Source: a virus (lineage: Duplodnaviria > Heunggongvirae > Uroviricota > Caudoviricetes). From it: a stretch of 34,387 nucleotides of DNA. Positions 1 through 34,387 of this stretch are shown piece by piece. The DNA lies in the IMG/VR virus record IMGVR_UViG_3300045988_107065, one strand, 5' to 3'. A program made the position numbers and the translations under genes. The notes under the pieces are model-generated. The model was not told where the DNA came from. It saw only the letters and a list, made by a program, of their open reading frames with translations, and did not search any database. Positions within the stretch are counted from its first letter, which is position 1; every line of letters begins with the position of its first letter.

Positions 1-33
1 ACACTCTTTCCCTACACGACACTCTTCCGATCT
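1..33. other. Illumina TruSeq-type adapter sequence (ACACTCTTTCCCTACACGAC-ACTCTTCCGATCT, 1 mismatch to the universal adapter); not biological
   Basis: Exact recognisable adapter string at the contig edge; the ORF frame of the adjacent gene terminates inside it. Confidence 0.85.
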
Positions 34-767
34 GCATCTTTGAGTGTAGGGTAATCACCCCATTCGCCAACAGTAATAACAAAAGTATAATATGAGTTAA
101 AAACAGCGGCATTTTTGCCTTTGGATATCAACTCCTTAATCATAAAAATATTATCTTCGTAATCACAAGGAGAAATTATATCCCTCATTTTGCTTTGAAA
201 TGTTCGTTGTCTTGCCCCGCTTCCTGACGGTATAAACCAACCAAAACCACCAACAACCCCGGCGATTGCAGCATCGACATAATTACGCATTGAGCGATTA
301 TTTACAGCGTCCTGCTCAAATGATGGATCTGCAAGGTTAGAAATTTTGTTTTGCTTTGCATCGTAATATTTTGCAAGCAAAGATGGTTTCATCAATGCAC
401 GTCTGAACCACCCAAAACATCGCTGGATCAGCATCGTCAGGTAGTCAAATGCATCTTCATGAACTTCGGGGAAAAATTTTCCCTGATTGCGAAGATCAGT
501 CTCCTGCACCACATCAAGCACACGCTCTATCGTAATTCGCCAGCCAGCAGCAAGCGGCGACGGGAGAACCACTTCACCGCCACTATAAGTGCCCGCTCCA
601 GTTACCTTATAACCGGTATCCAGAACCAATTCTGTTACGTTCCCGTTCAGGTCAGACACCTGAACAACCAGGTCGGTTTTTTTGAAAATACGGAAGGTAT
701 ACGGAAATGATGTCGTAGCTCCGTTACCAGTGTATTCGTTGTGGTCAACTTCGGTTGAGACCGTCAT
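12..767 (-). CDS. Tail fibre/tailspike protein, N-terminal virion-attachment domain only; 3' end truncated by contig edge (true phage sequence 34-767; the stop at 12-14 lies in adapter)
   Basis: N-terminus NEYTGNGATTSFPYTF...DLVV resembles the T7 gp17 tail-fibre N-terminal domain (LDGSNRDFNIPFEY); 251 aa is too short for a complete fibre. Confidence 0.7.
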   Translation of the reverse strand: MTVSTEVDHNEYTGNGATTSFPYTFRIFKKTDLVVQVSDLNGNVTELVLDTGYKVTGAGTYSGGEVVLPSPLAAGWRITIERVLDVVQETDLRNQGKFFPEVHEDAFDYLTMLIQRCFGWFRRALMKPSLLAKYYDAKQNKISNLADPSFEQDAVNNRSMRNYVDAAIAGVVGGFGWFIPSGSGARQRTFQSKMRDIISPCDYEDNIFMIKELISKGKNAAVFNSYYTFVITVGEWGDYPTLKDADRKSVV

Positions 768-871
768 GTTAAATCTCCAGATAGTCGCAGCACCCGTTGC
801 GCCGCATATCTGGTTATTCTATTACCTGAAAAACCACATATGGATAGAAAGACTATAAATACCAATAGATA

Positions 872-886
872 TTACCTTTCGGGTAA
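872..886. promoter_or_regulatory. TTACC-N5-GGTAA palindrome (site 1), intergenic between tail fibre and the LexA-box gene
   Basis: attaccTTTCGggtaat, perfect inverted repeat. Confidence 0.5.
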
Positions 887-923
887 TTTGCAAAACGTGC
901 TGGATAGCAAACAAATTATTTGA

Positions 924-943
924 TACTGTATAAATATACAGTT
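924..943. promoter_or_regulatory. LexA (SOS) box
   Basis: TACTGTATAAATATACAGTT, 18/20 match to TACTGTATATATATACAGTA; CTGT-N8-ACAG core at 926-941; about 20 bp upstream of the ATG at 963. Confidence 0.7.
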
Positions 944-962
944 ATTGCATGGAGAAGATAAG

Positions 963-1220
963 ATGCAGCAGTATCACTATCCACTGGAAGACGGATTTAC
1001 CGAAAGGATTCACACGCCGGGAGGCGTCAGGTCACTGGTGGAGGGATCGCACTTGATGAAATTACTCCGGGATCTCGATAAGGATGGATTTAATGTCGAT
1101 GGCCCACTTGCCGAACTGACTGCACTGATTAACTACGTCACCAGCTCACAGATGTCTATGCAGGATCTGCAAACACATCTCGACTATTGTGCCGAACAAT
1201 TACGAAAACAAACCAGATAA
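963..1220 (+). CDS. Small protein (85 aa) homologous to the C-terminal domain of the adjacent Bro-N protein; candidate SOS-induced antirepressor
   Basis: ATG at 963 with GGAG 8 nt upstream (track ORF starts at an upstream TTG, 945); about 40% identity over about 75 aa with the C-terminus of the 1536-2231 product. Confidence 0.6.
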   Translation: MQQYHYPLEDGFTERIHTPGGVRSLVEGSHLMKLLRDLDKDGFNVDGPLAELTALINYVTSSQMSMQDLQTHLDYCAEQLRKQTR

Positions 1221-1251
1221 GGTTTGCAATTACCAAAAGGAGTGCTTATAT

Positions 1252-1266
1252 TTACCTTTGCGGTAA
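1252..1266. promoter_or_regulatory. TTACC-N5-GGTAA palindrome (site 2)
   Basis: atttaccTTTGCggtaaat. Confidence 0.45.
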
Positions 1267-1301
1267 ATTTACATCGCACTCCTCTTGTGCCATAGTAATC
1301 G

Positions 1302-1339
1302 GGCACTGGCAAAATCCAGTGCCGGGATTGGCGTCCCGG
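1302..1339 (+). other. Two tandem perfect hairpins (8 bp stem with CAAAAU loop; 6 bp stem with UUGGCG loop)
   Basis: ggcactgg-caaaat-ccagtgcc and ccggga-ttggcg-tcccgg read directly from sequence. Confidence 0.5.
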
Positions 1340-1358
1340 ATTACTAAAAGGCGCATTC

Positions 1359-1378
1359 ACCGCGCAAGCGGTTTTTTT
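1359..1378 (+). terminator. Rho-independent terminator
   Basis: accgc-gcaa-gcggt followed by TTTTTT. Confidence 0.6.
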
Positions 1379-1478
1379 ATGCGTATAGCACGGCCACATT
1401 CGTATTATGGTGGGCTGTGTGGGGGCACCGAAAGGTGCGCCGGGTCCTTTTAGCCGGTTACGCCAACCCTGCACAGTT

Positions 1479-1509
1479 CACCACCAACCGATTGGCGTCG
1501 GTAGTGGTG
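1479..1509 (+). other. Extended hairpin with UUGGCG loop in the Bro-N gene leader
   Basis: caccac-ca-accga-ttggcg-tcggt-a-gtggtg; same loop sequence as the hairpin at 1322-1339. Confidence 0.45.
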
Positions 1510-1535
1510 ATTAACCAGACTAAAAGGTAATCACT

Positions 1536-2231
1536 ATGACAGCTACAAAAAGCACGTCCATTTTTTCTTTCGAATCCCAAGCCGATATACGAGTAATCGT
1601 CATTAATGGTGAGCCATGGTTTATCGCTTCAGATGTTTGTCGGGCTATAGGCATAGCAAACCATCGAGATGCTGTTCGAAAACTTGATGATGATGAGAAG
1701 GGCGTCGCTTCAACCGACACCCCTGGCGGTGAACAAGAATCGATCATCATCTCCGAGTCAGGCCTCTACACACTGATCCTCCGCTGCCGCGACGCAGTGA
1801 CACCAGGCACTATCCCCTACCGCTTTCGTAAATGGGTTACAGGTGAGGTTCTTCCTCAGATCCGCCGCACCGGAAGCTACATTAAAAACTCGCTCCCGCA
1901 GGAAGAACGCATAAAGATGGTTGCCGACCAGGTAGCCAACGCCACAGCATCAGCAGTGATGCAGGCAATGAAGATAGAGAACAAAACCTACAGCGCCCCA
2001 CTGAAGCCCGGCTACCGCAGCCTGATTCATTCTCCGTCTGGTGTTCTCGGCCTGACGGAAAACTCACTGCTGATGAATCTGCTGAACCAGTTACAGGAAG
2101 ACGGGCACGACGTATCGGGTGCGGCGGCGGAGCTGACCACCATGTTCTGCTACATTGTTGGTGTGAGCAAATGCCTGCGTGATATCCAGACCCACGCGGA
2201 GTACATCAACGACAAGGCAGGGTTCTTCTGA
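1536..2231 (+). CDS. Bro-N domain protein (phage antirepressor-type, KilAC/Ant-like)
   Basis: N-terminal Bro-N signature (VINGEPWFIASDVCRAIGI...); C-terminal domain paralogous to the 963-1220 product. Confidence 0.8.
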   Translation: MTATKSTSIFSFESQADIRVIVINGEPWFIASDVCRAIGIANHRDAVRKLDDDEKGVASTDTPGGEQESIIISESGLYTLILRCRDAVTPGTIPYRFRKWVTGEVLPQIRRTGSYIKNSLPQEERIKMVADQVANATASAVMQAMKIENKTYSAPLKPGYRSLIHSPSGVLGLTENSLLMNLLNQLQEDGHDVSGAAAELTTMFCYIVGVSKCLRDIQTHAEYINDKAGFF

Positions 2232-2303
2232 CGGGCGGCGGCACAGGGATGTGCCTTTAAATAATTCTGTACAGATTGCAGACTGTGGGTGAATAGCGTA
2301 CTA

Positions 2304-2318
2304 TTACCTTAAAGGTAA
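2304..2318. promoter_or_regulatory. TTACC-N5-GGTAA palindrome (site 3), abutting the SD of the following ORF
   Basis: ttaccTTAAAggtaa followed by AGGAGG. Confidence 0.45.
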
Positions 2319-2330
2319 AGGAGGCGCGAT

Positions 2331-2498
2331 ATGACAGCGTTGAAAAATCGTACTCAGCACAATGAACAAGCCAAGCAATGCTGGGATGTCATTGGAAAAG
2401 TTATGCTTGGCCGCGCAAGCAAAGAGCGCGACAAGGATATGGTTTACCAGACAGGAACATCTTTCAGCGACTTCAAGGCGGCATTTCGCTCCAAATAG
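2331..2498 (+). CDS. Small hypothetical protein (55 aa), below the ORF-track size cutoff
   Basis: ATG with AGGAGG at ideal spacing; MTALKNRTQHNEQAKQCWDVIGKVMLGRASKERDKDMVYQTGTSFSDFKAAFRSK. Confidence 0.5.
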   Translation: MTALKNRTQHNEQAKQCWDVIGKVMLGRASKERDKDMVYQTGTSFSDFKAAFRSK

Positions 2499-2518
2499 AA
2501 GCACATCAGGAGTTTTCC

Positions 2519-2959
2519 TTGAAGTTTAACATTAGAATATCTAATAGTTTTCTACATGGGGAAAGCAACACCCCTTTCGCTGTAGACGGACCTTTCCTTA
2601 CTGATGATGAAATAAAAATCATACAAAGTTTTTTAGAGGATGTTGCCAATGGAAGGGCGCTTGTTGGAAAAAACAAGCCCTCGTGGGTTGATGATAACCA
2701 TGATAAAATTCCCGGCTCAGACAATTATGAGCAAGAGAATTATTGGCATTATCATTGTGGGCCAACATGGTATCCAAACACATTTAAGAATTATACCATT
2801 AACTTAAATTTCAACCCTGGCGGAAGGCATTCTAATGAATGCATTCATTATGCAAAAAATGATAATGAAATTGTCATTGTTGGATTTTCAAGAGAACACA
2901 TACCTTTCCTTTCATCAGATGGAAACAACAATCCGCTTTTTAATGATGAAGAAGAATAG
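2519..2959 (+). CDS. Hypothetical protein (about 146 aa), AT-rich accessory gene
   Basis: Probable TTG start at 2519 with AGGAG 6 nt upstream; the track's upstream extension (2378) overlaps the small ORF in another frame. Confidence 0.55.
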   Translation: MKFNIRISNSFLHGESNTPFAVDGPFLTDDEIKIIQSFLEDVANGRALVGKNKPSWVDDNHDKIPGSDNYEQENYWHYHCGPTWYPNTFKNYTINLNFNPGGRHSNECIHYAKNDNEIVIVGFSREHIPFLSSDGNNNPLFNDEEE

Positions 2960-2979
2960 CCCGCGCTGCGGGCTTTTTT
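2959..2979 (+). terminator. Rho-independent terminator
   Basis: gcccg-cgctg-cgggc followed by TTTTTT, directly after the stop codon. Confidence 0.65.
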
Positions 2980-3051
2980 GTGGGCGAAACAAAAGTCAGT
3001 GCTACACTCATTGACGCCACATTGAGGTGGCTTATAGATGGAAATTTCACA

Positions 3052-3213
3052 ATGAAAAAAGCATTTGCTGCACTGTTCGTTTTGTTGTCTCTGGTAGCTT
3101 CAACTCAGGCCTTTGCCGGTCGTTGTCAGCACGACAGCGACACTGCTGCTGACGGCTCCCGCTGCGGTGGGCGTTCTGCGGATTCCCGTCCGGGCGGCGG
3201 TGGCATTCGTTAA
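3052..3213 (+). CDS. Small secreted protein (53 aa) with N-terminal signal peptide and Gly/Arg-rich tail
   Basis: MKKAFAALFVLLSLVASTQAFA signal-peptide-like N-terminus; weak RBS. Confidence 0.45.
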   Translation: MKKAFAALFVLLSLVASTQAFAGRCQHDSDTAADGSRCGGRSADSRPGGGGIR

Positions 3214-3218
3214 AAACA

Positions 3219-3237
3219 AGGCCGCGAAAGCGGCCTG
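3219..3237 (-). terminator. Hairpin/terminator downstream of the minus-strand gene 3250-3708
   Basis: ggccgc-gaaa-gcggcc; on the minus strand followed by a T-rich run (TTGTTTTT). Confidence 0.45.
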
Positions 3238-3249
3238 TGACATGTCACG

Positions 3250-3708
3250 CTACTTGCGAAATCTTTCTTTACCCTTCCAGCCAGTAGATGTTAGTTCAGG
3301 ATGAATGGTTCCCAATATAAAGCCAACCATAGCGGAGCGAGGATCTTCTATTTTATCCGTTAATTCTTCGGCATAACTCACAGGCAACCAAGCAACAAGA
3401 TCACCAATCCTCAGCTTTGGTCCTTTGCTGTAAGATGAATCGGCAATAACAAAAAATCCACCATCAGCTGAGCACACCTTCAGCATTGCCCTTTGTCTTC
3501 CAGAATCCAGCAAAACTGGCTGTTCCCCACTGGGACCAGGTATGATGATGGCTGGCATTGGTTTATTGGCTGAAAGGCTTGTGTCAAGATACTTACACGC
3601 ATACTCAAAAGCTGAAAAGTTATCCTTAAAGATAAGAGGTTGAATTTTATTGCTAACCTCCTTACCACCGATTAATCTGTTGATCATCTTCTTGAACATA
3701 AAGGTCAC
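3250..3708 (-). CDS. Hypothetical protein (152 aa)
   Basis: Long ORF in AT-rich island; no recognisable motif. Confidence 0.5.
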   Translation of the reverse strand: MTFMFKKMINRLIGGKEVSNKIQPLIFKDNFSAFEYACKYLDTSLSANKPMPAIIIPGPSGEQPVLLDSGRQRAMLKVCSADGGFFVIADSSYSKGPKLRIGDLVAWLPVSYAEELTDKIEDPRSAMVGFILGTIHPELTSTGWKGKERFRK

Positions 3709-3711
3709 CTA

Positions 3712-4152
3712 ATGATTAAGCCGATGCACGCTATTACAGCTACCGTTTTGTTTATCCTACCAATTTTTTCGTTTGCAAACGACATATGTTTTAAGAATTT
3801 AATAAATGAGGATATGTGTGCACATGCAAACAAAATTGCATCAGAAGCAGGAAAGTCTCTTCCCATAAAATTGAATGATAATATGTCTATTGTTTCAATA
3901 AATGCAATACTAAACAAACTTTTAGTTGTAGCGCATCTTAATTACAACAACAGCTATTTATCAAAAGTTTATAATGGTGATGTAACCTTAGAAAATAAAT
4001 TAAAGAGTGTAATGCGAAATTATTCAAAATCGAGCATTTGCTCCAACAGGCAAATGAAAGCATTTATTCACCTTGGCGGAGAGATTGAGTATAGGTATGT
4101 ATTTAGTGATGGCAATATATTTGATACATACGCCATCACTAATTGTGAATAG
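3712..4152 (+). CDS. Hypothetical secreted/periplasmic protein (146 aa) with signal peptide
   Basis: Hydrophobic N-terminus (AITATVLFILPIFSFA); AT-rich; stop codon abuts the stop of the convergent gene at 4153. Confidence 0.55.
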   Translation: MIKPMHAITATVLFILPIFSFANDICFKNLINEDMCAHANKIASEAGKSLPIKLNDNMSIVSINAILNKLLVVAHLNYNNSYLSKVYNGDVTLENKLKSVMRNYSKSSICSNRQMKAFIHLGGEIEYRYVFSDGNIFDTYAITNCE

Positions 4153-7100
4153 CTATTTCATCTGCTCTTCAACTTTATTTAGTAACGGTGATATCGCCCA
4201 CAGGTTCTGAAAAGGTAGCATTTTACGGACCGCGTGGGTTTGCTGGCTGTCAAATTCTCCGTTAAGTACACCATTCGCAACCGTCGCGGCATCACCGCCA
4301 AGATCAAAGGTAGGACCAAGTAAAGCACCAATAGCATTACGACTCTGAAACCTTGATACCGGAGGCGCACCAAACATCGCGCCAAGACCAAACCTACCGC
4401 CGCTTATGTTCTCAACGGTATTCAGCGGCTCAGAGAGCCAGCCAAGCATTCCGCCCCGGTCGATCCCCTCTTTCACAAGGTTATTCCAGCTGTAGTCGAT
4501 ATCGCGACCGCTTAACTTCTGTTTCATCATATAGACCATTGAGCCAAGCGCAATCGTGCCAAGCGCACCAAGATAGAATGCAGCATCGCCCTGCTGGATA
4601 CCAGATACTAGCACCCTGTTATGCTGTGCGAAGATAAACGTTTTGAACTGCGTGATCATCTTCCAGCCTTCTTTACTAAAAAACAGCGGTGTATCACCTA
4701 CGCCAGGCGTTACAATCACTGAGTCTACATCTTTCAGCACTGCAGACTGGAAAATCTCTCTAGCGAAACGGTCATCCCACAGATGACTATGCCCGGTTAA
4801 CAGCCCGTCCATATCCTCTCCGTGCTTCCCGAATTGCTCCCCGATTCGACGCAGAACATCTTCATTGATGCCGACCTGTGCCATCTTCCGCATTTCACTT
4901 TTGGAGAGCGTGCCACCAGCAGAAACTTGGCGAGCCGCGTCAAGTATCCTCGACTGCACTATCATCCCGGACCATGATTTAAGTGCGCTGTTCCACTGAT
5001 TCATCAGCGTCCAGTTACCGAATTTCTGCGTCATCCAGTTCAGACCTCGCTCAGCGGCGCTTCTCCGGCTATAGGGGTCAGTAAGATCCGCTATAGCCTT
5101 TGTACGCGTAGACAGGACATAATCAAGCCCAACGGCCATTTCTCGCAAATCCCTGGTTGCAATTTTCACTGAGTCCATATTTTTAAGCATGCTTACCATT
5201 GGTCCGAGAGATTTTCTCAGGCCATGCTGCATCATCGGTCGCATCAGATCAGTTGCAGCGGAGACAGTCATTCCACCAAGCAAACGGAGGAAGTTAATAT
5301 TCCTAGCAACTCGCCCGGCACGAACAAAGAAACTGCGTGGATCTTGAGGTGCGCCGTAAGTACCAAGCAGTCGATCACGCATAGCCGTAATATCCCTAAT
5401 ATCAGCCTCCCGTTGCTTCTCAAGAACTGCACGTCGTTTAGGTGTTTTAGCCTCTTTTATTAGCCGGGTATATTCCTCACTAACCTGACGGATTTGCTCC
5501 CCCATATCTTTACGGCCAAACTGCGCAGTCAGCTCAATTTCTGGTGCCACCTGCCGGAGATAACTTTCCATGATGTAGTTAACATCTGATTCAAGAAAAT
5601 CTTCTATACGCTCATCAGGAATAAGCAGCGTTCTGCTTTTAGTGAAACCAGCCCGACCAACGAGTCTCTCTGGGATAATATCGGCTGGTACAAGCCCGGA
5701 AGGTGCGCCTATTATTTTATTCACGATCTCGTCAGCAGCGTCCTCTGCTTCCTCTCGGGATAGAGGCTCCATCTGCTTCAGTGCTCGTTCGCGGCTTGCA
5801 TTCAGCCTTGTGGTTGAATTTGCCCGTTTTTGCAGTCGGCGAAGCTCAGAACGATATTTCCGTGGATTATCCAGCAACTCCATATGGCGCTGATAGACAG
5901 GAAGCTCACTCTTTGCCTGCGCTATATCATCAAGGCGTGTTTTAAGGTCAGAGCTTTCTTTCATCATTCTTGCCTGAAGTTTTTCTGATGAAGTCTCGGC
6001 CAACTCTTTTTCTATTCTTGTAAGACGCGCCTGTGTGTCAGTCTCCTGAGATATAAGCTTATTTCGTTTATCCAGTTCTTCCATGAGTAGAATTTTTTTA
6101 CCAGACCATTTCTCCGCTTCAGCGATTTCACTAGCGAGAGCATCAGCGCGCGGTGCTGATTCCTCTGCAGTTTTTAGCAATGAATTTATCTTTTCAATTC
6201 GCTTACCTGCTTTGTCAGCACCTTTGGCACTAATCCCTTGTATCCAGTTGGCAATTCGCCCTCTGAATTCAGTGCGGTCGGAAAGTATCTTATCGAACTT
6301 ATAAATGCGGGGAAGATAACTTTTCGCCGTCACGACATCGATATCCTCAGGAAGGATCCCCAGTTCCTGCATACGGGCTTTTGTGGTCTCAAAAATGGGG
6401 CGGATTCTGGCGGCTGCTTGTGAAACCTCAGGAATATCACTCTGATCACCACGGCGCATAGCCATGCCAACAGCTTCATTGAAATCAATAAAGCTCATCC
6501 TCTTCACGCCGCGGGCGCTGACAGATTTGCTGTACTGCTGGTAAGCATCACGAGTAGCTTCCATCTGCTTATAAAGCATGGCATCGTATTGCTTAATCTT
6601 AGTCTCGACTGCCGTAAACGTAGCCAACCCCTCATCATTTTTGGCGAAGAAATAGTTATTTTCGGCAAGCTGCTGGTTAATCTGACGGGAAACAAGAGAT
6701 GGTGATTGCGCCAAGCGGCCAGCAGGAGTGACACTCAACGTTTTGTTAGCAAGTCCAAGTCCAGCGAGCTGTTCCTGATCGAGTGTGGTATTGAAAACCT
6801 GAGCTGCACCAATGCTTTGAGGAGAATCCATACCTCGCAAATGATTACCTACTGAGTTAACCACTGCCTCGCGCGCGCTAGGTCCAGCAAGTAGCTGTGC
6901 ACCAGCACCAAGGATCCCACCAACGAGAGCATCAATAACAACGTTCGATACGCTCTCCATCGGTGAGCGAGCTTCCTGAGTGGCCTGTAATGCGGCTTCT
7001 GATACTCCCCCACCAGCAGCATTCGCCAAGGCAAAACGCCCTGCCGTCTCAGCAATACTTCCTCCACGCGCTACCGCCCCTACAGGGATGAACATTGCAG

Positions 7101-7542
7101 CCACATTAACCGGGTCTATCATTCCCATTGCTAAGCTTGAAATAGTACCAGCACCACCCATTTCAGATAGATATTCTCTATCTGTTCTTTGCTTATCGAT
7201 TCGATGTTTAATTGCCATTGTTTCTTCAGGCGAACCGGAGTTGATAAACGAATCTGCAAAATCTTCATAGCCTTTAATATCTGCTGCATCGTTATCAAAT
7301 GGGTTATATCCTTCAACCCTGTCAAACTGACTGAAAGGAGCACTGGCAATAAAACTACCCAGCGTGTTATCTATACGAAATGCTGCTTGTCTAGACCTTT
7401 GAACGCGTTGATCACTGCTAAATGGGTTCACAGCAGAAAGCAAAGAAGGTGTTTCCATATAGAAATTACTGTCATCAGGTGCTGCTATTTGCTGAATATC
7501 CTCGCCAAGCAACTCTTTAGGATCCTGTTCATATATCGGCAT
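4153..7542 (-). CDS. Large internal virion/ejection protein (1129 aa) with long coiled-coil region (T7 gp16-like position)
   Basis: Size, Gly-rich N-terminus, E/K/R-rich coiled-coil segment, position last in the structural operon; start overlaps upstream stop (TAATG). Confidence 0.55.
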   Translation of the reverse strand: MPIYEQDPKELLGEDIQQIAAPDDSNFYMETPSLLSAVNPFSSDQRVQRSRQAAFRIDNTLGSFIASAPFSQFDRVEGYNPFDNDAADIKGYEDFADSFINSGSPEETMAIKHRIDKQRTDREYLSEMGGAGTISSLAMGMIDPVNVAAMFIPVGAVARGGSIAETAGRFALANAAGGGVSEAALQATQEARSPMESVSNVVIDALVGGILGAGAQLLAGPSAREAVVNSVGNHLRGMDSPQSIGAAQVFNTTLDQEQLAGLGLANKTLSVTPAGRLAQSPSLVSRQINQQLAENNYFFAKNDEGLATFTAVETKIKQYDAMLYKQMEATRDAYQQYSKSVSARGVKRMSFIDFNEAVGMAMRRGDQSDIPEVSQAAARIRPIFETTKARMQELGILPEDIDVVTAKSYLPRIYKFDKILSDRTEFRGRIANWIQGISAKGADKAGKRIEKINSLLKTAEESAPRADALASEIAEAEKWSGKKILLMEELDKRNKLISQETDTQARLTRIEKELAETSSEKLQARMMKESSDLKTRLDDIAQAKSELPVYQRHMELLDNPRKYRSELRRLQKRANSTTRLNASRERALKQMEPLSREEAEDAADEIVNKIIGAPSGLVPADIIPERLVGRAGFTKSRTLLIPDERIEDFLESDVNYIMESYLRQVAPEIELTAQFGRKDMGEQIRQVSEEYTRLIKEAKTPKRRAVLEKQREADIRDITAMRDRLLGTYGAPQDPRSFFVRAGRVARNINFLRLLGGMTVSAATDLMRPMMQHGLRKSLGPMVSMLKNMDSVKIATRDLREMAVGLDYVLSTRTKAIADLTDPYSRRSAAERGLNWMTQKFGNWTLMNQWNSALKSWSGMIVQSRILDAARQVSAGGTLSKSEMRKMAQVGINEDVLRRIGEQFGKHGEDMDGLLTGHSHLWDDRFAREIFQSAVLKDVDSVIVTPGVGDTPLFFSKEGWKMITQFKTFIFAQHNRVLVSGIQQGDAAFYLGALGTIALGSMVYMMKQKLSGRDIDYSWNNLVKEGIDRGGMLGWLSEPLNTVENISGGRFGLGAMFGAPPVSRFQSRNAIGALLGPTFDLGGDAATVANGVLNGEFDSQQTHAVRKMLPFQNLWAISPLLNKVEEQMK

Positions 7543-10289
7543 TATTTGCCCCCTGCGTATATATTGCTCGGAAGGTTATTGGCTGAACCATAACCGAATG
7601 GCTTGGTCAGATCTGGAGGAGTATATCCATCTTTATTGCTGAACTGCGGCAGCGGATTGCCTTCTCTCCGCACTCTAGCTTCATCAACACGCTGTTGCTG
7701 GAACTGAATGGTTTGCCTGTACATTGGAGATGTCAGCTGATCCGGCTTGAAACGAACAGGGAGACCATTTTCTCCAATATAATTTCTAGGTTCTATCGCT
7801 CCGTTTGCGTCAGGCTGTAAAACCATAACAGCATAACTCCTATCCCTTGCCGTAAGGCCATCAGAAACAAGTATTAAGTCCGTATCACTGCGAGGACCGC
7901 CAAAGGATTTTGATTTAAGCTCGCGTTTTTCCTGCTCCCACTGCCCCTGTATCCAGTTACCAGCACCATTATTTACTCCGTACAATGCCTCAGGTGCATA
8001 CTTCATAACCTCTGCTTTGCCATTAACCGTAGAAACTCCCCAGGTGGTTCTGATCATGGCATTGGTCATTTTCTCAGCCTGTTCTGCATCGCCGCCTGTC
8101 TGTACAAAGTTAGCATCGTAAATTGTCTGGTAATCTCGCTGATAGGCCGCATTTGATTTTCCTGGATCGGTAATATCCGGAGACCACGAACCAAAGGAAG
8201 TCAGACTGCTGGCGTTATTTTGTGCAGCAGTTGCCCTCGCCGCGACATATTTTTTGTCTCGCATGGCAGTAGAAAGCATCTGTTTCATTCGGTCATCCTG
8301 TTGGAACACCTGGCTGTAAGCCATATCAACAGCCTTATCCTCCGGCACGCCAGCGCGGGAATAATCGTAAACCTTGCCGTAAAATGCCATCGTACTTTTA
8401 TCAAGTGTTGCCGCTGCCGCCGGATTATTATCGAATAACTGACCGTAGAATTTTGCCATCGGGACAACCAGCGCAGGATCTCTTGATGTTGCTCCACTGT
8501 TAAGCATTGTTTTAACCTGAGTTGGTATCATGCCGCTTTTAGTTGTGACGGTGACCAGTGTATTGATGCTCTGCGGATCAGATATGGAAAACGAAGGCGC
8601 GATATCCTGCGCGAAATAACGGTCTACCGCTGCCTGATTGTTTTTGTCGTTCGGGTCCAGCGGGAAGTTATTTTGCATTGAAGACACGAATCTGTTTCTT
8701 CCCTGCTGAATCTCCCACTCCCTATCCATCTCTTTAAATTTGGCCTGCATTTTCTCCCAGCGTTGCTGGTTAGCTGCAAATCCAGGAGCGTTTGGATCCT
8801 GTGGACGTAAACGTTCAAGAATGTCTTGTCGTCCTTCTGGAGTGAGGTCTTTAGCGGCACCAATGACACCTCCATATTGTATCTGCGCCTGCATATCCTT
8901 CCACTTCATAGCGCCAATGCGCGGACCATTGGCCCGGATAAAATCGTCCTCAGAAGGTAACTTCTCAGGTTTCAATCCTTCATCAAGGGCTGAATATGCA
9001 TCTTTAACTACAGTGCTAAGCTGGTCCGCATACTGCTGGCGGAACTGATTTCTCAGCTCATTAGCCTGCCTCAATGCCTGTATTTGCATTTGAGGGCTCA
9101 TAGCATCAAATGCCGCATTGCCCGTATAACGCTTAGGTGAATCAAGGTTAGTTAGACCAAGGGCTGCCGAGATACCAGTTTCAAGCTGTTCGGTGCTATA
9201 AGGCATACTGCCATTTTCGTGTTTAATAATCCCAGCACATAAAGCAGCTAGTGTCTTTGGGTTAGAGATATCAAGCTGATCATTCTCCCCAACACCAAGC
9301 TCACCACACAATGCCCTAATATAAGCATCAGTATTATTACCATCACTAGCCGGAGCATAGCGATTAACAATCTCGCTAACGGTGTCATAGCCTTGACGCT
9401 GGTAAGACAACATATTTTTACCCAACGCGCGGATTCCATGCTCAGGAGTAGCAAACGTTGCAAAACGCCCATCGCTACCGATCTGACCTTCCCACGGGTT
9501 AGATTTGCTCGCTTCAATATTACCAGGGTTATTATTACGTAAACCACGAGCATCCAATGAATTACCATGTGATATTGCACGACTCACACCATCAAGATCC
9601 CCTGGCTCTCCATTAACCTGAAGAAACTCGTTGTATTTTTGAGCGATATTTCCTATCCATGCTTGCTGCCCCATTTGTTCCTTGAGCTGAGTTTTCTGCT
9701 GAACACGCCACTCATCAGGAAGCCCATGCGCATCAGCGTATTGATCAATAGATTCAAATCGCTGCTTGGCTAAATCGACAAATGCTCGGTTATCGCTATA
9801 TAGCCCCGCAGACTGAGTGACAGCCAATGCATTTCCTGACAAATACGTTTGATCTTGGAATTGCTGAAACTGCCCAACTTCATATCGACGTGCCTGATTG
9901 TAATAAGACTGCATAGACTGCTGGAGTTGAAAGGATAATTTATTCCTTTCCTCACTTTCAGGAATTGAGCCTAATAATGCCTGAGCCCTTTCCTGCATAT
10001 TTTTCATAACAGCGTCACTCAGACCAAGAGCGTTTTTACCCTGTTTAGAAATCAGCCCATTTTCAGGGTTGTTAATCTGGTCATCTGCAAATTGGTTAAA
10101 TTGCAGTAACGCCTCCTGTGCCATAGCAACATTCGCTTTCTGCCTGGCTTCACCATATGCCACCGCATACTGATCTGCGACATTCGCCAGCACCTGACCT
10201 GCCTGAGGAACATCGAAGGTCTGAAAACCACCGGTTTGCACACCACGACTTTGCACCTGGCGTCCGGATGTAGTAGGAACAACAGGCAT
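7542..10289 (-). CDS. Large internal virion protein (915 aa; T7 gp15-like position)
   Basis: Size and position; contains a conserved-looking segment NNPGNIEASKSNPWEGQIG...FATFATPEHGIRALGKN whose function I cannot assign with certainty. Confidence 0.5.
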   Translation of the reverse strand: MPVVPTTSGRQVQSRGVQTGGFQTFDVPQAGQVLANVADQYAVAYGEARQKANVAMAQEALLQFNQFADDQINNPENGLISKQGKNALGLSDAVMKNMQERAQALLGSIPESEERNKLSFQLQQSMQSYYNQARRYEVGQFQQFQDQTYLSGNALAVTQSAGLYSDNRAFVDLAKQRFESIDQYADAHGLPDEWRVQQKTQLKEQMGQQAWIGNIAQKYNEFLQVNGEPGDLDGVSRAISHGNSLDARGLRNNNPGNIEASKSNPWEGQIGSDGRFATFATPEHGIRALGKNMLSYQRQGYDTVSEIVNRYAPASDGNNTDAYIRALCGELGVGENDQLDISNPKTLAALCAGIIKHENGSMPYSTEQLETGISAALGLTNLDSPKRYTGNAAFDAMSPQMQIQALRQANELRNQFRQQYADQLSTVVKDAYSALDEGLKPEKLPSEDDFIRANGPRIGAMKWKDMQAQIQYGGVIGAAKDLTPEGRQDILERLRPQDPNAPGFAANQQRWEKMQAKFKEMDREWEIQQGRNRFVSSMQNNFPLDPNDKNNQAAVDRYFAQDIAPSFSISDPQSINTLVTVTTKSGMIPTQVKTMLNSGATSRDPALVVPMAKFYGQLFDNNPAAAATLDKSTMAFYGKVYDYSRAGVPEDKAVDMAYSQVFQQDDRMKQMLSTAMRDKKYVAARATAAQNNASSLTSFGSWSPDITDPGKSNAAYQRDYQTIYDANFVQTGGDAEQAEKMTNAMIRTTWGVSTVNGKAEVMKYAPEALYGVNNGAGNWIQGQWEQEKRELKSKSFGGPRSDTDLILVSDGLTARDRSYAVMVLQPDANGAIEPRNYIGENGLPVRFKPDQLTSPMYRQTIQFQQQRVDEARVRREGNPLPQFSNKDGYTPPDLTKPFGYGSANNLPSNIYAGGK

Positions 10290-10864
10290 CAGTAACCTCC
10301 TATTTTGAATCGGGAGTCAGAATTCATAAAACCTGAGTTAGATAGCATTGGCGTCCCACCACCAGATGTACTTCCTTTAGAGAACGGACTCCACGTCCCA
10401 CCAAACATCTGGTACGCACCGTATGCCTTCAGAGGCGCGGTGAGCAATGTTGTTGCTGCTCCCACATTCCCCTGTTTACGGGCTGAACTGGCTTCTGCTT
10501 TATAGTTGGCAGCCTGAACCTGATAACCGTAAGCCTCGCGTTGCGCGTTATTCACCGTCGTCAGCGAATCAAGAGCGCCAAACTGGGCTGTGTCGCCAAA
10601 TATATCCAGCGCGTTACCTGTAGATAAATCAGCGCCGGTAGCCCCCATTGTCGCCGCCTGTGTACCAAGCCGCTGTCGGGTCTCTCTGCGCCGTTGCTCA
10701 GCTTCAGCGTTACCTCTGTTTATTGCATCATTTGCCTGAGCTGTGGCTATATCTGCGTTCGCTTCTGCAACCTTCGAGGCATACTTTCCCTGTTGGTACT
10801 GGGTGTATGCCTGAATGCCACTCATGGCGAGCATTGCACCACCAGCAATAACCGGATCGCACAT
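10289..10864 (-). CDS. Internal virion protein (191 aa; T7 gp14-like position), Ala/Gly/Gln-rich
   Basis: Position and composition. Confidence 0.4.
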   Translation of the reverse strand: MCDPVIAGGAMLAMSGIQAYTQYQQGKYASKVAEANADIATAQANDAINRGNAEAEQRRRETRQRLGTQAATMGATGADLSTGNALDIFGDTAQFGALDSLTTVNNAQREAYGYQVQAANYKAEASSARKQGNVGAATTLLTAPLKAYGAYQMFGGTWSPFSKGSTSGGGTPMLSNSGFMNSDSRFKIGGY

Positions 10865-11328
10865 TATTTTCTCTCCATGTGAAATCTGTGGAAATTAAGA
10901 CCAAGAGCACCATAAGGCGCGGCTTCTTCAAGCCTGAATCCAAGCCAGTGCAGCCATGCTTTGGCAACATGGTTTCGCTCGTCGACGTAGTTTTCCAGGC
11001 GCGGATAAACTGCCAGCATCTGCTGCAATACAGGGCGGCAGTGGCGCAGAAATGTCTTCTGATATTTTTCAATACGGCTGGTTCCTACCAGCCAGGGCGT
11101 ACCATTGCCACCGATCATTGACGCCGGAGATACGCCAAACATGGTTACCAGTTCTCCGTTCGCAAATCCTGACCAGGCCATAGTCGCAGTGCGAAGACCA
11201 ACACGCAGCGCATCTTCGGTAGTCATCAGCGATACCGCATACAGTTCGTCAATATCAGCCTGACGAACATCCGGCAAAATCATCTGAAGATGCTCTTCGG
11301 TGGCGGGAATAATTTGAACATCGATCAT
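10864..11328 (-). CDS. Hypothetical virion-associated protein (154 aa)
   Basis: Position within the structural operon, translationally coupled to neighbours. Confidence 0.35.
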   Translation of the reverse strand: MIDVQIIPATEEHLQMILPDVRQADIDELYAVSLMTTEDALRVGLRTATMAWSGFANGELVTMFGVSPASMIGGNGTPWLVGTSRIEKYQKTFLRHCRPVLQQMLAVYPRLENYVDERNHVAKAWLHWLGFRLEEAAPYGALGLNFHRFHMERK

Positions 11329-13781
11329 CAGAATCCCCCAACAGTAAGACGAGGAATAACGGCAAGAACAGACAGCGGCAACGGGTCAAGCTGACGGATT
11401 CTTACACGTCCGTTTTTGCCCCAGTTACTGTCCAGTTTCACTTCTACTTTTCCGGTAGCGTCATCAACAGGATCATCGTAGAACTCGAATTCACGCTGTG
11501 GATATTCGTACCATTTACCGCCGGGCGTAGTCGCCCAGATGCCGCGACTGGCATTCACAACCAGAGTAACTGACGGGATCACCTGTTTTTTGTCCAGCAG
11601 CGTTTCCTGTCCGTTAATGTTGATATCCAGTGTTTCGAATTCAGCAGTTATTGGCAGGCCGATGTGCACAACAGCCCCCGGTGATTCCAGCGTGACGGCA
11701 CCTCCGGAAACCACTTTTTGTGGTTCCACGTTCGCATCAGAGAGGATGTTTACGGTCTGGCCTTCAAGATGAGACAAGCCGCCAAATGTCCGGCGCGCCA
11801 TCTGCCAGTTTGTGGTAGCCACATTCCTGAGGGATGGCGGGACGTTCCTGTTAGCACGAACCACTACTGCGGTATTGCTGGTTACAGAAATAATGTCGCA
11901 ACGTAATTCTTTTGACACTTCATCGCCGGTATAAGGGAACTGTAGTTGCGCACCGACATCACTACTGGTGAAGTACGCACCACCAGAAACACTGATTGTA
12001 TATTCCGCGCGGTAATCCCATTCACCAGAACCACCAGTGATGGTCATCGTTCTGTCAGACGTATTTCTTCCATCATAGCTAAGGCCAGAATCAACAAAGA
12101 AAGCATCTTCATCGCTGGTAAATAAACGGCTGGACAGTCGCTCGATGTATCTCACTGTTTGCCCGTTAACGGTTCGGTTAACGACGAAATACACCGCATC
12201 TTCATTGCCTTCGCTGATACTGCATGTGCTTTCATATTTTCCGGTACTGGACTGTGGTGCCCATGCAAAAACCTGTTGATCACGCAGATAGGTCATCACC
12301 AGTAATTTACCGTCATCACGAATGCAGAAGGCGCTGGAGTAAGGGACAATAGAGAAGCACCAGTCAACAATGCTGTGCTTCTGAAAAAGATGATTGGCAA
12401 GGATGGTCAGGTCGTTCCCCTGATAGCCGTCAACATCGAATGAGTAGGCCAGATCACGGACAACACTGCCTTTCTCCTGGACGAACAGAGCAATATTCGC
12501 CACGGCAATTGGTGGGACATTGCTCGAGCCATTTGATCCCTGAGAGCTGAATGCAAATGATGATGGGGTTAACACTTTGTTCTGGTCGCCGGTGATGACG
12601 TACTCACCTCCGGAAGTCAGTGCCACCAGCGAACCGACATCAATCAGGTGGCGGATCTCATTAACCTGACGCCCGGCATAGGTGTAGATAATTCTGTCGT
12701 CATCCTGCGTAGGATTGCTTTTGCCAAAATCCTTATAATCCCCGGTACGGCTGGCCCAGATAGTCTGAGGGAACGCAGTCGATGCGGCGAAGTAAAGGCG
12801 TTGTTGATAATAAACAACAGTGCCAGGATAACCGTTAATACTGTTCCAGGCATATTTAGCCCATTTATAGCTGGCATTATCCTCGCCAACTACCTGCGAA
12901 GGGATATAGGAAATCACCTCGGCAGTTGCAGTAGTTCCATTTGCAGCAGAGATACGGGCAATGCCAAAACCACTGTGCAGATACTCCCACTCAATGCCGG
13001 TATCATCATCACCGGATCCGCCCCAGCCATCCCATGATGTGCCTTCTGTATGCGAAGGGCGCAAAGTGCCTGTTTTGCCTGCTGTAACGGCGCGATAGTA
13101 GTTACTGTCTGCACGGCGAATATCGCCAATCGACGTACTCTTACTGGTTTCCCATACCGGCACAGAATCCACTGCAGGCTGTTCCAGATAGAACAATTTG
13201 CCTACCTGCTCCGCGCCAAAAATAGAGGCGCTTGCCGTTAACGTAATTGTCCCGGTGCTGGCGCTGGCATAAACCGTCACTGACTCGTCAATATTGATAT
13301 CTTCAAATGGCCCGTTCTTCGTTACCACATCAACCAGTTGCCAGTTGTCATGCGCATAGCGGCGCAACTCTTTCGGCGGGTATGCCGGATGAACCAGCGT
13401 AAGCACGTCTGCGCTTTGCGTGAATTTAATTCGGAACAGATCGGCTTCAGTATATGGCGTGGCAATTTCATAAATAACATTGCTGCTGTTCAGCACCAAC
13501 GCACCATCTTTGATAACGCGCATGTACTGGTGTCCGAACTCCAGAGCATAAGTCTGAACCGTCGAGAACTGGAACGGGATCAGGCGGCATTTCCGATTTG
13601 GGTATTTGGCGGCACCGACAAAACGCGTACCAGGTCGATTCTCAACGCCGCCATACTGCCGCACGATAAAGTTATCGCACTTGCGCAATGCCACCTGGTA
13701 CTTCGCCATGTCGATACGACCGTACAACGATGGTCCAATCTCACCACCGGCAAAGCTGGGCTGGATCCAACTGATAGCCAT
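11328..13781 (-). CDS. Tail tubular protein B-like (nozzle; 817 aa)
   Basis: Size (T7 gp12 is 794 aa) and position after the gp11-like gene; beta-rich composition. Confidence 0.55.
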   Translation of the reverse strand: MAISWIQPSFAGGEIGPSLYGRIDMAKYQVALRKCDNFIVRQYGGVENRPGTRFVGAAKYPNRKCRLIPFQFSTVQTYALEFGHQYMRVIKDGALVLNSSNVIYEIATPYTEADLFRIKFTQSADVLTLVHPAYPPKELRRYAHDNWQLVDVVTKNGPFEDINIDESVTVYASASTGTITLTASASIFGAEQVGKLFYLEQPAVDSVPVWETSKSTSIGDIRRADSNYYRAVTAGKTGTLRPSHTEGTSWDGWGGSGDDDTGIEWEYLHSGFGIARISAANGTTATAEVISYIPSQVVGEDNASYKWAKYAWNSINGYPGTVVYYQQRLYFAASTAFPQTIWASRTGDYKDFGKSNPTQDDDRIIYTYAGRQVNEIRHLIDVGSLVALTSGGEYVITGDQNKVLTPSSFAFSSQGSNGSSNVPPIAVANIALFVQEKGSVVRDLAYSFDVDGYQGNDLTILANHLFQKHSIVDWCFSIVPYSSAFCIRDDGKLLVMTYLRDQQVFAWAPQSSTGKYESTCSISEGNEDAVYFVVNRTVNGQTVRYIERLSSRLFTSDEDAFFVDSGLSYDGRNTSDRTMTITGGSGEWDYRAEYTISVSGGAYFTSSDVGAQLQFPYTGDEVSKELRCDIISVTSNTAVVVRANRNVPPSLRNVATTNWQMARRTFGGLSHLEGQTVNILSDANVEPQKVVSGGAVTLESPGAVVHIGLPITAEFETLDININGQETLLDKKQVIPSVTLVVNASRGIWATTPGGKWYEYPQREFEFYDDPVDDATGKVEVKLDSNWGKNGRVRIRQLDPLPLSVLAVIPRLTVGGF

Positions 13782-14386
13782 CAGGACAACCTCGCAATAG
13801 TAAACTCGTCAACCGGTGGCTGTGGTTCCTGTGATTCATTCTGGCTATGCGAGCCAGCACTAAGAATCACGCGATTGTACATATTGAGGGCAAACGTACC
13901 GAGGTCTGCATTCCCAGTCAGCGCCATGTTAATAGCTGCCGCAAGACGCCAGGCCAACGCCTCCATAAAAATGGCATCAAACATGTTCACATCTGAAACG
14001 CGAGAGACATACTTGAGCCATGCCTGCGGCTGGTCTGTGTAGATCAACTTTCCTGTTCCGTTGGTGTCTGCACCAACTTCGTACTGAACGCGCATTGCTG
14101 CTGTTGGATTGCGTACACCAGGAAGCATAATTTCAGTAATGCGCAGACAATCGGACGGGTACTGGTACGCATATTCCCAGTCAGGCGGTGGATTGCTCGT
14201 ATCTGCAAGCGCCACGCGTTTGGTAGCAAAGTTCCAGTCAAAATCAGAAAGAACAGCATCACGGCAGGCCTCAAAGTGCAGCGAACATTCACCCGCTTCC
14301 TTGCTGGCTTCCGTCAGGCTGTTAATACTGCGGCTGTTGCCAATATTGGACAGCGCACGATTACAGATCTCTACTACAGAGGCCAT
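13781..14386 (-). CDS. Tail tubular protein A-like (adaptor/gatekeeper; about 201 aa)
   Basis: Size (T7 gp11 is 196 aa) and weak N-terminal resemblance; ATG at 14386 preceded by GGAGG. Confidence 0.5.
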   Translation of the reverse strand: MASVVEICNRALSNIGNSRSINSLTEASKEAGECSLHFEACRDAVLSDFDWNFATKRVALADTSNPPPDWEYAYQYPSDCLRITEIMLPGVRNPTAAMRVQYEVGADTNGTGKLIYTDQPQAWLKYVSRVSDVNMFDAIFMEALAWRLAAAINMALTGNADLGTFALNMYNRVILSAGSHSQNESQEPQPPVDEFTIARLS

Positions 14387-14709
14387 CACTCACCTCCGTT
14401 ACCGTACAGAGTTTCAGCCGCTGATTTTTCTACATCCCTGGAAACAGGAGCGATCGCCATATCAGTGATCTGCAGATCGGCGCTGCGATTAACACCATCG
14501 TCAGTTTCTCTGGCAGACAGGCCTCGAATAACAGCCTTTGCAGTTATCATCACTTCTGTTCCGACGCCCTGAGGTTGCGCCTTCAGCTTATTCAATGTGT
14601 CGTTATTAAGAGTGATGCACAGCCCCCACGGGTATTCATCGCGAGTTCTGGTTTCTCCGCTCTCATCCTGGTAGCTGTCAGTGCCGGTTTTGAGGTTTAC
14701 GAGTTCCAT
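14386..14709 (-). CDS. Hypothetical structural protein (about 107 aa)
   Basis: ATG at 14709 with AGGAG 5 nt upstream. Confidence 0.4.
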   Translation of the reverse strand: MELVNLKTGTDSYQDESGETRTRDEYPWGLCITLNNDTLNKLKAQPQGVGTEVMITAKAVIRGLSARETDDGVNRSADLQITDMAIAPVSRDVEKSAAETLYGNGGE

Positions 14710-14733
14710 ATACACTCCTGCAATAAAGGGGCC

Positions 14734-14751
14734 GAAGCCCCTTGTCTGATC
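14734..14751 (-). terminator. Intergenic hairpin (possible attenuating terminator)
   Basis: aaggggc-cgaa-gcccctt. Confidence 0.35.
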
Positions 14752-14759
14752 CGCGAGGC

Positions 14760-15095
14760 TTACACGCCCAGTTCTTTACGCTTATCTGCGATCTTCTCGC
14801 GGAGCGTTTCAGCTTTGGCGTTATGGTGTGGCTTCTCGTTAAAGAGCAATTCGTACTCTTCACGGAGCTTATCCAGTTCACCATCATCTGACACATCGTT
14901 GATGATTTTGGTGCTGGTTGCTGCCATTGACACCTTTACTGCAACTTTTGCTTTTGCCTGTCTGGCTGCATCGTTAACAGGTTCCAGTGCGCTACCAGGC
15001 TCACCTTCGTATTCGATTTCTGCCCCCTCCGGCCACAGTGTGTTATGGATATGAGAGAGGCGCAGAACGCGGTATCTTGGTTTCTCACCTGACAT
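14760..15095 (-). CDS. Hypothetical structural protein (about 111 aa)
   Basis: ATG at 15095 with AAGGTGA 5 nt upstream. Confidence 0.4.
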   Translation of the reverse strand: MSGEKPRYRVLRLSHIHNTLWPEGAEIEYEGEPGSALEPVNDAARQAKAKVAVKVSMAATSTKIINDVSDDGELDKLREEYELLFNEKPHHNAKAETLREKIADKRKELGV

Positions 15096-15105
15096 CGATA
15101 TCACC

Positions 15106-15543
15106 TTAACCAGTTACTTTTGAGCGGATCGGGTACGGCGTATTGGCATCAACATCCAGACTGATACCCGCAGTGAATTTGCCGGCCGTTAGTGGGCCAG
15201 TTGCGACGGAGTAGTTAACACGCAGATATCGCTGAACACCGGCTGGCACCTTTGCAGAAACAACTCGCTTACCTGCTGTCAGGGTGGCCTTTGCCAACGC
15301 ACCACTATCATAAATAGTGGTCCAAGAGCTGTTATTCTCACTCGTCTGCAACTGGATGTTTACAGTTGCCTCACCACTTGCCGTGGCGGCTTCGTTAACC
15401 AGCCCCCAAAACTCAAGCGGGTAACCCACACCGATATCGCGACGGTTTCCATCAATTGGACCGAGATCGATTACGTCAGTAGAAGCCGCGGTATCAGTTA
15501 CCGCCTGTGCTTCGGAGAACATCAACAGTTTGTCGGTGATCAT
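15106..15543 (-). CDS. Hypothetical head protein (145 aa), possible decoration/cement protein
   Basis: Position immediately downstream of the major capsid gene; beta-rich sequence. Confidence 0.35.
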   Translation of the reverse strand: MITDKLLMFSEAQAVTDTAASTDVIDLGPIDGNRRDIGVGYPLEFWGLVNEAATASGEATVNIQLQTSENNSSWTTIYDSGALAKATLTAGKRVVSAKVPAGVQRYLRVNYSVATGPLTAGKFTAGISLDVDANTPYPIRSKVTG

Positions 15544-15562
15544 CTTCTTTCTCCATTAGTGG

Positions 15563-15582
15563 GTCTGTTACGACCCACAGGT
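15563..15582 (-). other. Stem-loop downstream of the major capsid gene
   Basis: gtgggtc-tgttac-gacccac. Confidence 0.35.
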
Positions 15583-15594
15583 TAATAACAGGCG

Positions 15595-16587
15595 TTACAC
15601 CACGCGGGCTTCTGTTTCCAGAAGCGCATCAGTTTCACGGATTGGTACACCACGGAATGACGTCCACCACTCGCCTTCAGTCTCTTTTACGCTAATCGCC
15701 AGAGATGTTTTCTCCAGAGACTGCAGATCAAGAGCCTGGCCTACAGTGCGGTTCATGTAGAACACCGGGCGACCCATGCCACGGTTTGGAATGCGATGCA
15801 GTGCTTTAACCATCAACTTCGCAATATTTGCGGCAGAGGAAGGTTCTGAAAGATTGCTGACATCGATGTTTGCAATGCGAACAACATAACGCCAGTCACG
15901 CAGAGCAAGTCCGTTATCCCATTTGTAATGGGTGCGATAGCCTTCGTACTTGCCGCCATTAGCATCTTCCAGTGTCACCTGGCCTTTATCTTCCATCTTG
16001 ATGCCAGCCTTCTGCCCTTTCGGGAAGATGCCATGCACGGTGTTTTCGCCCCACACTACTAACCAGATTGAGGTGTTATCTGTACCCGTGCCACCAGCAT
16101 CAATGATGTTCTGAGCATTACCCGCAGACAGGCTGGAATAGCGGGAGGACAGTCCCATAAACTGCTGAGGGTTAACGCTGGAATCACCATAAAACAGTGT
16201 CTGCGCCATCTGCTGATTCATCGCTTCAATAAATGCGCGGTCTTCAGACAGGCGGAATTCGGCGGTATTACCGTTCAGATCAGCCAGTGACTTATCGACT
16301 TCAGCATAGGTTTCCAGCATTCCAACGGAATCGGTGACCTGCACTGTGGTTGATTTGCTTGGCTGTACGCCATAGTTCAGCAAACGCCAGGTGGCTGAAG
16401 GTAAACCAGAACGAATGGTGGTTCGGTGTCCGGTAGGAAGGTTCCCTTCGACAAAAGGCATATCCTGAAGGATCGGGTTAGTTTGACCGAGAAGCTCGAT
16501 AATCTTATCGACTTTCCCGTTTGGATCGACGCGCTTACCCCAGTCAGCCAGCGTTAGCGCAGTTAAGCCTTTAACAGCCATTGTCAT
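15595..16587 (-). CDS. Major capsid protein (330 aa)
   Basis: Position after the scaffold gene and size; no sequence-level family assignment possible by eye. Confidence 0.6.
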   Translation of the reverse strand: MTMAVKGLTALTLADWGKRVDPNGKVDKIIELLGQTNPILQDMPFVEGNLPTGHRTTIRSGLPSATWRLLNYGVQPSKSTTVQVTDSVGMLETYAEVDKSLADLNGNTAEFRLSEDRAFIEAMNQQMAQTLFYGDSSVNPQQFMGLSSRYSSLSAGNAQNIIDAGGTGTDNTSIWLVVWGENTVHGIFPKGQKAGIKMEDKGQVTLEDANGGKYEGYRTHYKWDNGLALRDWRYVVRIANIDVSNLSEPSSAANIAKLMVKALHRIPNRGMGRPVFYMNRTVGQALDLQSLEKTSLAISVKETEGEWWTSFRGVPIRETDALLETEARVV

Positions 16588-16595
16588 TTCCTCTC

Positions 16596-17291
16596 TTATT
16601 TGCCATAGAGCACTTCGGCCGCACTACGCTGGCCTTCATTACCACCGGTGACCATGCCATCTTCAGACATCGCCTTTCCGATTTTCACGAACGTTTTGAC
16701 CAGATCAGGGTGATTACCCAGTCCGGTGGTGTTCAGATATTCTTTGAGTTCAGGTGTCCCGAACTGGTCAAGCGCACGCTGTGCGGCGCTAAGGTTAGAA
16801 ATCAACTTGTCGCCACCGATTTCTTTGTCAGCTTTTACATCCGCAGCCCACTGCTCGGTTGTTTTCTGCCAGGCTTCTGCCTGGCGCTGCTGAACACCTG
16901 CCAGAATCTTCGGATAAGCATCAACCAGCTTTTGCGCTTGCTCGTTGGTCAGGTTTAGTTCTCGCGCCACCGGCTCGAATTCCTTCAACGCTTCTGTATC
17001 CAGCTCTACGCCTTCGGCAGCCTGAAACTCGTACTTCTCAGGCGCACCCTCTGGTTTATCGCCGCCCTTTTTTTCATCCTGCTTATCGTTTTCAGGCTTT
17101 TTGTCATCAGCAGGTTTATCGCCATCAGCAACAGGTTGTGGCTTATCACCTTCCGGTTGTGATGGATCACCAACTGGAGCAGGGTTATCACCTGCAGGCG
17201 CTGACGGTTCTGACGCAGCCGGAGCTGCTCCACCATCGACTGGTTGCTCATTGCAAAGACGGCGATACAGCAAACGCTCAAATAAATTCAT
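16596..17291 (-). CDS. Scaffolding protein (acidic, Pro/Asp/Lys-rich, helical C-terminus)
   Basis: Composition and position between portal and capsid; ATG at 17291 with AGGAG 5 nt upstream. Confidence 0.55.
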   Translation of the reverse strand: MNLFERLLYRRLCNEQPVDGGAAPAASEPSAPAGDNPAPVGDPSQPEGDKPQPVADGDKPADDKKPENDKQDEKKGGDKPEGAPEKYEFQAAEGVELDTEALKEFEPVARELNLTNEQAQKLVDAYPKILAGVQQRQAEAWQKTTEQWAADVKADKEIGGDKLISNLSAAQRALDQFGTPELKEYLNTTGLGNHPDLVKTFVKIGKAMSEDGMVTGGNEGQRSAAEVLYGK

Positions 17292-17293
17292 GA

Positions 17294-17590
17294 TCACTCC
17301 TGTTCACTGGCCTCTTTGGCCATCTTCAAATACTGTTCAGGGCAATGCGCCATAACGCGCTGAAACAGTTCCAGCGCCAGATTGCGTTGCCCCTCATTAA
17401 ATGCCATTGCCATAGAGTCCATCGGTGAGATAGCGGAAAACACACGGCCTTTCTCCAGCACCGACCAGACAACGCGACGCCCCTGTTCACTGCTCATGAC
17501 AAAGCGAATGTCATCAATTTCACGCTGTGCCATGTCACATTGCTTACGGGCGTTTTCTTCTTTCAGTTGATCATCTTCGTAATCTGTCAT
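17294..17590 (-). CDS. Hypothetical protein (98 aa) between portal and scaffold
   Basis: ORF translationally coupled to portal. Confidence 0.4.
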   Translation of the reverse strand: MTDYEDDQLKEENARKQCDMAQREIDDIRFVMSSEQGRRVVWSVLEKGRVFSAISPMDSMAMAFNEGQRNLALELFQRVMAHCPEQYLKMAKEASEQE

Positions 17591-19266
17591 TGTGATTGCC
17601 CACCCTGACCACTAACTGCATTCGCCATAGCTGACAAAACACTCGGCTCCGAAGTTTTAGCTTCGCTTAGCGTCTTGGCACCCTGTGCCGCCGCCATCCC
17701 CATCGCCATCATTTGTTGCTGCTGTTGTTGCTGTGCCCGTTGCTGGCGAGCCTGCTCAACCTGTTCCTGCGGAACAATGACGGTTGGAGACACTCCGGAC
17801 ATATCAGCGAATGCATCGATCGCCTGATCAACGTTGAGTTTGTCGAGAGCTTCTGGTTTCGCTTGCGCAAGTTGACCAATGAAGTTAACCGTGGACGCCA
17901 GACTGGACAGGCCGATAGACTTCTGCGCCTGAGCCATGACGGAAATGTATTCGACCTTCAGGGGCATACCTTCCATCGCGTCAGGCGGTGGCGGCAGCAT
18001 GTTTTTACGCACCATCATCGAGAAAGCGCGGTCAATGAGAGGGTTAAGACATTCGTCGTTCAGACGCTCCAGAACCGGCCCCAACATCAGAAGCTTTTCT
18101 TCTTTCATTTCGATCACTGCTTCAACAGGCATCGAGCGGGTATTGATGTTCTGCAACATCATGAACAGATCGACAAAGTAGGCGCTGTTAATGATTTGGC
18201 GGGTGTCCTGAATGTCTGCTACCAGATCTGCTGTACTGGGGTTAACCAGATAAGCAGGCCTGAAACCATCCTGACCAGTAATCTGATCGATATACGTGAT
18301 GTCGCCAGGAAGAAGAGAGGCGCGCTGATTCTTGAGGGAAGTCGGAGCAACCATCGGCGGATTGGTGGCTTTATCAATCAACTGCGACTTGCGCTTCTGG
18401 AGAAGCTGCAATGCCTTAACAGGTCCAAGCGCCAGCATACCCGGGCATGATGATCCATAAACATCTTCGCCGTTAACTTCCCAGCGCGGAGCCATAATTG
18501 GAAACTCATCGAATCCGGACTCACGCAACAACTTGTCGTTATCGCCGCCAACCTCGTAATAAACCGATTTGAATGGCTTGTTCTTGCTATCCAGCTTCGA
18601 TGTATCGCGGTCAATGTTCGGGTAAACCGAATGCATAACTTCAATCCACTTCTCGTAGGTTCCGCTTTCCCACATGCTTTTTACGGATTCGCTGACGTTA
18701 TTTAGCCCGAACTCCTGAACAAGCTGACGAACAGTCATAGAGAACTTGCGAAAACAGGTGTCCACACTGCCACGAGGTGAGTTAGCCAGGTAGTAACTGC
18801 CTATCGGGAATGGCATTGTGCGAATGATGTCCTCGTCATCCTCCAGCACTGCCATTGCACCAGTGCTGTATGTGCCGAGGCTTCCGTATAACTGCGGCAG
18901 CGACTGATAGAGATTCGACTTATTGAACATATCGTTCATGCGGTTCTGCACCGCCTCAAGCCACAACTTAACAGGGCCATAATCCATCATTTCAGGATCT
19001 GGCGTAGCCAGGCGAAACCACGGACGCGCGGGGCTTGTGATGCCTGACATCATGCCGCTGGCGAGAGTGCGCGCCGCCATAGTCCCGGTCGAATCAATAA
19101 TGCGTGTATTGCGTCGATCGTTACGGTTGACCTCAGAAGTCAGAAAGCGGGAACCACGCGGGTTGATGTAATCACTCAACTCGCGCCAGTGCGGCTCGAA
19201 CGACTGACGCTCGCTTTCAAGTTGTGCGAACTGTTTGTTCAATCGCTCTTTAGTTGTTTCCGCCAT
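17587..19266 (-). CDS. Portal (head-to-tail connector) protein, podovirus type
   Basis: 559 aa; N-terminus and Gln/Ala/Met-rich C-terminal tail resemble T7 gp8-family connectors; downstream of terminase. Confidence 0.75.
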   Translation of the reverse strand: MAETTKERLNKQFAQLESERQSFEPHWRELSDYINPRGSRFLTSEVNRNDRRNTRIIDSTGTMAARTLASGMMSGITSPARPWFRLATPDPEMMDYGPVKLWLEAVQNRMNDMFNKSNLYQSLPQLYGSLGTYSTGAMAVLEDDEDIIRTMPFPIGSYYLANSPRGSVDTCFRKFSMTVRQLVQEFGLNNVSESVKSMWESGTYEKWIEVMHSVYPNIDRDTSKLDSKNKPFKSVYYEVGGDNDKLLRESGFDEFPIMAPRWEVNGEDVYGSSCPGMLALGPVKALQLLQKRKSQLIDKATNPPMVAPTSLKNQRASLLPGDITYIDQITGQDGFRPAYLVNPSTADLVADIQDTRQIINSAYFVDLFMMLQNINTRSMPVEAVIEMKEEKLLMLGPVLERLNDECLNPLIDRAFSMMVRKNMLPPPPDAMEGMPLKVEYISVMAQAQKSIGLSSLASTVNFIGQLAQAKPEALDKLNVDQAIDAFADMSGVSPTVIVPQEQVEQARQQRAQQQQQQQMMAMGMAAAQGAKTLSEAKTSEPSVLSAMANAVSGQGGQSQ

Positions 19267-19280
19267 TTCAATGACTCCGG

Positions 19281-19487
19281 TTACTGACCAAGCAGCGTTT
19301 TACCGCTGGTATTAGCGGTTGATGTGTCACCCTGAGAACCGGTAAGCAGCGTAGAACTACGACCAGCAGCAGCGCGACGGCGACGAGTTTCTTCGTCGCG
19401 GGCATCAACAACGGCGGCATCCTGCTCCTGTGGTGCTGCCTGAACTTCTGGTGTTGCAGGCACTGACGGTGAGCTACCCATGCACAT
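19281..19487 (-). CDS. Small hypothetical protein (68 aa), Ala/Arg-rich
   Basis: ATG with GGAG 8 nt upstream, immediately upstream of portal. Confidence 0.35.
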   Translation of the reverse strand: MCMGSSPSVPATPEVQAAPQEQDAAVVDARDEETRRRRAAAGRSSTLLTGSQGDTSTANTSGKTLLGQ

Positions 19488-19577
19488 ATCAATGACTCCG
19501 TACGCAATTAAATTATTACCAATTTAACCACATATGATTTATTTATCGTAGACAGTTGACATTTAACGCACGAATTA

Positions 19578-19592
19578 TTACCTTTCAGGTAA
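19578..19592. promoter_or_regulatory. TTACC-N5-GGTAA palindrome (site 4) just downstream of a TTGACA hexamer (19556-19561)
   Basis: attaccTTTCAggtaag. Confidence 0.45.
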
Positions 19593-19914
19593 GCAAATGG
19601 TTCATTCCGGTTATTAACCTGACTGGCTTGTCGTTAAATTGAACAGGTGGAGTGAGCTTTTATTTTGAGCAGTACGGCGTATGGCACATGCGCCGATAGC
19701 GGTCTGGATACGTTTAAGGGGCACCCTCCCTTGCTCGGGCAAACGAACCAGGTAGCCGGAATGTGCAAGTCGAGCGGTTTTATTCCGCGCACGGGGATTC
19801 ACCATCCCGGCGATTCGGTGTGACGCCTCGGAAGAGACGAGGGTACAACGATGAGAGCATTTATGGAGCCGCGACAAAGTGTGGCGCCTTAACAGGCTAA
19901 GTGCTCTCAGCGTT

Positions 19915-19991
19915 GTGGCATTAGCTCAGTTGGACAGAGCAACCGCCTTCTAAGCGGTTGGTCGCAGGTTCGAATCCTGCATGCCACGCCA
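19915..19991 (+). tRNA. tRNA-Arg (anticodon UCU)
   Basis: Cloverleaf folded by hand: acceptor GTGGCAT/ATGCCAC, D-arm GCTC/GAGC, anticodon stem ACCGC/GCGGT with loop CTTCTAA, T-arm GCAGG-TTCGAAT-CCTGC, discriminator G and encoded CCA; 77 nt. Confidence 0.9.
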
Positions 19992-20034
19992 GAATCACGC
20001 CTAAGGACCGTGATGCCAGAAGTTCCAGGGGCTT

Positions 20035-20077
20035 GGCGGTGATGGTTTCCCTTGAAGGACTATCACCGCCCTTTTTA
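20035..20077 (+). terminator. Rho-independent terminator downstream of the tRNA
   Basis: 9 bp stem ggcggtgat/atcaccgcc followed by CTTTTT. Confidence 0.6.
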
Positions 20078-20154
20078 CAGCAGGACGCCATTGCGATGAC
20101 TTCATGCTGTAAACCAGTACAGCCACGGAAGGCATAACTCATTGCTTCCAGTTC

Positions 20155-20178
20155 GCCCGGTTCGCCGGGCATTTTTTT
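20155..20178 (+). terminator. Second rho-independent terminator
   Basis: gcccgg-ttcg-ccgggc followed by ATTTTTTT. Confidence 0.65.
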
Positions 20179-20189
20179 AAGGTGAGATT

Positions 20190-20546
20190 ATGAACGACCA
20201 GCAAATCGAAAAAGAAATCGTTGAGAAAGGCAAAACCGCTCCGCGAGTTACGCCTCAATATATCGAAAGCATCATTCTTGAAGAGCATTTCTTTACTGCT
20301 TATGACGGCATTCGTGCTGCCAATATGGGCGTTGGCGATTCATGGACAGCGCATAAATCTACAGACCTCCTGACTTTCTGCGTATTGGTACTGAAGAATG
20401 GCTTCACCGTCACCGGAGAGAGTGCCTGTGCAAGTCCGGAAAATTTTGATGCAGAAATTGGTCGGAAGATTGCCCGGCAGAATGCTGTAAACAAAATCTG
20501 GATGCTCGAAGGTTACTTGCTGAAGCAGAAGTTAAGCGAGCAATAA
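20190..20546 (+). CDS. Hypothetical protein (118 aa) adjacent to the phage tRNA
   Basis: ATG with AAGGTGAG RBS; no family recognised. Confidence 0.55.
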   Translation: MNDQQIEKEIVEKGKTAPRVTPQYIESIILEEHFFTAYDGIRAANMGVGDSWTAHKSTDLLTFCVLVLKNGFTVTGESACASPENFDAEIGRKIARQNAVNKIWMLEGYLLKQKLSEQ

Positions 20547-20563
20547 CACCGTGACATGTCACA

Positions 20564-20590
20564 AACAGCCAGCCGATGAGCTGGCTTTGT
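20564..20590 (+). terminator. Hairpin terminator between convergent genes
   Basis: agccagc-cgatga-gctggct followed by TTGTTTT. Confidence 0.5.
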
Positions 20591-20636
20591 TTTATCCTCA
20601 TCAGAGGATATCAACGACATTATCCCCACTAGCGGA

Positions 20637-22112
20637 TTAAGCATAGGGATCGTAATCTGTGATGGCCTTGCCTTGCTGGTTCTGCTGCCCGGGAATTCGC
20701 AGACGCTTTGACACAGGGAAAGCAAACGTCAGCAGTAGCGCATCGCCTTTACCAGGAGAACGCCCAAGCCGCTCCTTGATATCTTCCTTCGGTTCGATAA
20801 CGATTTTACCGTCCACTCGAACTTTATACTCTGCCGCCGACAGGTCGTCCGCTGTTTCCTGGTCATCCAGCATCCCGCCCAGCCTCAGCCATGTCTTGCA
20901 TGAGTTGAACATCTCCCCACGCTTGTTGAGCATCTGCGGGTCAGTAGACGCGCCACCGAACGGAACAAGTTGCCATGTGCGCCCCCAACCATCACCGATT
21001 GACTTCAGACCGGTACCGTAACCGAAGTCGATGAACACCGCGTCAGCCTGATACTGGTCTTCAAAGTCAGCGATACGCTTCGCCATAATCAGATCGTCGG
21101 TGGTCTTGTTACCAGTCCATAGCACCTTACTGTGCAGCCCCTGCCGCAGGTATATCACAGCGTCATCAACGCCGGAGTATGCCGGGTCAACGCCGATTAT
21201 CACCGGAGCATGCGCCACCTGCGCAGCGGTTACCACCCGTTTCATTGCCTCATCAGTAAGACCGGTAGGGATAAACTGCAATTCAGATGCATCAGGGAAT
21301 ATGCCGCGCACACGGATTTTAACGAAGTCGCTATCTTCCCCGTAGTCATCAACCCATTTCTGCAACTGCTGTTTGTTAGTGCCTTCCACCGTCCGGCTGT
21401 CAATCTGCGCAGTTTTCCAGCGGTGTTTATATTTGCGGAAACATTCGCGGAAACGCCCGGTGTTACGTGTAGGGTTTCCGAATGCCACCCAGATAATCTC
21501 AGTGTCTTCGTCCGTCAGCGCACCCTCTGCTACCTCCCACACCAGATCGGCAATGTTGGATGCTTCGTCGAATACCACGATGATGCGTTTGCGCTCGTTG
21601 TGTAGTCCGGCGAATGCCTCAGTGTTGTGCTCAGACCAGGGGATTGCGTCAGCTCGCCACCGCTTGTCGTGCCCAGGGTCATTGCTGTACATCGCGGTAG
21701 CGGTACAGGTAAACCAGTCTTTCGTGATAGCAAGGTTCGACCACTTGATAATTTCCGGCCAGGTCTTCGTTCGTAGCTGGTTGTCGGTGTTGGCGGTCAC
21801 CACGACCTTACAATCCTCGCAAGTGGACATGCCCCAGTTGATCAGCATTGAGATGAATGCGGATTTACCAATACCGTGACCCGAAGCGCGTGCCAGCATA
21901 AGCGGCTGATAGCGCGTCTCTGGATTCTGCAGGTGATCACGTATCTCTCGGAACGCATCAGCCTGCCACTGACGTGGACCGGTGGCATGTGCTAATTCAG
22001 TCCCCTCTTCCCCCCACGGGAACGCATAGAGGGCATAGCCAAGCGGATCGTGAGTGAACCCTGCAATATCCTCGATCAACTGCTCTTCAGGAGATAACGC
22101 TGTATCTGTCAC
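20637..22112 (-). CDS. Terminase large subunit
   Basis: Walker A (ARASGHGIGKS), Walker B (IIVVFDEAS), C-terminal nuclease-like region; 491 aa; 4 nt overlap with upstream small subunit. Confidence 0.9.
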   Translation of the reverse strand: MTDTALSPEEQLIEDIAGFTHDPLGYALYAFPWGEEGTELAHATGPRQWQADAFREIRDHLQNPETRYQPLMLARASGHGIGKSAFISMLINWGMSTCEDCKVVVTANTDNQLRTKTWPEIIKWSNLAITKDWFTCTATAMYSNDPGHDKRWRADAIPWSEHNTEAFAGLHNERKRIIVVFDEASNIADLVWEVAEGALTDEDTEIIWVAFGNPTRNTGRFRECFRKYKHRWKTAQIDSRTVEGTNKQQLQKWVDDYGEDSDFVKIRVRGIFPDASELQFIPTGLTDEAMKRVVTAAQVAHAPVIIGVDPAYSGVDDAVIYLRQGLHSKVLWTGNKTTDDLIMAKRIADFEDQYQADAVFIDFGYGTGLKSIGDGWGRTWQLVPFGGASTDPQMLNKRGEMFNSCKTWLRLGGMLDDQETADDLSAAEYKVRVDGKIVIEPKEDIKERLGRSPGKGDALLLTFAFPVSKRLRIPGQQNQQGKAITDYDPYA

Positions 22113-22705
22113 TGATTACCATCCTGACGTTCTTTGAGTCGCTTCCTGGCTGCCGCTATGCGATCAGCAATTGTCACATTCACATTAACATCCAGGCGTT
22201 CTTTGAATGCGTTGACGTCGACGTGCTTACCAATCAGTTCGAGGTTCTTCACCTTGTCAGGCCATTTAATTTTTTTGAGGATTGTCTCTATCGAATCCTC
22301 GTTCATGTTCATGATGGTCGATGACAGATCAAAGCCACTAAGCGTAGTGCGCCAGATTTTCGGCCACTCACGGATTGGTTTAAGGCTCCCATCGTCGTTG
22401 AGGATATCGATCACGTCCATCTGGTCGATCTCCACCAGGCGCATGAGAACGTAATCAGCACTGACGCGCATTCGTTTGTTGCGCTCCTCCATCAACTCGG
22501 CAATCCGTTTTTGAATGCGTTCATCGCGCATCATGACACTGGCTTTAACTGCCGCTGTATTTGGGGAGAATCCTGCGTTAATCGCTGCCTGAGTCTGGTT
22601 TTCAGGCGTTTTGATGTATGACTGGCAATAAGCCTCCTGCATTGCTGTGAGCGGCTTAAATTGCGTTGATTTGCGTTTATAGGTTTTAGGTTCAGCAGGC
22701 ATCAT
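22109..22705 (-). CDS. Terminase small subunit
   Basis: Conserved small-terminase N-terminal region (AYCQSYIKTP...AAINAGFSPNTAAVKASVMMRDERIQ); probable ATG at 22705 (track ORF extends to a TTG at 22783). Confidence 0.75.
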   Translation of the reverse strand: MMPAEPKTYKRKSTQFKPLTAMQEAYCQSYIKTPENQTQAAINAGFSPNTAAVKASVMMRDERIQKRIAELMEERNKRMRVSADYVLMRLVEIDQMDVIDILNDDGSLKPIREWPKIWRTTLSGFDLSSTIMNMNEDSIETILKKIKWPDKVKNLELIGKHVDVNAFKERLDVNVNVTIADRIAAARKRLKERQDGNQ

Positions 22706-22823
22706 AACCACCGTGGTAATAGTTACCGTTGTGGTAATAGTACCATGCAAAATAAAGCCGCCATAGTTGGCGGCAGTATTCAAAACCCATCAAATTCATC
22801 ATGCATAATCTACTCGTAACATG

Positions 22824-23162
22824 TCACACTATTAATTTCGTTTCATGCCAGCCTTTAGTCACCCAGCATTGCGAGTCACCATTACACGGGCATGAATTAA
22901 CTGGAACTCTCTCGCCGCACTTACCGCAACGTTTTCTGCTGATCGATTTTATACGCCCGTGCACGCGTGCATCATCCTGGCGGATCAATAACGCTATATA
23001 CTCACCAAATTCGTAAGGCGCACGCCCGGGGCGACGCGTGGCACAGTTACGCTCCAGCATTTCAATTTCCTGAGCATCAAGCACAATCTCCAGCTTACGC
23101 ACACCAGATGCAGCTTGTCTGGCTCTCTGAGCGGCTTTGCGCTCTGCTGCTGATTTAGCCAT
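22824..23162 (-). CDS. Cys-rich putative zinc-binding protein (112 aa) immediately upstream of the packaging genes
   Basis: C-terminal CGKCGE...CPC motif; basic N-terminus; ATG at 23162. Confidence 0.4.
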   Translation of the reverse strand: MAKSAAERKAAQRARQAASGVRKLEIVLDAQEIEMLERNCATRRPGRAPYEFGEYIALLIRQDDARVHGRIKSISRKRCGKCGERVPVNSCPCNGDSQCWVTKGWHETKLIV

Positions 23163-23189
23163 CAATATTTACCTTTATCGCGAACATAC

Positions 23190-23411
23190 TTAGCTGTGTG
23201 TTGCCGATGTGCGGAGATTCTCTTCTATCAATTCCACGCATTCTGACCGACGAACAAATAATTCGTCTCCGTTATGAATTACGACATAGCCGTAAGCGGT
23301 TTTACGCATCACATCGAACTCATCCCATACGGAAATACCGCACTCTGCTAACGAGCAATCCAAATAATCTTCCGGATGCTTGTCGGTGTTATTAATGATG
23401 CGAATCCTCAA
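23190..23411 (-). CDS. Hypothetical protein (73 aa)
   Basis: TTG start with AAGGTG 6 nt upstream. Confidence 0.35.
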   Translation of the reverse strand: MRIRIINNTDKHPEDYLDCSLAECGISVWDEFDVMRKTAYGYVVIHNGDELFVRRSECVELIEENLRTSATHS

Positions 23412-23441
23412 ATCTTTTCACCTTTAAGGATAAGTTGCATG

Positions 23442-24104
23442 TTAGCCACGGTTAACCTCCTTCGGCGGTTCTGGTAGCGGCATCCAGTGGGTTACCTCTT
23501 TGAGATACAGGTCTTCGCCATCACCGTCATCCCAAGTGGGATTGCCATCATTAAACCAGTCGCCATATACGCCGACCTGAGTGTTGGGGATGTTTGGCGG
23601 GTAGTTGTTTTTAAAGTCAGCTGCTAACACATAGCATTGTCGCTCTCCCATTTCTGGCATTCGCTCACTACAGCTTATCCAACCATCCGGAGTTACCGGA
23701 GAGTTGCCCGATGGCTCGTTCAACTTGCAAGTTTGGTTTACAGGTTCGGCTTCCAGTTCTGCTATGCGCTTTTTTGCTGTTTCCAGCTCAACACGCAGCT
23801 TCCCTACAGTTAGCGCAATTTCCTCGTTCTCCTGATCGCGGCGTTTTATGTATTGCTGGTTTCTTTCCCGTTCATCCAGCAGTGCCTGCACTACTTCAGG
23901 GTTGAAAGCTGCGATATAACGAGCATTAGCAGCAGCTTTTTTCTGTCCATCAAAGCCGGTCCATTTGATAACGTCTTCACATCGTTTATCACCGGGCGTA
24001 TGCACCGCATACGTACCAGTACCCGTCGAAATAAATGCAACCCATTCTCCTTGTGTTGCCTGTTTTGCTAACTCACGCAGTGCCTGATAATCAATCTTGC
24101 TCAC
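23442..24104 (-). CDS. Ead/Ea22-like coiled-coil protein with C-terminal DUF551-like domain
   Basis: C-terminal THWMPLPEPP motif typical of DUF551; coiled-coil middle; probable GTG start at 24104 preceded by AAGGAGG. Confidence 0.6.
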   Translation of the reverse strand: MSKIDYQALRELAKQATQGEWVAFISTGTGTYAVHTPGDKRCEDVIKWTGFDGQKKAAANARYIAAFNPEVVQALLDERERNQQYIKRRDQENEEIALTVGKLRVELETAKKRIAELEAEPVNQTCKLNEPSGNSPVTPDGWISCSERMPEMGERQCYVLAADFKNNYPPNIPNTQVGVYGDWFNDGNPTWDDGDGEDLYLKEVTHWMPLPEPPKEVNRG

Positions 24105-24396
24105 TGGTTGCCTCCTTTGCTGGGCTTTCGAATGTATCAAACTCAAACAACTTAACTACGTCATCAAACAGGACATAATCGCCATCAGAATCTTCAGTCA
24201 TGTCAGCGCCACAATCCTGACCGAACGAGTCACAACCATCCATATCAAGCTCGTATCGCTTGAGTTTTGCGATATTTGATAAATTCAGCGCCAGTACAGC
24301 AAGGTCATAAACCTCATCAGCGGTATACCCGGCACCATGCCCATACATTTCAATACGGGATATGATTTCTTCTACACGTTGTTTTGTGATCGTCAT
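24091..24396 (-). CDS. Hypothetical acidic protein (101 aa)
   Basis: ATG start; translationally coupled to neighbours. Confidence 0.4.
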   Translation of the reverse strand: MTITKQRVEEIISRIEMYGHGAGYTADEVYDLAVLALNLSNIAKLKRYELDMDGCDSFGQDCGADMTEDSDGDYVLFDDVVKLFEFDTFESPAKEATSEQD

Positions 24397-24950
24397 TTTT
24401 GCTCACCTTCCTGTTCTTCCAGAAAAATACGCATAGCCTCAAGCATCTCTTCGGTGTCATACGGAGACAGCTTGTCACGCAGGATGTGTTCAATGCTGTT
24501 AATGAACTTTCGGATTGCTTTGCGTTCAATTTCAGTCAGGAAAGCATCGGTGGCTGGAATGGGCTTTTGTGGTGATATAGCAATGCGAATTGTCTCAAGG
24601 TCTGGATCTGTTTCCGCTGCTGGAACCTTGATATAACCCATCTGCACCCCATTCATGATGAACCTGCGACGGTCATCACATATCGCCTTAAGCCCCGCAT
24701 TCTCCGCTGCCAGCTCCGAAAACTTCTCGTGTGCCAACTTAACAGCCGAATCAGCCTGCTTAATTGACTCAATCGCTTTCTGCTGGTCTTCGGCCAGCGC
24801 ATTAGCACGCACCAGTTGCACTTCCAGTTGCGTTGCCAAATCGCTGAGCAGCTTTGCCACACTACGCATATCAACGGCACCACATTCAGCTTTCAGTTCC
24901 GAAGCCATCTCATGCCCGGCGGCAACTAACCCTTTGATATTACTTTCCAT
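24393..24950 (-). CDS. Hypothetical coiled-coil protein (185 aa)
   Basis: Heptad-rich sequence; 4 nt overlap with downstream gene. Confidence 0.4.
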   Translation of the reverse strand: MESNIKGLVAAGHEMASELKAECGAVDMRSVAKLLSDLATQLEVQLVRANALAEDQQKAIESIKQADSAVKLAHEKFSELAAENAGLKAICDDRRRFIMNGVQMGYIKVPAAETDPDLETIRIAISPQKPIPATDAFLTEIERKAIRKFINSIEHILRDKLSPYDTEEMLEAMRIFLEEQEGEQK

Positions 24951-25011
24951 CTTTACCCTCGCTTATCCACATAACTTATTGATTACATTGATAACTAAAA
25001 AGATCGTCGAT

Positions 25012-25620
25012 TCATGCCGATCTATTTTTCATCAGTGATTCATAAAACTTTTGCCACTTATGCCGACCGAAATTAGCCTTCGAGTTACAGCTCGAACAAA
25101 GGCAAATAAGGTTCTCCTGACGACAGTCTTGCTTGTCGTAATTGATGTGATGAGTTGTTAGCCTTTTGTCTGTTCCATCACAACCTGGGTTCTGACAAGT
25201 AAAACCATCTCGCTCAATAACCCTCTTGCTCGTTTCTCGGAAATCCCACGGATACGGCAATCTCGATAATCCACCAGACCAGTTTGGATTTCCTTCCCCC
25301 TTCATCAGAGAAGAACGCATTATGTTGGAACACTGTTTCGAGCAGCATTTATGACGCTTCTCATGACTCAAGAAAACGGAGAACGAAGATCCGCATACGC
25401 AGCATATTTTTAATACTCGCTTTAGTTCCCGATTTACCGTCTTGCCTCGCTGTGAAATTCCTACACACTGAAGTGAGCAGAACCTTGAAGATGAGTTGGC
25501 TCGCTTAACCTGATATTGCCTGCCACATACGGAACAAACCTTTTCGATTTTCCCACCCTTCCAATTCGGGTTTTTATCACCGGATACAATCAATCCCGCA
25601 GCATTGGGCTTCTCGCTCAT
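25012..25620 (-). CDS. HNH endonuclease with two N-terminal zinc-ribbon repeats
   Basis: HNH-like core (TTHHINYDK...NLICLCSSCNSKANFGRH); duplicated NPNW(K/S)GG...C-x2-C...C-x3-C units. Confidence 0.75.
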   Translation of the reverse strand: MSEKPNAAGLIVSGDKNPNWKGGKIEKVCSVCGRQYQVKRANSSSRFCSLQCVGISQRGKTVNRELKRVLKICCVCGSSFSVFLSHEKRHKCCSKQCSNIMRSSLMKGEGNPNWSGGLSRLPYPWDFRETSKRVIERDGFTCQNPGCDGTDKRLTTHHINYDKQDCRQENLICLCSSCNSKANFGRHKWQKFYESLMKNRSA

Positions 25621-25970
25621 AGTTCCTCAACCTCCCATCCACCACCGAGCTTTTTAGGTTTTGGATAAGCAACCTGAAAGACAAACGGATAGCTGTCTGC
25701 CGCAACCTTCATCTTGACTCTCGCATCGTCAGTAAAGACTGACTTACTTCCCTTAACGTCCACCATCACCAACTGCCCGTCAGCCAACATCACGGCAAAA
25801 TCTACAGTCAGGAAGCAGTTGTCAGCTAATCGCAGCTTGATACCCTCAAATCGATACCAGGCGATTTCCCCTGCACGTTTACGCAGCTCAAGGTGCTGGC
25901 AATACGCAGATTCTGTTTTGTTCATCTGGCCTGTTTTGAGTCGACCAAGAGCCTGTATCTGTTTTCTCAT
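25617..25970 (-). CDS. Small phage protein (117 aa), possible PD-(D/E)XK-fold nuclease (DUF1064-like)
   Basis: TVDFAV...VDVKG arrangement resembles a D...(D/E)-x-K nuclease core; assignment tentative. Confidence 0.4.
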   Translation of the reverse strand: MRKQIQALGRLKTGQMNKTESAYCQHLELRKRAGEIAWYRFEGIKLRLADNCFLTVDFAVMLADGQLVMVDVKGSKSVFTDDARVKMKVAADSYPFVFQVAYPKPKKLGGGWEVEEL

Positions 25971-25973
25971 GAT

Positions 25974-25988
25974 TTACCTCTGAGGTAA
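25974..25988. promoter_or_regulatory. TTACC-N5-GGTAA palindrome (site 5), overlapping the RBS of the 25617-25970 gene
   Basis: atttaccTCTGAggtaatt. Confidence 0.45.
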
Positions 25989-26035
25989 TTAAAAACCACA
26001 TAAGACACGAAATCAATAGAGTTTAGAATATTTTG

Positions 26036-26050
26036 TTACCCTACAGGTAA
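26036..26050. promoter_or_regulatory. TTACC-N5-GGTAA palindrome (site 6)
   Basis: gttaccCTACAggtaatt. Confidence 0.45.
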
Positions 26051-26087
26051 TTATCAAGGCGTAAAAAAATGCGCTATCGCGCTGGTA

Positions 26088-26888
26088 TTACTTGATAAAT
26101 CCTGCCGCCTTTCCCCGCCTGTATTCCTCCATCAGCCACTGAGCCGGTGTTATTCCCCCAAGGGTGGCGGCGTTAGGCATGCACCCGAAACTTCGCCCTG
26201 GTGGATGGTAAACGTCTCCCCCTGTGTCCGGAGGTGTACTCATGGGTTCTGGCTTTGCCTGTATGCTGATCACCGGATCGGGTATCTGCTGTCCGGAAGC
26301 CACCTTTTTCGCCCAATCATCGAGCAGCCTGCGCGCGTGTTTCTCAACCTCAATCTCGCTAAGCTGGCGCTGATACATTGCACGGCGTGTATCACATACG
26401 ACCCAGTACATAACAGGATGCCGCCACGGGAATCTTTCGGGACCACCAGGATATAAACTTTTTTCCTTGCTGTACCGGTGAAACTCCGCCATCACATCGT
26501 CAATGGTGACGCCAAGAACCATCTTGCTGTCTTTACACCACTTGATGAATTGCCCTGGCGACGGCCAGAACGGAGACTCACTGGCGCGGGCGTGGCGCAT
26601 ACCAGCAGAAACCTGTTCACGGGTTCGGATCCCCCCTTCGGCAAACGCAGCAATCCACTGCTGTTTTGCAGCAACTTCCTGCTCTGGCGTCTTCAGGTTG
26701 GTTACCACTGCCGCCGGAAACAGCTGTTTCAGCTGTTTGAAAAGGGCATCAACAAGCCTCTCTGCTGACATGTTCACCACATTGTCATTGTTGACGTACT
26801 GATGCTCATAACCTGACATGCGAGAAAGGGCTTCTCCGTCACGGTTTTGTATCGCGGTAAAAACGTTGTTCACAAGAAATCCTCCCAT
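26088..26888 (-). CDS. Replication protein P-like (helicase loader)
   Basis: Strong resemblance to lambda P core (QQWIAAFAEGGIRTREQVSAGMRHARASESPFWPSPGQFIKWCKD vs RQWVLAFRENGITTMEQVNAGMRVARRQNRPFLPSPGQFVAWCRE, lambda P recalled from memory). Confidence 0.8.
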   Translation of the reverse strand: MGGFLVNNVFTAIQNRDGEALSRMSGYEHQYVNNDNVVNMSAERLVDALFKQLKQLFPAAVVTNLKTPEQEVAAKQQWIAAFAEGGIRTREQVSAGMRHARASESPFWPSPGQFIKWCKDSKMVLGVTIDDVMAEFHRYSKEKSLYPGGPERFPWRHPVMYWVVCDTRRAMYQRQLSEIEVEKHARRLLDDWAKKVASGQQIPDPVISIQAKPEPMSTPPDTGGDVYHPPGRSFGCMPNAATLGGITPAQWLMEEYRRGKAAGFIK

Positions 26889-27685
26889 GCTTCAGGGCTG
26901 TTCCAGTGCGGAACGTTGTTATCAGGTAATGTTGATTGCTTCTGTCTGCTAATCTGCAGCCGCCTTGCCAGCTTCTGCTCCCACTGTGCCTGATGGTATG
27001 CCTTACCCTCAGCCATCCAGTAAATTCTGAACTCTGCAAGTTCCTGTGCCGTTGGCAGACTGTCCAGGTAGATCCCCTGCAATGAGCTTTTCCGAAGAAA
27101 GTCATCTGATGGCTGCCATTGTTCATGCATGACAAATTTGCCTAATTGCCCTGGCCCACCAGGAGGAACAAAGTTATTCATCACGGCGTTGTTTGCGTTG
27201 GGGTCATGATGCACAGAATCCCCGTTTTTTGTCCTGCTCTCCCTCTCTTGGTTAAATGACTGGTTATATGACTGGTTCTGGATCCCGTTTTTGGGATCAT
27301 TCAACATCCCGTTTTTGGGATCATTCAACATCCCGTTTTTGGGTATATTCCCGTTTTCGGTAACATTACCGTTTTCGGGTTCATTGCCCCCCTCCCGGTT
27401 GCCTTTAATGTTCCCGTTTTTGGTTATATTAAGAGAGAAAACCCGCACTCTTTTTGTCGCTCCCTTTCTCTCTCCGGTATCTGAAATAAGCCCCATTTTC
27501 ATGAGCGATATAAGTCCGGCCTGCACGGTTTTTTTATTCAGGCAAGTGTCTTTAACGAGGCGTTCTATGCTGGGGTAGCAGAGGTTATATTCATCGGCTC
27601 TGTCAGCCATCGAGAGCAGTATGAGCTTTAATGATGAGCTACCTGGATCTGTCTCCCAGGCCCAATCTGTTGCATGTCTGCTCAT
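26870..27685 (-). CDS. Replication initiator, lambda O-like (N-terminal HTH, C-terminal DnaT-like region) containing the origin iterons
   Basis: N-terminal HTH-type region; Asn/Gly repeat segment encoded by DNA iterons; immediately upstream of the P-like gene. Confidence 0.65.
   Translation of the reverse strand: MSRHATDWAWETDPGSSSLKLILLSMADRADEYNLCYPSIERLVKDTCLNKKTVQAGLISLMKMGLISDTGERKGATKRVRVFSLNITKNGNIKGNREGGNEPENGNVTENGNIPKNGMLNDPKNGMLNDPKNGIQNQSYNQSFNQERESRTKNGDSVHHDPNANNAVMNNFVPPGGPGQLGKFVMHEQWQPSDDFLRKSSLQGIYLDSLPTAQELAEFRIYWMAEGKAYHQAQWEQKLARRLQISRQKQSTLPDNNVPHWNSPEAWEDFL
27282..27425. repeat. Iteron array (putative origin of replication) inside the O-like gene
   Basis: Six copies of CCGTTTT(T/C)GG, including two perfect 24 bp tandem units (atcccgtttttgggatcattcaac). 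Confidence 0.65.
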
Positions 27686-27700
27686 GATTAATCTCCGCTA

Positions 27701-27901
27701 TCAGCTTGAGTGTTGTGGGGAGGAATTAATCATGATCTGCTTAATCTCTGCCCTGATGCGACGGTTTGATTCCATGGTGCACTCAACACAGTGTCCGTTG
27801 TAAACCCAGCGTTCACTGTCATGTCCGTGCTTACATGGTTTTCCGGTGTAGTAGCGTTTAAGTCCGCGCTTTGCGGCATCAATACGTGTAATGATTTCCA
27901 T
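27701..27901 (-). CDS. Small Cys/His-rich putative zinc-ribbon protein (about 67 aa)
   Basis: GKPCKHGH...GHCVEC motif; ATG at 27901 (track ORF extends upstream). Confidence 0.4.
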   Translation of the reverse strand: MEIITRIDAAKRGLKRYYTGKPCKHGHDSERWVYNGHCVECTMESNRRIRAEIKQIMINSSPQHSS

Positions 27902-27981
27902 GGTAAGCCCTGTTATTAGTATTGGGATTACGGTTATTTTGTGCTGACACAAAAAAAAGATCAACCATATTTGGTTTTTTA

Positions 27982-27996
27982 TTACCTTTGAGGTAC
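27982..27996. promoter_or_regulatory. TTACC-N5-GGTAC palindrome (site 7, one mismatch)
   Basis: attaccTTTGAggtacg. Confidence 0.35.
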
Positions 27997-28051
27997 GAAT
28001 AGATATGAAAAGACCGCCGGATGGCGGTCTACAGAGGGTTGTGGCTGGATA

Positions 28052-28282
28052 TCATGAGTAGAAGAAGTATGCCAGTTCTGCTTTTGAGCGCAGCCATTGT
28101 CTTGATTTACAGGCTTTAAAAAGCCCATCCATCAATACCTTACCTGGCATTTTGCGCTTACCTGTTAAGTGAGTCTGGATATAGTGACTCGTCGTTCCGG
28201 CTTCCTGTGCGAAGGCTTCACGCTCATCCGGAGTAAGTGCAAGCCAGTGCTTTTTGAAATCGAAATGTCCGTTATCGCTCAT
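28052..28282 (-). CDS. Cro-like HTH DNA-binding protein (76 aa)
   Basis: HTH segment EAGTTSHYIQTHLTGKRKMP resembles Cro/YdaS-type HTH; first gene of the minus-strand operon, divergent from the repressor. Confidence 0.6.
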   Translation of the reverse strand: MSDNGHFDFKKHWLALTPDEREAFAQEAGTTSHYIQTHLTGKRKMPGKVLMDGLFKACKSRQWLRSKAELAYFFYS

Positions 28283-28318
28283 AGCTATTGCCTGATATTT
28301 ATTTCAGATAATAAATAT

Positions 28319-28381
28319 TCACCTATAAGGTAACAAAAATCAAGGATAGTTACCCATGAGGTGCATTTACCTGTTGGGTAA
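28319..28381. promoter_or_regulatory. Divergent promoter/operator region with three adjacent palindromic sites (two imperfect, one perfect TTACC-N5-GGTAA)
   Basis: tcaccTATAAggtaa (28319-28333), ttaccCATGAggtgc (28350-28364), ttaccTGTTGggtaa (28367-28381) between the divergent cro-like and repressor genes. Confidence 0.55.
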
Positions 28382-28436
28382 TATTGCTTTAAATTGAATC
28401 ATCTTCTGATTCAGATATGAGGCGATTTTCCAGAAA

Positions 28437-29021
28437 ATGAAAAGTATCCAGGACGTCCGCAGGCAAAATCTCAACGACTTGATCGACCGTGAATTCAATG
28501 GTGTTCAGACGCGGATGGCTGAAAAACTTGGAACTCAGGCAAATCTGGTAAACCGCTGGGCTCTTGGCAAGAAGGTTATCGGCGACCAGGTTGCGCGAAA
28601 AATTGAAGCTGCCGCCAATAAACCCCGTAACTGGCTTGATATCGATCGCTCGCTTTCTCAGGAAGGTTTTCAGCCTGTCGGACCAAGCGACATTGGTCAA
28701 CTGGCGGCTCACAACCTGGAACGCTGGATGAGCGAAAGCCGCGACCTTTCAACGCAGGGAAAACTTCACCGCGCATCCGGCGTCGCCCAGGTGACAATCA
28801 GCCGCCTGTTAAACAATGAGGTCAGCGTTTCCATTTCCACCCTGGAGAATGTTGCATCCGCATTCGGGCGTCACGGCTATGAATTACTGATTCACCCGCA
28901 CGACCCTGCGACTATCAACTATGACCGCTCGCGCTACGCTTTGTTACCCGAAACCGAGAAAGCAAAGATCGAAAGTTACATTGAATTTGTCATCAACCAG
29001 AACGAAAAAAACAAACAATAA
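28437..29021 (+). CDS. Repressor-like protein with two tandem XRE-type HTH domains and no peptidase domain
   Basis: Two HTH-like segments (QTRMAEKLGTQANLVNRW; ASGVAQVTISRLLNNE); no Ser/Lys S24 autocleavage motifs seen. Confidence 0.65.
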   Translation: MKSIQDVRRQNLNDLIDREFNGVQTRMAEKLGTQANLVNRWALGKKVIGDQVARKIEAAANKPRNWLDIDRSLSQEGFQPVGPSDIGQLAAHNLERWMSESRDLSTQGKLHRASGVAQVTISRLLNNEVSVSISTLENVASAFGRHGYELLIHPHDPATINYDRSRYALLPETEKAKIESYIEFVINQNEKNKQ

Positions 29022-29041
29022 AATCATATTTTTCAGTAAGT

Positions 29042-29067
29042 AAGCCGCCTTCTGGCGGCTTTTTTAT
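29042..29067 (+). terminator. Rho-independent terminator after the repressor gene
   Basis: aagccgcc-ttct-ggcggctt followed by TTTT. Confidence 0.65.
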
Positions 29068-29078
29068 TGCCTGTTCGA

Positions 29079-29093
29079 TTACCTAACGGGTAA
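29079..29093. promoter_or_regulatory. TTACC-N5-GGTAA palindrome (site 9)
   Basis: gattaccTAACGggtaatt. Confidence 0.45.
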
Positions 29094-29140
29094 TTTTTTT
29101 AACTCATATCTATTGACATCAAACCATATACGCATAATTA

Positions 29141-29155
29141 TTACCTCAACGGTAA
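29141..29155. promoter_or_regulatory. TTACC-N5-GGTAA palindrome (site 10) immediately downstream of a TTGACA (29113-29118) promoter-like element
   Basis: attaccTCAACggtaac. Confidence 0.5.
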
Positions 29156-29174
29156 CAGACCGAGGTAACAAGTT

Positions 29175-29327
29175 ATGCAGTGGAAAATCATCAACGGTTG
29201 GTACTGCGTTACTGCATGCGGATTCATGAGCTGGAAGTTCCGCACCTTACAGGAAGGCATTAAATGGGCTTTCGTCAGCAAAGAAGCTCGCGATGTGGCC
29301 AACGATAACGAGATATGGGAGGGCTGA
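29175..29327 (+). CDS. Small hypothetical protein (50 aa), first ORF of the plus-strand early operon
   Basis: ATG with GAGGTAA RBS; hydrophobic/aromatic-rich; below the track cutoff. Confidence 0.4.
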   Translation: MQWKIINGWYCVTACGFMSWKFRTLQEGIKWAFVSKEARDVANDNEIWEG

Positions 29328-29329
29328 TA

Positions 29330-29629
29330 ATGAACGTTAATCAGCAGAAAAATCTTCAAAAAATCATGCTGGCATTCGACAAGGACTACCGTCTGTCAGA
29401 ACAGCTATATGACCGACAAGTTGAACTGATTGAGAGTATCCGGCTTCATCAACTGGCATCAACTTTCGACGTTGTAACAGTTAAAGGCGTTCGCCAGGAA
29501 GTACTGGAGGCCGCTAAAGACAGCCCTGAGTTCGAAGAACTAATGGATGCCTACCGGCGCGAGGCAATGGCAATTATCGCCCGCTGGGATCTGGCTGATC
29601 AGCTTGATGGGCAGAGGGACGCGGCATGA
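29330..29629 (+). CDS. Hypothetical protein (about 99 aa) upstream of the recombination genes
   Basis: ATG directly after the preceding stop (TGATAATG); track ORF starts at 29315. Confidence 0.45.
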   Translation: MNVNQQKNLQKIMLAFDKDYRLSEQLYDRQVELIESIRLHQLASTFDVVTVKGVRQEVLEAAKDSPEFEELMDAYRREAMAIIARWDLADQLDGQRDAA

Positions 29630-30447
29630 AACCGGGAATTTATTTCGACATCAGCAACGAAGACTACCACGCCGGTGACGGCGTGAGTAAGTCGCAACTG
29701 GACATGGTTGCCAAGAATCCGGCGCTTCTTAAATGGGTTCAGGCAGCACCAGAAGACGAAGAGAAAAAGTCTGCACTGGATATGGGAACCGCATTGCACT
29801 GTCTGCTTCTGGAGCCTGGAGAGTTCGACAAACGCTTCATTGTTTCACCGAAATTCGATCGTCGGACGAAACAAGGTAAAGCTGACGAAGAGGAATTTCT
29901 TCGTGATGTGGCGGATATGGGGATTACGGTACTTGATGCCGAGCAGTGGCGGAAACTGGAGCTGATGCGTGATAGCGCAATGGCTCACCCGGCGGCACGC
30001 TGGATGCTGGAAGCACCTGGTTACTGCGAAGCATCAATGTACTGGAACGATGAAGAGACGGGGGAGTTGTGCCGAATTCGTCCAGACAAATGGCTGAACG
30101 AGCACAACGTGATCGTCGACGTGAAAAAGGTTGCAGATATGGACCGTTTTGCACGCCACATCGAGGAATTCCGCTACCACGTGCAGGACGCAATGTACCG
30201 CGAAGGCGCAATGAGGGTTACTGGTCAGCCGCATGGTTTTTTCTTTCTTGCCGTGAGCGAAAGCATTGATTGTGGTCGGTATCCGGTACGCGTGTTCGAG
30301 CTGGATGCGCAGGATGTCGATGCCGGGCACGCTCTGTTCCGCCGGGATCTGAATACCTATCACGAATGCCGCATCAATGATGAATGGGGCGGTGTGGAAA
30401 TCATTAAACGCCCTGAGTGGGCACGCAAACAGGATATGTACATATGA
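29626..30447 (+). CDS. PD-(D/E)XK recombination exonuclease (RecE C-terminal/DUF3799-like)
   Basis: N-terminal FDISNEDYHAGDGVSKSQL motif, D...DVKK nuclease core; ATGA overlap with RecT-like gene downstream. Confidence 0.7.
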   Translation: MKPGIYFDISNEDYHAGDGVSKSQLDMVAKNPALLKWVQAAPEDEEKKSALDMGTALHCLLLEPGEFDKRFIVSPKFDRRTKQGKADEEEFLRDVADMGITVLDAEQWRKLELMRDSAMAHPAARWMLEAPGYCEASMYWNDEETGELCRIRPDKWLNEHNVIVDVKKVADMDRFARHIEEFRYHVQDAMYREGAMRVTGQPHGFFFLAVSESIDCGRYPVRVFELDAQDVDAGHALFRRDLNTYHECRINDEWGGVEIIKRPEWARKQDMYI

Positions 30448-31385
30448 GCAACGACATCGCAAACATCAACGCACCAGTAGACACAGCAATCGCTGGAACT
30501 GCTGCAACTATTTTCAGCCCAGACGGCTTGAACCAACTGATGAAATTCGCCGAGGTAATGGCGCAAAGCCGCGTAACGGTACCGGCGCACCTCGCCGGGA
30601 AACCAGCTGATTGCATGGCCGTGGCAATGCAGGCTGCGCAGTGGGGAATGAACCCGTTTGCCGTGGCTCAGAAAACCCATGTTGTGAACGGCACGCTAGG
30701 TTATGAAGCCCAATTAGTAAACGCAGTTATCTCAACGATGTCGCCAACAAAAGATCGCATCAACTACGAGTGGTTCGGGCCGTGGGAACGCGTGATCGGT
30801 AAGTTTGTTGAGAAAACATCCAAAAACGGCAATCCATATATCGCACCAGGCTGGACTCTAAAAGACGAAGAAGGCTGCGGTGTTCGCGTATGGGCAACCA
30901 TGAAGGGCGAGGATCAACCTCGAGTGCTTGAGTTAATGCTGTCTCAAGCACAGGTAAGAAACTCCACACTTTGGGCCAGTGATCCGAAACAACAACTCGC
31001 ATACCTTGCGACAAAACGCTGGTCTCGCCTGCACTGTCCTGACGTAATCATGGGCGTCTACACCCCAGACGAATTACAGGAAACGGCACCGCGCGTTGAG
31101 CGAGACATTACTCCGCAAACGACCACTGCTGCGGGAATGAACAGTCTGATCAACGCTAAACCAGCGAAAAAGCCTGATGAGCAAACGCGTAAATCGGACA
31201 GCCGTGATCCAGAAGAAATGCTGATGGCCTTTACCAGCGCAGCGATGAATTACAGCACTGTCTCCGAACTGGATAAGGCTTACAAATACATTGCACAAAA
31301 ACTTTCAGATGATGACGAACTGCTGGCAAAAGCCACCGACGTTTACAGCGTTCGTCGGGAAGAATTAAACGAAACATCTATGTAA
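30444..31385 (+). CDS. recT: RecT-family single-strand annealing protein
   Basis: Sequence characteristic of the RecT family; coupled to the exonuclease gene (start ATG at 30444 overlapping the upstream TGA). Confidence 0.8.
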   Translation: MSNDIANINAPVDTAIAGTAATIFSPDGLNQLMKFAEVMAQSRVTVPAHLAGKPADCMAVAMQAAQWGMNPFAVAQKTHVVNGTLGYEAQLVNAVISTMSPTKDRINYEWFGPWERVIGKFVEKTSKNGNPYIAPGWTLKDEEGCGVRVWATMKGEDQPRVLELMLSQAQVRNSTLWASDPKQQLAYLATKRWSRLHCPDVIMGVYTPDELQETAPRVERDITPQTTTAAGMNSLINAKPAKKPDEQTRKSDSRDPEEMLMAFTSAAMNYSTVSELDKAYKYIAQKLSDDDELLAKATDVYSVRREELNETSM

Positions 31386-31434
31386 CCACCACCGCGGCGC
31401 CACGCGCGCCGCACTGCAACCAAGAGAGGTATTT

Positions 31435-31683
31435 ATGAAAGGTGCATTAGGTAAGAAGGAACTCCTGGCGGTGGTTCCACTGTCATGGAGCACTATCGAC
31501 CGTATGGAGCGCGCAGGGGAATTTCCTAAACGCTGGTATATCACCGATAAACGCTGCGCATGGAACCGTGATGAAGTTGAGCGTTGGCTTGATGAACGTC
31601 AGGCAGCAAGCCCGGCAGAGTTCCAGGGTAAAAAACCTCCTGTTCAGCAACGTGTATATCGTCCCGTGAGCAACGCGGCATGA
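31435..31683 (+). CDS. AlpA-family DNA-binding protein (excisionase/transcriptional regulator type)
   Basis: Motif LSWSTIDRMERAGEFPKRWYITDKRCAWNRDEVERWL typical of the AlpA/Vis/TorI family. Confidence 0.75.
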   Translation: MKGALGKKELLAVVPLSWSTIDRMERAGEFPKRWYITDKRCAWNRDEVERWLDERQAASPAEFQGKKPPVQQRVYRPVSNAA

Positions 31684-31792
31684 GTGTGCTGCTAAGGCAC
31701 TGGAGCAAATGGTCAGGATGGTACTTATTCCTGGCCTCTGTTTCAGCATGGCTTTATCTGCTGGCATTAATTTTCAGAGAGGGTTGGATTAA

Positions 31793-32092
31793 GTGAGAAA
31801 GTTAAGCCGACTTGAAAAATATCACATGAACAAGGTTTCAATGCGCAGTCCGTCAAAGATTGTCGCCGTTACTCCTGCGGCGATAGAGATCGAAAAACGC
31901 GCGATTGAAAGAGAGAAAAAAGGGCAGTTCCGCATTGCCGCTCACCTTTGGCTTCAGTGTATGGATGTTGCTTCTGGTGATGTTGAGCGTGCAAGGATCG
32001 CGGTTCGCAGGGACCAATGTATCACAAAAGGTAACGGCCTTCGCCGTGGCGACTATAGCGGCATAGGATGTTGTGGGGTGGTTTATGACTAA
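31793..32092 (+). CDS. Hypothetical protein (start uncertain: GTG 31793, ATG 31826 or ATG 31844)
   Basis: ORF between the AlpA-like and methyltransferase genes. Confidence 0.4.
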   Translation: MRKLSRLEKYHMNKVSMRSPSKIVAVTPAAIEIEKRAIEREKKGQFRIAAHLWLQCMDVASGDVERARIAVRRDQCITKGNGLRRGDYSGIGCCGVVYD

Positions 32093-32735
32093 GAAATACA
32101 CACTAATCTATGCAGATCCACCCTGGGTATACCGGGACAAAGCCGCAGATGGTAATCGCGGTGCCGGTTTTAAATATCCGGTTATGAGTGTGCTGGATAT
32201 CTGCCGCCTTCCTGTGTGGGATTTGGCCGATGAAAACTGTCTGTTGGCCATGTGGTGGGTGCCAACACAACCACTCGAAGCACTAAAAGTTGTTGAGGCC
32301 TGGGGATTCCGTCTGATGACCATGAAGGGATTCACGTGGATAAAATGTGGTAGTCGACAACCAGATAAACTGGTTATGGGTATGGGTCACATGACTCGCG
32401 CCAATAGTGAAGATTGCCTGTTTGCAGTAAAGGGAAAACTACCTACGCGCATTAATGCAGGGATCGTTCAGTCATTTACCGCACCGCGGCTTGAGCATTC
32501 AAGAAAACCAGATATCGTTCGTGAAAAACTTGTGCAATTGTTAGGCGATGTTTCTCGCATTGAACTGTTCGCCCGCCAGTCGTCTCATGGTTTCGATGTT
32601 TGGGGTAATCAGTGCGAAGACCCGGCAGTGCAACTACACCCTGGATACGCGTTGGATATTGCCAGATTAACAAATGCATTCAGCAATGCTCCGCTGTCAC
32701 CAACAGACAACCAGGGGCGGGAGCGTGCAGCATGA
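32085..32735 (+). CDS. MT-A70 family N6-adenine DNA methyltransferase (orphan, no cognate endonuclease in window)
   Basis: Catalytic DPPW motif (LIYADPPWVY); ATG at 32085. Confidence 0.85.
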   Translation: MTKKYTLIYADPPWVYRDKAADGNRGAGFKYPVMSVLDICRLPVWDLADENCLLAMWWVPTQPLEALKVVEAWGFRLMTMKGFTWIKCGSRQPDKLVMGMGHMTRANSEDCLFAVKGKLPTRINAGIVQSFTAPRLEHSRKPDIVREKLVQLLGDVSRIELFARQSSHGFDVWGNQCEDPAVQLHPGYALDIARLTNAFSNAPLSPTDNQGRERAA

Positions 32736-32926
32736 ACAGGGCATCACCATCAGATTTAAGGAAATGCCTTGAAACTGCAAACATGCTTGCACACAGCGGG
32801 ATCAGGTTTGTTCCAATTCCCGCTGTCACTGATGCTGAATTTGCAACACTGTCAGCAATATTCACAGATAAAATTGAATCACTGGCAGCAGAAGCCGAGA
32901 TGGAAGAAAATCAGCAGAATAATTAA
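32732..32926 (+). CDS. Small hypothetical protein (64 aa)
   Basis: ATG overlapping the methyltransferase stop (ATGA) with GGGAG upstream. Confidence 0.45.
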   Translation: MNRASPSDLRKCLETANMLAHSGIRFVPIPAVTDAEFATLSAIFTDKIESLAAEAEMEENQQNN

Positions 32927-32929
32927 ACG

Positions 32930-34180
32930 TTATTCCCCCGCCATCCATTTCTCAAACTTCGACGGGGAGAACGGAATCAGATCCGTATGCTCCCCGTCAA
33001 TCCAGGAATCAATCATATCGGCCCACTGCTGCAACATGTAGGCGCGCTGTCTGGCGTATTCCGCTTTGTTATATACGGCGCGCACACCTTTCTGCTCATG
33101 TGCCAGAGCCTTTTCAATCCAGTCTGAAGGATAACCAGCCTCATGCAATAACGTACTGGCTGTACGGCGCATATCGTGTACGGTGAAATCCTGAATATGC
33201 TCACCATCTTCATTTATTATTTTCACCGTTCTGTCGATCAGAGAGTTCAGCGCGGCATTAGATAATGGCTTCCGGAAATTGTAACGACCAGGAACCAGAT
33301 ATTCACTTCCACCAGCGCACATCTGCAACCCGACCAATATATCCTGAGCCTGTTTAGGCAGGTAAATAACATGCGCCCGGCTTCCCTTCATGCGGTCTGA
33401 AGGAATTGTCCATGTCCATTTTTTAAAATCTATTTCATCCCACGTTGCATTGGTGAATTCGCCCTTACGAACCATAGTGATAAGCACCAGTTTTAAAGCC
33501 ATTTTCATAGTGCCCATAGCACCAATGGCATCCAACGTGCGGAAGAACAGGCCAATTTCTTCTGGTGTCAGTGTTCGCTCTCGTGGTTTAAATATGGCGA
33601 TAGACGAAGGCTTAATGTCAGCCGCAGGATTAAACAAACCATGACCACGGTCATTGGCGTGACGGTATACGCTGCTGATGATCTCCCTGGCCTGCACTGC
33701 TGTTGCCCGGCCACCGCGTTCGACAATCCGGTCACACAAATCACGAACCATCGATGTGGTAATTTCAGCCATCATTTTGTTGCCAAGAACCGGAAGTATG
33801 TCACGGTCGATCACTGCCTGCTTCATTGCGCGGGTACTTTCAGCCAGGATGACGTGTTTCATATAACTGTCGGTATGTACCGCAAACGTTTCGGCACCAC
33901 GAATCTTTTTGATACCGTCACGTTTAGCCGCAGCCGGTGACTGGCCTGCTTTAAGCAGCTTCTTTGCAGCAATCAGTTCTTCCCGCGCTTCTGCCAGGCT
34001 GATACCGTCACGCCCATACTGCCCGATTACCAGTGTTTCGCGGCGACCGTTGATACGGTAGTCATAACGAAATGAGACCGTGCCTGACGTAAGCACAGCT
34101 ACATACAGCCCGTCACGATCGGAGACCTTGTACAGTTTGTCCTGCGGCTTGAGGTTTTTTAATTTTGTATCGGTAAGCAC
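32930..34180 (-). CDS. int: Tyrosine integrase, P4-type (N-terminal arm-binding domain plus catalytic domain)
   Basis: N-terminal MLTDTKLKNLKP...GLYVAV...FRYDYR arm-binding motif; C-terminal HDMRRT...VRAVYNKAEY with catalytic Tyr. Confidence 0.9.
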   Translation of the reverse strand: MLTDTKLKNLKPQDKLYKVSDRDGLYVAVLTSGTVSFRYDYRINGRRETLVIGQYGRDGISLAEAREELIAAKKLLKAGQSPAAAKRDGIKKIRGAETFAVHTDSYMKHVILAESTRAMKQAVIDRDILPVLGNKMMAEITTSMVRDLCDRIVERGGRATAVQAREIISSVYRHANDRGHGLFNPAADIKPSSIAIFKPRERTLTPEEIGLFFRTLDAIGAMGTMKMALKLVLITMVRKGEFTNATWDEIDFKKWTWTIPSDRMKGSRAHVIYLPKQAQDILVGLQMCAGGSEYLVPGRYNFRKPLSNAALNSLIDRTVKIINEDGEHIQDFTVHDMRRTASTLLHEAGYPSDWIEKALAHEQKGVRAVYNKAEYARQRAYMLQQWADMIDSWIDGEHTDLIPFSPSKFEKWMAGE

Positions 34181-34222
34181 AATTCACCCGTATAGAAACC
34201 ATTTTCATGACGGTATGAGAGT

Positions 34223-34237
34223 ATACCTTTAAGGTAA
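34223..34237. promoter_or_regulatory. ATACC-N5-GGTAA palindrome (site 11, one mismatch) upstream of the integrase gene
   Basis: atacctTTAAggtaat. Confidence 0.4.
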
Positions 34238-34298
34238 TACCGTCACCTGTACCGCCGAAAAATATGGTGTAGAGTGAATAGAAATGAATACATAAAAA

Positions 34299-34326
34299 CA
34301 AAAACCCTCTGCAAAAACAGAGGGTT
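34299..34326 (-). terminator. Rho-independent terminator (minus strand; weaker on plus strand)
   Basis: ccctctg-caaaaa-cagaggg; on the minus strand followed by TTTTTGTTTTT. Confidence 0.6.
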
Positions 34327-34387
34327 GAGTTGGCATCTGAGTAGGAATGATTTGCTATGAGTTAGCTGTTAATCATTCCCACTCAAT

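Follow-up and report, generated by a model that had tools for sequence, protein, structure and literature searches.

In iteron plasmids (F, R6K, RK2, and pSC101), and at oriC with its 13-mers, arrays of initiator sites lie beside direct repeats that act as unwinding elements. Iterons of plasmids also have control roles. In phage lambda, the replication origin lies within the initiator gene O, and the gene for P is immediately downstream of it (PMC7466680). The Stx phages 933W and P27 have six iterons, which arose through duplication of a unit, and the extra copies are required for efficient replication (PMC7466680). A domesticated O/P-like pair, DopC/DopE, is found in Cellvibrionales and Oceanospirillales, and according to the published description, DopC loci have no iterons and do not serve as origins (PMC5509034). 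The same study reported a remote link, found with HHpred, between the N terminus of lambda O and the HTH_36 family.

Here we consider a stretch of 34,387 nucleotides from IMG/VR record IMGVR_UViG_3300045988_107065 (the window), which is 98% identical to Escherichia coli phage phiV10. Judging from its sequence, the source phage is a phiV10-like Uetakevirus and not a classical lambdoid phage. We observed the sequence anatomy, domain content, gene order, and comparative patterns of its replication locus directly. We think it quite likely that six repeats in the initiator gene are iterons that are bound by the HTH_36 domain of the gene’s own protein and that, together with adjacent 12-mers, they form a bidirectional origin. 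The GenBank record for phiV10 has no annotated origin, and in the literature we found no prior description of the phiV10 or epsilon15 origin or of the iteron sequence. (Literature matches to the iteron sequence were binding sites of papillomavirus E2, ACCGAAAACGGT, which we consider a coincidence.)

The initiator gene and its neighbors

The initiator gene (26870..27685, - strand) is an open reading frame of 271 codons with matches in Pfam, PHROG, and PDB. Its product begins with an HTH_36 winged-helix domain (amino acids 1-87, window 27425-27685; Pfam match at amino acids 18-67, 1.8e-10), continues with an Asn/Gly linker that is encoded by the iterons (amino acids 88 to about 180), and ends with a DnaT-like domain (amino acids 181-265, window 26891-27145; Pfam match at amino acids 184-252, 1.1e-15). 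The protein matches PHROG 1032 at 1.9e-108. A reading of this DNA made without database searches (the sequence-only reading) had called the initiator O-like, which is apt for its architecture and role but not for its sequence. BLASTP gives nothing significant between the initiator and lambda O. HTH_36 is the only Pfam match of the N-terminal domain, which does not match Phage_rep_O (PF04492); for comparison, lambda O itself matches PF04492 at 5.7e-36. The C-terminal domain is DnaT-like and is not the P-interacting domain of lambda O. A profile search of the N-terminal domain against PDB sequences found no significant match, and AlphaFold2, run on the initiator as a single sequence, gave a mean pLDDT of 37 and a pTM of 0.25, too low for the model to be of use. 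From its Pfam match and the symmetry of the repeats, each of which is a dyad, we propose that the initiator acts as a winged-helix dimer.

The 85 C-terminal residues resemble residues 85-170 of E. coli DnaT (PDB 6aep, 4ou6, 2ru8, and 9zbt; E about 1e-20). In contrast to the initiator, DnaT has no HTH_36 domain, there are no iterons in its gene, and it serves PriA-dependent restart rather than origin recognition. The GenBank labels “primosomal protein” and “DnaT” for the initiator describe the C-terminal domain only and are misleading.

As in lambda, a helicase-loader gene of the P family lies directly downstream (26088..26888, - strand; PF06992 at 1.5e-56 and PHROG 109 at 5e-92). Its likely start codon is a GTG at 26873 that shares bases with the stop codon of the initiator gene (GTGA); a Shine-Dalgarno sequence, GGGAGGA, is at 26880-26886 (read on the - strand), and an overlap of 4 nucleotides between the two genes is annotated in phiV10. 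Directly upstream of the initiator gene is an open reading frame for a Cys/His-rich protein of 66 amino acids (27701..27901, - strand; PHROG 1081), which shares an exchangeable module (26618-27959) with the initiator gene. Within this module, the DnaT-like C-terminal domain and the N-terminal third of the P-like protein are inherited together. A terminator-like hairpin (28011..28030, - strand) lies between a cro-like open reading frame and the replication genes, and in phiV10 this hairpin carries the annotation of a terminator.

Further upstream, in a divergent control region of 20-22% GC, is a candidate early promoter that we identified by its match to the consensus (TTGTTA-17-TATTAT, 28308..28336, - strand). 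Transcription from it would cross the proposed origin. Lambda-type origins require transcription from an upstream promoter for activation. The fragment that the sequence-only reading had proposed for testing on a plasmid, 26088-27700, excludes this candidate promoter (28336..28308, - strand). Within 25900-28500 there are no matches to the DnaA box (TTWTNCACA) or to the IHF consensus, and Rfam identified no RNA family in the region.

An array of six probable iterons within the initiator gene

A pattern scan of the whole window located CCGTTTTYGG, without mismatch, on the + strand at 27285, 27309, 27333, 27351, 27369, and 27414, so the six copies of CCGTTTT(T/C)GG that the sequence-only reading described are all where it placed them. 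A seventh match is far from the array (30820, - strand). By chance, 0.15 matches per window are expected, as against six cores within 27285-27423, and none of 100 shuffled sequences reached seven matches. Tandem Repeats Finder (TRF) reports two units in the array, one of 24 bp repeated 2.6 times with 100% identity (27282-27343) and one of 18 bp repeated 3.1 times (27331-27385). The same reading had counted two perfect 24-bp tandem repeats; the tandem is indeed perfect, but the count should be 2.6. All six iterons belong to a single repeat family, with start-to-start distances of 24, 24, 18, 18, and 45 bp. Across the 34-kb window, the direct-repeat score peaks at 27251-27450 (200 bp), with a value of 130 versus 29 for the next best segment and a median of 2.

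Each iteron is a dyad of 16 bp, ATCCC-A5C-GGGAT, with 5-bp arms around an A5C core, and the gaps between iterons are 2-8 bp or, once, 29 bp. We number the iterons in coding order. Iteron 1 (27411..27426, TTCCCGTTTTTGGTTA) comes directly after the codons for the HTH domain, is separated by 45 bp from the next copy, and lies inside the 40-mer that has the lowest stability in the gene (27403-27442). Iterons 2 (27366..27381, TTACCGTTTTCGGGTT) and 3 (27348..27363, TTCCCGTTTTCGGTAA) have a spacing of 18 bp and are followed by iteron 4 (27330..27345, ATCCCGTTTTTGGGTA). Iteron 5 (27306..27321) lies within the perfect 24-bp tandem and has the same sequence as iteron 6 (27282..27297), which has perfect 5-bp dyad arms and reads ATCCCGTTTTTGGGAT on the + strand and ATCCCAAAAACGGGAT on the coding strand. 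A degenerate seventh iteron-like copy at about 27218..27233 (ATCCCCGTTTTTTGTC) differs between close relatives (pi up to 0.6) and is probably non-functional. Terminator-like matches at 27292-27335 (+ strand) are half-sites of adjacent iterons that pair on the antisense strand and are not terminators.

The array occupies nucleotides 259-411 of the gene, with the HTH_36 domain on one side and the DnaT-like domain on the other. It is inside the coding sequence (the minus-strand open reading frame 26870-27685), as the sequence-only reading had described, and the linker of 60 residues is Asn/Gly-rich as was claimed (42% Asn plus Gly, versus 11% elsewhere in the protein). Each core is translated as (T/P)(K/E)NG. 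Among the copies in the window, the third (synonymous) positions of the cores are fixed, while first positions vary and change the residue (T/P or K/E). All of the spacings are divisible by 3 in this phiV10-like window, and all six cores are in one reading frame.

The likeness to the lambda origin, which the sequence-only reading had asked to be checked, is clear in several respects: direct repeats with an internal dyad and an A-tract (ATCCCAAAAACGGGAT here and ATCCCTCAAAACGAGGGA in lambda), placement midway along the initiator gene, where the linker is encoded, and spacings of about 18-24 bp. The window differs from lambda in the number and length of the sites (six of 16 bp, as against four of 18-19 bp), in having all copies in one reading frame, in the initiator itself (HTH_36 rather than PF04492, a DnaT-like C-terminal domain, and no similarity to O), and in lacking a tract of 80% AT, in whose place it has conserved 12-mers. 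The Stx phages 933W and P27 also have more than four iterons, but these phages have true lambda-O-family initiators, lambda-type iterons, and an AT-rich tract.

A second repeat element beside the array

The array is adjoined by a second element, a 12-mer with 2.4 copies that was found with TRF (27249..27277; TGGTTAAATGAC on the + strand and AACCAGTCAT(A/T)T on the coding strand). A conserved junction, CAGAAC, comes before the 12-mers; in the window, the junction and the GAACC-containing repeats that follow the last iteron read CAGAACCAGTCATATAACCAGTCATTTAACCAAG. The 12-mer element (27249-27277) is invariant in 65 close relatives. In distant relatives, the 12-mer DNA motif is at the same place but is read in other frames. 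The junction and GAACC repeats are also present in Her, GF-2, AB1, Bcep176, L198, and L204, and the peptide signature of the junction element is found in 91 of 120 representative proteins. Since the 12-mers occupy the position of lambda’s AT-rich tract, we consider them a candidate unwinding element.

In a stability scan, the AT-rich tract of lambda was recovered as a control (dG -43.0, 20% GC). In the window, the scan found no stretch of some 40 bp beside the last iteron that is AT-rich to the degree seen in lambda. The sequence-only reading had suggested looking for an adjacent AT-rich unwinding element, and what is there are two weak minima: 27403-27442, the best 40-mer within the gene (top 1.9% of the window), and the promoter-distal flank at 27244-27284, which has a GC content of about 38-40% and ranks in the top 4-6%. 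Nearby intergenic stretches at 27955-28006 and 26009-26054 are more AT-rich, and melting might in principle take place in either of them.

In iteron plasmids, as in the window, an array of repeats for initiator binding adjoins short direct repeats (in the window, the binding and the role of the 12-mers are predicted). Unlike the window’s array, the plasmid iterons are outside the rep gene, and a Rep protein of the Rep_3 type contains two winged-helix domains. The window’s 12-mers are also just moderately AT-rich, in contrast to the plasmid elements and the oriC 13-mers.

The array is conserved as DNA across the initiator family

We compared 34 distinct variants of the N-terminal domain and their loci. 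In all 34, the segment of 200 bp that begins at the 3' end of the N-terminal domain had the top direct-repeat score of the locus; these variants are 33-100% identical and represent about eight lineages, and the loci are not phylogenetically independent. The motif CCC(A/G)AAA(A/T)(C/T)GG recurs in Vibrio phage Her, GF-2, AB1, PPompW, Bcep176, and IMG/VR relatives, at spacings of 17, 22, 23, or 25 bp, so the core is read in all three frames. In the window itself, all six cores share one frame, so the argument from reading frames depends on these relatives.

Among 120 diverse representatives, the linkers contain 259 instances of PKNG, 65 of QKR(N/D), and 36 of PKT(E/D/G), while the same proteins contain just 1, 5, and 0 of these outside the linker. 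Of the 120 proteins, 104 carry an iteron peptide fingerprint, and 60 use at least two reading frames of the core. These patterns indicate that selection acts on the DNA core rather than on the peptide. Furthermore, in a MAFFT alignment of 65 unique close relatives, nucleotide diversity (pi) was 0.005 in the cores and 0.032 in the spacers (about 6-fold). The number of iterons ranges from 4 to about 11 across relatives and changes by whole in-frame units, as expected for an array that is functional and whose changes in copy number are tolerated.

The array also travels with the N-terminal domain. In ZX5 and TL-2011b, the flanks are 94-98% identical to the window, the N-terminal domain is different, and there is no iteron cluster. 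Conversely, Edwardsiella phage GF-2 has a related N-terminal domain (57% identity) and iterons fused to a lambda-O C-terminal domain, with the P gene following. This “replication protein O” (BAP28933) is encoded with three perfect iterons 24 bp apart (AATGATCCCAAAATTGGGA) and two degenerate ones at the same position, and with a CAGAAT junction. It differs from the window’s initiator in that its C-terminal domain is of the lambda O type (62% identity over 144 amino acids) rather than DnaT-like, and in its iteron core (AAAATT versus AAAAAC).

DopC/DopE also combine an HTH_36 N-terminal domain and a DnaT C-terminal domain with a following P-family protein, but the window’s pair is phage-borne and keeps a full iteron array. 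Because the HTH_36-DnaT_C fusion is found in iteron-bearing initiator genes of phages, it need not have arisen during domestication.

Explanations for the repeats

The sequence-only reading had proposed that the array is the probable origin, as in lambda, and this proposal is strongly supported, with evidence that is comparative sequence evidence throughout. The main alternative is that the repeats are true initiator-binding sites but serve autoregulation or copy control only (by roadblock, titration, or handcuffing), with initiation elsewhere, e.g., by melting of the AT-rich intergenic DNA at 27903-28006 or 26009-26054. We consider this improbable. In its favor, the array has no strongly AT-rich neighbor, clearly less stable DNA lies within 500-1300 bp, and plasmid iterons are used for control (differential use of iterons is cited in PMC7466680). 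However, the same layout in lambda is the origin itself (PMC7466680), and across the family a conserved second repeat element lies beside the last iteron, as the core of an origin would have. Also, in relatives with other neighboring genes, the AT-rich intergenic stretches are outside the conserved module of N-terminal domain and repeats.

The remaining explanations involve no binding by the initiator. The perfect 24-bp copies, the variation from 4 to about 11 copies by whole units, and the spacings in multiples of 3 in the window’s phage are what one might see in a slippage-prone coding minisatellite within a disordered, low-complexity linker, with no role for the DNA. Such a minisatellite would not be expected to keep its core across lineages whose N-terminal domains are 33-70% identical, in all three frames, or to have cores that are 6-fold less polymorphic than the spacers, sites with dyad symmetry, and an array that is lost when the N-terminal domain is swapped; we regard this explanation as very unlikely. 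We give an equally low probability to selection on the peptide repeat (NDPKNG, etc.) as a flexible spacer or protein-interaction motif, with the DNA repeat as its shadow. PKNG-like peptides are indeed common across the family and the linker is strongly Asn/Gly-rich, but many members translate the DNA core as QKR(N/D) or PKT(E/D/G), and copies differ by a charge reversal (K to E) even though their silent positions are fixed. Least plausible of all, to the point that we reject it on the anatomy of the array, is a CRISPR-like or packaging (pac) recognition array, which has nothing in its favor beyond short repeats at regular spacing. The units of 16 bp and gaps of 2-8 bp (once 29 bp) do not resemble CRISPR repeats of 23-47 bp with unique spacers of about the same length, the array is inside the coding sequence of a replication gene and co-varies with a DNA-binding domain, and there are no cas or terminase genes nearby.

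A proposed model for initiation

In the model that we propose, the steps of binding, melting, and recruitment of the helicase are inferred, as is the replication mode (for the theta mode, this is pure inference). Early leftward transcription from the control region near 28.3 kb would express the initiator together with the P-like loader, whose translation is coupled to that of the initiator. Dimers of the initiator would occupy the ATCCC-A5C-GGGAT dyads and would wrap or bend the A-tract DNA, forming a complex similar to the O-some, and the flanking, moderately AT-rich 12-mer region (27243-27280) would then melt. The DnaT-like C-terminal domain would touch the P-like loader with the host’s DnaB, and possibly the exposed single strand too; its contact with the loader would lead to loading of the host helicase.

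A potential class of phage origins

The HTH_36 initiator family comprises 3,704 clusters at E <= 1e-3, and in the best 150 of these 3,704, the HTH_36 domain is N-terminal in nearly every full-length protein. The window’s initiator fits the PHROG 1032 type, with HTH_36 at residues 1-87, core repeats directly 3', and the CAGAAC junction. There is about an even chance, in our view, that the array belongs to a very large class of phage origins, in which HTH_36 initiators carry a bipartite origin in their own linker; we found no description of such a class in the literature. If true, some 3,700 protein clusters, defined at 50% identity, would fall within the class. Its origins would consist of lambda-resembling iterons, CCC(A/G)AAAA(C/T)GG, a CAGAACC junction, and two to four direct 10-13-mers, (G)AACCAGTCAT, which would be a sequence-specific unwinding element that replaces a merely AT-rich tract.

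DNA motifs that are read in any frame leave recognizable peptide fingerprints. For this class, these would be PKNG, QKRN, and PKTE for the iterons and QNQS and xEP for the junction, and origins could then be called from the protein sequence alone. The family-wide pattern offers an inexpensive rule by which origins could be located in thousands of genomes of phages and prophages. Caution is needed in that iteron repeats break assemblies and differ in copy number.

More narrowly, for phiV10-like (Uetakevirus) phages and for E. coli prophages, our analysis puts the probable origin at the site that corresponds to about 27.25-27.43 kb of the window, and it supplies a phage counterpart to the domesticated helicase-loading pair DopC/DopE. 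We see the locus as an ordinary, previously unannotated case of a layout that is known from lambda: it extends the lambda paradigm to another family of initiators and does not overturn current understanding. Synonymous recoding of the linker could separate the function of the protein from that of the origin.

A six-copy array of probable iterons inside the initiator gene

The sequence-only reading placed six copies of CCGTTTTYGG inside a coding sequence, and both points were borne out. On the plus strand, exact copies lie at 27285, 27309, 27333, 27351, 27369, and 27414 (spacings of 24, 24, 18, 18, and 45 bp), within a minus-strand ORF of 271 codons (26870-27685), and a repeat search groups these six iterons into one family. 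The expectation from shuffled sequence is 0.15 matches per window, and in 100 shuffles the observed count was never reached; the array lies far beyond chance. We also scored near-exact 9-mer recurrences across the whole window: this direct-repeat score is 130 at 27251-27450, whereas the runner-up reaches 29 and the median is 2. By Tandem Repeats Finder, two tandems overlap here: 2.6 copies of a 24-bp unit with 100% identity (27282-27343) and 3.1 copies of an 18-bp unit. The runner-up cluster (17026-17225) holds a loose 15-bp repeat, CTTTTTGTCATCAGG, with 2.9 copies at 17067-17110. The lone additional exact CCGTTTTTGG (30820-30829, minus strand), within a RecT-like gene (30417-31385), is probably a chance occurrence.

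Read on the coding strand, the best copies are GATCCCAAAAACGGGATC, that is, 5-bp inverted arms (ATCCC/GGGAT) flanking an A5C core. Copies 2 and 3 in coding order (27348-27381) read CCGAAAACGG, whose two arms likewise form a palindrome. At the core of these two copies, ACCGAAAACGG is similar to the site bound by papillomavirus E2, ACCGAAAACGGT, the only context that matched the iteron motif when we searched the literature by sequence; this is coincidence or convergence between dyad sites with A-tract spacers. The iteron arms also give rise to three GATC (Dam/SeqA) sites inside 42 bp (27281-27322), the joint densest group in the window. GATC is found in the iterons of Edwardsiella phage GF-2 and Acinetobacter phage AB1 as well, and is absent from those of Vibrio phage Her.

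Every spacing in the window is a multiple of three, so all six cores share one reading frame and each is translated as (T/P)(K/E)NG. The resulting 60-residue linker is 42% Asn plus Gly, confirming the predicted Asn/Gly-rich linker. The core's silent third positions (xCC, AAC) are constant between copies, while first positions differ and alter the residue, including K to E.

The initiator and its neighborhood

The array region is 98% identical to Escherichia phage phiV10 and other Uetakevirus (epsilon15-like) phages. In phiV10, GenBank labels the initiator gene as a "putative primosomal protein" and carries no origin annotation, and our literature search found no paper describing a phiV10-type origin. 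The protein has an HTH_36 helix-turn-helix domain at residues 1-87 (Pfam, 1.8e-10), hereafter the N-domain, and a DnaT single-stranded DNA-binding domain at residues about 181-265 (Pfam, 1.1e-15; PDB DnaT chains, E about 1e-20). As a whole, it matches PHROG 1032, "replication initiation protein" (1.9e-108). A single-sequence structure model had a pLDDT of 37, too low for use; from the Pfam assignment and the symmetry of the sites, we picture the N-domain as a putative winged-helix dimer.

The next gene downstream encodes a helicase loader of the lambda P family (PF06992, 1.5e-56). Its most probable start codon is the GTG at 26873, which overlaps the stop codon of the initiator, and its Shine-Dalgarno sequence is at 26880-26886. 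Going upstream from the initiator, one meets first a 66-aa ORF and a terminator (28030..28011), next a cro-like ORF, then a divergent control region that is very rich in AT and contains a candidate promoter (28336..28308), and finally a repressor gene on the opposite strand. The 66-aa ORF (27701-27901, minus strand) is Cys/His-rich with a CxxxH...CxxC pattern, matches PHROG 1081 (unknown function) and, weakly, endonuclease VII, and always moves together with the initiator module. Elsewhere in the early region, downstream of a DUF1064 gene, a Cys-rich ORF of 202 aa (25012-25620, minus strand) matches HNH_3 and zf-HIT weakly and may represent a homing-endonuclease-like insertion.

Comparison with lambda and a candidate melting region

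An origin within the initiator gene is textbook for lambda, and the iterons of lambda, when gene O is read in its sense orientation (ATCCCTCAAAACGAGGGA), are clearly like those of the window. The description of the initiator as O-like survives in part: the iterons and the P-family gene downstream are lambda-like, but BLASTP of the protein against lambda O gave no match, and O matches PF04492 where the window's protein matches HTH_36. One paper does report an HHpred link between the N-terminus of O and HTH_36 (PMC5509034). The same paper describes bacterial "domesticated" DopC/DopE proteins that have an HTH_36-DnaT_C plus P architecture without iterons; the phage pair has this architecture but keeps the iterons.

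The AT-rich unwinding element that might have been expected beside the array did not appear at lambda grade. A nearest-neighbor stability scan, in which lambda's AT-rich tract came out as the least stable stretch of gene O, found no comparable tract in the window, only two weak minima. One, within the window's top 1.9%, surrounds iteron 1 (27403-27442); the other, within the top 4-6%, is in the promoter-distal flank (27244-27284). No match to the DnaA or IHF consensus was found.

Where lambda has its AT-rich tract, there is instead a second conserved element (27243-27280). Just past the last iteron, the coding strand reads CAGAAC, followed by 12-mer repeats (27249-27277), AACCAGTCATAT AACCAGTCATTT AACCAAG, with the unit AACCAGTCAT(A/T)T. 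This element does not vary among 65 close relatives, and phiV10 has one additional unit. Matching DNA occurs at the same place in distant relatives: CAGAACCAGTCATTAGAACCAGTCATAGAACC in Her, CAGAACCAGTCATTTAACCAGTCAATGAACC and CAGAACCACCCAATAGGAACCACCCAATAGAACC in two relatives' loci (L198 and L204), and CAGAACAGTAGGAACAGTAGAGAACAGTAGGAACAGTG in Burkholderia phage Bcep176. Its frame differs between members: the junction is translated as xQN in some and xEP in others, 12-nt spacing gives NQSxNQS, and 13-nt spacing gives NQSLEPxIEP; KRxxEP is a further peptide signature. The 12-mers are similar to short direct repeats seen in other unwinding elements, and we infer that this is a candidate sequence-specific unwinding element, or melting region.

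Conservation of the DNA site across the family

We gathered relatives of the N-domain from GenBank phages and IMG/VR. For all 34 distinct N-domains, the 200 bp that immediately follow the domain on its 3' side form the top repeat window of the 2-4-kb locus, these loci being related rather than independent samples. The 34 sequences represent about eight lineages: phiV10-type, a relative whose N-domain is 68% identical, GF-2, Her-type (59-100% identity), AB1, E. coli PPompW, Bcep176-type (81-100% identity), and Stx2a_F403. In most lineages the repeated core is CCC(A/G)AAA(A/T)(C/T)GG. Its spacings are 17, 22, 23, or 25 bp, and the core is therefore found in all three reading frames.

With the 87-aa N-domain as query, an exhaustive HMMER search returned 3,704 clusters (50% identity) within a cutoff of E<=1e-3; for the 150 top-ranked matches listed, the domain is at the extreme N-terminus in nearly every full-length protein. 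In 120 full-length representatives, PKNG-like, QKR(N/D)-like, and PKT(E/D/G)-like translations of the core occur 259, 65, and 36 times in the linker, and 1, 5, and 0 times outside it. At least one core-derived motif is present in 104 of the 120, two or more frames are used in 60, and the junction signature is present in 91. Judging from these sequences, the pattern fits a conserved DNA site laid on a tolerant linker, not a selected peptide repeat. It may amount to a family-wide rule, with iterons, junction, and 12/13-mers in the linkers of thousands of HTH_36-type initiators, readable even from protein sequence.

Exchange of the replication module

The GF-2 initiator joins an N-domain (57% identity) and its own 24-bp-spaced iterons to a bona fide lambda-O C-terminal domain (62% identity over 144 aa), with the P gene next, which implies that the N-domain and iterons form a unit able to replace lambda's. 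In phages ZX5 and TL-2011b, the flanks are 94-98% identical to the window and precisely the block 26618-27959 has been swapped for an unrelated module, the block comprising the N-terminal third of P, the entire initiator, and the 66-aa ORF. In the replacement, the N-domain is a different one and no iteron cluster is present (repeat scores peak at 13); similarity persists only over 82 bp of the sequence coding for the DnaT domain (72%). Lambda genetics has established that P contacts O through its N-terminal part, and by analogy co-transfer of the N-terminus of P with the initiator would fit such a contact.

Several records are unusual. In KP869107 and KP869108 (E. coli O157 typing phages 9 and 10), similarity ends within the array, at window position 27401; in one of them, the part encoding the N-domain has ended up at the opposite end, and the annotation gives the initiator as a truncated "dnaT". 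Both assemblies were apparently broken or linearized at the repeats. A full phiV10-type replication module, at 97.6-98.1% identity, also lies near the end of PP488543.1 (Escherichia phage BP9, 138 kb, a Vequintavirus, rV5-like) and inside PP350014.1 (phage PH444, 115 kb). Its presence there suggests chimeric assemblies or temperate-phage contamination.

Proposed mechanism and alternative explanations

The sequence features and comparative patterns are direct observations; binding, melting, recruitment, and replication mode would follow by analogy with lambda (PMC7466680). Early leftward transcription would express the initiator and the coupled P-like loader. N-domain dimers would then fill the dyad iterons and bend the A-tract DNA, and the neighboring 12-mer region would melt. 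The DnaT-like domain might bring in P with host DnaB, or bind the exposed strand, leading to helicase loading. We consider it likely that, within the origin, the array is the part to which the initiator binds. An origin at this place is to be expected, and the sequence itself was already public.

The main alternative, that the sites bind the initiator for control only and melting occurs elsewhere, seems to us improbable. Neutral slippage might produce such repeats: among 80 IMG/VR loci with N-domains at least 99% identical to the window's, arrays have 4 to 9 cores (mode 6), gained or lost as whole in-frame units every time, and database proteins reach 311 aa (about 11 units). However, when 65 unique genes are aligned with MAFFT, the 10-bp cores are far less diverse (nucleotide diversity 0.005; 1 of 60 sites above 0.1) than the spacers between them (0.032; 8 of 93 sites), which makes slippage unlikely. 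Selection on the peptide repeat is unlikely too, given that the core occurs in all three frames, with silent positions fixed and K to E tolerated. Nor is it likely that these repeats are a CRISPR-like array or an array of pac sites. A degenerate seventh copy near 27218-27233 is polymorphic among relatives and is probably non-functional.

Other features of the window

Rfam identifies isrK (1303-1378) beside a C4 antisense RNA (1403-1488), an arrangement typical of P1/P7-type antirepressor control. There is also a tRNA-Arg gene (anticodon TCT) at 19915-19991.

Follow-up and report, generated by a model that had tools for sequence, protein, structure and literature searches.

Probable lysis-lysogeny switch of a phiV10-like Escherichia coli prophage, with a two-HTH repressor that lacks an autocleavage domain and an antirepressor behind a LexA box

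How does a prophage repressor that carries two helix-turn-helix (HTH) modules in a single chain, and no autocleavage domain, recognize its operators, and how is it removed from them during induction? The question is raised by positions 28052-29021 of a 34,387-nt stretch of DNA (the window, meaning the whole stretch that was analysed). The window is a phiV10-like prophage (Uetakevirus, epsilon15-like podophage) with 98.6% identity to Escherichia phage phiV10 across the region, and to many relatives too. The locus comprises exactly two divergent ORFs, of 76 aa on the minus strand and 194 aa on the plus strand, with a 154 bp operator region between them. Past the 76-aa gene, the minus strand continues with a small ORF, a DnaT/O-like initiator and a lambda-P-like loader, and downstream of the 194-aa gene the plus strand carries RecE-like and RecT genes. 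With these neighbours the locus is a classical immunity region, as an earlier note on this DNA had proposed, and the divergent rep/cro-like pair sits between the early-left and early-right operons. We consider it very likely that the locus controls the choice between lysis and lysogeny in a phiV10/epsilon15-like E. coli prophage, by means of a non-cleavable repressor (Rep), a Cro-like partner and a LexA-controlled antirepressor (Ant). The cro-rep region was present at an identity of at least 95% in 540 of 5426 complete E. coli genomes (∼10%). The genes and terminators of the immunity region are:

28437..29021, plus strand: rep, 194-aa non-cleavable master repressor of the SPC32H-Rep family, 100% identical to PhiV10p40 and ZX5 ORF21
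28052..28282, minus strand: 76-aa Cro-like HTH protein (PhiV10p41), 78% identical to SPC32H_042
28011..28030, minus strand: intrinsic terminator after the cro-like gene
29042..29061, plus strand: intrinsic terminator after rep

Two observations concern other genes of the prophage. The RecE-like (273 aa, 29626-30447, plus strand) and RecT (322 aa, GTG start, 30417-31385, plus strand) proteins are encoded by separate overlapping ORFs in the window; they are also separate genes in ZX5, and the phiV10 record annotates one 1761-bp RecE-RecT fusion CDS. The interval that separates the head operon from an Sf6-gene-66-like ORF contains a tRNA-Arg(TCT) at 19915-19991 (plus strand).

Both structural claims made earlier for the repressor, two XRE-type HTHs in one chain and no LexA/CI-type S24 peptidase, held up. 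HTH_3 was found in two stretches of Rep by Pfam, and an AlphaFold2 model (46 homologues, pLDDT 76) contained two XRE-like domains of 4-5 helices each (helices 4-59 and 82-151), separated by a disordered linker (65-82) and followed by a long C-terminal helix; Foldseek agreed. The protein divides as follows:

28437..28628, plus strand: Rep residues 1-64, N-terminal XRE/Cro-type HTH and putative DNA-binding domain, net charge +6 (role from PMC9986798)
28692..28898, plus strand: Rep residues 86-154, second HTH_3-type module, above the Pfam gathering score, corresponding to the middle dimerization domain of SPC32H Rep
28899..29018, plus strand: Rep residues 155-194, C-terminal tail, corresponding to the SPC32H tetramerization/Ant-binding domain (CAD / TetDloop), 47% identity

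When scanned alone, residues 86-154 passed two gathering scores (HTH_3, 27.2 bits against 23; HTH_26, 26.2 bits against 22), so the second HTH, for which the earlier note had suggested a domain search, is profile-supported. It is the better supported of the two, because residues 1-85 scanned alone remained under the cut-offs (HTH_3, 15.7 bits; YdaS_toxin, 20.3 bits). The assignment of residues 1-85 as an HTH is supported by the predicted fold and by homology to the DNA-binding domain of SPC32H Rep. A recent tandem duplication of the HTH was considered and rejected, because the N-terminal and middle domains failed to align: BLASTP returned no alignment between them, and a local alignment was trivial.

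Autocleavage was rejected as well. Peptidase_S24 gave no match in Pfam to full-length Rep at E≤1, or to its fragments at E≤10, and neither Ala-Gly nor Cys-Gly dipeptides occur anywhere in the 194 residues. Rep has no S24 domain, Ser-Lys dyad region or Ala-Gly site, and homology to SPC32H Rep covers it from end to end. NCBIfam searches with Rep, the Cro-like protein, Ant and the second antirepressor (Bro-N-Ant, described below) yielded nothing useful.

A profile search of viral contigs with the Rep alignment returned 80 loci, all 100% identical and of no use for covariation, and a divergent sample of four Rep variants (54-65% identity) was used instead. Across the Rep family the N-terminal domain carries a net charge of ∼+6 and the second module one of ∼0 to +1 (+6 and 0 in the window's Rep), a split that fits a DNA-binding N-terminal domain and a self-associating middle module. 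Residues N36, R40 and W41, in the helix-3 region of the N-terminal domain, are invariant across the family. The middle domain retains the signature of a canonical recognition helix, in which R123 never varies and Q118 hardly does, and it may therefore make a residual contact with DNA.

The layout of Rep is that of a repressor whose structure is solved. Rep matched SPC32H Rep (PDB 5D50 chain A; phmmer E 4e-42, residues 1-190 against 2-197) and the SPC32H Rep 92-198 fragment (5D4Z; E 4e-20), and Foldseek ranked these two entries first (TM 0.77 on the 92-198 fragment), with generic XRE HTH proteins next. The SPC32H Rep-Ant switch was reportedly described by Kim and Ryu in 2013 (J Virol) and by Kim et al. 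in 2016 (PNAS). Global identity between the two repressors is 42.7%, with 53% in the N-terminal domain, 38% in the linker, 32% in the middle domain and 47% in the C-terminal tail. AlphaFold2 secondary structure and Foldseek place in Rep the three-part architecture laid out in PMC9986798, which assigns to SPC32H Rep an N-terminal DNA-binding domain, a middle dimerization domain and a C-terminal tetramerization domain that also binds Ant. According to PMC9638917, SPC32H Rep is a tetramer on DNA and its dimer binds weakly, the two DNA-binding domains on one palindrome belong to different Rep dimers, and an Ant tetramer grips two Rep dimers and splits the Rep tetramer. Induction of SPC32H, as outlined in PMC7380047, runs from LexA self-cleavage to Ant synthesis, without repressor cleavage. 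By analogy, the second HTH of the window's Rep would be a dimerization module, and this Rep may likewise bind DNA as a tetramer and be released by Ant. Tetramerization and Ant binding are extrapolated from SPC32H because Rep is only 43% identical to the crystallized protein, and 32% in the middle domain.

A closer relative has been studied in vivo. Phage vB_EcoP_ZX5 (ZX5) shares its Rep, small Ant and Bro-N-Ant with the window at 100% identity, and its Cro-like protein at 97%. When ZX5 ORF21, which is Rep, was overexpressed, the transcripts for holin and endolysin fell by 99.97-99.99% and free phage disappeared, and overexpression of ORF4, which is the Bro-N antirepressor, reduced the titre of the prophage ∼1000-fold (PMC9782041). 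Given this identity, the window's Rep would be expected to repress lytic transcription in vivo as published for ORF21. The antirepressor in the ZX5 experiments was Bro-N-Ant rather than the small Ant under LexA control; the ZX5 record annotates the latter just as a hypothetical protein, and a text search of PMC9782041 found no mention of SPC32H or LexA. PhiV10p40 is also 100% identical to Rep, and its record reads 'two helix-turn-helix motifs (PF01381); similar to putative repressor epsilon15p38'. Neither ZX5 nor phiV10 p40 differs in substance from the window. The novelty implied when the locus was first noted is therefore absent: the switch is already known, the two-HTH remark is public, repressor tests on the identical protein are published (PMC9782041), and the structure and mechanism of a homologue are solved. 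A prophage of the phiV10 species showed 21-fold induction by a DNA-damaging microcin (bioRxiv 10.64898/2026.05.26.727859).

The name Cro-like, given earlier to the divergent 76-aa gene, proved apt at the level of fold. The protein is predicted to adopt a lambda-repressor-like 5-helix HTH fold, and its gene is divergent from rep across the 154 bp and is the first of the replication-side operon; no PDB sequence matched it, even at E≤10.

The palindrome TTACC-N5-GGTAA, with at most one mismatch, occurs at 14 sites in the window, against 0.66 expected, and its core is tied to one spacing, with 12 occurrences at N5 and 0-1 at other spacings. Neither the window nor SPC32H contains another enriched palindrome. 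At least 11 of 15 sites fall within the 6% of the window left uncovered by greedy ORF calls, a map that over-calls coding sequence; the four sites 'inside an ORF' are in ORFs that Rfam matches and annotated relatives mark as spurious or over-extended. The sites, with the promoter-like elements beside them, are as follows (those without a strand are unstranded; single numbers are site positions):

28319..28333: operator site TCACCTATAAGGTAA, inside promoter-like TTGTTA-17-TATTAT (28336-28308, minus strand) facing the cro-like gene
28350..28364: TTACCCATGAGGTGC, a degenerate operator centred 17 bp away from the next one, with the junction GGTGCATTTACC kept in relatives
28367..28381: TTACCTGTTGGGTAA, an operator 56 bp ahead of the ATG of rep, overlapping a weak promoter-like TTTACC-18-TAAATT facing rep
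29079..29093: putative left operator, upstream member of a 62-bp pair bracketing the early-left promoter
29113..29141, plus strand: early-left promoter-like site TTGACA-17-AATTAT (10/12) for the recE/recT-side genes, the best promoter match in the region
29141..29155: putative left operator, directly adjoining the -10 hexamer of that promoter
872..886: motif site on the upstream side of the ant promoter region and its LexA box
1252..1266: motif site directly adjoining a promoter-like TTGCAA-17-TATATT (1224-1252), before isrK, C4 and the second antirepressor
2304: motif site after the second antirepressor operon
19578: motif site upstream of the head operon
22705 and 22723: motif sites at the terS start
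25974 and 26036: motif sites after the P-like gene, a 62-bp pair
27982: motif site after the cro terminator
34223: motif site upstream of int

The sites mark about ten intergenic boundaries throughout the prophage, beyond the immunity region, and syntenic sites are found in SPC32H and Tyrion. Additional promoter-like sites lie at 845-873 and 26002-26057. In relatives, rep is preceded by three sites, at ∼-118, -87 and -70 relative to its ATG, and followed by a pair whose members are +58 and +120 past the stop codon. This layout is present in SPC32H, in Tyrion, and in three of four further Rep variants (54-65% identity), and the fourth variant (54%) has just a -62 site at no more than one mismatch, and a 75-bp pair. 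Pairs exactly 62 bp apart occur at two loci in each of three phages (Rep 42-78% identical to the window's), at 25974/26036 and 29079/29141 in the window, at 33604/33666 and 35972/36034 in SPC32H, and at 34195/34257 and 37265/37327 in Tyrion.

A separate observation concerns terS. Its longest ORF (22109-22783, minus strand) encodes 224 aa from a TTG start, as in phiV10, and its opening 26 codons include two operator sites; in the annotations of SPC32H and Tyrion, terS has 197 aa and the sites lie immediately before it. The true start in the window is therefore probably near 22702.

We infer from the placement of the motif that Rep, rather than the Cro-like protein alone, binds TTACC-N5-GGTAA. 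It might be argued that the palindrome is the site of the Cro-like protein or of another phage regulator and that Rep recognizes a different sequence, because the half-sites are identical in SPC32H, to which the Cro-like protein is 78% conserved and Rep 43% (53% in the N-terminal domain). We regard this as improbable, since the sites occupy the positions expected of repressor operators, overlapping both divergent early promoters and abutting the early-left -10, no other palindrome is enriched in the window or in SPC32H, and the helix-3 region of the Rep N-terminal domain keeps N36, R40 and W41 invariant across the family. In lambdoid switches CI and Cro share operators. A related question is how many HTHs of one Rep chain touch the DNA. 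The earlier note had suggested that a single-chain, two-HTH repressor could read the palindrome as a monomer or form higher-order assemblies; the latter would apply, but the solved homologue (PMC9986798, PMC9638917) and the domain charges speak against the former. It is the second module that exceeds the HTH_3 and HTH_26 gathering scores in Pfam and that conserves Q118 and R123 in its helix-3 region, as expected if both HTHs of one chain contacted DNA, with the monomer spanning the palindrome or the second HTH reading an extra DNA element. However, PMC9986798 and PMC9638917 make this module the dimerization domain of SPC32H Rep and require the tetramer for DNA, and the net charge of the module is ∼0 compared with +6 for the N-terminal domain. 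Moreover, a perfect palindrome calls for a pair of identical readers, whereas the two modules have no detectable sequence similarity. A single chain reading DNA with both modules is thus very improbable.

It is also hardly credible that the 194-aa protein is a generic XRE or antitoxin-type regulator and not a master repressor. One phage record says 'VapI antidote', and the BP9 annotation and weak, sub-threshold NCBIfam matches to HigA and HipB point in that direction, but all of these matches are far under the cut-offs. The gene lies where cI would be, flanked by the early-left and early-right operons, the identical ZX5 protein represses lytic genes (PMC9782041), and the homologue SPC32H Rep is a proven repressor. 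We rejected the antitoxin reading on the sub-threshold matches, the position of the gene and the repression by the identical protein.

With Rep as the preferred reader of the motif, we also infer a role for each operator and the oligomeric state of the window's Rep. The spacing of the 62-bp pair (∼six helical turns), which at the early-left locus brackets a promoter, suggests an arrangement that would fit one tetramer in a micro-loop. The spread of the motif over many boundaries suggests direct repression of many transcription units. It is a tentative proposal, which we consider doubtful at present, that Rep does not act at two operators in lambda style but, possibly together with the Cro-like protein, regulates directly across the whole genome.

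The route of induction is suggested by a second region of the window, which carries two antirepressor genes and two RNA families:

926..941, unstranded: LexA box CTGTATAAATATACAG, near-consensus, 22 bp upstream of the ant ATG
963..1220, plus strand: ant, 85-aa antirepressor, 88% identical to SPC32H Ant (5D50 chain E), E 4e-47
1303..1378, plus strand: isrK-family Hfq-binding sRNA (Rfam 77.9 bits, gathering 50)
1403..1488, plus strand: C4 antisense RNA family (Rfam 77.7 bits, gathering 45)
1536..2231, plus strand: second antirepressor, 231 aa, Bro-N fused to an Ant-like C-terminal domain, 100% identical to ZX5 ORF4

The idea that induction needs an antirepressor fits this arrangement, in which a protein 88% identical to the crystallized SPC32H Ant is encoded directly behind a LexA box and would be made upon DNA damage. 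The box is likewise positioned in SPC32H and ZX5, and Tyrion has a single LexA-like box, in the antirepressor/tail-fibre region. Further CTGT-N8-ACAG matches at 20107-20122 and 15565-15580 are probably chance, because 0.5 are expected. Ant is 88% identical to its SPC32H counterpart, compared with 43% for its presumed target Rep (47% in the C-terminal, Ant-binding part). The residues at the interface may form a conserved subset; alternatively, Ant may accept divergent repressors, and such tolerance, if true, would allow cross-talk between prophages.

The isrK and C4 RNAs lie between ant and the Bro-N-Ant gene, and the C-terminal domain of Bro-N-Ant is homologous to SPC32H Ant (E 1e-13). The order isrK, C4, Bro-N-Ant looks like the RNA control in P1 immI or Gifsy-1 isrK-anrP, and by this resemblance the second antirepressor may be under similar control. 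P1 immI (c4-icd-ant) and Gifsy-1 isrK-orf45-anrP likewise have C4/isrK-family RNAs directly upstream of an antirepressor gene (Gifsy-1: PMC7380047). Unlike these systems, the protein in the window has an SPC32H-Ant-like domain, and its locus is immediately downstream of the LexA-controlled ant.

We propose the following course of events. The basic N-terminal HTH domain of Rep would bind the TTACC-N5-GGTAA operators, and the second HTH-type module and the C-terminal tail would serve self-association, to a dimer and then a tetramer, and not DNA reading. Bound Rep would shut both divergent early operons, given the three sites in the interval that separates rep from the cro-like gene and the 62-bp pair on either side of the early-left promoter. 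Rep would not cleave itself; DNA damage would take LexA off the box at the ant promoter, Ant would be made, and its binding to the C-terminal part of Rep would take Rep off the DNA. The Cro-like protein would then probably sit on the same operators, keeping rep off.

Compared with lambda CI and LexA, Rep shares an XRE-type N-terminal HTH and a gene divergent from cro, between the early-left and early-right operons. It differs in having no S24 domain, Ala-Gly site or Ser-Lys dyad region, and in a C-terminal part that consists of a second HTH-type module and a short tetramerization tail. The Gifsy repressors with LexA-controlled antirepressors, and CI/Tum of coliphage 186, follow the same logic of a non-cleavable repressor and a small SOS-controlled antirepressor (PMC7380047). 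The likeness of Gifsy and 186 to the window is functional, and SPC32H Rep and Ant alone gave significant PDB sequence matches. SPC32H and the window share the genus Uetakevirus, the gene order, and the length and three-part architecture of Rep. They also share an Ant of 88% identity behind a LexA box beside the tail-spike gene, and the TTACC-N5-GGTAA motif, whose layout in both includes a trio in the rep-cro interval and 62-bp pairs. In contrast, their Reps are only 43% identical, and the window has Bro-N-Ant with isrK and C4, whereas no such gene is annotated in SPC32H.

The value of these results is in annotation. In ∼10% of complete E. coli genomes the region is labelled just 'helix-turn-helix domain-containing protein' and 'hypothetical protein', and it can now be annotated with confidence as an SPC32H-type Rep / Cro-like / Ant switch, SOS-inducible via LexA and an antirepressor rather than by repressor cleavage. 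For engineers of phiV10-type reporter phages, the motif map is a set of candidate Rep-controlled promoters. If it is true that Rep also represses the antirepressor loci, induction would include a positive-feedback commitment step triggered by LexA.

Follow-up and report, generated by a model that had tools for sequence, protein, structure and literature searches.

A gap of 154 bp lies between two divergent genes in the window, the whole stretch of 34,387 nucleotides analysed here. The gap is bounded by an ORF on the minus strand (28052-28282) and an ORF on the plus strand (28437-29021), and it holds three palindromes of one family, which we refer to as sites A, B and C. The features of this region are as follows.

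28011-28030, minus strand: terminator-like hairpin after the Cro-like gene
28052-28282, minus strand: Cro-like small HTH gene, 76 aa, homologue of phiV10 gp41 and epsilon15 gp39
28319-28333: predicted operator A, TCACCTATAAGGTAA, 1 mismatch to TTACC-N5-GGTAA
28350-28364: predicted operator B, TTACCCATGAGGTGC, 2 mismatches to TTACC-N5-GGTAA
28367-28381: predicted operator C, TTACCTGTTGGGTAA, perfect TTACC-N5-GGTAA
28437-29021, plus strand: repressor gene rep, 194 aa, with homology to PDB 5D50_A
29042-29061, plus strand: terminator-like hairpin after rep

The distance from A to B is 31 bp and that from B to C is 17 bp, counted from start to start and likewise between centres. The initial annotation had proposed three sites of the same palindrome family, two degenerate and one perfect, about 31 and 17 bp apart at their centres, between divergent Cro-like and repressor genes. 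We find all three palindromes at the coordinates listed above, with 1, 2 and 0 mismatches for A, B and C. Recomputing the spacing gives the same values, and the flanking products are a PHROG 35 protein on the leftward side and a Rep homologue on the rightward side.

We count 10 exact copies of the motif in the window, compared with 0.02 expected, and 0 of 100 shuffles reach 10 copies; with up to 2 mismatches, 36 copies are present, compared with 9.95 expected. These counts, set against expectation and shuffles, rule out a chance origin of the motif. Site B taken alone is not significant in the window, and its register is kept in six related phages.

From 27800 to 29300, the sequence shares 98.5% identity with Escherichia phage phiV10, which belongs to the epsilon15-like podophages (genus Uetakevirus). 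Across most matching segments, the nucleotide identity between the window and phiV10 is 96-98%, and it is lower (89%) in the segment from ant to the tail fibre. The gene order around the immunity region is the same as in phiV10, on an epsilon15-like backbone with conserved synteny, and the window is largely collinear with phiV10 in reversed orientation. The terminus of the window is the reverse complement of the attP core attgagtgggaatgatt, which has been reported for phiV10, epsilon15 and ZX5. Because the window ends in a phiV10-type attP core, it holds most of an integrated prophage. These comparisons identify the window as a phiV10-like (epsilon15-like, Uetakevirus) prophage.

The product of the rightward gene aligns with Rep of Salmonella phage SPC32H (PDB 5D50_A) at an E value of 4e-42, from residues 1-190 of the query to residues 2-197 of the chain, with 42% identity. 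Its Pfam matches are HTH-type families only, and no Peptidase_S24 domain is detected in Rep by Pfam at E <= 0.01. According to secondary sources, SPC32H Rep contacts DNA through its N-terminal domain, dimerises through a middle domain and forms tetramers through a C-terminal domain, which is also where the antirepressor binds; the tetramer binds palindromic DNA, with the paired DNA-binding domains coming from different dimers. SPC32H Rep is described as non-cleavable, with the antirepressor Ant inactivating the tetramer and ant being under LexA control. By homology, Rep of the window is predicted to carry an N-terminal HTH, a second HTH-like domain for dimerisation, and a C-terminal domain for tetramerisation and Ant binding. 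Its predicted recognition helix, NLVNRW, is invariant wherever the half-site is TTACC. A Rep identical in sequence has been overexpressed in phage ZX5, where it abolished free phage and blocked lytic growth, and the mRNAs of holin and endolysin went down by more than 99.9%.

The leftward 76-aa protein matches PHROG 35, ‘transcriptional repressor’, at an E value of 8.7e-13. Its HTH-like segment, AGTTSHYIQ.HLT, is invariant across six phages. ‘Cro-like’ appears to be a fair label for this protein.

The palindrome extends far beyond the gap. The other members of the family are listed below, together with the antirepressor gene ant, its SOS box and the early-right promoter.

872-886: predicted operator, perfect, between the divergent tail-fibre and ant genes; its epsilon15 equivalent, 19895-19911, is annotated as repressor-binding
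924-942: SOS (LexA) box, TACTGTATAAATATACAGT, directly upstream of ant
963-1220, plus strand: small antirepressor gene ant, 85 aa, matching PDB 5D50_E
1252-1266: predicted operator, perfect, ahead of the Bro-N/Ant-like fusion gene
2304-2318: predicted operator, perfect, 12 nt before the small ORF 2331-2498
19578-19592: predicted operator, perfect, in a long non-coding stretch before the head-gene block; its epsilon15 equivalent, 2931-2947, is annotated as repressor-binding
22705-22719 (1 mismatch) and 22723-22737 (perfect): predicted tandem operators, 18 bp apart
25974-25988: predicted operator, perfect, 3 nt before the gp45 start codon, downstream member of a 62-bp pair
26036-26050: predicted operator, perfect, upstream member of the gp45 62-bp pair, after the terminator of the replication operon
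27982-27996: predicted operator, 1 mismatch, just past the Cro-like gene's terminator, ahead of gp42 and the replication genes
29079-29093: predicted operator, perfect, upstream member of the 62-bp pair flanking the early-right promoter
29113-29141, plus strand: predicted early-right promoter TTGACA-17-AATTAT (10/12), for gp39, gp38 and recE/recT
29141-29155: predicted operator, perfect, centred near +1 of the early-right promoter
34223-34237: predicted operator, 1 mismatch, 43 nt before the integrase start at 34180 (minus strand)

The product of ant aligns with PDB 5D50_E, ‘Anti-repressor protein’, at an E value of 4e-47 over 83 residues, with about 85% identity as counted from the alignment. 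The SOS box has a perfect CTGT-N8-ACAG core, occurs once in the window and ends 20 nt before the ATG of ant. A second antirepressor, in which a Bro-N domain is fused to an Ant-like C-terminus, is encoded at 1536-2231. The operator ahead of it begins at the last -10 base of a promoter-like TTGCAA-17-TATATT (1224-1252).

The window contains 14 sites with at most one mismatch. All of them are non-coding when the start of terS is placed at 22702, the point where homology to epsilon15 terS begins, and only about 7% of the window is non-coding in our ORF map. The 10 exact copies are likewise all non-coding and locate at the heads of transcription units. The symmetrised consensus of the sites is aTTACC-W5-GGTAAt. 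In each of the window, phiV10 and epsilon15, 14-15 sites are spread over about 10 intergenic regions, and the palindrome heads most of the transcription units: ant/tail fibre, bro-ant, head genes, terS, gp45, replication, early-right and int. Since the same palindrome stands ahead of most transcription units, the repressor appears to act genome-wide.

Two geometries recur among the sites. Tandems of 17-18 bp are formed by B and C and by the terS pair, which locates directly upstream of the terS start at 22702 (minus strand) and downstream of a terminator, and recurs in phiV10 (87, 105) and epsilon15 (12, 30). Pairs of 62 bp are formed by 29079/29141 and 25974/26036. The spacing of the early-right pair is 62 bp in Enterobacter phages Tyrion and BUCT554, in SPC32H and in epsilon15, and 63 bp in Klebsiella phage BUCT711. 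The site at 27982 has a counterpart in Tyrion, BUCT554, BUCT711 and SPC32H. Meanwhile, a second conserved element, the 12-mer AAACCACATATG, accompanies the operators and may be a candidate site for a co-factor.

We aligned the gap of six phages: the window, Tyrion, BUCT554, BUCT711, SPC32H and epsilon15. The repressors of the five relatives are 42-78% identical to that of the window. Sites A, B and C are all in register in 6/6 phages; B and C are 17 bp apart in every case, A and B 30 or 31 bp. In site A the ACC and GGT cores do not vary among the six, in site B the same is true of TTACC and GGT, and C is both invariant and perfect throughout; the half-sites hold while the N5 spacers and the flanks diverge. 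In five of the six, one or other half of A is of the TCACC type; in BUCT711, site A has two mismatches and no TCACC-type variant. Site B is degenerate only in the phiV10/Tyrion/BUCT554 clade and is perfect in the epsilon15/SPC32H/Klebsiella clade.

A similar picture is seen at close range. We took the best 80 IMG/VR contigs of one repressor scan, all of which encode an identical repressor, as a polymorphism set. Within 28319-28381, the only variable positions in these best 80 contigs are 28324, 28355, 28356, 28357 and 28359. All five belong to the N5 spacer of A or B, none of the half-site bases varies, and beyond C the polymorphism restarts only at 28405. At the level of sequence, variation confined to N5 is the signature of a protein-binding site, the ‘degenerate’ half-sites included. 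With regard to distant relatives of Rep, this viral-contig scan gave only 100% identical copies among its best 80 matches, which made it of no use for covariation.

The conserved blocks of the gap also contain two putative back-to-back promoters, whose elements are predicted as follows.

28315-28320, minus strand: predicted leftward -10, GAATAT, 17 nt from TTGATT
28338-28343, minus strand: predicted leftward (lytic, gp41) -35, TTGATT
28366-28371, plus strand: predicted repressor -35, TTTACC, with the left half of C inside
28390-28395, plus strand: predicted repressor -10, TAAATT, in a conserved TTwAATTkA block

The block AAAAATCAA (28335-28343; alignment columns A66-A74), which holds TTGATT, is invariant in 6/6 phages, and so is TTTACCT at the predicted repressor -35. 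Site A fills the predicted leftward spacer and overlaps the predicted -10 by 2 bp. The spacer between TTTACC and TAAATT in the predicted repressor promoter is 18 nt. Both promoters are weak by consensus match (8/12 for the leftward and about 7/12 for the repressor promoter), with hexamers that are conserved and suitably placed. In the Psychrobacter phage pOW20-A, where the hexamers are better, the leftward equivalent is TTGACT-17-TATTAT, with an operator-like site in the spacer, and the equivalent at the repressor gene is TTTACC-17-CATAAT in the same arrangement. A promoter scan of the window yielded promoter-like sites at a frequency not enriched over shuffled sequence, so the promoter calls in the gap rest on conservation and on the analogy with pOW20-A. 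An alternative leftward promoter, TTGTTA-17-TATTAT (28336-28308), was discarded, as neither of its hexamers is conserved in the epsilon15 clade.

Should these calls hold, transcription would start near 28308 on the minus strand and near 28402 on the plus strand. Site A would then be centred at about -18 of the predicted lytic promoter; relative to the predicted repressor promoter, the centres would be at about -28 for C, -45 for B and -76 for A. We notice that, for a prophage in constant need of repressor, a perfect operator on the predicted -35 of the repressor gene itself is an odd arrangement.

We propose, with a probability of about 0.8, that A, B and C are Rep operators of a phiV10-like podophage, with Rep as the presumed binder. 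In the six aligned phages, the HTH segments of Rep and of the Cro-like protein are both invariant, so covariation in this set cannot decide on the binder. Two more distant genomes are informative in this respect. In Pseudomonas phage PseuP_224, an S24-type CI shares 39% identity with Rep in its N-terminal domain, and the sites have the form TTACC-N4-GGTAA, of which the divergent gap holds three and the region beyond cI another two; the leftward 76-aa protein of this phage has no detectable similarity to gp41. The N-terminal domain of the pOW20-A CI is also 39% identical to that of Rep (E 1e-13), and TACC-N5-GGTA sites are found at 1698, 1715 and 1748 (17 and 33 bp apart), with two more beyond cI; this phage also encodes a gp41 homologue. 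The TACC half-site thus goes together with the Rep-type DNA-binding domain whether or not gp41 is present, and on the evidence of these two genomes, PseuP_224 and pOW20-A, Rep is favoured as the binder. The three-site layout is kept in these relatives with an S24-type CI, which points to a real and old OR-like module.

It is conceivable that the Cro-like gp41, or another phage or host factor, is the main protein to recognise the palindromes in place of Rep. The invariance of the gp41 HTH in the same six phages leaves gp41 and Rep inseparable by covariation there, and pOW20-A retains a gp41 homologue as well as the TACC-N5-GGTA sites. In PseuP_224, however, TTACC half-sites occur with a Rep-type N-terminal domain next to a leftward protein that lacks detectable similarity to gp41. 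Moreover, a repressor that maintains lysogeny accounts better than a Cro for sites before int, ant, terS and the head genes, and the epsilon15 record assigns the motif to the repressor. To our knowledge, no host regulator has a TTACC-N5-GGTAA consensus. We regard a main binder other than Rep as improbable, although the invariant gp41 HTH suggests that the Cro-like protein may share A, B and C. In an RNA-level role, the inverted repeats would form hairpins that serve processing, termination or the control of translation, instead of being DNA sites for a protein. Such a role would accord with the sites at 25974, 22705 and 2304, which abut start codons, and with the joint folding of B and C into a hairpin of -16.8 kcal/mol (z = -4.2). 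Single sites, by contrast, fold weakly (-2 to -6.4 kcal/mol, z -0.7 to -2.3), the half-sites are invariant without covariation, and the natural variants TCACC and GGTGC break the pairing. The extended B+C stem is not conserved in relatives, the A/B/C cluster locates upstream of both predicted transcription starts, and Rfam gives no match above threshold. Together, these points leave the RNA explanation with very little probability.

If Rep is the binder, the manner in which the cluster works has to be considered. The initial annotation had drawn a parallel to lambda OR1-OR2-OR3, of which one part stands: as at lambda OR, three palindromes lie between divergent repressor and Cro-like genes and overlap two predicted back-to-back promoters, and further sites in the window on the far side of the repressor gene resemble lambda OL. 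A strict lambda bistable switch would go further, with Rep and the Cro-like protein competing with opposite affinity orders, an activating middle site and a weak repressor-proximal site. Along with the layout between the divergent genes, this version could draw on the three sites kept in S24-type CI relatives and on the position of B near -45 of the predicted repressor promoter, close to that of lambda OR2, which is centred at -42 of PRM. The other part of the parallel is not supported. With the perfect site C over the predicted repressor -35, the apparent order of strengths runs opposite to that of lambda, the best-matching site being on the repressor-promoter side. In 6/6 phages it is the repressor-proximal site that is perfect, and B is the weakest in the phiV10 clade by consensus match, where the mismatch count is a crude proxy for affinity. 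The spacing also differs, being 31 and 17 bp in the window and 24 and 23 bp in lambda OR. In place of the self-cleaving S24 repressor of a lambda-type switch, Rep has no cleavage domain and is predicted to work as a tetramer that is removed by an antirepressor. Finally, the sites are prophage-wide and include operators at the late, int and ant regions, unlike those of lambda. We therefore consider a strict lambda switch unlikely.

Taking A, B and C as Rep operators, we infer from the layout the occupancy of the sites, tetramer sharing, looping and the sign of autoregulation, in addition to the promoter positions and the binder itself, and propose the following course of events. In the lysogen, Rep tetramers on A would block the leftward lytic promoter, which serves the Cro-like gene and then the replication genes; as A locates in the leftward spacer and -10 region, Rep bound there would block RNA polymerase. 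On B and C, over or just upstream of the repressor -35, Rep would hold down its own synthesis, and the two sites may share one Rep tetramer. Site B, at about -45, could also help polymerase at the repressor promoter. At the early-right promoter, Rep would sit on operators at about -62 and +1 and hold the promoter between them, and it would also occupy the sites before int, both antirepressor genes, terS, the head genes and gp45. The cluster in the divergent gap would accordingly be one node of a prophage-wide set of about 15 operators. The geometry of the 62-bp pairs bracketing a promoter would suit bridging by a single Rep tetramer. Upon DNA damage, LexA would be removed from the ant promoter; Rep itself would not be cleaved in the SOS response, and the small antirepressor Ant would instead pull it off the DNA, stripping all sites together.

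We further speculate, as a tentative and rather doubtful extension, that the Uetakevirus repressor silences the whole prophage through an operator geometry matched to the tetramer with its two pairs of DNA-binding domains (17-18 bp tandems, 62-bp pairs and lone sites), with an affinity order inverse to that of lambda. With such a fixed geometry, lone sites after terminators may act as roadblocks or loop anchors, and the best operator on the repressor's own -35 would clamp the repressor concentration low. If true, a repressor clamped low could explain the high spontaneous induction that has been reported for ZX5 lysogens.

The cluster is the orthologue of the SPC32H/epsilon15 Rep operators and belongs to an already-studied phage family. 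The operator set is partly annotated in the public record, and it is no new kind of regulatory system. A full-text literature search, with the primary SPC32H and epsilon15 papers outside its scope, found nothing relevant on the motif or on Uetakevirus operators. Several aspects may be undocumented: the conserved 31 + 17 bp triple between the divergent genes, a best site that falls on the predicted repressor promoter, the 62-bp pairs bracketing promoters, and the persistence of the layout in S24-type CI relatives.

The phiV10-like prophages are very common in E. coli, as the best 80 IMG/VR contigs all have an identical repressor, and phiV10 is in use as a reporter and typing phage for O157. Of the mapped operators, three are in the gap, one follows the Cro-like gene, two are at the early-right promoter and about nine elsewhere. 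The map provides targets for footprinting or ChIP and for the engineering of inducible or non-inducible derivatives, and it allows testing of how a tetrameric repressor released by an antirepressor arranges DNA.

The closest known system is the Rep-Ant-LexA immunity system of SPC32H, which was reportedly described by Kim & Ryu in 2013 and Kim et al. in 2016 and to which PDB entries 5D50 and 5D4Z belong. The window shares with SPC32H the full-length Rep homology, the absence of an S24 domain, the Ant homologue, the LexA box before ant, and the same gene order. SPC32H itself has a TTACC-N5-GGTAA triple in the same layout (L004, positions 1385, 1415 and 1432). Three differences are seen: the two Rep proteins share only 42% identity, site B is perfect in SPC32H but degenerate in phiV10 and its clade, and the window carries the second antirepressor, the Bro-N/Ant-like fusion, behind its own predicted operator.

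The genome paper of epsilon15 reportedly gives a 17-bp consensus, ATTACCWDWWNGGTAAT, which the window consensus aTTACC-W5-GGTAAt matches. The initial annotation had called the half-site novel, but the epsilon15 RefSeq record already carries the motif as 7 features labelled ‘protein_bind, repressor’, an annotation that is itself a prediction. In this record, NC_004775 (Kropinski et al., 2007), the motif is identical to ours, and 7/7 annotated sites are motif matches at equivalent intergenic positions. The record leaves unannotated the gap sites at 33341, 33358 and 33388, as well as those at 24704 and 35969. The records of phiV10, SPC32H, Tyrion, BUCT554 and BUCT711 contain no operator annotation.

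The dispersal of the sites resembles that of P1 C1 and of the ‘stoperators’ of mycobacteriophage L5/L1 gp71, in which many sites are distributed over the prophage, including past terminators and directly before coding regions. In the window, copies likewise locate beyond the immunity region. The stoperators of L5/L1 are asymmetric according to the abstract of PMC1934351. In contrast to the asymmetric sites of P1 C1 and L5 gp71, those of the window are symmetric palindromes of 15-17 bp rather than asymmetric oriented sites, and the proteins are unrelated.

The CI systems of pOW20-A and PseuP_224 share with the window a homologous N-terminal HTH, TACC-type half-sites, three sites in the gap, and two beyond the repressor gene. 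They differ in the C-terminal LexA-like autopeptidase of CI and, in PseuP_224, in the N4 spacer. The distal pair is 25-26 bp apart in pOW20-A and PseuP_224, compared with 62 bp in the window.

The antirepressor side of the immunity system locates at the left of the window, where two genes and one regulatory site were recognized.

924-942, SOS (LexA) box whose core is perfect, the single copy in the window, directly 5' of ant
963-1220, ant, homologue of the SPC32H antirepressor gene
1536-2231, second antirepressor-like gene, a Bro-N domain fused to an Ant-like C-terminal segment

Ant is approximately 85% identical to SPC32H Ant (counted by hand on the alignment), whereas the repressor, its expected target, is just 42% identical. 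The C-terminal segment of the Bro-N fusion shows homology with small Ant (PHROG 450, residues 148-229). Upstream of this gene we observed a promoter-like TTGCAA-17-TATATT, immediately followed by a perfect operator at 1252-1266.

Comparing the window with phiV10 by blastn revealed no match longer than 150 bp across 2243-10382, with flanks 89-98% identical. Within this stretch, small ORFs of unassigned function lie on the + strand shortly 3' of the operator at 2304.

2331-2498, +, small ORF
2378-2959, +, small ORF
2980-3213, +, small ORF
3712-4152, +, small ORF

These ORFs may form a cargo (moron) cluster controlled by the repressor.

The longest terS ORF, which corresponds to the phiV10 annotation, begins 27 codons (window 22702-22783) 5' of the onset of epsilon15 terS homology. 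The true start is likely at 22702 on the - strand, in which case the tandem operators at 22705-22737 would be non-coding and adjoin the start codon.

Besides the operators, a second recurrent element, the 12-mer AAACCACATATG, occurs 9 times in the window with up to 2 mismatches, against 3.45 matches expected. Seven of the nine copies are no more than 70 nt away from the centre of an operator, in DNA that makes up only 4.7% of the window, and the 12-mer is likewise associated with operators in epsilon15. Some copies stand 4 nt off a TTACC or GGTAA half-site, or within a promoter spacer.

Copies of AAACCACATATG
Window: 831-842, 19525-19536, 25993-26004, 29121-29132, 1210-1221, 27966-27977 (-), 805-816 (-)
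epsilon15: 2988, 19940, 24751, 33748, 35953

In the divergent gap, operators B and C jointly form a larger inverted repeat (28346-28385), which folds as RNA at -16.8 kcal/mol (z = -4.2). The added pairing uses spacer bases that are not conserved among relatives, and the larger repeat is therefore probably incidental.

Within the repressor gene, we notice short direct repeats approximately 190-295 nt apart (28458-28476 and 28753-28771; 28525-28539 and 28713-28727), and Pfam gives HTH-type matches in each half of the protein. Both features are consistent with an ancient internal duplication of an HTH module.

The last bases of the window (34371-34387) are the attP core attgagtgggaatgatt in reverse complement; this core has been reported for phiV10, epsilon15 and ZX5, which integrate at the 3' end of guaA. 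The window's edge is thus a prophage-host junction.

Two distant relatives, Pseudomonas phage PseuP_224 and Psychrobacter phage pOW20-A, have an N-terminal domain of the Rep type and TACC-type palindromes in common with the window. The layout is shared as well: three of the sites lie in the divergent gap and two past the repressor gene.

PseuP_224, 1722-1774 and 2597-2636, TACC-type palindromes
pOW20-A, 1698-1760 and 816-853, TACC-type palindromes

Unlike Rep, however, their CI repressors are LexA-like (S24). Since palindromes, N-terminal domain and layout are common to these phages, the module of operator and DNA-binding domain appears to predate the swap between self-cleaving and antirepressor-controlled C-terminal domains.

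Follow-up and report, generated by a model that had tools for sequence, protein, structure and literature searches.

An intact orphan MT-A70 methyltransferase, a candidate Dam mimic, in the early-left operon of a phiV10/epsilon15-type prophage

What an adenine methyltransferase lacking a companion endonuclease does for a temperate phage, and which nucleic acid it modifies, is the question raised by an MT-A70 gene in the recombination operon of the viral sequence IMGVR_UViG_3300045988_107065 (34,387 nucleotides, all of which we call the window). By its sequence, the window is an E. coli prophage of the phiV10/epsilon15 type (Uetakevirus), integrated adjoining guaA; the region surrounding the gene is the early-left operon of this type of temperate podovirus and the functional counterpart of the lambda exo-xis region. 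The same 5 kb is found at 98.3-99.9% identity in phiV10, YDC107_2 and EC.W1-9, with the same gene roles annotated there, and lies beside guaA in 569 of 5426 complete E. coli genomes (~1/10). The recombination operon of these prophages is therefore ordinary and already annotated, and neither the methyltransferase nor its family, which has been studied before, is new; as first described, the module matters little.

Two of the closest known systems, phiV10 (NC_007804, p39-p32) and epsilon15 (gp37-gp28), share the gene order, the operator motif and the annotated products (RecE/RecT, AlpA family, small membrane protein, PerC-type activator, DNA methyltransferase, DUF1382 and P4-type integrase). phiV10 is 98.3% identical in DNA to the window operon, differing in that its RecE-RecT is annotated as one fused gene (by one extra A) where the window has two coupled genes. 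In epsilon15 the exonuclease is of the YqaJ type, additional small genes separate PerC from the methyltransferase, the tail of the latter is shorter, and an Orf63 homologue is lacking. The lambda exo-xis region (orf60a, orf63, orf61, orf73, ea22) likewise sits between the recombination genes and int/xis, is expressed early, from a leftward promoter under repressor control, and carries orf63, of which the window has a homologue (PMC10869804); unlike lambda, the window has PerC, MT-A70 and AlpA genes, and its integrase gene is convergent with the operon and not co-transcribed.

Table 1. Features of the early-left operon and its borders (positions in the window).
Feature	Coordinates	Strand	Remarks
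Intrinsic terminator after repressor gene	29042..29061	+	8-bp stem, 6 GC pairs, T run
Repressor operator ATTACCTAACGGGTAAT	29078..29094	.	Upstream of -35 hexamer; epsilon15-annotated repressor binding motif
Sigma-70-like promoter of left operon	29113..29141	+	TTGACA-17-AATTAT, 10/12 matches
Second repressor operator ATTACCTCAACGGTAAC	29140..29156	.	Overlaps -10 hexamer and transcription start
50-aa ORF	29175..29327	+	phiV10p39 / epsilon15 gp37 homologue
99-aa ORF	29330..29629	+	phrog_856; ATGA-coupled to exonuclease
RecE-type PD-(D/E)XK 5'-3' exonuclease	29626..30447	+	Nuclease domain only, 273 aa
RecT single-strand annealing protein	30444..31385	+	PF03837, E 2.2e-44
AlpA/Vis-family small DNA-binding protein	31435..31683	+	PF05930, E 3.1e-5
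38-aa predicted membrane ORF	31680..31796	+	ATGA-coupled to AlpA
PerC-family small protein	31826..32092	+	Alternative starts 31793, 31826, 31841
Orphan MT-A70 (beta-class) N6-adenine methyltransferase	32085..32735	+	216 aa; DPPW at residues 11-14
Lambda Orf63 homologue (DUF1382)	32732..32926	+	64 aa; ATGA-coupled to methyltransferase
P4-type tyrosine integrase	32930..34180	-	Convergent with operon; prophage end adjoins guaA

Every gene of the original prediction is present where it had been placed, with strong homology behind each, and its claim of a RecE-like exonuclease translationally coupled to RecT was borne out. The exonuclease matches Pfam DUF3799/PDDEXK (E 9.5e-23), the RecE nuclease-domain structure (3H4R, E 9.4e-78) and positions 606-873 of 877 in the exodeoxyribonuclease VIII profile (E 1e-92), and the sequence itself shows its ATGA overlap with the RecT gene at 30444-30447. 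RecT itself, assigned by PF03837, has no close relative among solved structures. With a RecE-type nuclease domain and a RecT-family annealing protein encoded side by side in one operon, the pair falls among RecET-type systems. It resembles the Rac-prophage RecET in its match to the RecE catalytic domain and in the annealing protein that follows, with the difference that the window exonuclease comprises the C-terminal nuclease domain only. The coupling is real but is not the mark of a particular partnership, since overlaps are the rule in this operon (the phrog_856 ORF is also ATGA-coupled to the exonuclease).

The predicted AlpA-like gene is upheld by PF05930, by phrog_66 ("excisionase and transcriptional regulator", E 2e-16) and by PDB 8C3T (an AlpA family protein, E 1.8e-11), and its product is probably the excisionase for the P4-type integrase. 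The gene list, right in its calls, had overlooked the conserved 38-aa membrane ORF, which corresponds to phiV10p35 and epsilon15 gp32 and is kept in 80/80 near relatives, and also in epsilon15 and Tyrion. The ORF before the methyltransferase, originally left without an assignment, belongs to the PerC family (PF06069, 30.1 bits against a cut-off of 22.6, over profile positions 5-50 of 90 only; phrog_868, E 5.7e-62), with a weak, sub-threshold match to the ANR family as well; its last 8 nt are shared with the start of the methyltransferase gene (ATGACTAA). The coupled 64-aa ORF downstream is also confirmed, and could further be identified as a homologue of lambda Orf63 by PF07131 (DUF1382, E 2.3e-29) and by a match of residues 2-62 to the solved protein (PDB 8DSB, E 1.1e-12).

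The terminator after the repressor gene (28437-29021), which has an annotated equivalent in phiV10, sets that gene apart from the left operon, whose promoter is flanked by two copies of the palindrome ATTACC-N5-GGTAAT. This motif occurs 13 times against 1.1 expected and is annotated in epsilon15 as a repressor binding site; judged by its sequence, the recurring palindrome is the repressor operator and no methylation target, such that the earlier suggestion that it might be recognized by the methyltransferase, to which it is unrelated, falls away, while the description of an early operon under repressor control holds. From this anatomy and the epsilon15 annotation we infer that, in a lysogen, phage repressor on the two promoter-flanking operators would keep the operon off. 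Infection or induction would yield one transcript carrying all left-operon products: a minimal RecE-type exonuclease and RecT that could serve phage recombination, an AlpA-type protein that may act as excisionase or regulator, a tiny membrane protein, a putative PerC-family regulator, the methyltransferase, and an Orf63-like protein with a possible developmental role.

The methyltransferase gene is probably silent in lysogens, because it lies ~3 kb downstream of the operator-flanked promoter and no internal promoter-like site was found inside the left operon. The absence of a new methylated motif in lysogens, once proposed as a refutation of the enzyme's role, would accordingly be uninformative: the gene is probably silent there, host Dam already methylates GATC, and, since a dam+ host gains no further motif from a GATC enzyme, a lysogen methylome would refute nothing.

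The call of a DPPW-motif MT-A70 methyltransferase stands. The protein spans the whole PF05063 profile (1-172/172, E 3.4e-22, 79.6 bits against a cut-off of 23.9), motif IV reads YADPPWVY (residues 9-16) with DPPW invariant across 23 homologues, and a C-terminal motif (IELFAR...WGNQ) aligns to MTA1. An AF2 model of moderate confidence only (pLDDT 68.7, pTM 0.69) has METTL3 (E 8e-11, TM 0.63-0.67) and MTA1 as its top Foldseek matches, and the protein is predicted from sequence and model to be an intact, SAM-dependent N6-adenine enzyme. It is very improbable that the gene is instead a dispensable, functionally decaying passenger without a role in the prophage: relatives often carry it truncated, split or IS-disrupted (see also PMC10810198), and in syntenic relatives a methyltransferase of another family may fill its slot, but it is intact and 98-100% conserved over its full length in 80/80 near relatives, all catalytic motifs are present, and some DNA methyltransferase is kept in the slot at every syntenic locus with room.

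No restriction enzyme came up when the other window ORFs were scanned with Pfam and PADLOC (the sole other nuclease-like match is an HNH-like ORF ~6.5 kb off on the opposite strand), and within these scans the claim that the enzyme has no partner endonuclease is sustained. Its neighbours are the PerC, Orf63-like and integrase genes, rather than the adjacent cognate endonuclease of a Type II restriction-modification system, and PADLOC labels it "MTase_II" only. We therefore turn to what occupies the same position elsewhere. Among 52 syntenic loci anchored on the PerC gene (exo-RecT-AlpA-PerC-...-int), the slot holds MT-A70 at 25, an unrelated PF05869 Dam-family enzyme (44% identical to T1 Dam) at 17 and a C5+Dam fusion at six. 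Sharing of one slot by MT-A70, T1-type Dam and C5+Dam fusion enzymes indicates DNA methylation, and such replacement, seen in sequence comparison, points to this as the role of the window enzyme too; anti-restriction or epigenetic DNA methylation, as originally proposed, is the best-supported role. The interchangeable slot also bears, as comparative evidence, on the disputed question of whether DNA or rRNA is the substrate of the Stx-phage MT-A70 enzyme. The PF05869 Dam enzymes known from phages T1 and HP1 resemble the window enzyme in holding this slot in syntenic prophages, with a presumed role in GATC methylation, but show no homology to it; alignment rules them out as MT-A70 members (NPPY motif, different fold family).

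The target motif had been left open, and the relatives of the enzyme point to GATC. Over 187 aa it is 83% identical to M.EcoPA8orf6770P of the Stx2a phage PA8, which PMC10810198 describes as "highly similar" to M.EcoGV of E. coli O104:H4; M.EcoGV is catalogued as a GATC enzyme and modifies this site in vivo (PMC10810198; PMC6602927). The likeness to PA8 covers the catalytic core with its DPPW motif and extends to an integrase-proximal early region and a coupled downstream Orf63/DUF1382 gene (49% identical), although PA8 is an Stx lambdoid phage and the window a Uetakevirus. At 40% identity, PhiBZS1_p32 of Serratia phage vB_SspM_BZS1 (BZS1 p32) is, with M.EfaBMDam of Tn1549, a GATC-specific prokaryotic MT-A70 of the same family and motifs; cloned alone in a dam- host, it rendered DNA MboI-resistant and DpnI-sensitive (PMC7556043). 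It too is an orphan beside integrase/excisionase and is immediately preceded by a small PerC/ANR-like gene, but has a 23-residue insertion after TWVK and a different downstream gene. In a natural chimera (P0191), the N-terminal half is of the BZS1 type and the C-terminal half of the window type, and by sequence closeness the window enzyme falls with the Dam-like MT-A70 subgroup (M.EcoGV, BZS1 p32, M.EfaBMDam).

The best explanation overall, which we consider moderately probable, is that the repressor-controlled early-left operon encodes, in its intact MT-A70, a Dam mimic predicted to methylate GATC. Host Dam is limiting during lytic replication. The MT-A70 would at this stage modify the GATC sites of phage DNA and, as a by-product, those of the host, leaving progeny DNA fully methylated and presumably safe from enzymes that cleave or nick GATC in its unmethylated or hemimethylated state.

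Several observations run against GATC as the target. Purified M.EcoPA8orf6770P was near background on dam- DNA in vitro (PMC10810198); the region between TW(I/H)K and GMG differs from that of BZS1 p32 and the epsilon15-type enzymes, so specificity could differ; a second GATC enzyme looks redundant in a Dam+ host; and the gene, often disrupted or truncated in relatives, is dispensable. The 133 GATC sites of the prophage are unremarkable (1.0x the base-composition expectation) and lend no independent support. A DNA adenine methyltransferase of other or relaxed specificity, giving broad anti-restriction protection, nevertheless seems rather unlikely. Phage orphans of this kind are known (e.g. the OS31 enzyme, PMC7556043, and M.EcoGII, PMC7544214) and the TW(I/H)K-GMG loop varies among close relatives, but tested relatives on both sides in sequence space (~83% and ~40%) are GATC enzymes, REBASE gives the same assignment for similar proteins, and the unrelated slot replacements belong to the Dam (GATC) family.

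The 83% identity to M.EcoPA8orf6770P would also suit an enzyme that is primarily a 16S rRNA adenine methyltransferase, tuning translation and prophage induction frequency, a role that has been published for the PA8 enzyme, that the original prediction did not take into account and that we judge unlikely here. In company with PNB-2, the PA8 enzyme used SAM >13-fold better with RNA than with DNA, 16S rRNA being preferred, and mutation of its active site abolished the induction and virulence phenotype (PMC10810198); the RNA enzyme METTL3 is also among the closest solved folds. The RNA preference required PNB-2, however, and no homologue was found in the window (tblastn best E 0.52). Where PA8 has PNB-2 upstream of the methyltransferase, the window has the PerC-family gene, which is unrelated to it (hhalign probability 0.3%), and the C-terminal tail (last 27 residues) proposed for the PA8 holoenzyme and thought to bind PNB-2 has no counterpart, as the alignment ends at residue 187 and the final 20-30 residues of the two enzymes are unrelated. 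Furthermore, the DNA offered to the holoenzyme had been taken from a dam+ strain, placing GATC activity outside that comparison, the 16S rRNA claim was made without a mapped modified base, and in syntenic prophages the slot is held by bona fide DNA methyltransferase families.

The PerC-like protein could in turn be devoted to the methyltransferase, as its partner or controller (a PNB-2-like targeting subunit or a C-protein-like regulator). PerC-like domains stand directly upstream of MT-A70 in three diverged forms and contexts: the window/phiV10 form, with its 8-nt overlap; BZS1 p33 ("ANR family") and three IMG/VR loci; and wHTH+PerC fusions (hhalign 93.5%, E 2e-7), which have MT-A70 downstream in 79/80 loci. 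Rare fused PerC-MT ORFs (P0125, P0123) also occur. We nonetheless regard such a partnership as highly unlikely: the upstream slot is hypervariable, with at least 25 families before the same methyltransferase; other small genes intervene between PerC and methyltransferase in epsilon15, Tyrion and a Klebsiella phage; and PerC remains where a non-homologous methyltransferase replaces MT-A70. The adjacency in the wHTH+PerC family reflects ancestry, all those loci sharing one synteny; BZS1 p32 is GATC-specific without p33 (PMC7556043); and overlap coupling is general in the left operon.

The chances are similarly slim for the broader proposal that phage MT-A70 is a catalytic core whose substrate would be set by a swappable upstream small nucleic-acid-binding protein (PNB-2, wHTH or PerC/ANR-like), with PerC as the adaptor or controller here. 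Were it true, the PerC/Pch "virulence activators" would descend from accessory subunits of methyltransferases, and RNA as well as DNA could be a substrate of the enzyme. The recurrence of PerC-like domains upstream of MT-A70 in unrelated phage contexts offers, at little cost, a lead on the phage role of PerC homologues.

The 5 kb around the operon matches part of E. coli YDC107, as well as other chromosomes, at 99.9% identity. Of 5426 complete E. coli genomes, 569 contain it (458 at ≥80% coverage), and it shares 98.3–99.9% identity with Escherichia phages YDC107_2, EC.W1-9 and phiV10, the last a Uetakevirus of the epsilon15 group. Next after the integrase in the RefSeq chromosome come guaA and guaB, and the window end that carries the integrase is therefore the end of a prophage inserted beside guaA; the remainder of the window encodes replication, packaging, head and tail functions, as expected, together with a tRNA-Arg. 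The identity of the module is near certain. It is real but ordinary, its genes, their order and their annotations being already public in phage records, and its MT-A70 family having been characterized in close relatives. All of the ORFs named in the original prediction exist, and their identities hold by profile and structure matches (see table). That list omitted the 38-aa membrane ORF, and the ORF that it called unknown, although present, is a PerC-family gene (phrog_868, E 5.7e-62; annotated as such in phiV10 and RefSeq) that shares 8 nt with the start of the methyltransferase gene. The PerC–methyltransferase–Orf63 segment is also present, at 98.1% identity, in two 41-kb E. coli “plasmids” (NZ_CP079771.1 and NZ_CP079768.1), their size suggesting circularized copies of this phage and not true plasmids.

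Features of the early-left operon, its control region and other window elements discussed in the text
Feature	Position	Strand	Supporting observations
tRNA-Arg (anticodon TCT)	19915–19991		between portal and terminase regions; same in YDC107 prophage
HNH-like ORF, 202 aa	25012–25620	-	C-terminus PADLOC ZorE-like, E 3.5e-10; no Pfam hit; early-right region
Terminator	29042–29061		ends repressor gene
Strong sigma-70-like promoter	29113–29141		TTGACA-17-AATTAT
Exonuclease	29626–30447		PD-(D/E)XK; DUF3799, E 9.5e-23
RecT	30444–31385		PF03837, E 2.2e-44
AlpA-like protein	31435–31683		PF05930; phrog_66 “excisionase and transcriptional regulator”; PDB 8C3T
Membrane ORF, 38 aa	31680–31796		ATGA-coupled to AlpA; annotated in phiV10 and epsilon15; kept in 80/80 near relatives
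MT-A70 methyltransferase, 216 aa	32085–32735	+	whole MT-A70 profile, E 3.4e-22; DPPW at residues 11–14
ORF of 64 aa	32732–32926		ATGA-coupled to methyltransferase; lambda Orf63 homologue (PDB 8DSB, E 1.1e-12)
ATTACC-N5-GGTAAT sites	871, 1251, 2303, 19577, 22704, 22722, 25973, 26035, 27981, 28366, 29078, 29140, 34222		

The exonuclease aligns with the RecE nuclease-domain crystal structure (3H4R, E 9.4e-78) and with positions 606–873 of the exodeoxyribonuclease VIII profile; it is a minimal RecE. It is coupled to RecT as originally claimed, its stop codon being formed by the last two bases of the RecT ATG and the next A (ATGA, 30444–30447); overlaps of this type occur at almost all junctions of the operon, and coupling is thus uninformative on specific partnerships. 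The AlpA-like protein is probably the excisionase, because a P4-type integrase lies downstream, and Orf63, encoded in the exo-xis region of lambda, is known to be pro-lytic (PMC10869804). A search of NCBIfam found no model for the methyltransferase, RecT, AlpA or Orf63-like proteins. Compared with the window, the annotated “RecE–RecT fusion” of phiV10 carries a single additional A (A4 versus A3 at 30424–30430) in a short A tract that lies 20 nt upstream of the exonuclease stop codon. Of 34 loci sharing this junction, A4 is confined to the two copies of the phiV10 record, where a sequencing error or private mutation probably explains it. Across 80 near-identical loci (L004–L083, methyltransferase 97–100% identical), 17 have no homologue of either recombination gene, three more miss the RecT match alone, and about 21 have the Orf63/DUF1382 gene absent or swapped for unrelated DNA of ~470 bp, with mosaic breakpoints that lie tight around a conserved AlpA–PerC–methyltransferase core.

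The operon promoter is flanked by copies of the palindrome ATTACC-N5-GGTAAT at 29078 and 29140, and 13 such sites (up to 2 mismatches) are found in the window against 1.1 expected; some are paired, and those placed against genes (27981, 28366, 29078, 29140 and 34222) are intergenic. Exactly this motif is annotated in epsilon15, ahead of the homologous operon, as the site bound by the repressor; we therefore take the palindrome to be the operator, which sets aside the earlier suggestion that it might be the methylation target. Many promoters, scattered over the prophage, seem to answer to a single repressor. We found no promoter-like site on the coding strand inside the operon, and with operators flanking its promoter we infer that the methyltransferase is produced only after derepression. 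The gene is thus probably off in lysogens, where GATC is already methylated by host Dam, so that a comparison of lysogen and non-lysogen methylomes would be uninformative.

By sequence, the closest solved structures to the methyltransferase are the DNA m6A enzyme MTA1 of Tetrahymena and METTL3, a result reproduced by fold with a moderate-confidence AlphaFold model (pLDDT 68.7). Its immediate neighbors are the PerC, Orf63-like and integrase genes, and the original view that it has no partner endonuclease holds: among the remaining non-structural window ORFs, scans with Pfam and PADLOC reveal no restriction enzyme, the HNH-like ORF being the only other nuclease-like match. Several window ORFs have no family match in these scans, and a novel nuclease may lie among them.

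The target motif, previously considered unknown, can be predicted from tested relatives. Serratia phage BZS1 p32 (40% identity to the window enzyme), when cloned alone in a dam- host, turned DNA MboI-resistant and DpnI-sensitive (PMC7556043). M.EcoGV is described in PMC10810198 as highly similar to M.EcoPA8orf6770P of Stx2a phage PA8 and as methylating GATC in vivo when overproduced; a methylome paper lists it as a GATC “Dam homolog” (PMC6602927), and REBASE lists M.EcoPA8orf6770P-like proteins as GATC enzymes (PMC10810198). From the M.EcoGV and BZS1 p32 results, the tested DNA target of the family is GATC, which makes a different DNA specificity for the window enzyme unlikely. GATC content was dropped as an uninformative clue to specificity: the window has 133 sites against 134 predicted from base composition and 178 under a Markov model, and other palindromes show a similar pattern.

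The published rival claim is an rRNA target. M.EcoPA8orf6770P, 83% identical to the window enzyme over 187 residues, raises spontaneous induction and virulence (Gong et al., PMC10810198); alone it shows near-background activity on RNA and on DNA, including dam- DNA, and when co-purified with PNB-2, the product of its upstream gene, it prefers 16S rRNA (PMC10810198). The DNA in that holoenzyme comparison came from a dam+ strain, placing GATC methylation outside its reach, and the modified rRNA base was left unmapped (PMC10810198). Two defining features of the PA8 holoenzyme are missing from the window, where PNB-2 has no homologue (tblastn, best E 0.52; the ORF at its position is unrelated) and the C-terminal tail linked to PNB-2 by Gong et al. 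diverges completely after residue 187. We think it improbable that RNA is the target of the window enzyme. With hhalign probabilities of 0.3–0.4%, the idea that PNB-2 is a PerC relative in disguise was also rejected.

Further evidence comes from a survey anchored on PerC homologues and not on the methyltransferase, which covered 52 syntenic loci (L252–L303) ordered exo–RecT–AlpA–PerC–...–integrase, several of them beside guaA. The slot between PerC and integrase holds MT-A70 in 25 of these, a 183-aa PF05869 Dam-family enzyme in 17 and a C5-methylase–Dam fusion (~610–660 aa) in 6; the few loci with no methyltransferase are truncated contigs. The 183-aa enzyme shares 44% identity with phage T1 Dam and is non-homologous to MT-A70. 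T1 and HP1 Dam had been considered as MT-A70 homologues and were dropped (NPPY motif, 15–19% identity in alignment); their family, although no homologue, is the one that replaces MT-A70 in the slot. That non-orthologous enzymes, themselves bona fide DNA methyltransferases, take the place of MT-A70 at a fixed position is an argument for selection at the slot for DNA methylation of the Dam type. That the methyltransferase is a decaying passenger strikes us as very unlikely. A chimeric MT-A70 from Enterobacter hormaechei (P0191), with an N-terminal half of BZS1 type bearing a 23-residue insertion and a C-terminal half and tail of window type, indicates intragenic recombination between two MT-A70 clades and supports their interchangeability.

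With moderate confidence, we favor a mechanism in which derepression of the left operon would supply the RecE/RecT recombination pair, an excision factor and small early proteins of the exo-xis type, together with an MT-A70 enzyme that, as a Dam mimic, would keep fast-replicating phage DNA methylated at GATC. On general knowledge, such methylation would benefit the phage by shielding its DNA from enzymes that cleave unmethylated GATC, by sparing hemimethylated products of recombination and replication from nicking by MutH, and by allowing fully methylated DNA to be packaged.

We also considered whether the methyltransferase depends on PerC. PerC-like domains recur just upstream of MT-A70 in three diverged forms, namely the window type, a 60–81-aa “ANR” type (BZS1) and wHTH–PerC fusions (hhalign 93.5%, E 2e-7). 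The fusion family has MT-A70 downstream in 79 of 80 loci, but these share one synteny, and we rejected it as independent evidence of linkage. Within the BZS1-type clade (78 loci), the gene directly upstream nearly always overlaps the methyltransferase and represents no fewer than 25 families unrelated to one another, among them PNB-2 homologues (7 loci), PerC-like proteins (10 loci), small wHTH proteins and enzymes. The methyltransferase tail stays constant across them, so that no covariation of tail with upstream family is seen; the tails that accompany PNB-2 are not the same from clade to clade. In epsilon15, Tyrion and a Klebsiella phage, PerC and the methyltransferase are separated by other small genes, and PerC is retained where the methyltransferase family changes. 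PerC dependence is accordingly a far-fetched reading, and the partnership, a link that our literature searches did not find, is a low-probability lead and not a finding. The slot replacement and the recurrent PerC-like neighbor are modest additions that bear on the current disagreement in the literature.

Rare ORFs (P0125 and P0123, 2–3 member sequences each) fuse PerC to the methyltransferase, one by loss of a T from the TTT before the ATG, the other by an internal deletion joining the PerC N-terminal half to an upstream extension of the methyltransferase frame; both are possibly assembly artefacts. In Enterobacter phage Tyrion, the gene overlapping the methyltransferase start (gp30, L085 3284–3511) encodes not PerC but a 75-aa winged-helix protein (HTH_24/MarR-like), small wHTH proteins being a recurrent class of upstream neighbor, as is PNB-2 in Stx phages.

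Follow-up and report, generated by a model that had tools for sequence, protein, structure and literature searches.

The DNA analysed here (the window, 34,387 nt) ends on its right in a dense array of small sequence features. The integrase gene, int, starts at 34180 on the minus strand, and the stretch under study is thus the 207 nt from upstream of int to the window end (34181-34387). The int product has the domain structure of a heterobivalent tyrosine integrase: Arm-DNA-bind_3 (PF13356), Phage_int_M (PF22022) and Phage_integrase (PF00589) were all recognized above their cut-offs. On the other strand, at 31435-31683, lies a gene for a small AlpA-family protein, which scored above the Pfam gathering score and is a candidate excision directionality factor by family membership. 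Between int and the window end are found inverted arm-type sites around a palindrome, an intrinsic terminator with repeats on both of its sides, and finally a 17-bp core that coincides with the end of the host gene guaA (Table 1).

Table 1. Features of the int-proximal end of the window and associated genes
Feature	Position	Strand	Remarks
AlpA-family small helix-turn-helix protein	31435..31683	+	Pfam PF05930, E = 3.1e-5
int	32930..34180	-	heterobivalent tyrosine integrase with arm-binding, central and catalytic domains; GTG start at 34180
GTGACGGTAT sites within int	34002-34011 and 33912-33921	-	exact copies; an inverted one at 33659-33668
int ribosome-binding site GGGTGA and GTG start	34178..34189	-	start of int
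Inverted arm-type site ATGACGGTAT	34207..34216	+	one mismatch to the 10-mer
Operator-like palindrome ATTACCTTAAAGGTATA (palindrome site 11)	34222..34238	-	overlaps a -10-like TATACT at 34220-34225
Arm-type integrase-binding site GTGACGGTAT (predicted)	34237..34246	-	epsilon15 homologue annotated as 'integrase' protein_bind
Degenerate arm-type site	34249..34258	-	TCGGCGGTAC on the sense strand; TGACGGTAT in Klebsiella relatives
Second, direct anti-core copy	34274..34288	-	sense strand: TTCATTTCTATTCAC; between the terminator and int
Phage-borne intrinsic terminator (predicted)	34292..34326	-	stem AACCCTCTG/CAGAGGGTT, then T tract; guaA-to-int direction
Anti-core	34338..34352	-	matches the inverted core in 14/15 positions; sense strand: AATCATTCCTACTCA
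Core/anti-core hairpin loop	34354..34366	-	inner palindrome GCTA-N5-TAGC; helix 2, 88% paired
att core	34371..34387	-	ATTGAGTGGGAATGATT on the guaA/int-sense strand; guaA codons I-E-W-E, stop and TT

The att core and the phage-host junction

The window closes with 17 nt whose reverse complement is ATTGAGTGGGAATGATT. Position 34387 is where the core has its outer edge, and the distance from the core to the int start is 190 bp (34181-34370). Duplication of this core was demonstrated in the sister prophage of MS 198-1, which is 100% identical to the window over 33800-34387 and mosaic elsewhere, and in which the match places the end of guaA 15 nt within the window. At the int-side junction of the lysogen the sequence reads ...ACT ATTGAGTGGGAATGATT AACAGCTAAC..., and at the far junction of the MS 198-1 prophage it reads ...GTAAATA ATTGAGTGGGAATGATT TGACCCTGCACT..., followed by the native guaA terminator. 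The empty site of K-12, in which the 17-mer is present only once, reads ...ACC ATTGAGTGGGAATGATT TGACCCTGCACT..., again with the native terminator behind it. Only the 17-mer is thus common to all three sequences, with nothing shared to either side of it, which identifies the 17-mer as the att core that is duplicated by integration; its two copies at the ends of the MS 198-1 prophage (919-935 and 41781-41797 of locus L003) are identical, and they supply the direct repeat that an earlier, sequence-only reading of the stretch had proposed to look for at the opposite prophage end. In the window itself, no second copy of the core was found except for the anti-core, because the window stops within a tailspike-like gene about 3.9 kb before the far junction. 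The core restores the guaA reading frame, so that guaA stays intact.

The 17-bp core is also the only sequence common to phage and host, and phage-host identity stops at the window end. In eight free phage genomes (ZX5, phiV10, epsilon15, SPN1S, PAT1, Tyrion, BUCT554 and BUCT711), the sequence beyond the point corresponding to the window end is the other att arm, which leads toward the Rz lysis gene; by alignment of these genomes, the other arm of the E. coli phages (...GTAAATA followed by the core) is the same as the far junction of MS 198-1. A megablast search with 33800-34387 gave matches in 547 complete E. coli genomes, and every match listed overlies integrase and guaA. Of the 5426 complete E. 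coli genomes, 569 (about 10%) have the stretch adjoining guaA and 4571 (84%) have an intact, empty attB. With these proportions of occupied and empty sites, the locus should be useful as a typing marker for Uetakevirus prophages.

The core has been defined experimentally in a close relative. In phage vB_EcoP_ZX5, which is 97.5% identical to the window over 33600-34387, attB, attL and attR were amplified and Sanger-sequenced, giving the core attgagtgggaatgatt, located 190 bp 5' of int and corresponding to the guaA 3' end (PMC9782041); the same core is stated there to be proven for phiV10 and epsilon15. ZX5, phiV10 and epsilon15 (the latter two under GenBank DQ126339 and AY150271) share with the window an identical 17-bp core, the 190-bp distance to int and the target at the guaA 3' end, at DNA identities over 33600-34387 of 97.5-97.6% for ZX5 and phiV10 and 84% for epsilon15.

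Taken together, 34181-34387 is almost certainly one part of an attachment site, comprising its int-proximal arm and its crossover core, through which a Uetakevirus (epsilon15/phiV10-type) prophage is inserted at the guaA 3' end of E. coli, and no evidence was found that contradicts this assignment. The sequence-only reading had placed the phage-host junction, or else the core or arm sites of recombination, probably within this stretch or directly past it, and all three are present there; alignment to bacterial genomes, the check that it proposed, located attB and the junction at guaA. It had also named the outcome that would speak against it, namely uninterrupted phage DNA with the att site elsewhere. 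Instead, the stretch adjoins guaA in the 569 genomes mentioned above, and the free phages continue into the other att arm. A tRNA or tmRNA gene, which it had named as a frequent target, is not involved, since the target is the 3' end of a protein gene: the flank is guaA, and ARAGORN recognized a single tRNA in the whole window, a tRNA-Arg(TCT) of the phage at 19915-19991.

The crossover region is probably the 7-8 bp GAGTGGG(A) in the centre of the core, where strand exchange would take place. Read by eye, the attP sequence AATAATT-GAGTGGG-AATGATT forms an imperfect inverted repeat (6/7), and its flanks AATAATT and AATGATT would suit core-type sites around a 7-bp overlap.

Arm-type sites and the operator-like palindrome

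Exact copies of the 10-mer GTGACGGTAT/ATACCGTCAC number four in the 34-kb window and are confined to 33659-34246; when one mismatch is allowed, nine matches are found in the window versus 1.27 expected. The copy at 34237 is unchanged in 17 relatives, and one further copy lies in the other arm of the relatives, beyond the window. In the homologous stretch of the epsilon15 GenBank record, the GTGACGGTAT sites are annotated as integrase sites, together with a rho-independent terminator, two "RNase III" hairpins and IHF sites, the last of which are predictions.

An integrase search, with one genome per species, gave 47 relatives at 25-91% identity, and 30 of these, which belong to the Gamma-, Beta- and Alphaproteobacteria, have the 3' end of guaA at a distance of 192-360 nt upstream of int. 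In these 30 loci from three proteobacterial classes, the interval from guaA to int contains clusters of the motif GACGGTA in both orientations. The number of copies there is three to seven in most loci that do not belong to the closest enteric group, and one to three in the close enteric relatives, which have two more inside int. Almost all Enterobacterales loci preserve the DNA sequence of the int-internal sites (+171 and +261), which carry the integrase-site label in epsilon15 as well; the inverted GACGGTA at the position of the inverted arm-type site upstream of int is conserved among relatives ranging from the alpha- to the gammaproteobacteria. Such a phylogenetic footprint speaks for the 'integrase' labels of the epsilon15 record. 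The N-terminal arm-binding domain of the integrase would contact the GTGACGGTAT repeats (two inverted ones upstream of int, two in the int coding sequence and one in the other arm), and its core-binding and catalytic domains would act at the core.

A perfect 9-nt inverted repeat, TGACGGTAT/ATACCGTCA at 34208-34216 and 34237-34245, lies on either side of the palindrome and had escaped the sequence-only reading. The palindrome itself, which that reading had placed at 34223-34237, is real and not expected by chance: TACCTTTAAGGTA at 34224-34236 has 5-nt arms and a 3-nt centre, and TACC-N5-GGTA occurs at 12 sites in the window versus 0.21 expected, a number that none of 100 shuffles reached. The 12-site family has the extended consensus (A/T)TTACC-N5-GGTAAT. 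Family sites checked against the ORF list (around 25975-29154) are intergenic and near the repressor gene; the product of 28437-29021, a 194-aa helix-turn-helix protein, matches the SPC32H repressor (PDB 5D50, E = 4e-42). In the epsilon15 record, seven ATTACC-N5-GGTAAT sites are labelled as repressor-binding.

On the sense strand the int-side copy reads ATTACC-TTAAA-GGTATA, with one half-site perfect and the other (TATACC versus ATTACC) off in two of six positions. The -10-like TATACT that it overlaps reads TATAAT in epsilon15. A promoter scan recognized no sigma-70 promoter upstream of int, and by eye a weak int promoter candidate can be read, with a 15-nt spacer and a -35 hexamer matching in 4/6 positions. 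The palindrome, an ATTACC-N5-GGTA sequence between the arm sites, is likely to be the twelfth operator at which the phage repressor would act, placed over a weak promoter of int.

The palindrome at 34224-34236 might instead be no more than the centre of an RNA or DNA hairpin that the inverted pair of arm-type sites would form, or might result incidentally from the GGTAT/ATACC ends of these sites. One half-site departs from the operator consensus, the sense strand of the region does fold (z = -2.96), and the epsilon15 annotators listed their seven repressor sites without this one and called 26874-26912 an RNase III hairpin. However, TACC-N5-GGTA is kept with variable N5 in 17/17 Uetakevirus-type relatives, that is, the half-sites are conserved and the spacer is not; the palindrome and the outer 9-nt repeat are not concentric; and the palindrome is missing from the non-Uetakevirus relatives that retain the arm sites, which fits a phage-specific regulator and not integrase architecture. 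We therefore regard this origin as unlikely and retain the operator as the preferred reading.

The terminator and the core/anti-core repeat

The strong minus-strand terminator seen by the sequence-only reading at 34299-34326 was recovered by a terminator scan as a hairpin at 34326-34303 (stem 34303-34311/34318-34326) with 10 pairs (5 G-C), a loop of 4 and the tail TTTGTTTTTA, and it likewise exceeds chance. Alone it folds at about -15.8 kcal/mol, and it is annotated in the phiV10 and epsilon15 records. The native guaA terminator of K-12 has the identical stem, AACCCTCTG/CAGAGGGTT, which raises the question of whether it is simply the host's own terminator, with the true junction lying between it and int. 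This alternative is rejected as extremely improbable. Host and lysogen diverge immediately past the 17-mer, 46 nt before the terminator; the loops and the spacing of the phage and K-12 terminators differ; the whole terminator stretch is present in free phage genomes but in only 569/5426 E. coli genomes; and the native guaA terminator is intact at the far junction. The phage terminator is absent from the empty K-12 site, which carries its own, and from the 4571 E. coli genomes with an intact attB.

In 23/31 related loci, a hairpin with a T run behind it was found 37-47 nt past the guaA stop. Within the enteric group the changes in the terminator are G-U only, and outside this group the stems are unrelated (GGCCACC..GGTGGCC, AGCCCCTA..TAGGGGCT and AACCCCGGC..GCCGGGGTT). 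The occurrence of unrelated stems at the same distance from guaA argues that the terminator structure is under selection. Integration shifts the native guaA terminator by about 41 kb, and the phage brings its own, 46 nt past the stop codon. Since the native terminator is carried to the far junction, we infer that the phage copy must end the guaBA transcripts in the lysogen, where it would also keep them out of int; in the free circular phage, the terminator follows the Rz gene and would end the Rz/lysis transcript.

The 9-bp inverted repeat of the sequence-only reading also exceeds chance, but its length had been understated. The repeat extends to 15-nt arms, TGAGTAGGAATGATT at 34338-34352 and AATCATTCCCACTCA at 34371-34385, which lie 18 nt apart and are complementary in 14/15 positions, a value that none of 1000 dinucleotide shuffles of 34181-34387 gave. 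The right arm is the core itself, and it contains the guaA stop codon, which had been overlooked. Terminator and repeat, formerly treated as separate landmarks, are both parts of the att arm. A recognisable anti-core exists in 16/17 aligned relatives and is absent at the Scandinavium sp. locus; the match between anti-core and core is better in the window (14/15) than in epsilon15. In most enteric relatives the consensus TCATWTCTATTCA is found on both sides of the terminator. On the sense RNA the anti-core pairs with the core, with a G-U pair in the window, and the 98-nt stretch comprising hairpin and terminator folds at -40 kcal/mol (z = -8.0).

The core and anti-core would form a 15-16 bp RNA hairpin or serve as a protein-binding repeat. 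According to the former possibility, which we consider rather unlikely, the hairpin is an RNase III substrate that encloses the guaA stop and modulates mRNA stability or processing; it would stand 3'-terminally in the guaA mRNA of the lysogen and in the lysis mRNA of the phage. The fold of the sense strand comprises a 15-bp stem and, inside it, a 4-bp stem, and 91% of cells are paired across the 17 relatives. Three columns are mostly G-U, and these pair only on the sense RNA, giving A/C mismatches on the other strand or in DNA. In addition, epsilon15 26753-26789, which covers the loop and the anti-core side, is labelled as an RNase III site. Covariation analysis of the 17 relatives, with shuffle and slide controls, however, showed high pairing and no compensatory change, and the shuffle controls were not exceeded; compensatory change is in fact not possible, since guaA and recombination hold the core arm constant, which makes the analysis uninformative. 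In 8/17 sequences, column 11:42 does not pair, and the repeat is absent in one close relative (Scandinavium sp.) and in all distant relatives. The T residues that give the G-U pairs are also present in the second direct copy, which cannot pair likewise with the core, and an Rfam search of 33900-34387 gave only sub-threshold noise, with no family matched.

The other possibility, that the anti-core is one of two direct DNA repeats of TCATWTCTATTCA around the terminator that bind a lineage-specific protein of the intasome, is put forward tentatively, and with the same reserve we would name an AlpA-type excision factor as the most plausible protein, or otherwise the core-binding domain of the integrase, the complementarity to the core being secondary. 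The direct copies at 34338-34352 and 34274-34288 lie 64 nt apart on either side of the terminator. Of 26 related loci in which a hairpin was detected, about 18 have on its two sides a lineage-specific repeat other than TCATWTCTATTCA (9-14 nt, with one mismatch at most), according to an ad hoc search with no null model; examples are GATAACGATTG in Pantoea, GTCTACAGG in Tolumonas and CTATCG in betaproteobacteria. The window also contains a gene of the AlpA family, and in lambda attP the Xis sites sit between the core and the arm sites, with which the position of the repeat agrees. On the other hand, the 14/15 match to the core is far beyond chance, and a site for an excision factor alone would leave this match unexplained.

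Relation to other attachment modules

The Uetakevirus phages have the terminator, the GTGACGGTAT sites and the hairpins as in the window and differ from it there by point substitutions only, whereas the prophage is mosaic elsewhere. The attP of lambda, in turn, consists of a short central crossover core between two arms that both carry arm-type sites for an arm-binding domain, and its excision depends on an accessory factor. The window resembles lambda in having an arm-binding domain, repeated predicted arm-type sites (on both arms when the other arm of its relatives is included), a short central core and a candidate excision factor, and it is unlike lambda in its target at the 3' end of a protein gene, in the terminator that lies inside an arm and in the arm-type sites that reach into the int coding sequence. 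The related arm-binding N-terminal domain PF13356 of the window integrase is shared with the P4-type integrases (P4 at leuX, CP4-57 at ssrA), and a near-identical integrase in the phiV10 record is assigned to the INT_P4 family. As in P4-type elements, int is the immediate neighbour of the att core, and the element rebuilds the 3' end of its target gene. The targets of P4-type elements are tRNA or tmRNA genes, however, whereas that of the window is guaA, with no RNA gene at or near its end.

The GIsul2 island also targets the guaA 3' end, with crossover within GAGTGGGA (PMC9376610), and this crossover sequence is the centre of the core in the window. GIsul2 has an alpA gene beside a P4-type int. 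This situation is different from that of the window in that GIsul2 is a resistance island and not a phage, and its att sites are described as 19 bp, of which only the central 8 bp are shared.

In short, the right boundary of the prophage can be placed to the base at 34387 and its insertion locus at the guaA 3' end, and each small feature of the stretch is accounted for within one published att/int module. The att site has already been described for near-identical phages, so that the finding is correct but ordinary and adds little new biology. A wider interpretation, which we consider improbable, is that the guaA-targeting integrase lineage, from alpha- to gammaproteobacteria, has a selected layout (core, repeat, terminator at about 45 nt, repeat and arm sites) that rewrites the guaA 3' UTR, and that in Uetakevirus the first repeat has become an anti-core that locks the guaA stop in a 15-16 bp RNA stem. 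If this were true, lysogeny would alter the processing or stability of guaA mRNA and hence the supply of guanine nucleotides, and would thus represent a cryptic form of lysogenic conversion.

Contig ends and comparison with the MS 198-1 prophage

Apart from one differing base, the opening sequence of the window, ACACTCTTTCCCTACACGACACTCTTCCGATCT (positions 1-33), is that of the Illumina TruSeq universal adapter/read-1 primer. This end of the contig is an artefact of sequencing and not phage DNA; homology of the window to the sister prophage of E. coli MS 198-1 is recognized from position 29 onward. At the other end, the window stops precisely at the outermost base of the 17-bp att core, 34387, and it is here that the sequences of attL (guaA side) and attP (Rz side) part. 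We infer that either a branch point in the assembly graph, from a culture with spontaneous induction, or trimming at the att repeats would explain why the contig ends at this base.

Relative to the MS 198-1 prophage, the window is a mosaic, as seen over 1244-25800. Positions 25818-34387 are 99% identical to the MS 198-1 locus and the other matching blocks 91-98% identical; about 3250-10380 and several segments of the early region have no match in that prophage. The window also lacks roughly 3.9 kb that the MS 198-1 prophage has at its tailspike/lysis end. At the far junction of the prophage in MS 198-1, an IS200C transposase gene (41993-42451 of that locus) lies between yfgI and the native guaA terminator, about 150 nt past the latter.

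Repeated motifs and other genes of the window

The window contains 12 TACC-N5-GGTA palindromes (0.21 expected), and three of the 12, at 28368, 29080 and 29142, flank the repressor gene (28437-29021). The consensus of the family, ATTACC-N5-GGTAAT, agrees with the repressor-binding sites of the epsilon15 annotation. The phage-encoded tRNA-Arg has no relation to the attachment site. The 82-aa AlpA-family protein is likely to be the excision directionality factor of the prophage.

Positions of motifs and genes in the window
Feature	Position	Strand	Remark
GTGACGGTAT arm-type motif	33912-33921		within int coding sequence
GTGACGGTAT arm-type motif	34002-34011		within int coding sequence
TACC-N5-GGTA sites	873, 1253, 2305, 19579, 22724, 25975, 26037, 27983, 28368, 29080, 29142, 34224		span 873-34236
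tRNA-Arg	19915-19991	+	anticodon TCT; phage-encoded
AlpA-family protein	31435-31683	+	helix-turn-helix; 82 aa

Both of the intragenic arm-type motifs code for R-D-G-I, and such motifs are found at +171 and +261 of int in nearly all of the Enterobacterales relatives found (protein identity down to about 60%). More distant relatives have additional copies of the motif upstream of int instead.

guaA occupancy and the terminator in the att arm

Among 5426 complete E. coli genomes, the attB site in guaA is intact in 4571 and split in 855. The Uetakevirus-type int-side arm exists in 569 of the 5426, and thus about 290 E. coli genomes harbor another insertion at guaA.

The phage-borne terminator (34303-34326) and the native guaA terminator of K-12 (4910-4933 of the empty-site locus) have a 9-bp stem, AACCCTCTG/CAGAGGGTT, in common; the two differ in loop and spacing. 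The common stem may go back to host DNA that the att arm captured long ago, or it may be what remains in the host of an arm once left there. When the interval from the guaA stop to the int start was scanned in 31 loci of this integrase lineage, 23 of them showed a hairpin with a T run after it, 37-47 nt past the stop codon; the stems of these hairpins are of unrelated sequence in loci that are not from the enteric group. The hairpin is often flanked on both sides by direct repeats of 9-14 nt that are specific to the lineage. Judging from these sequences, the layout of repeats and hairpin, of which we know of no earlier description, appears to be conserved in this interval.
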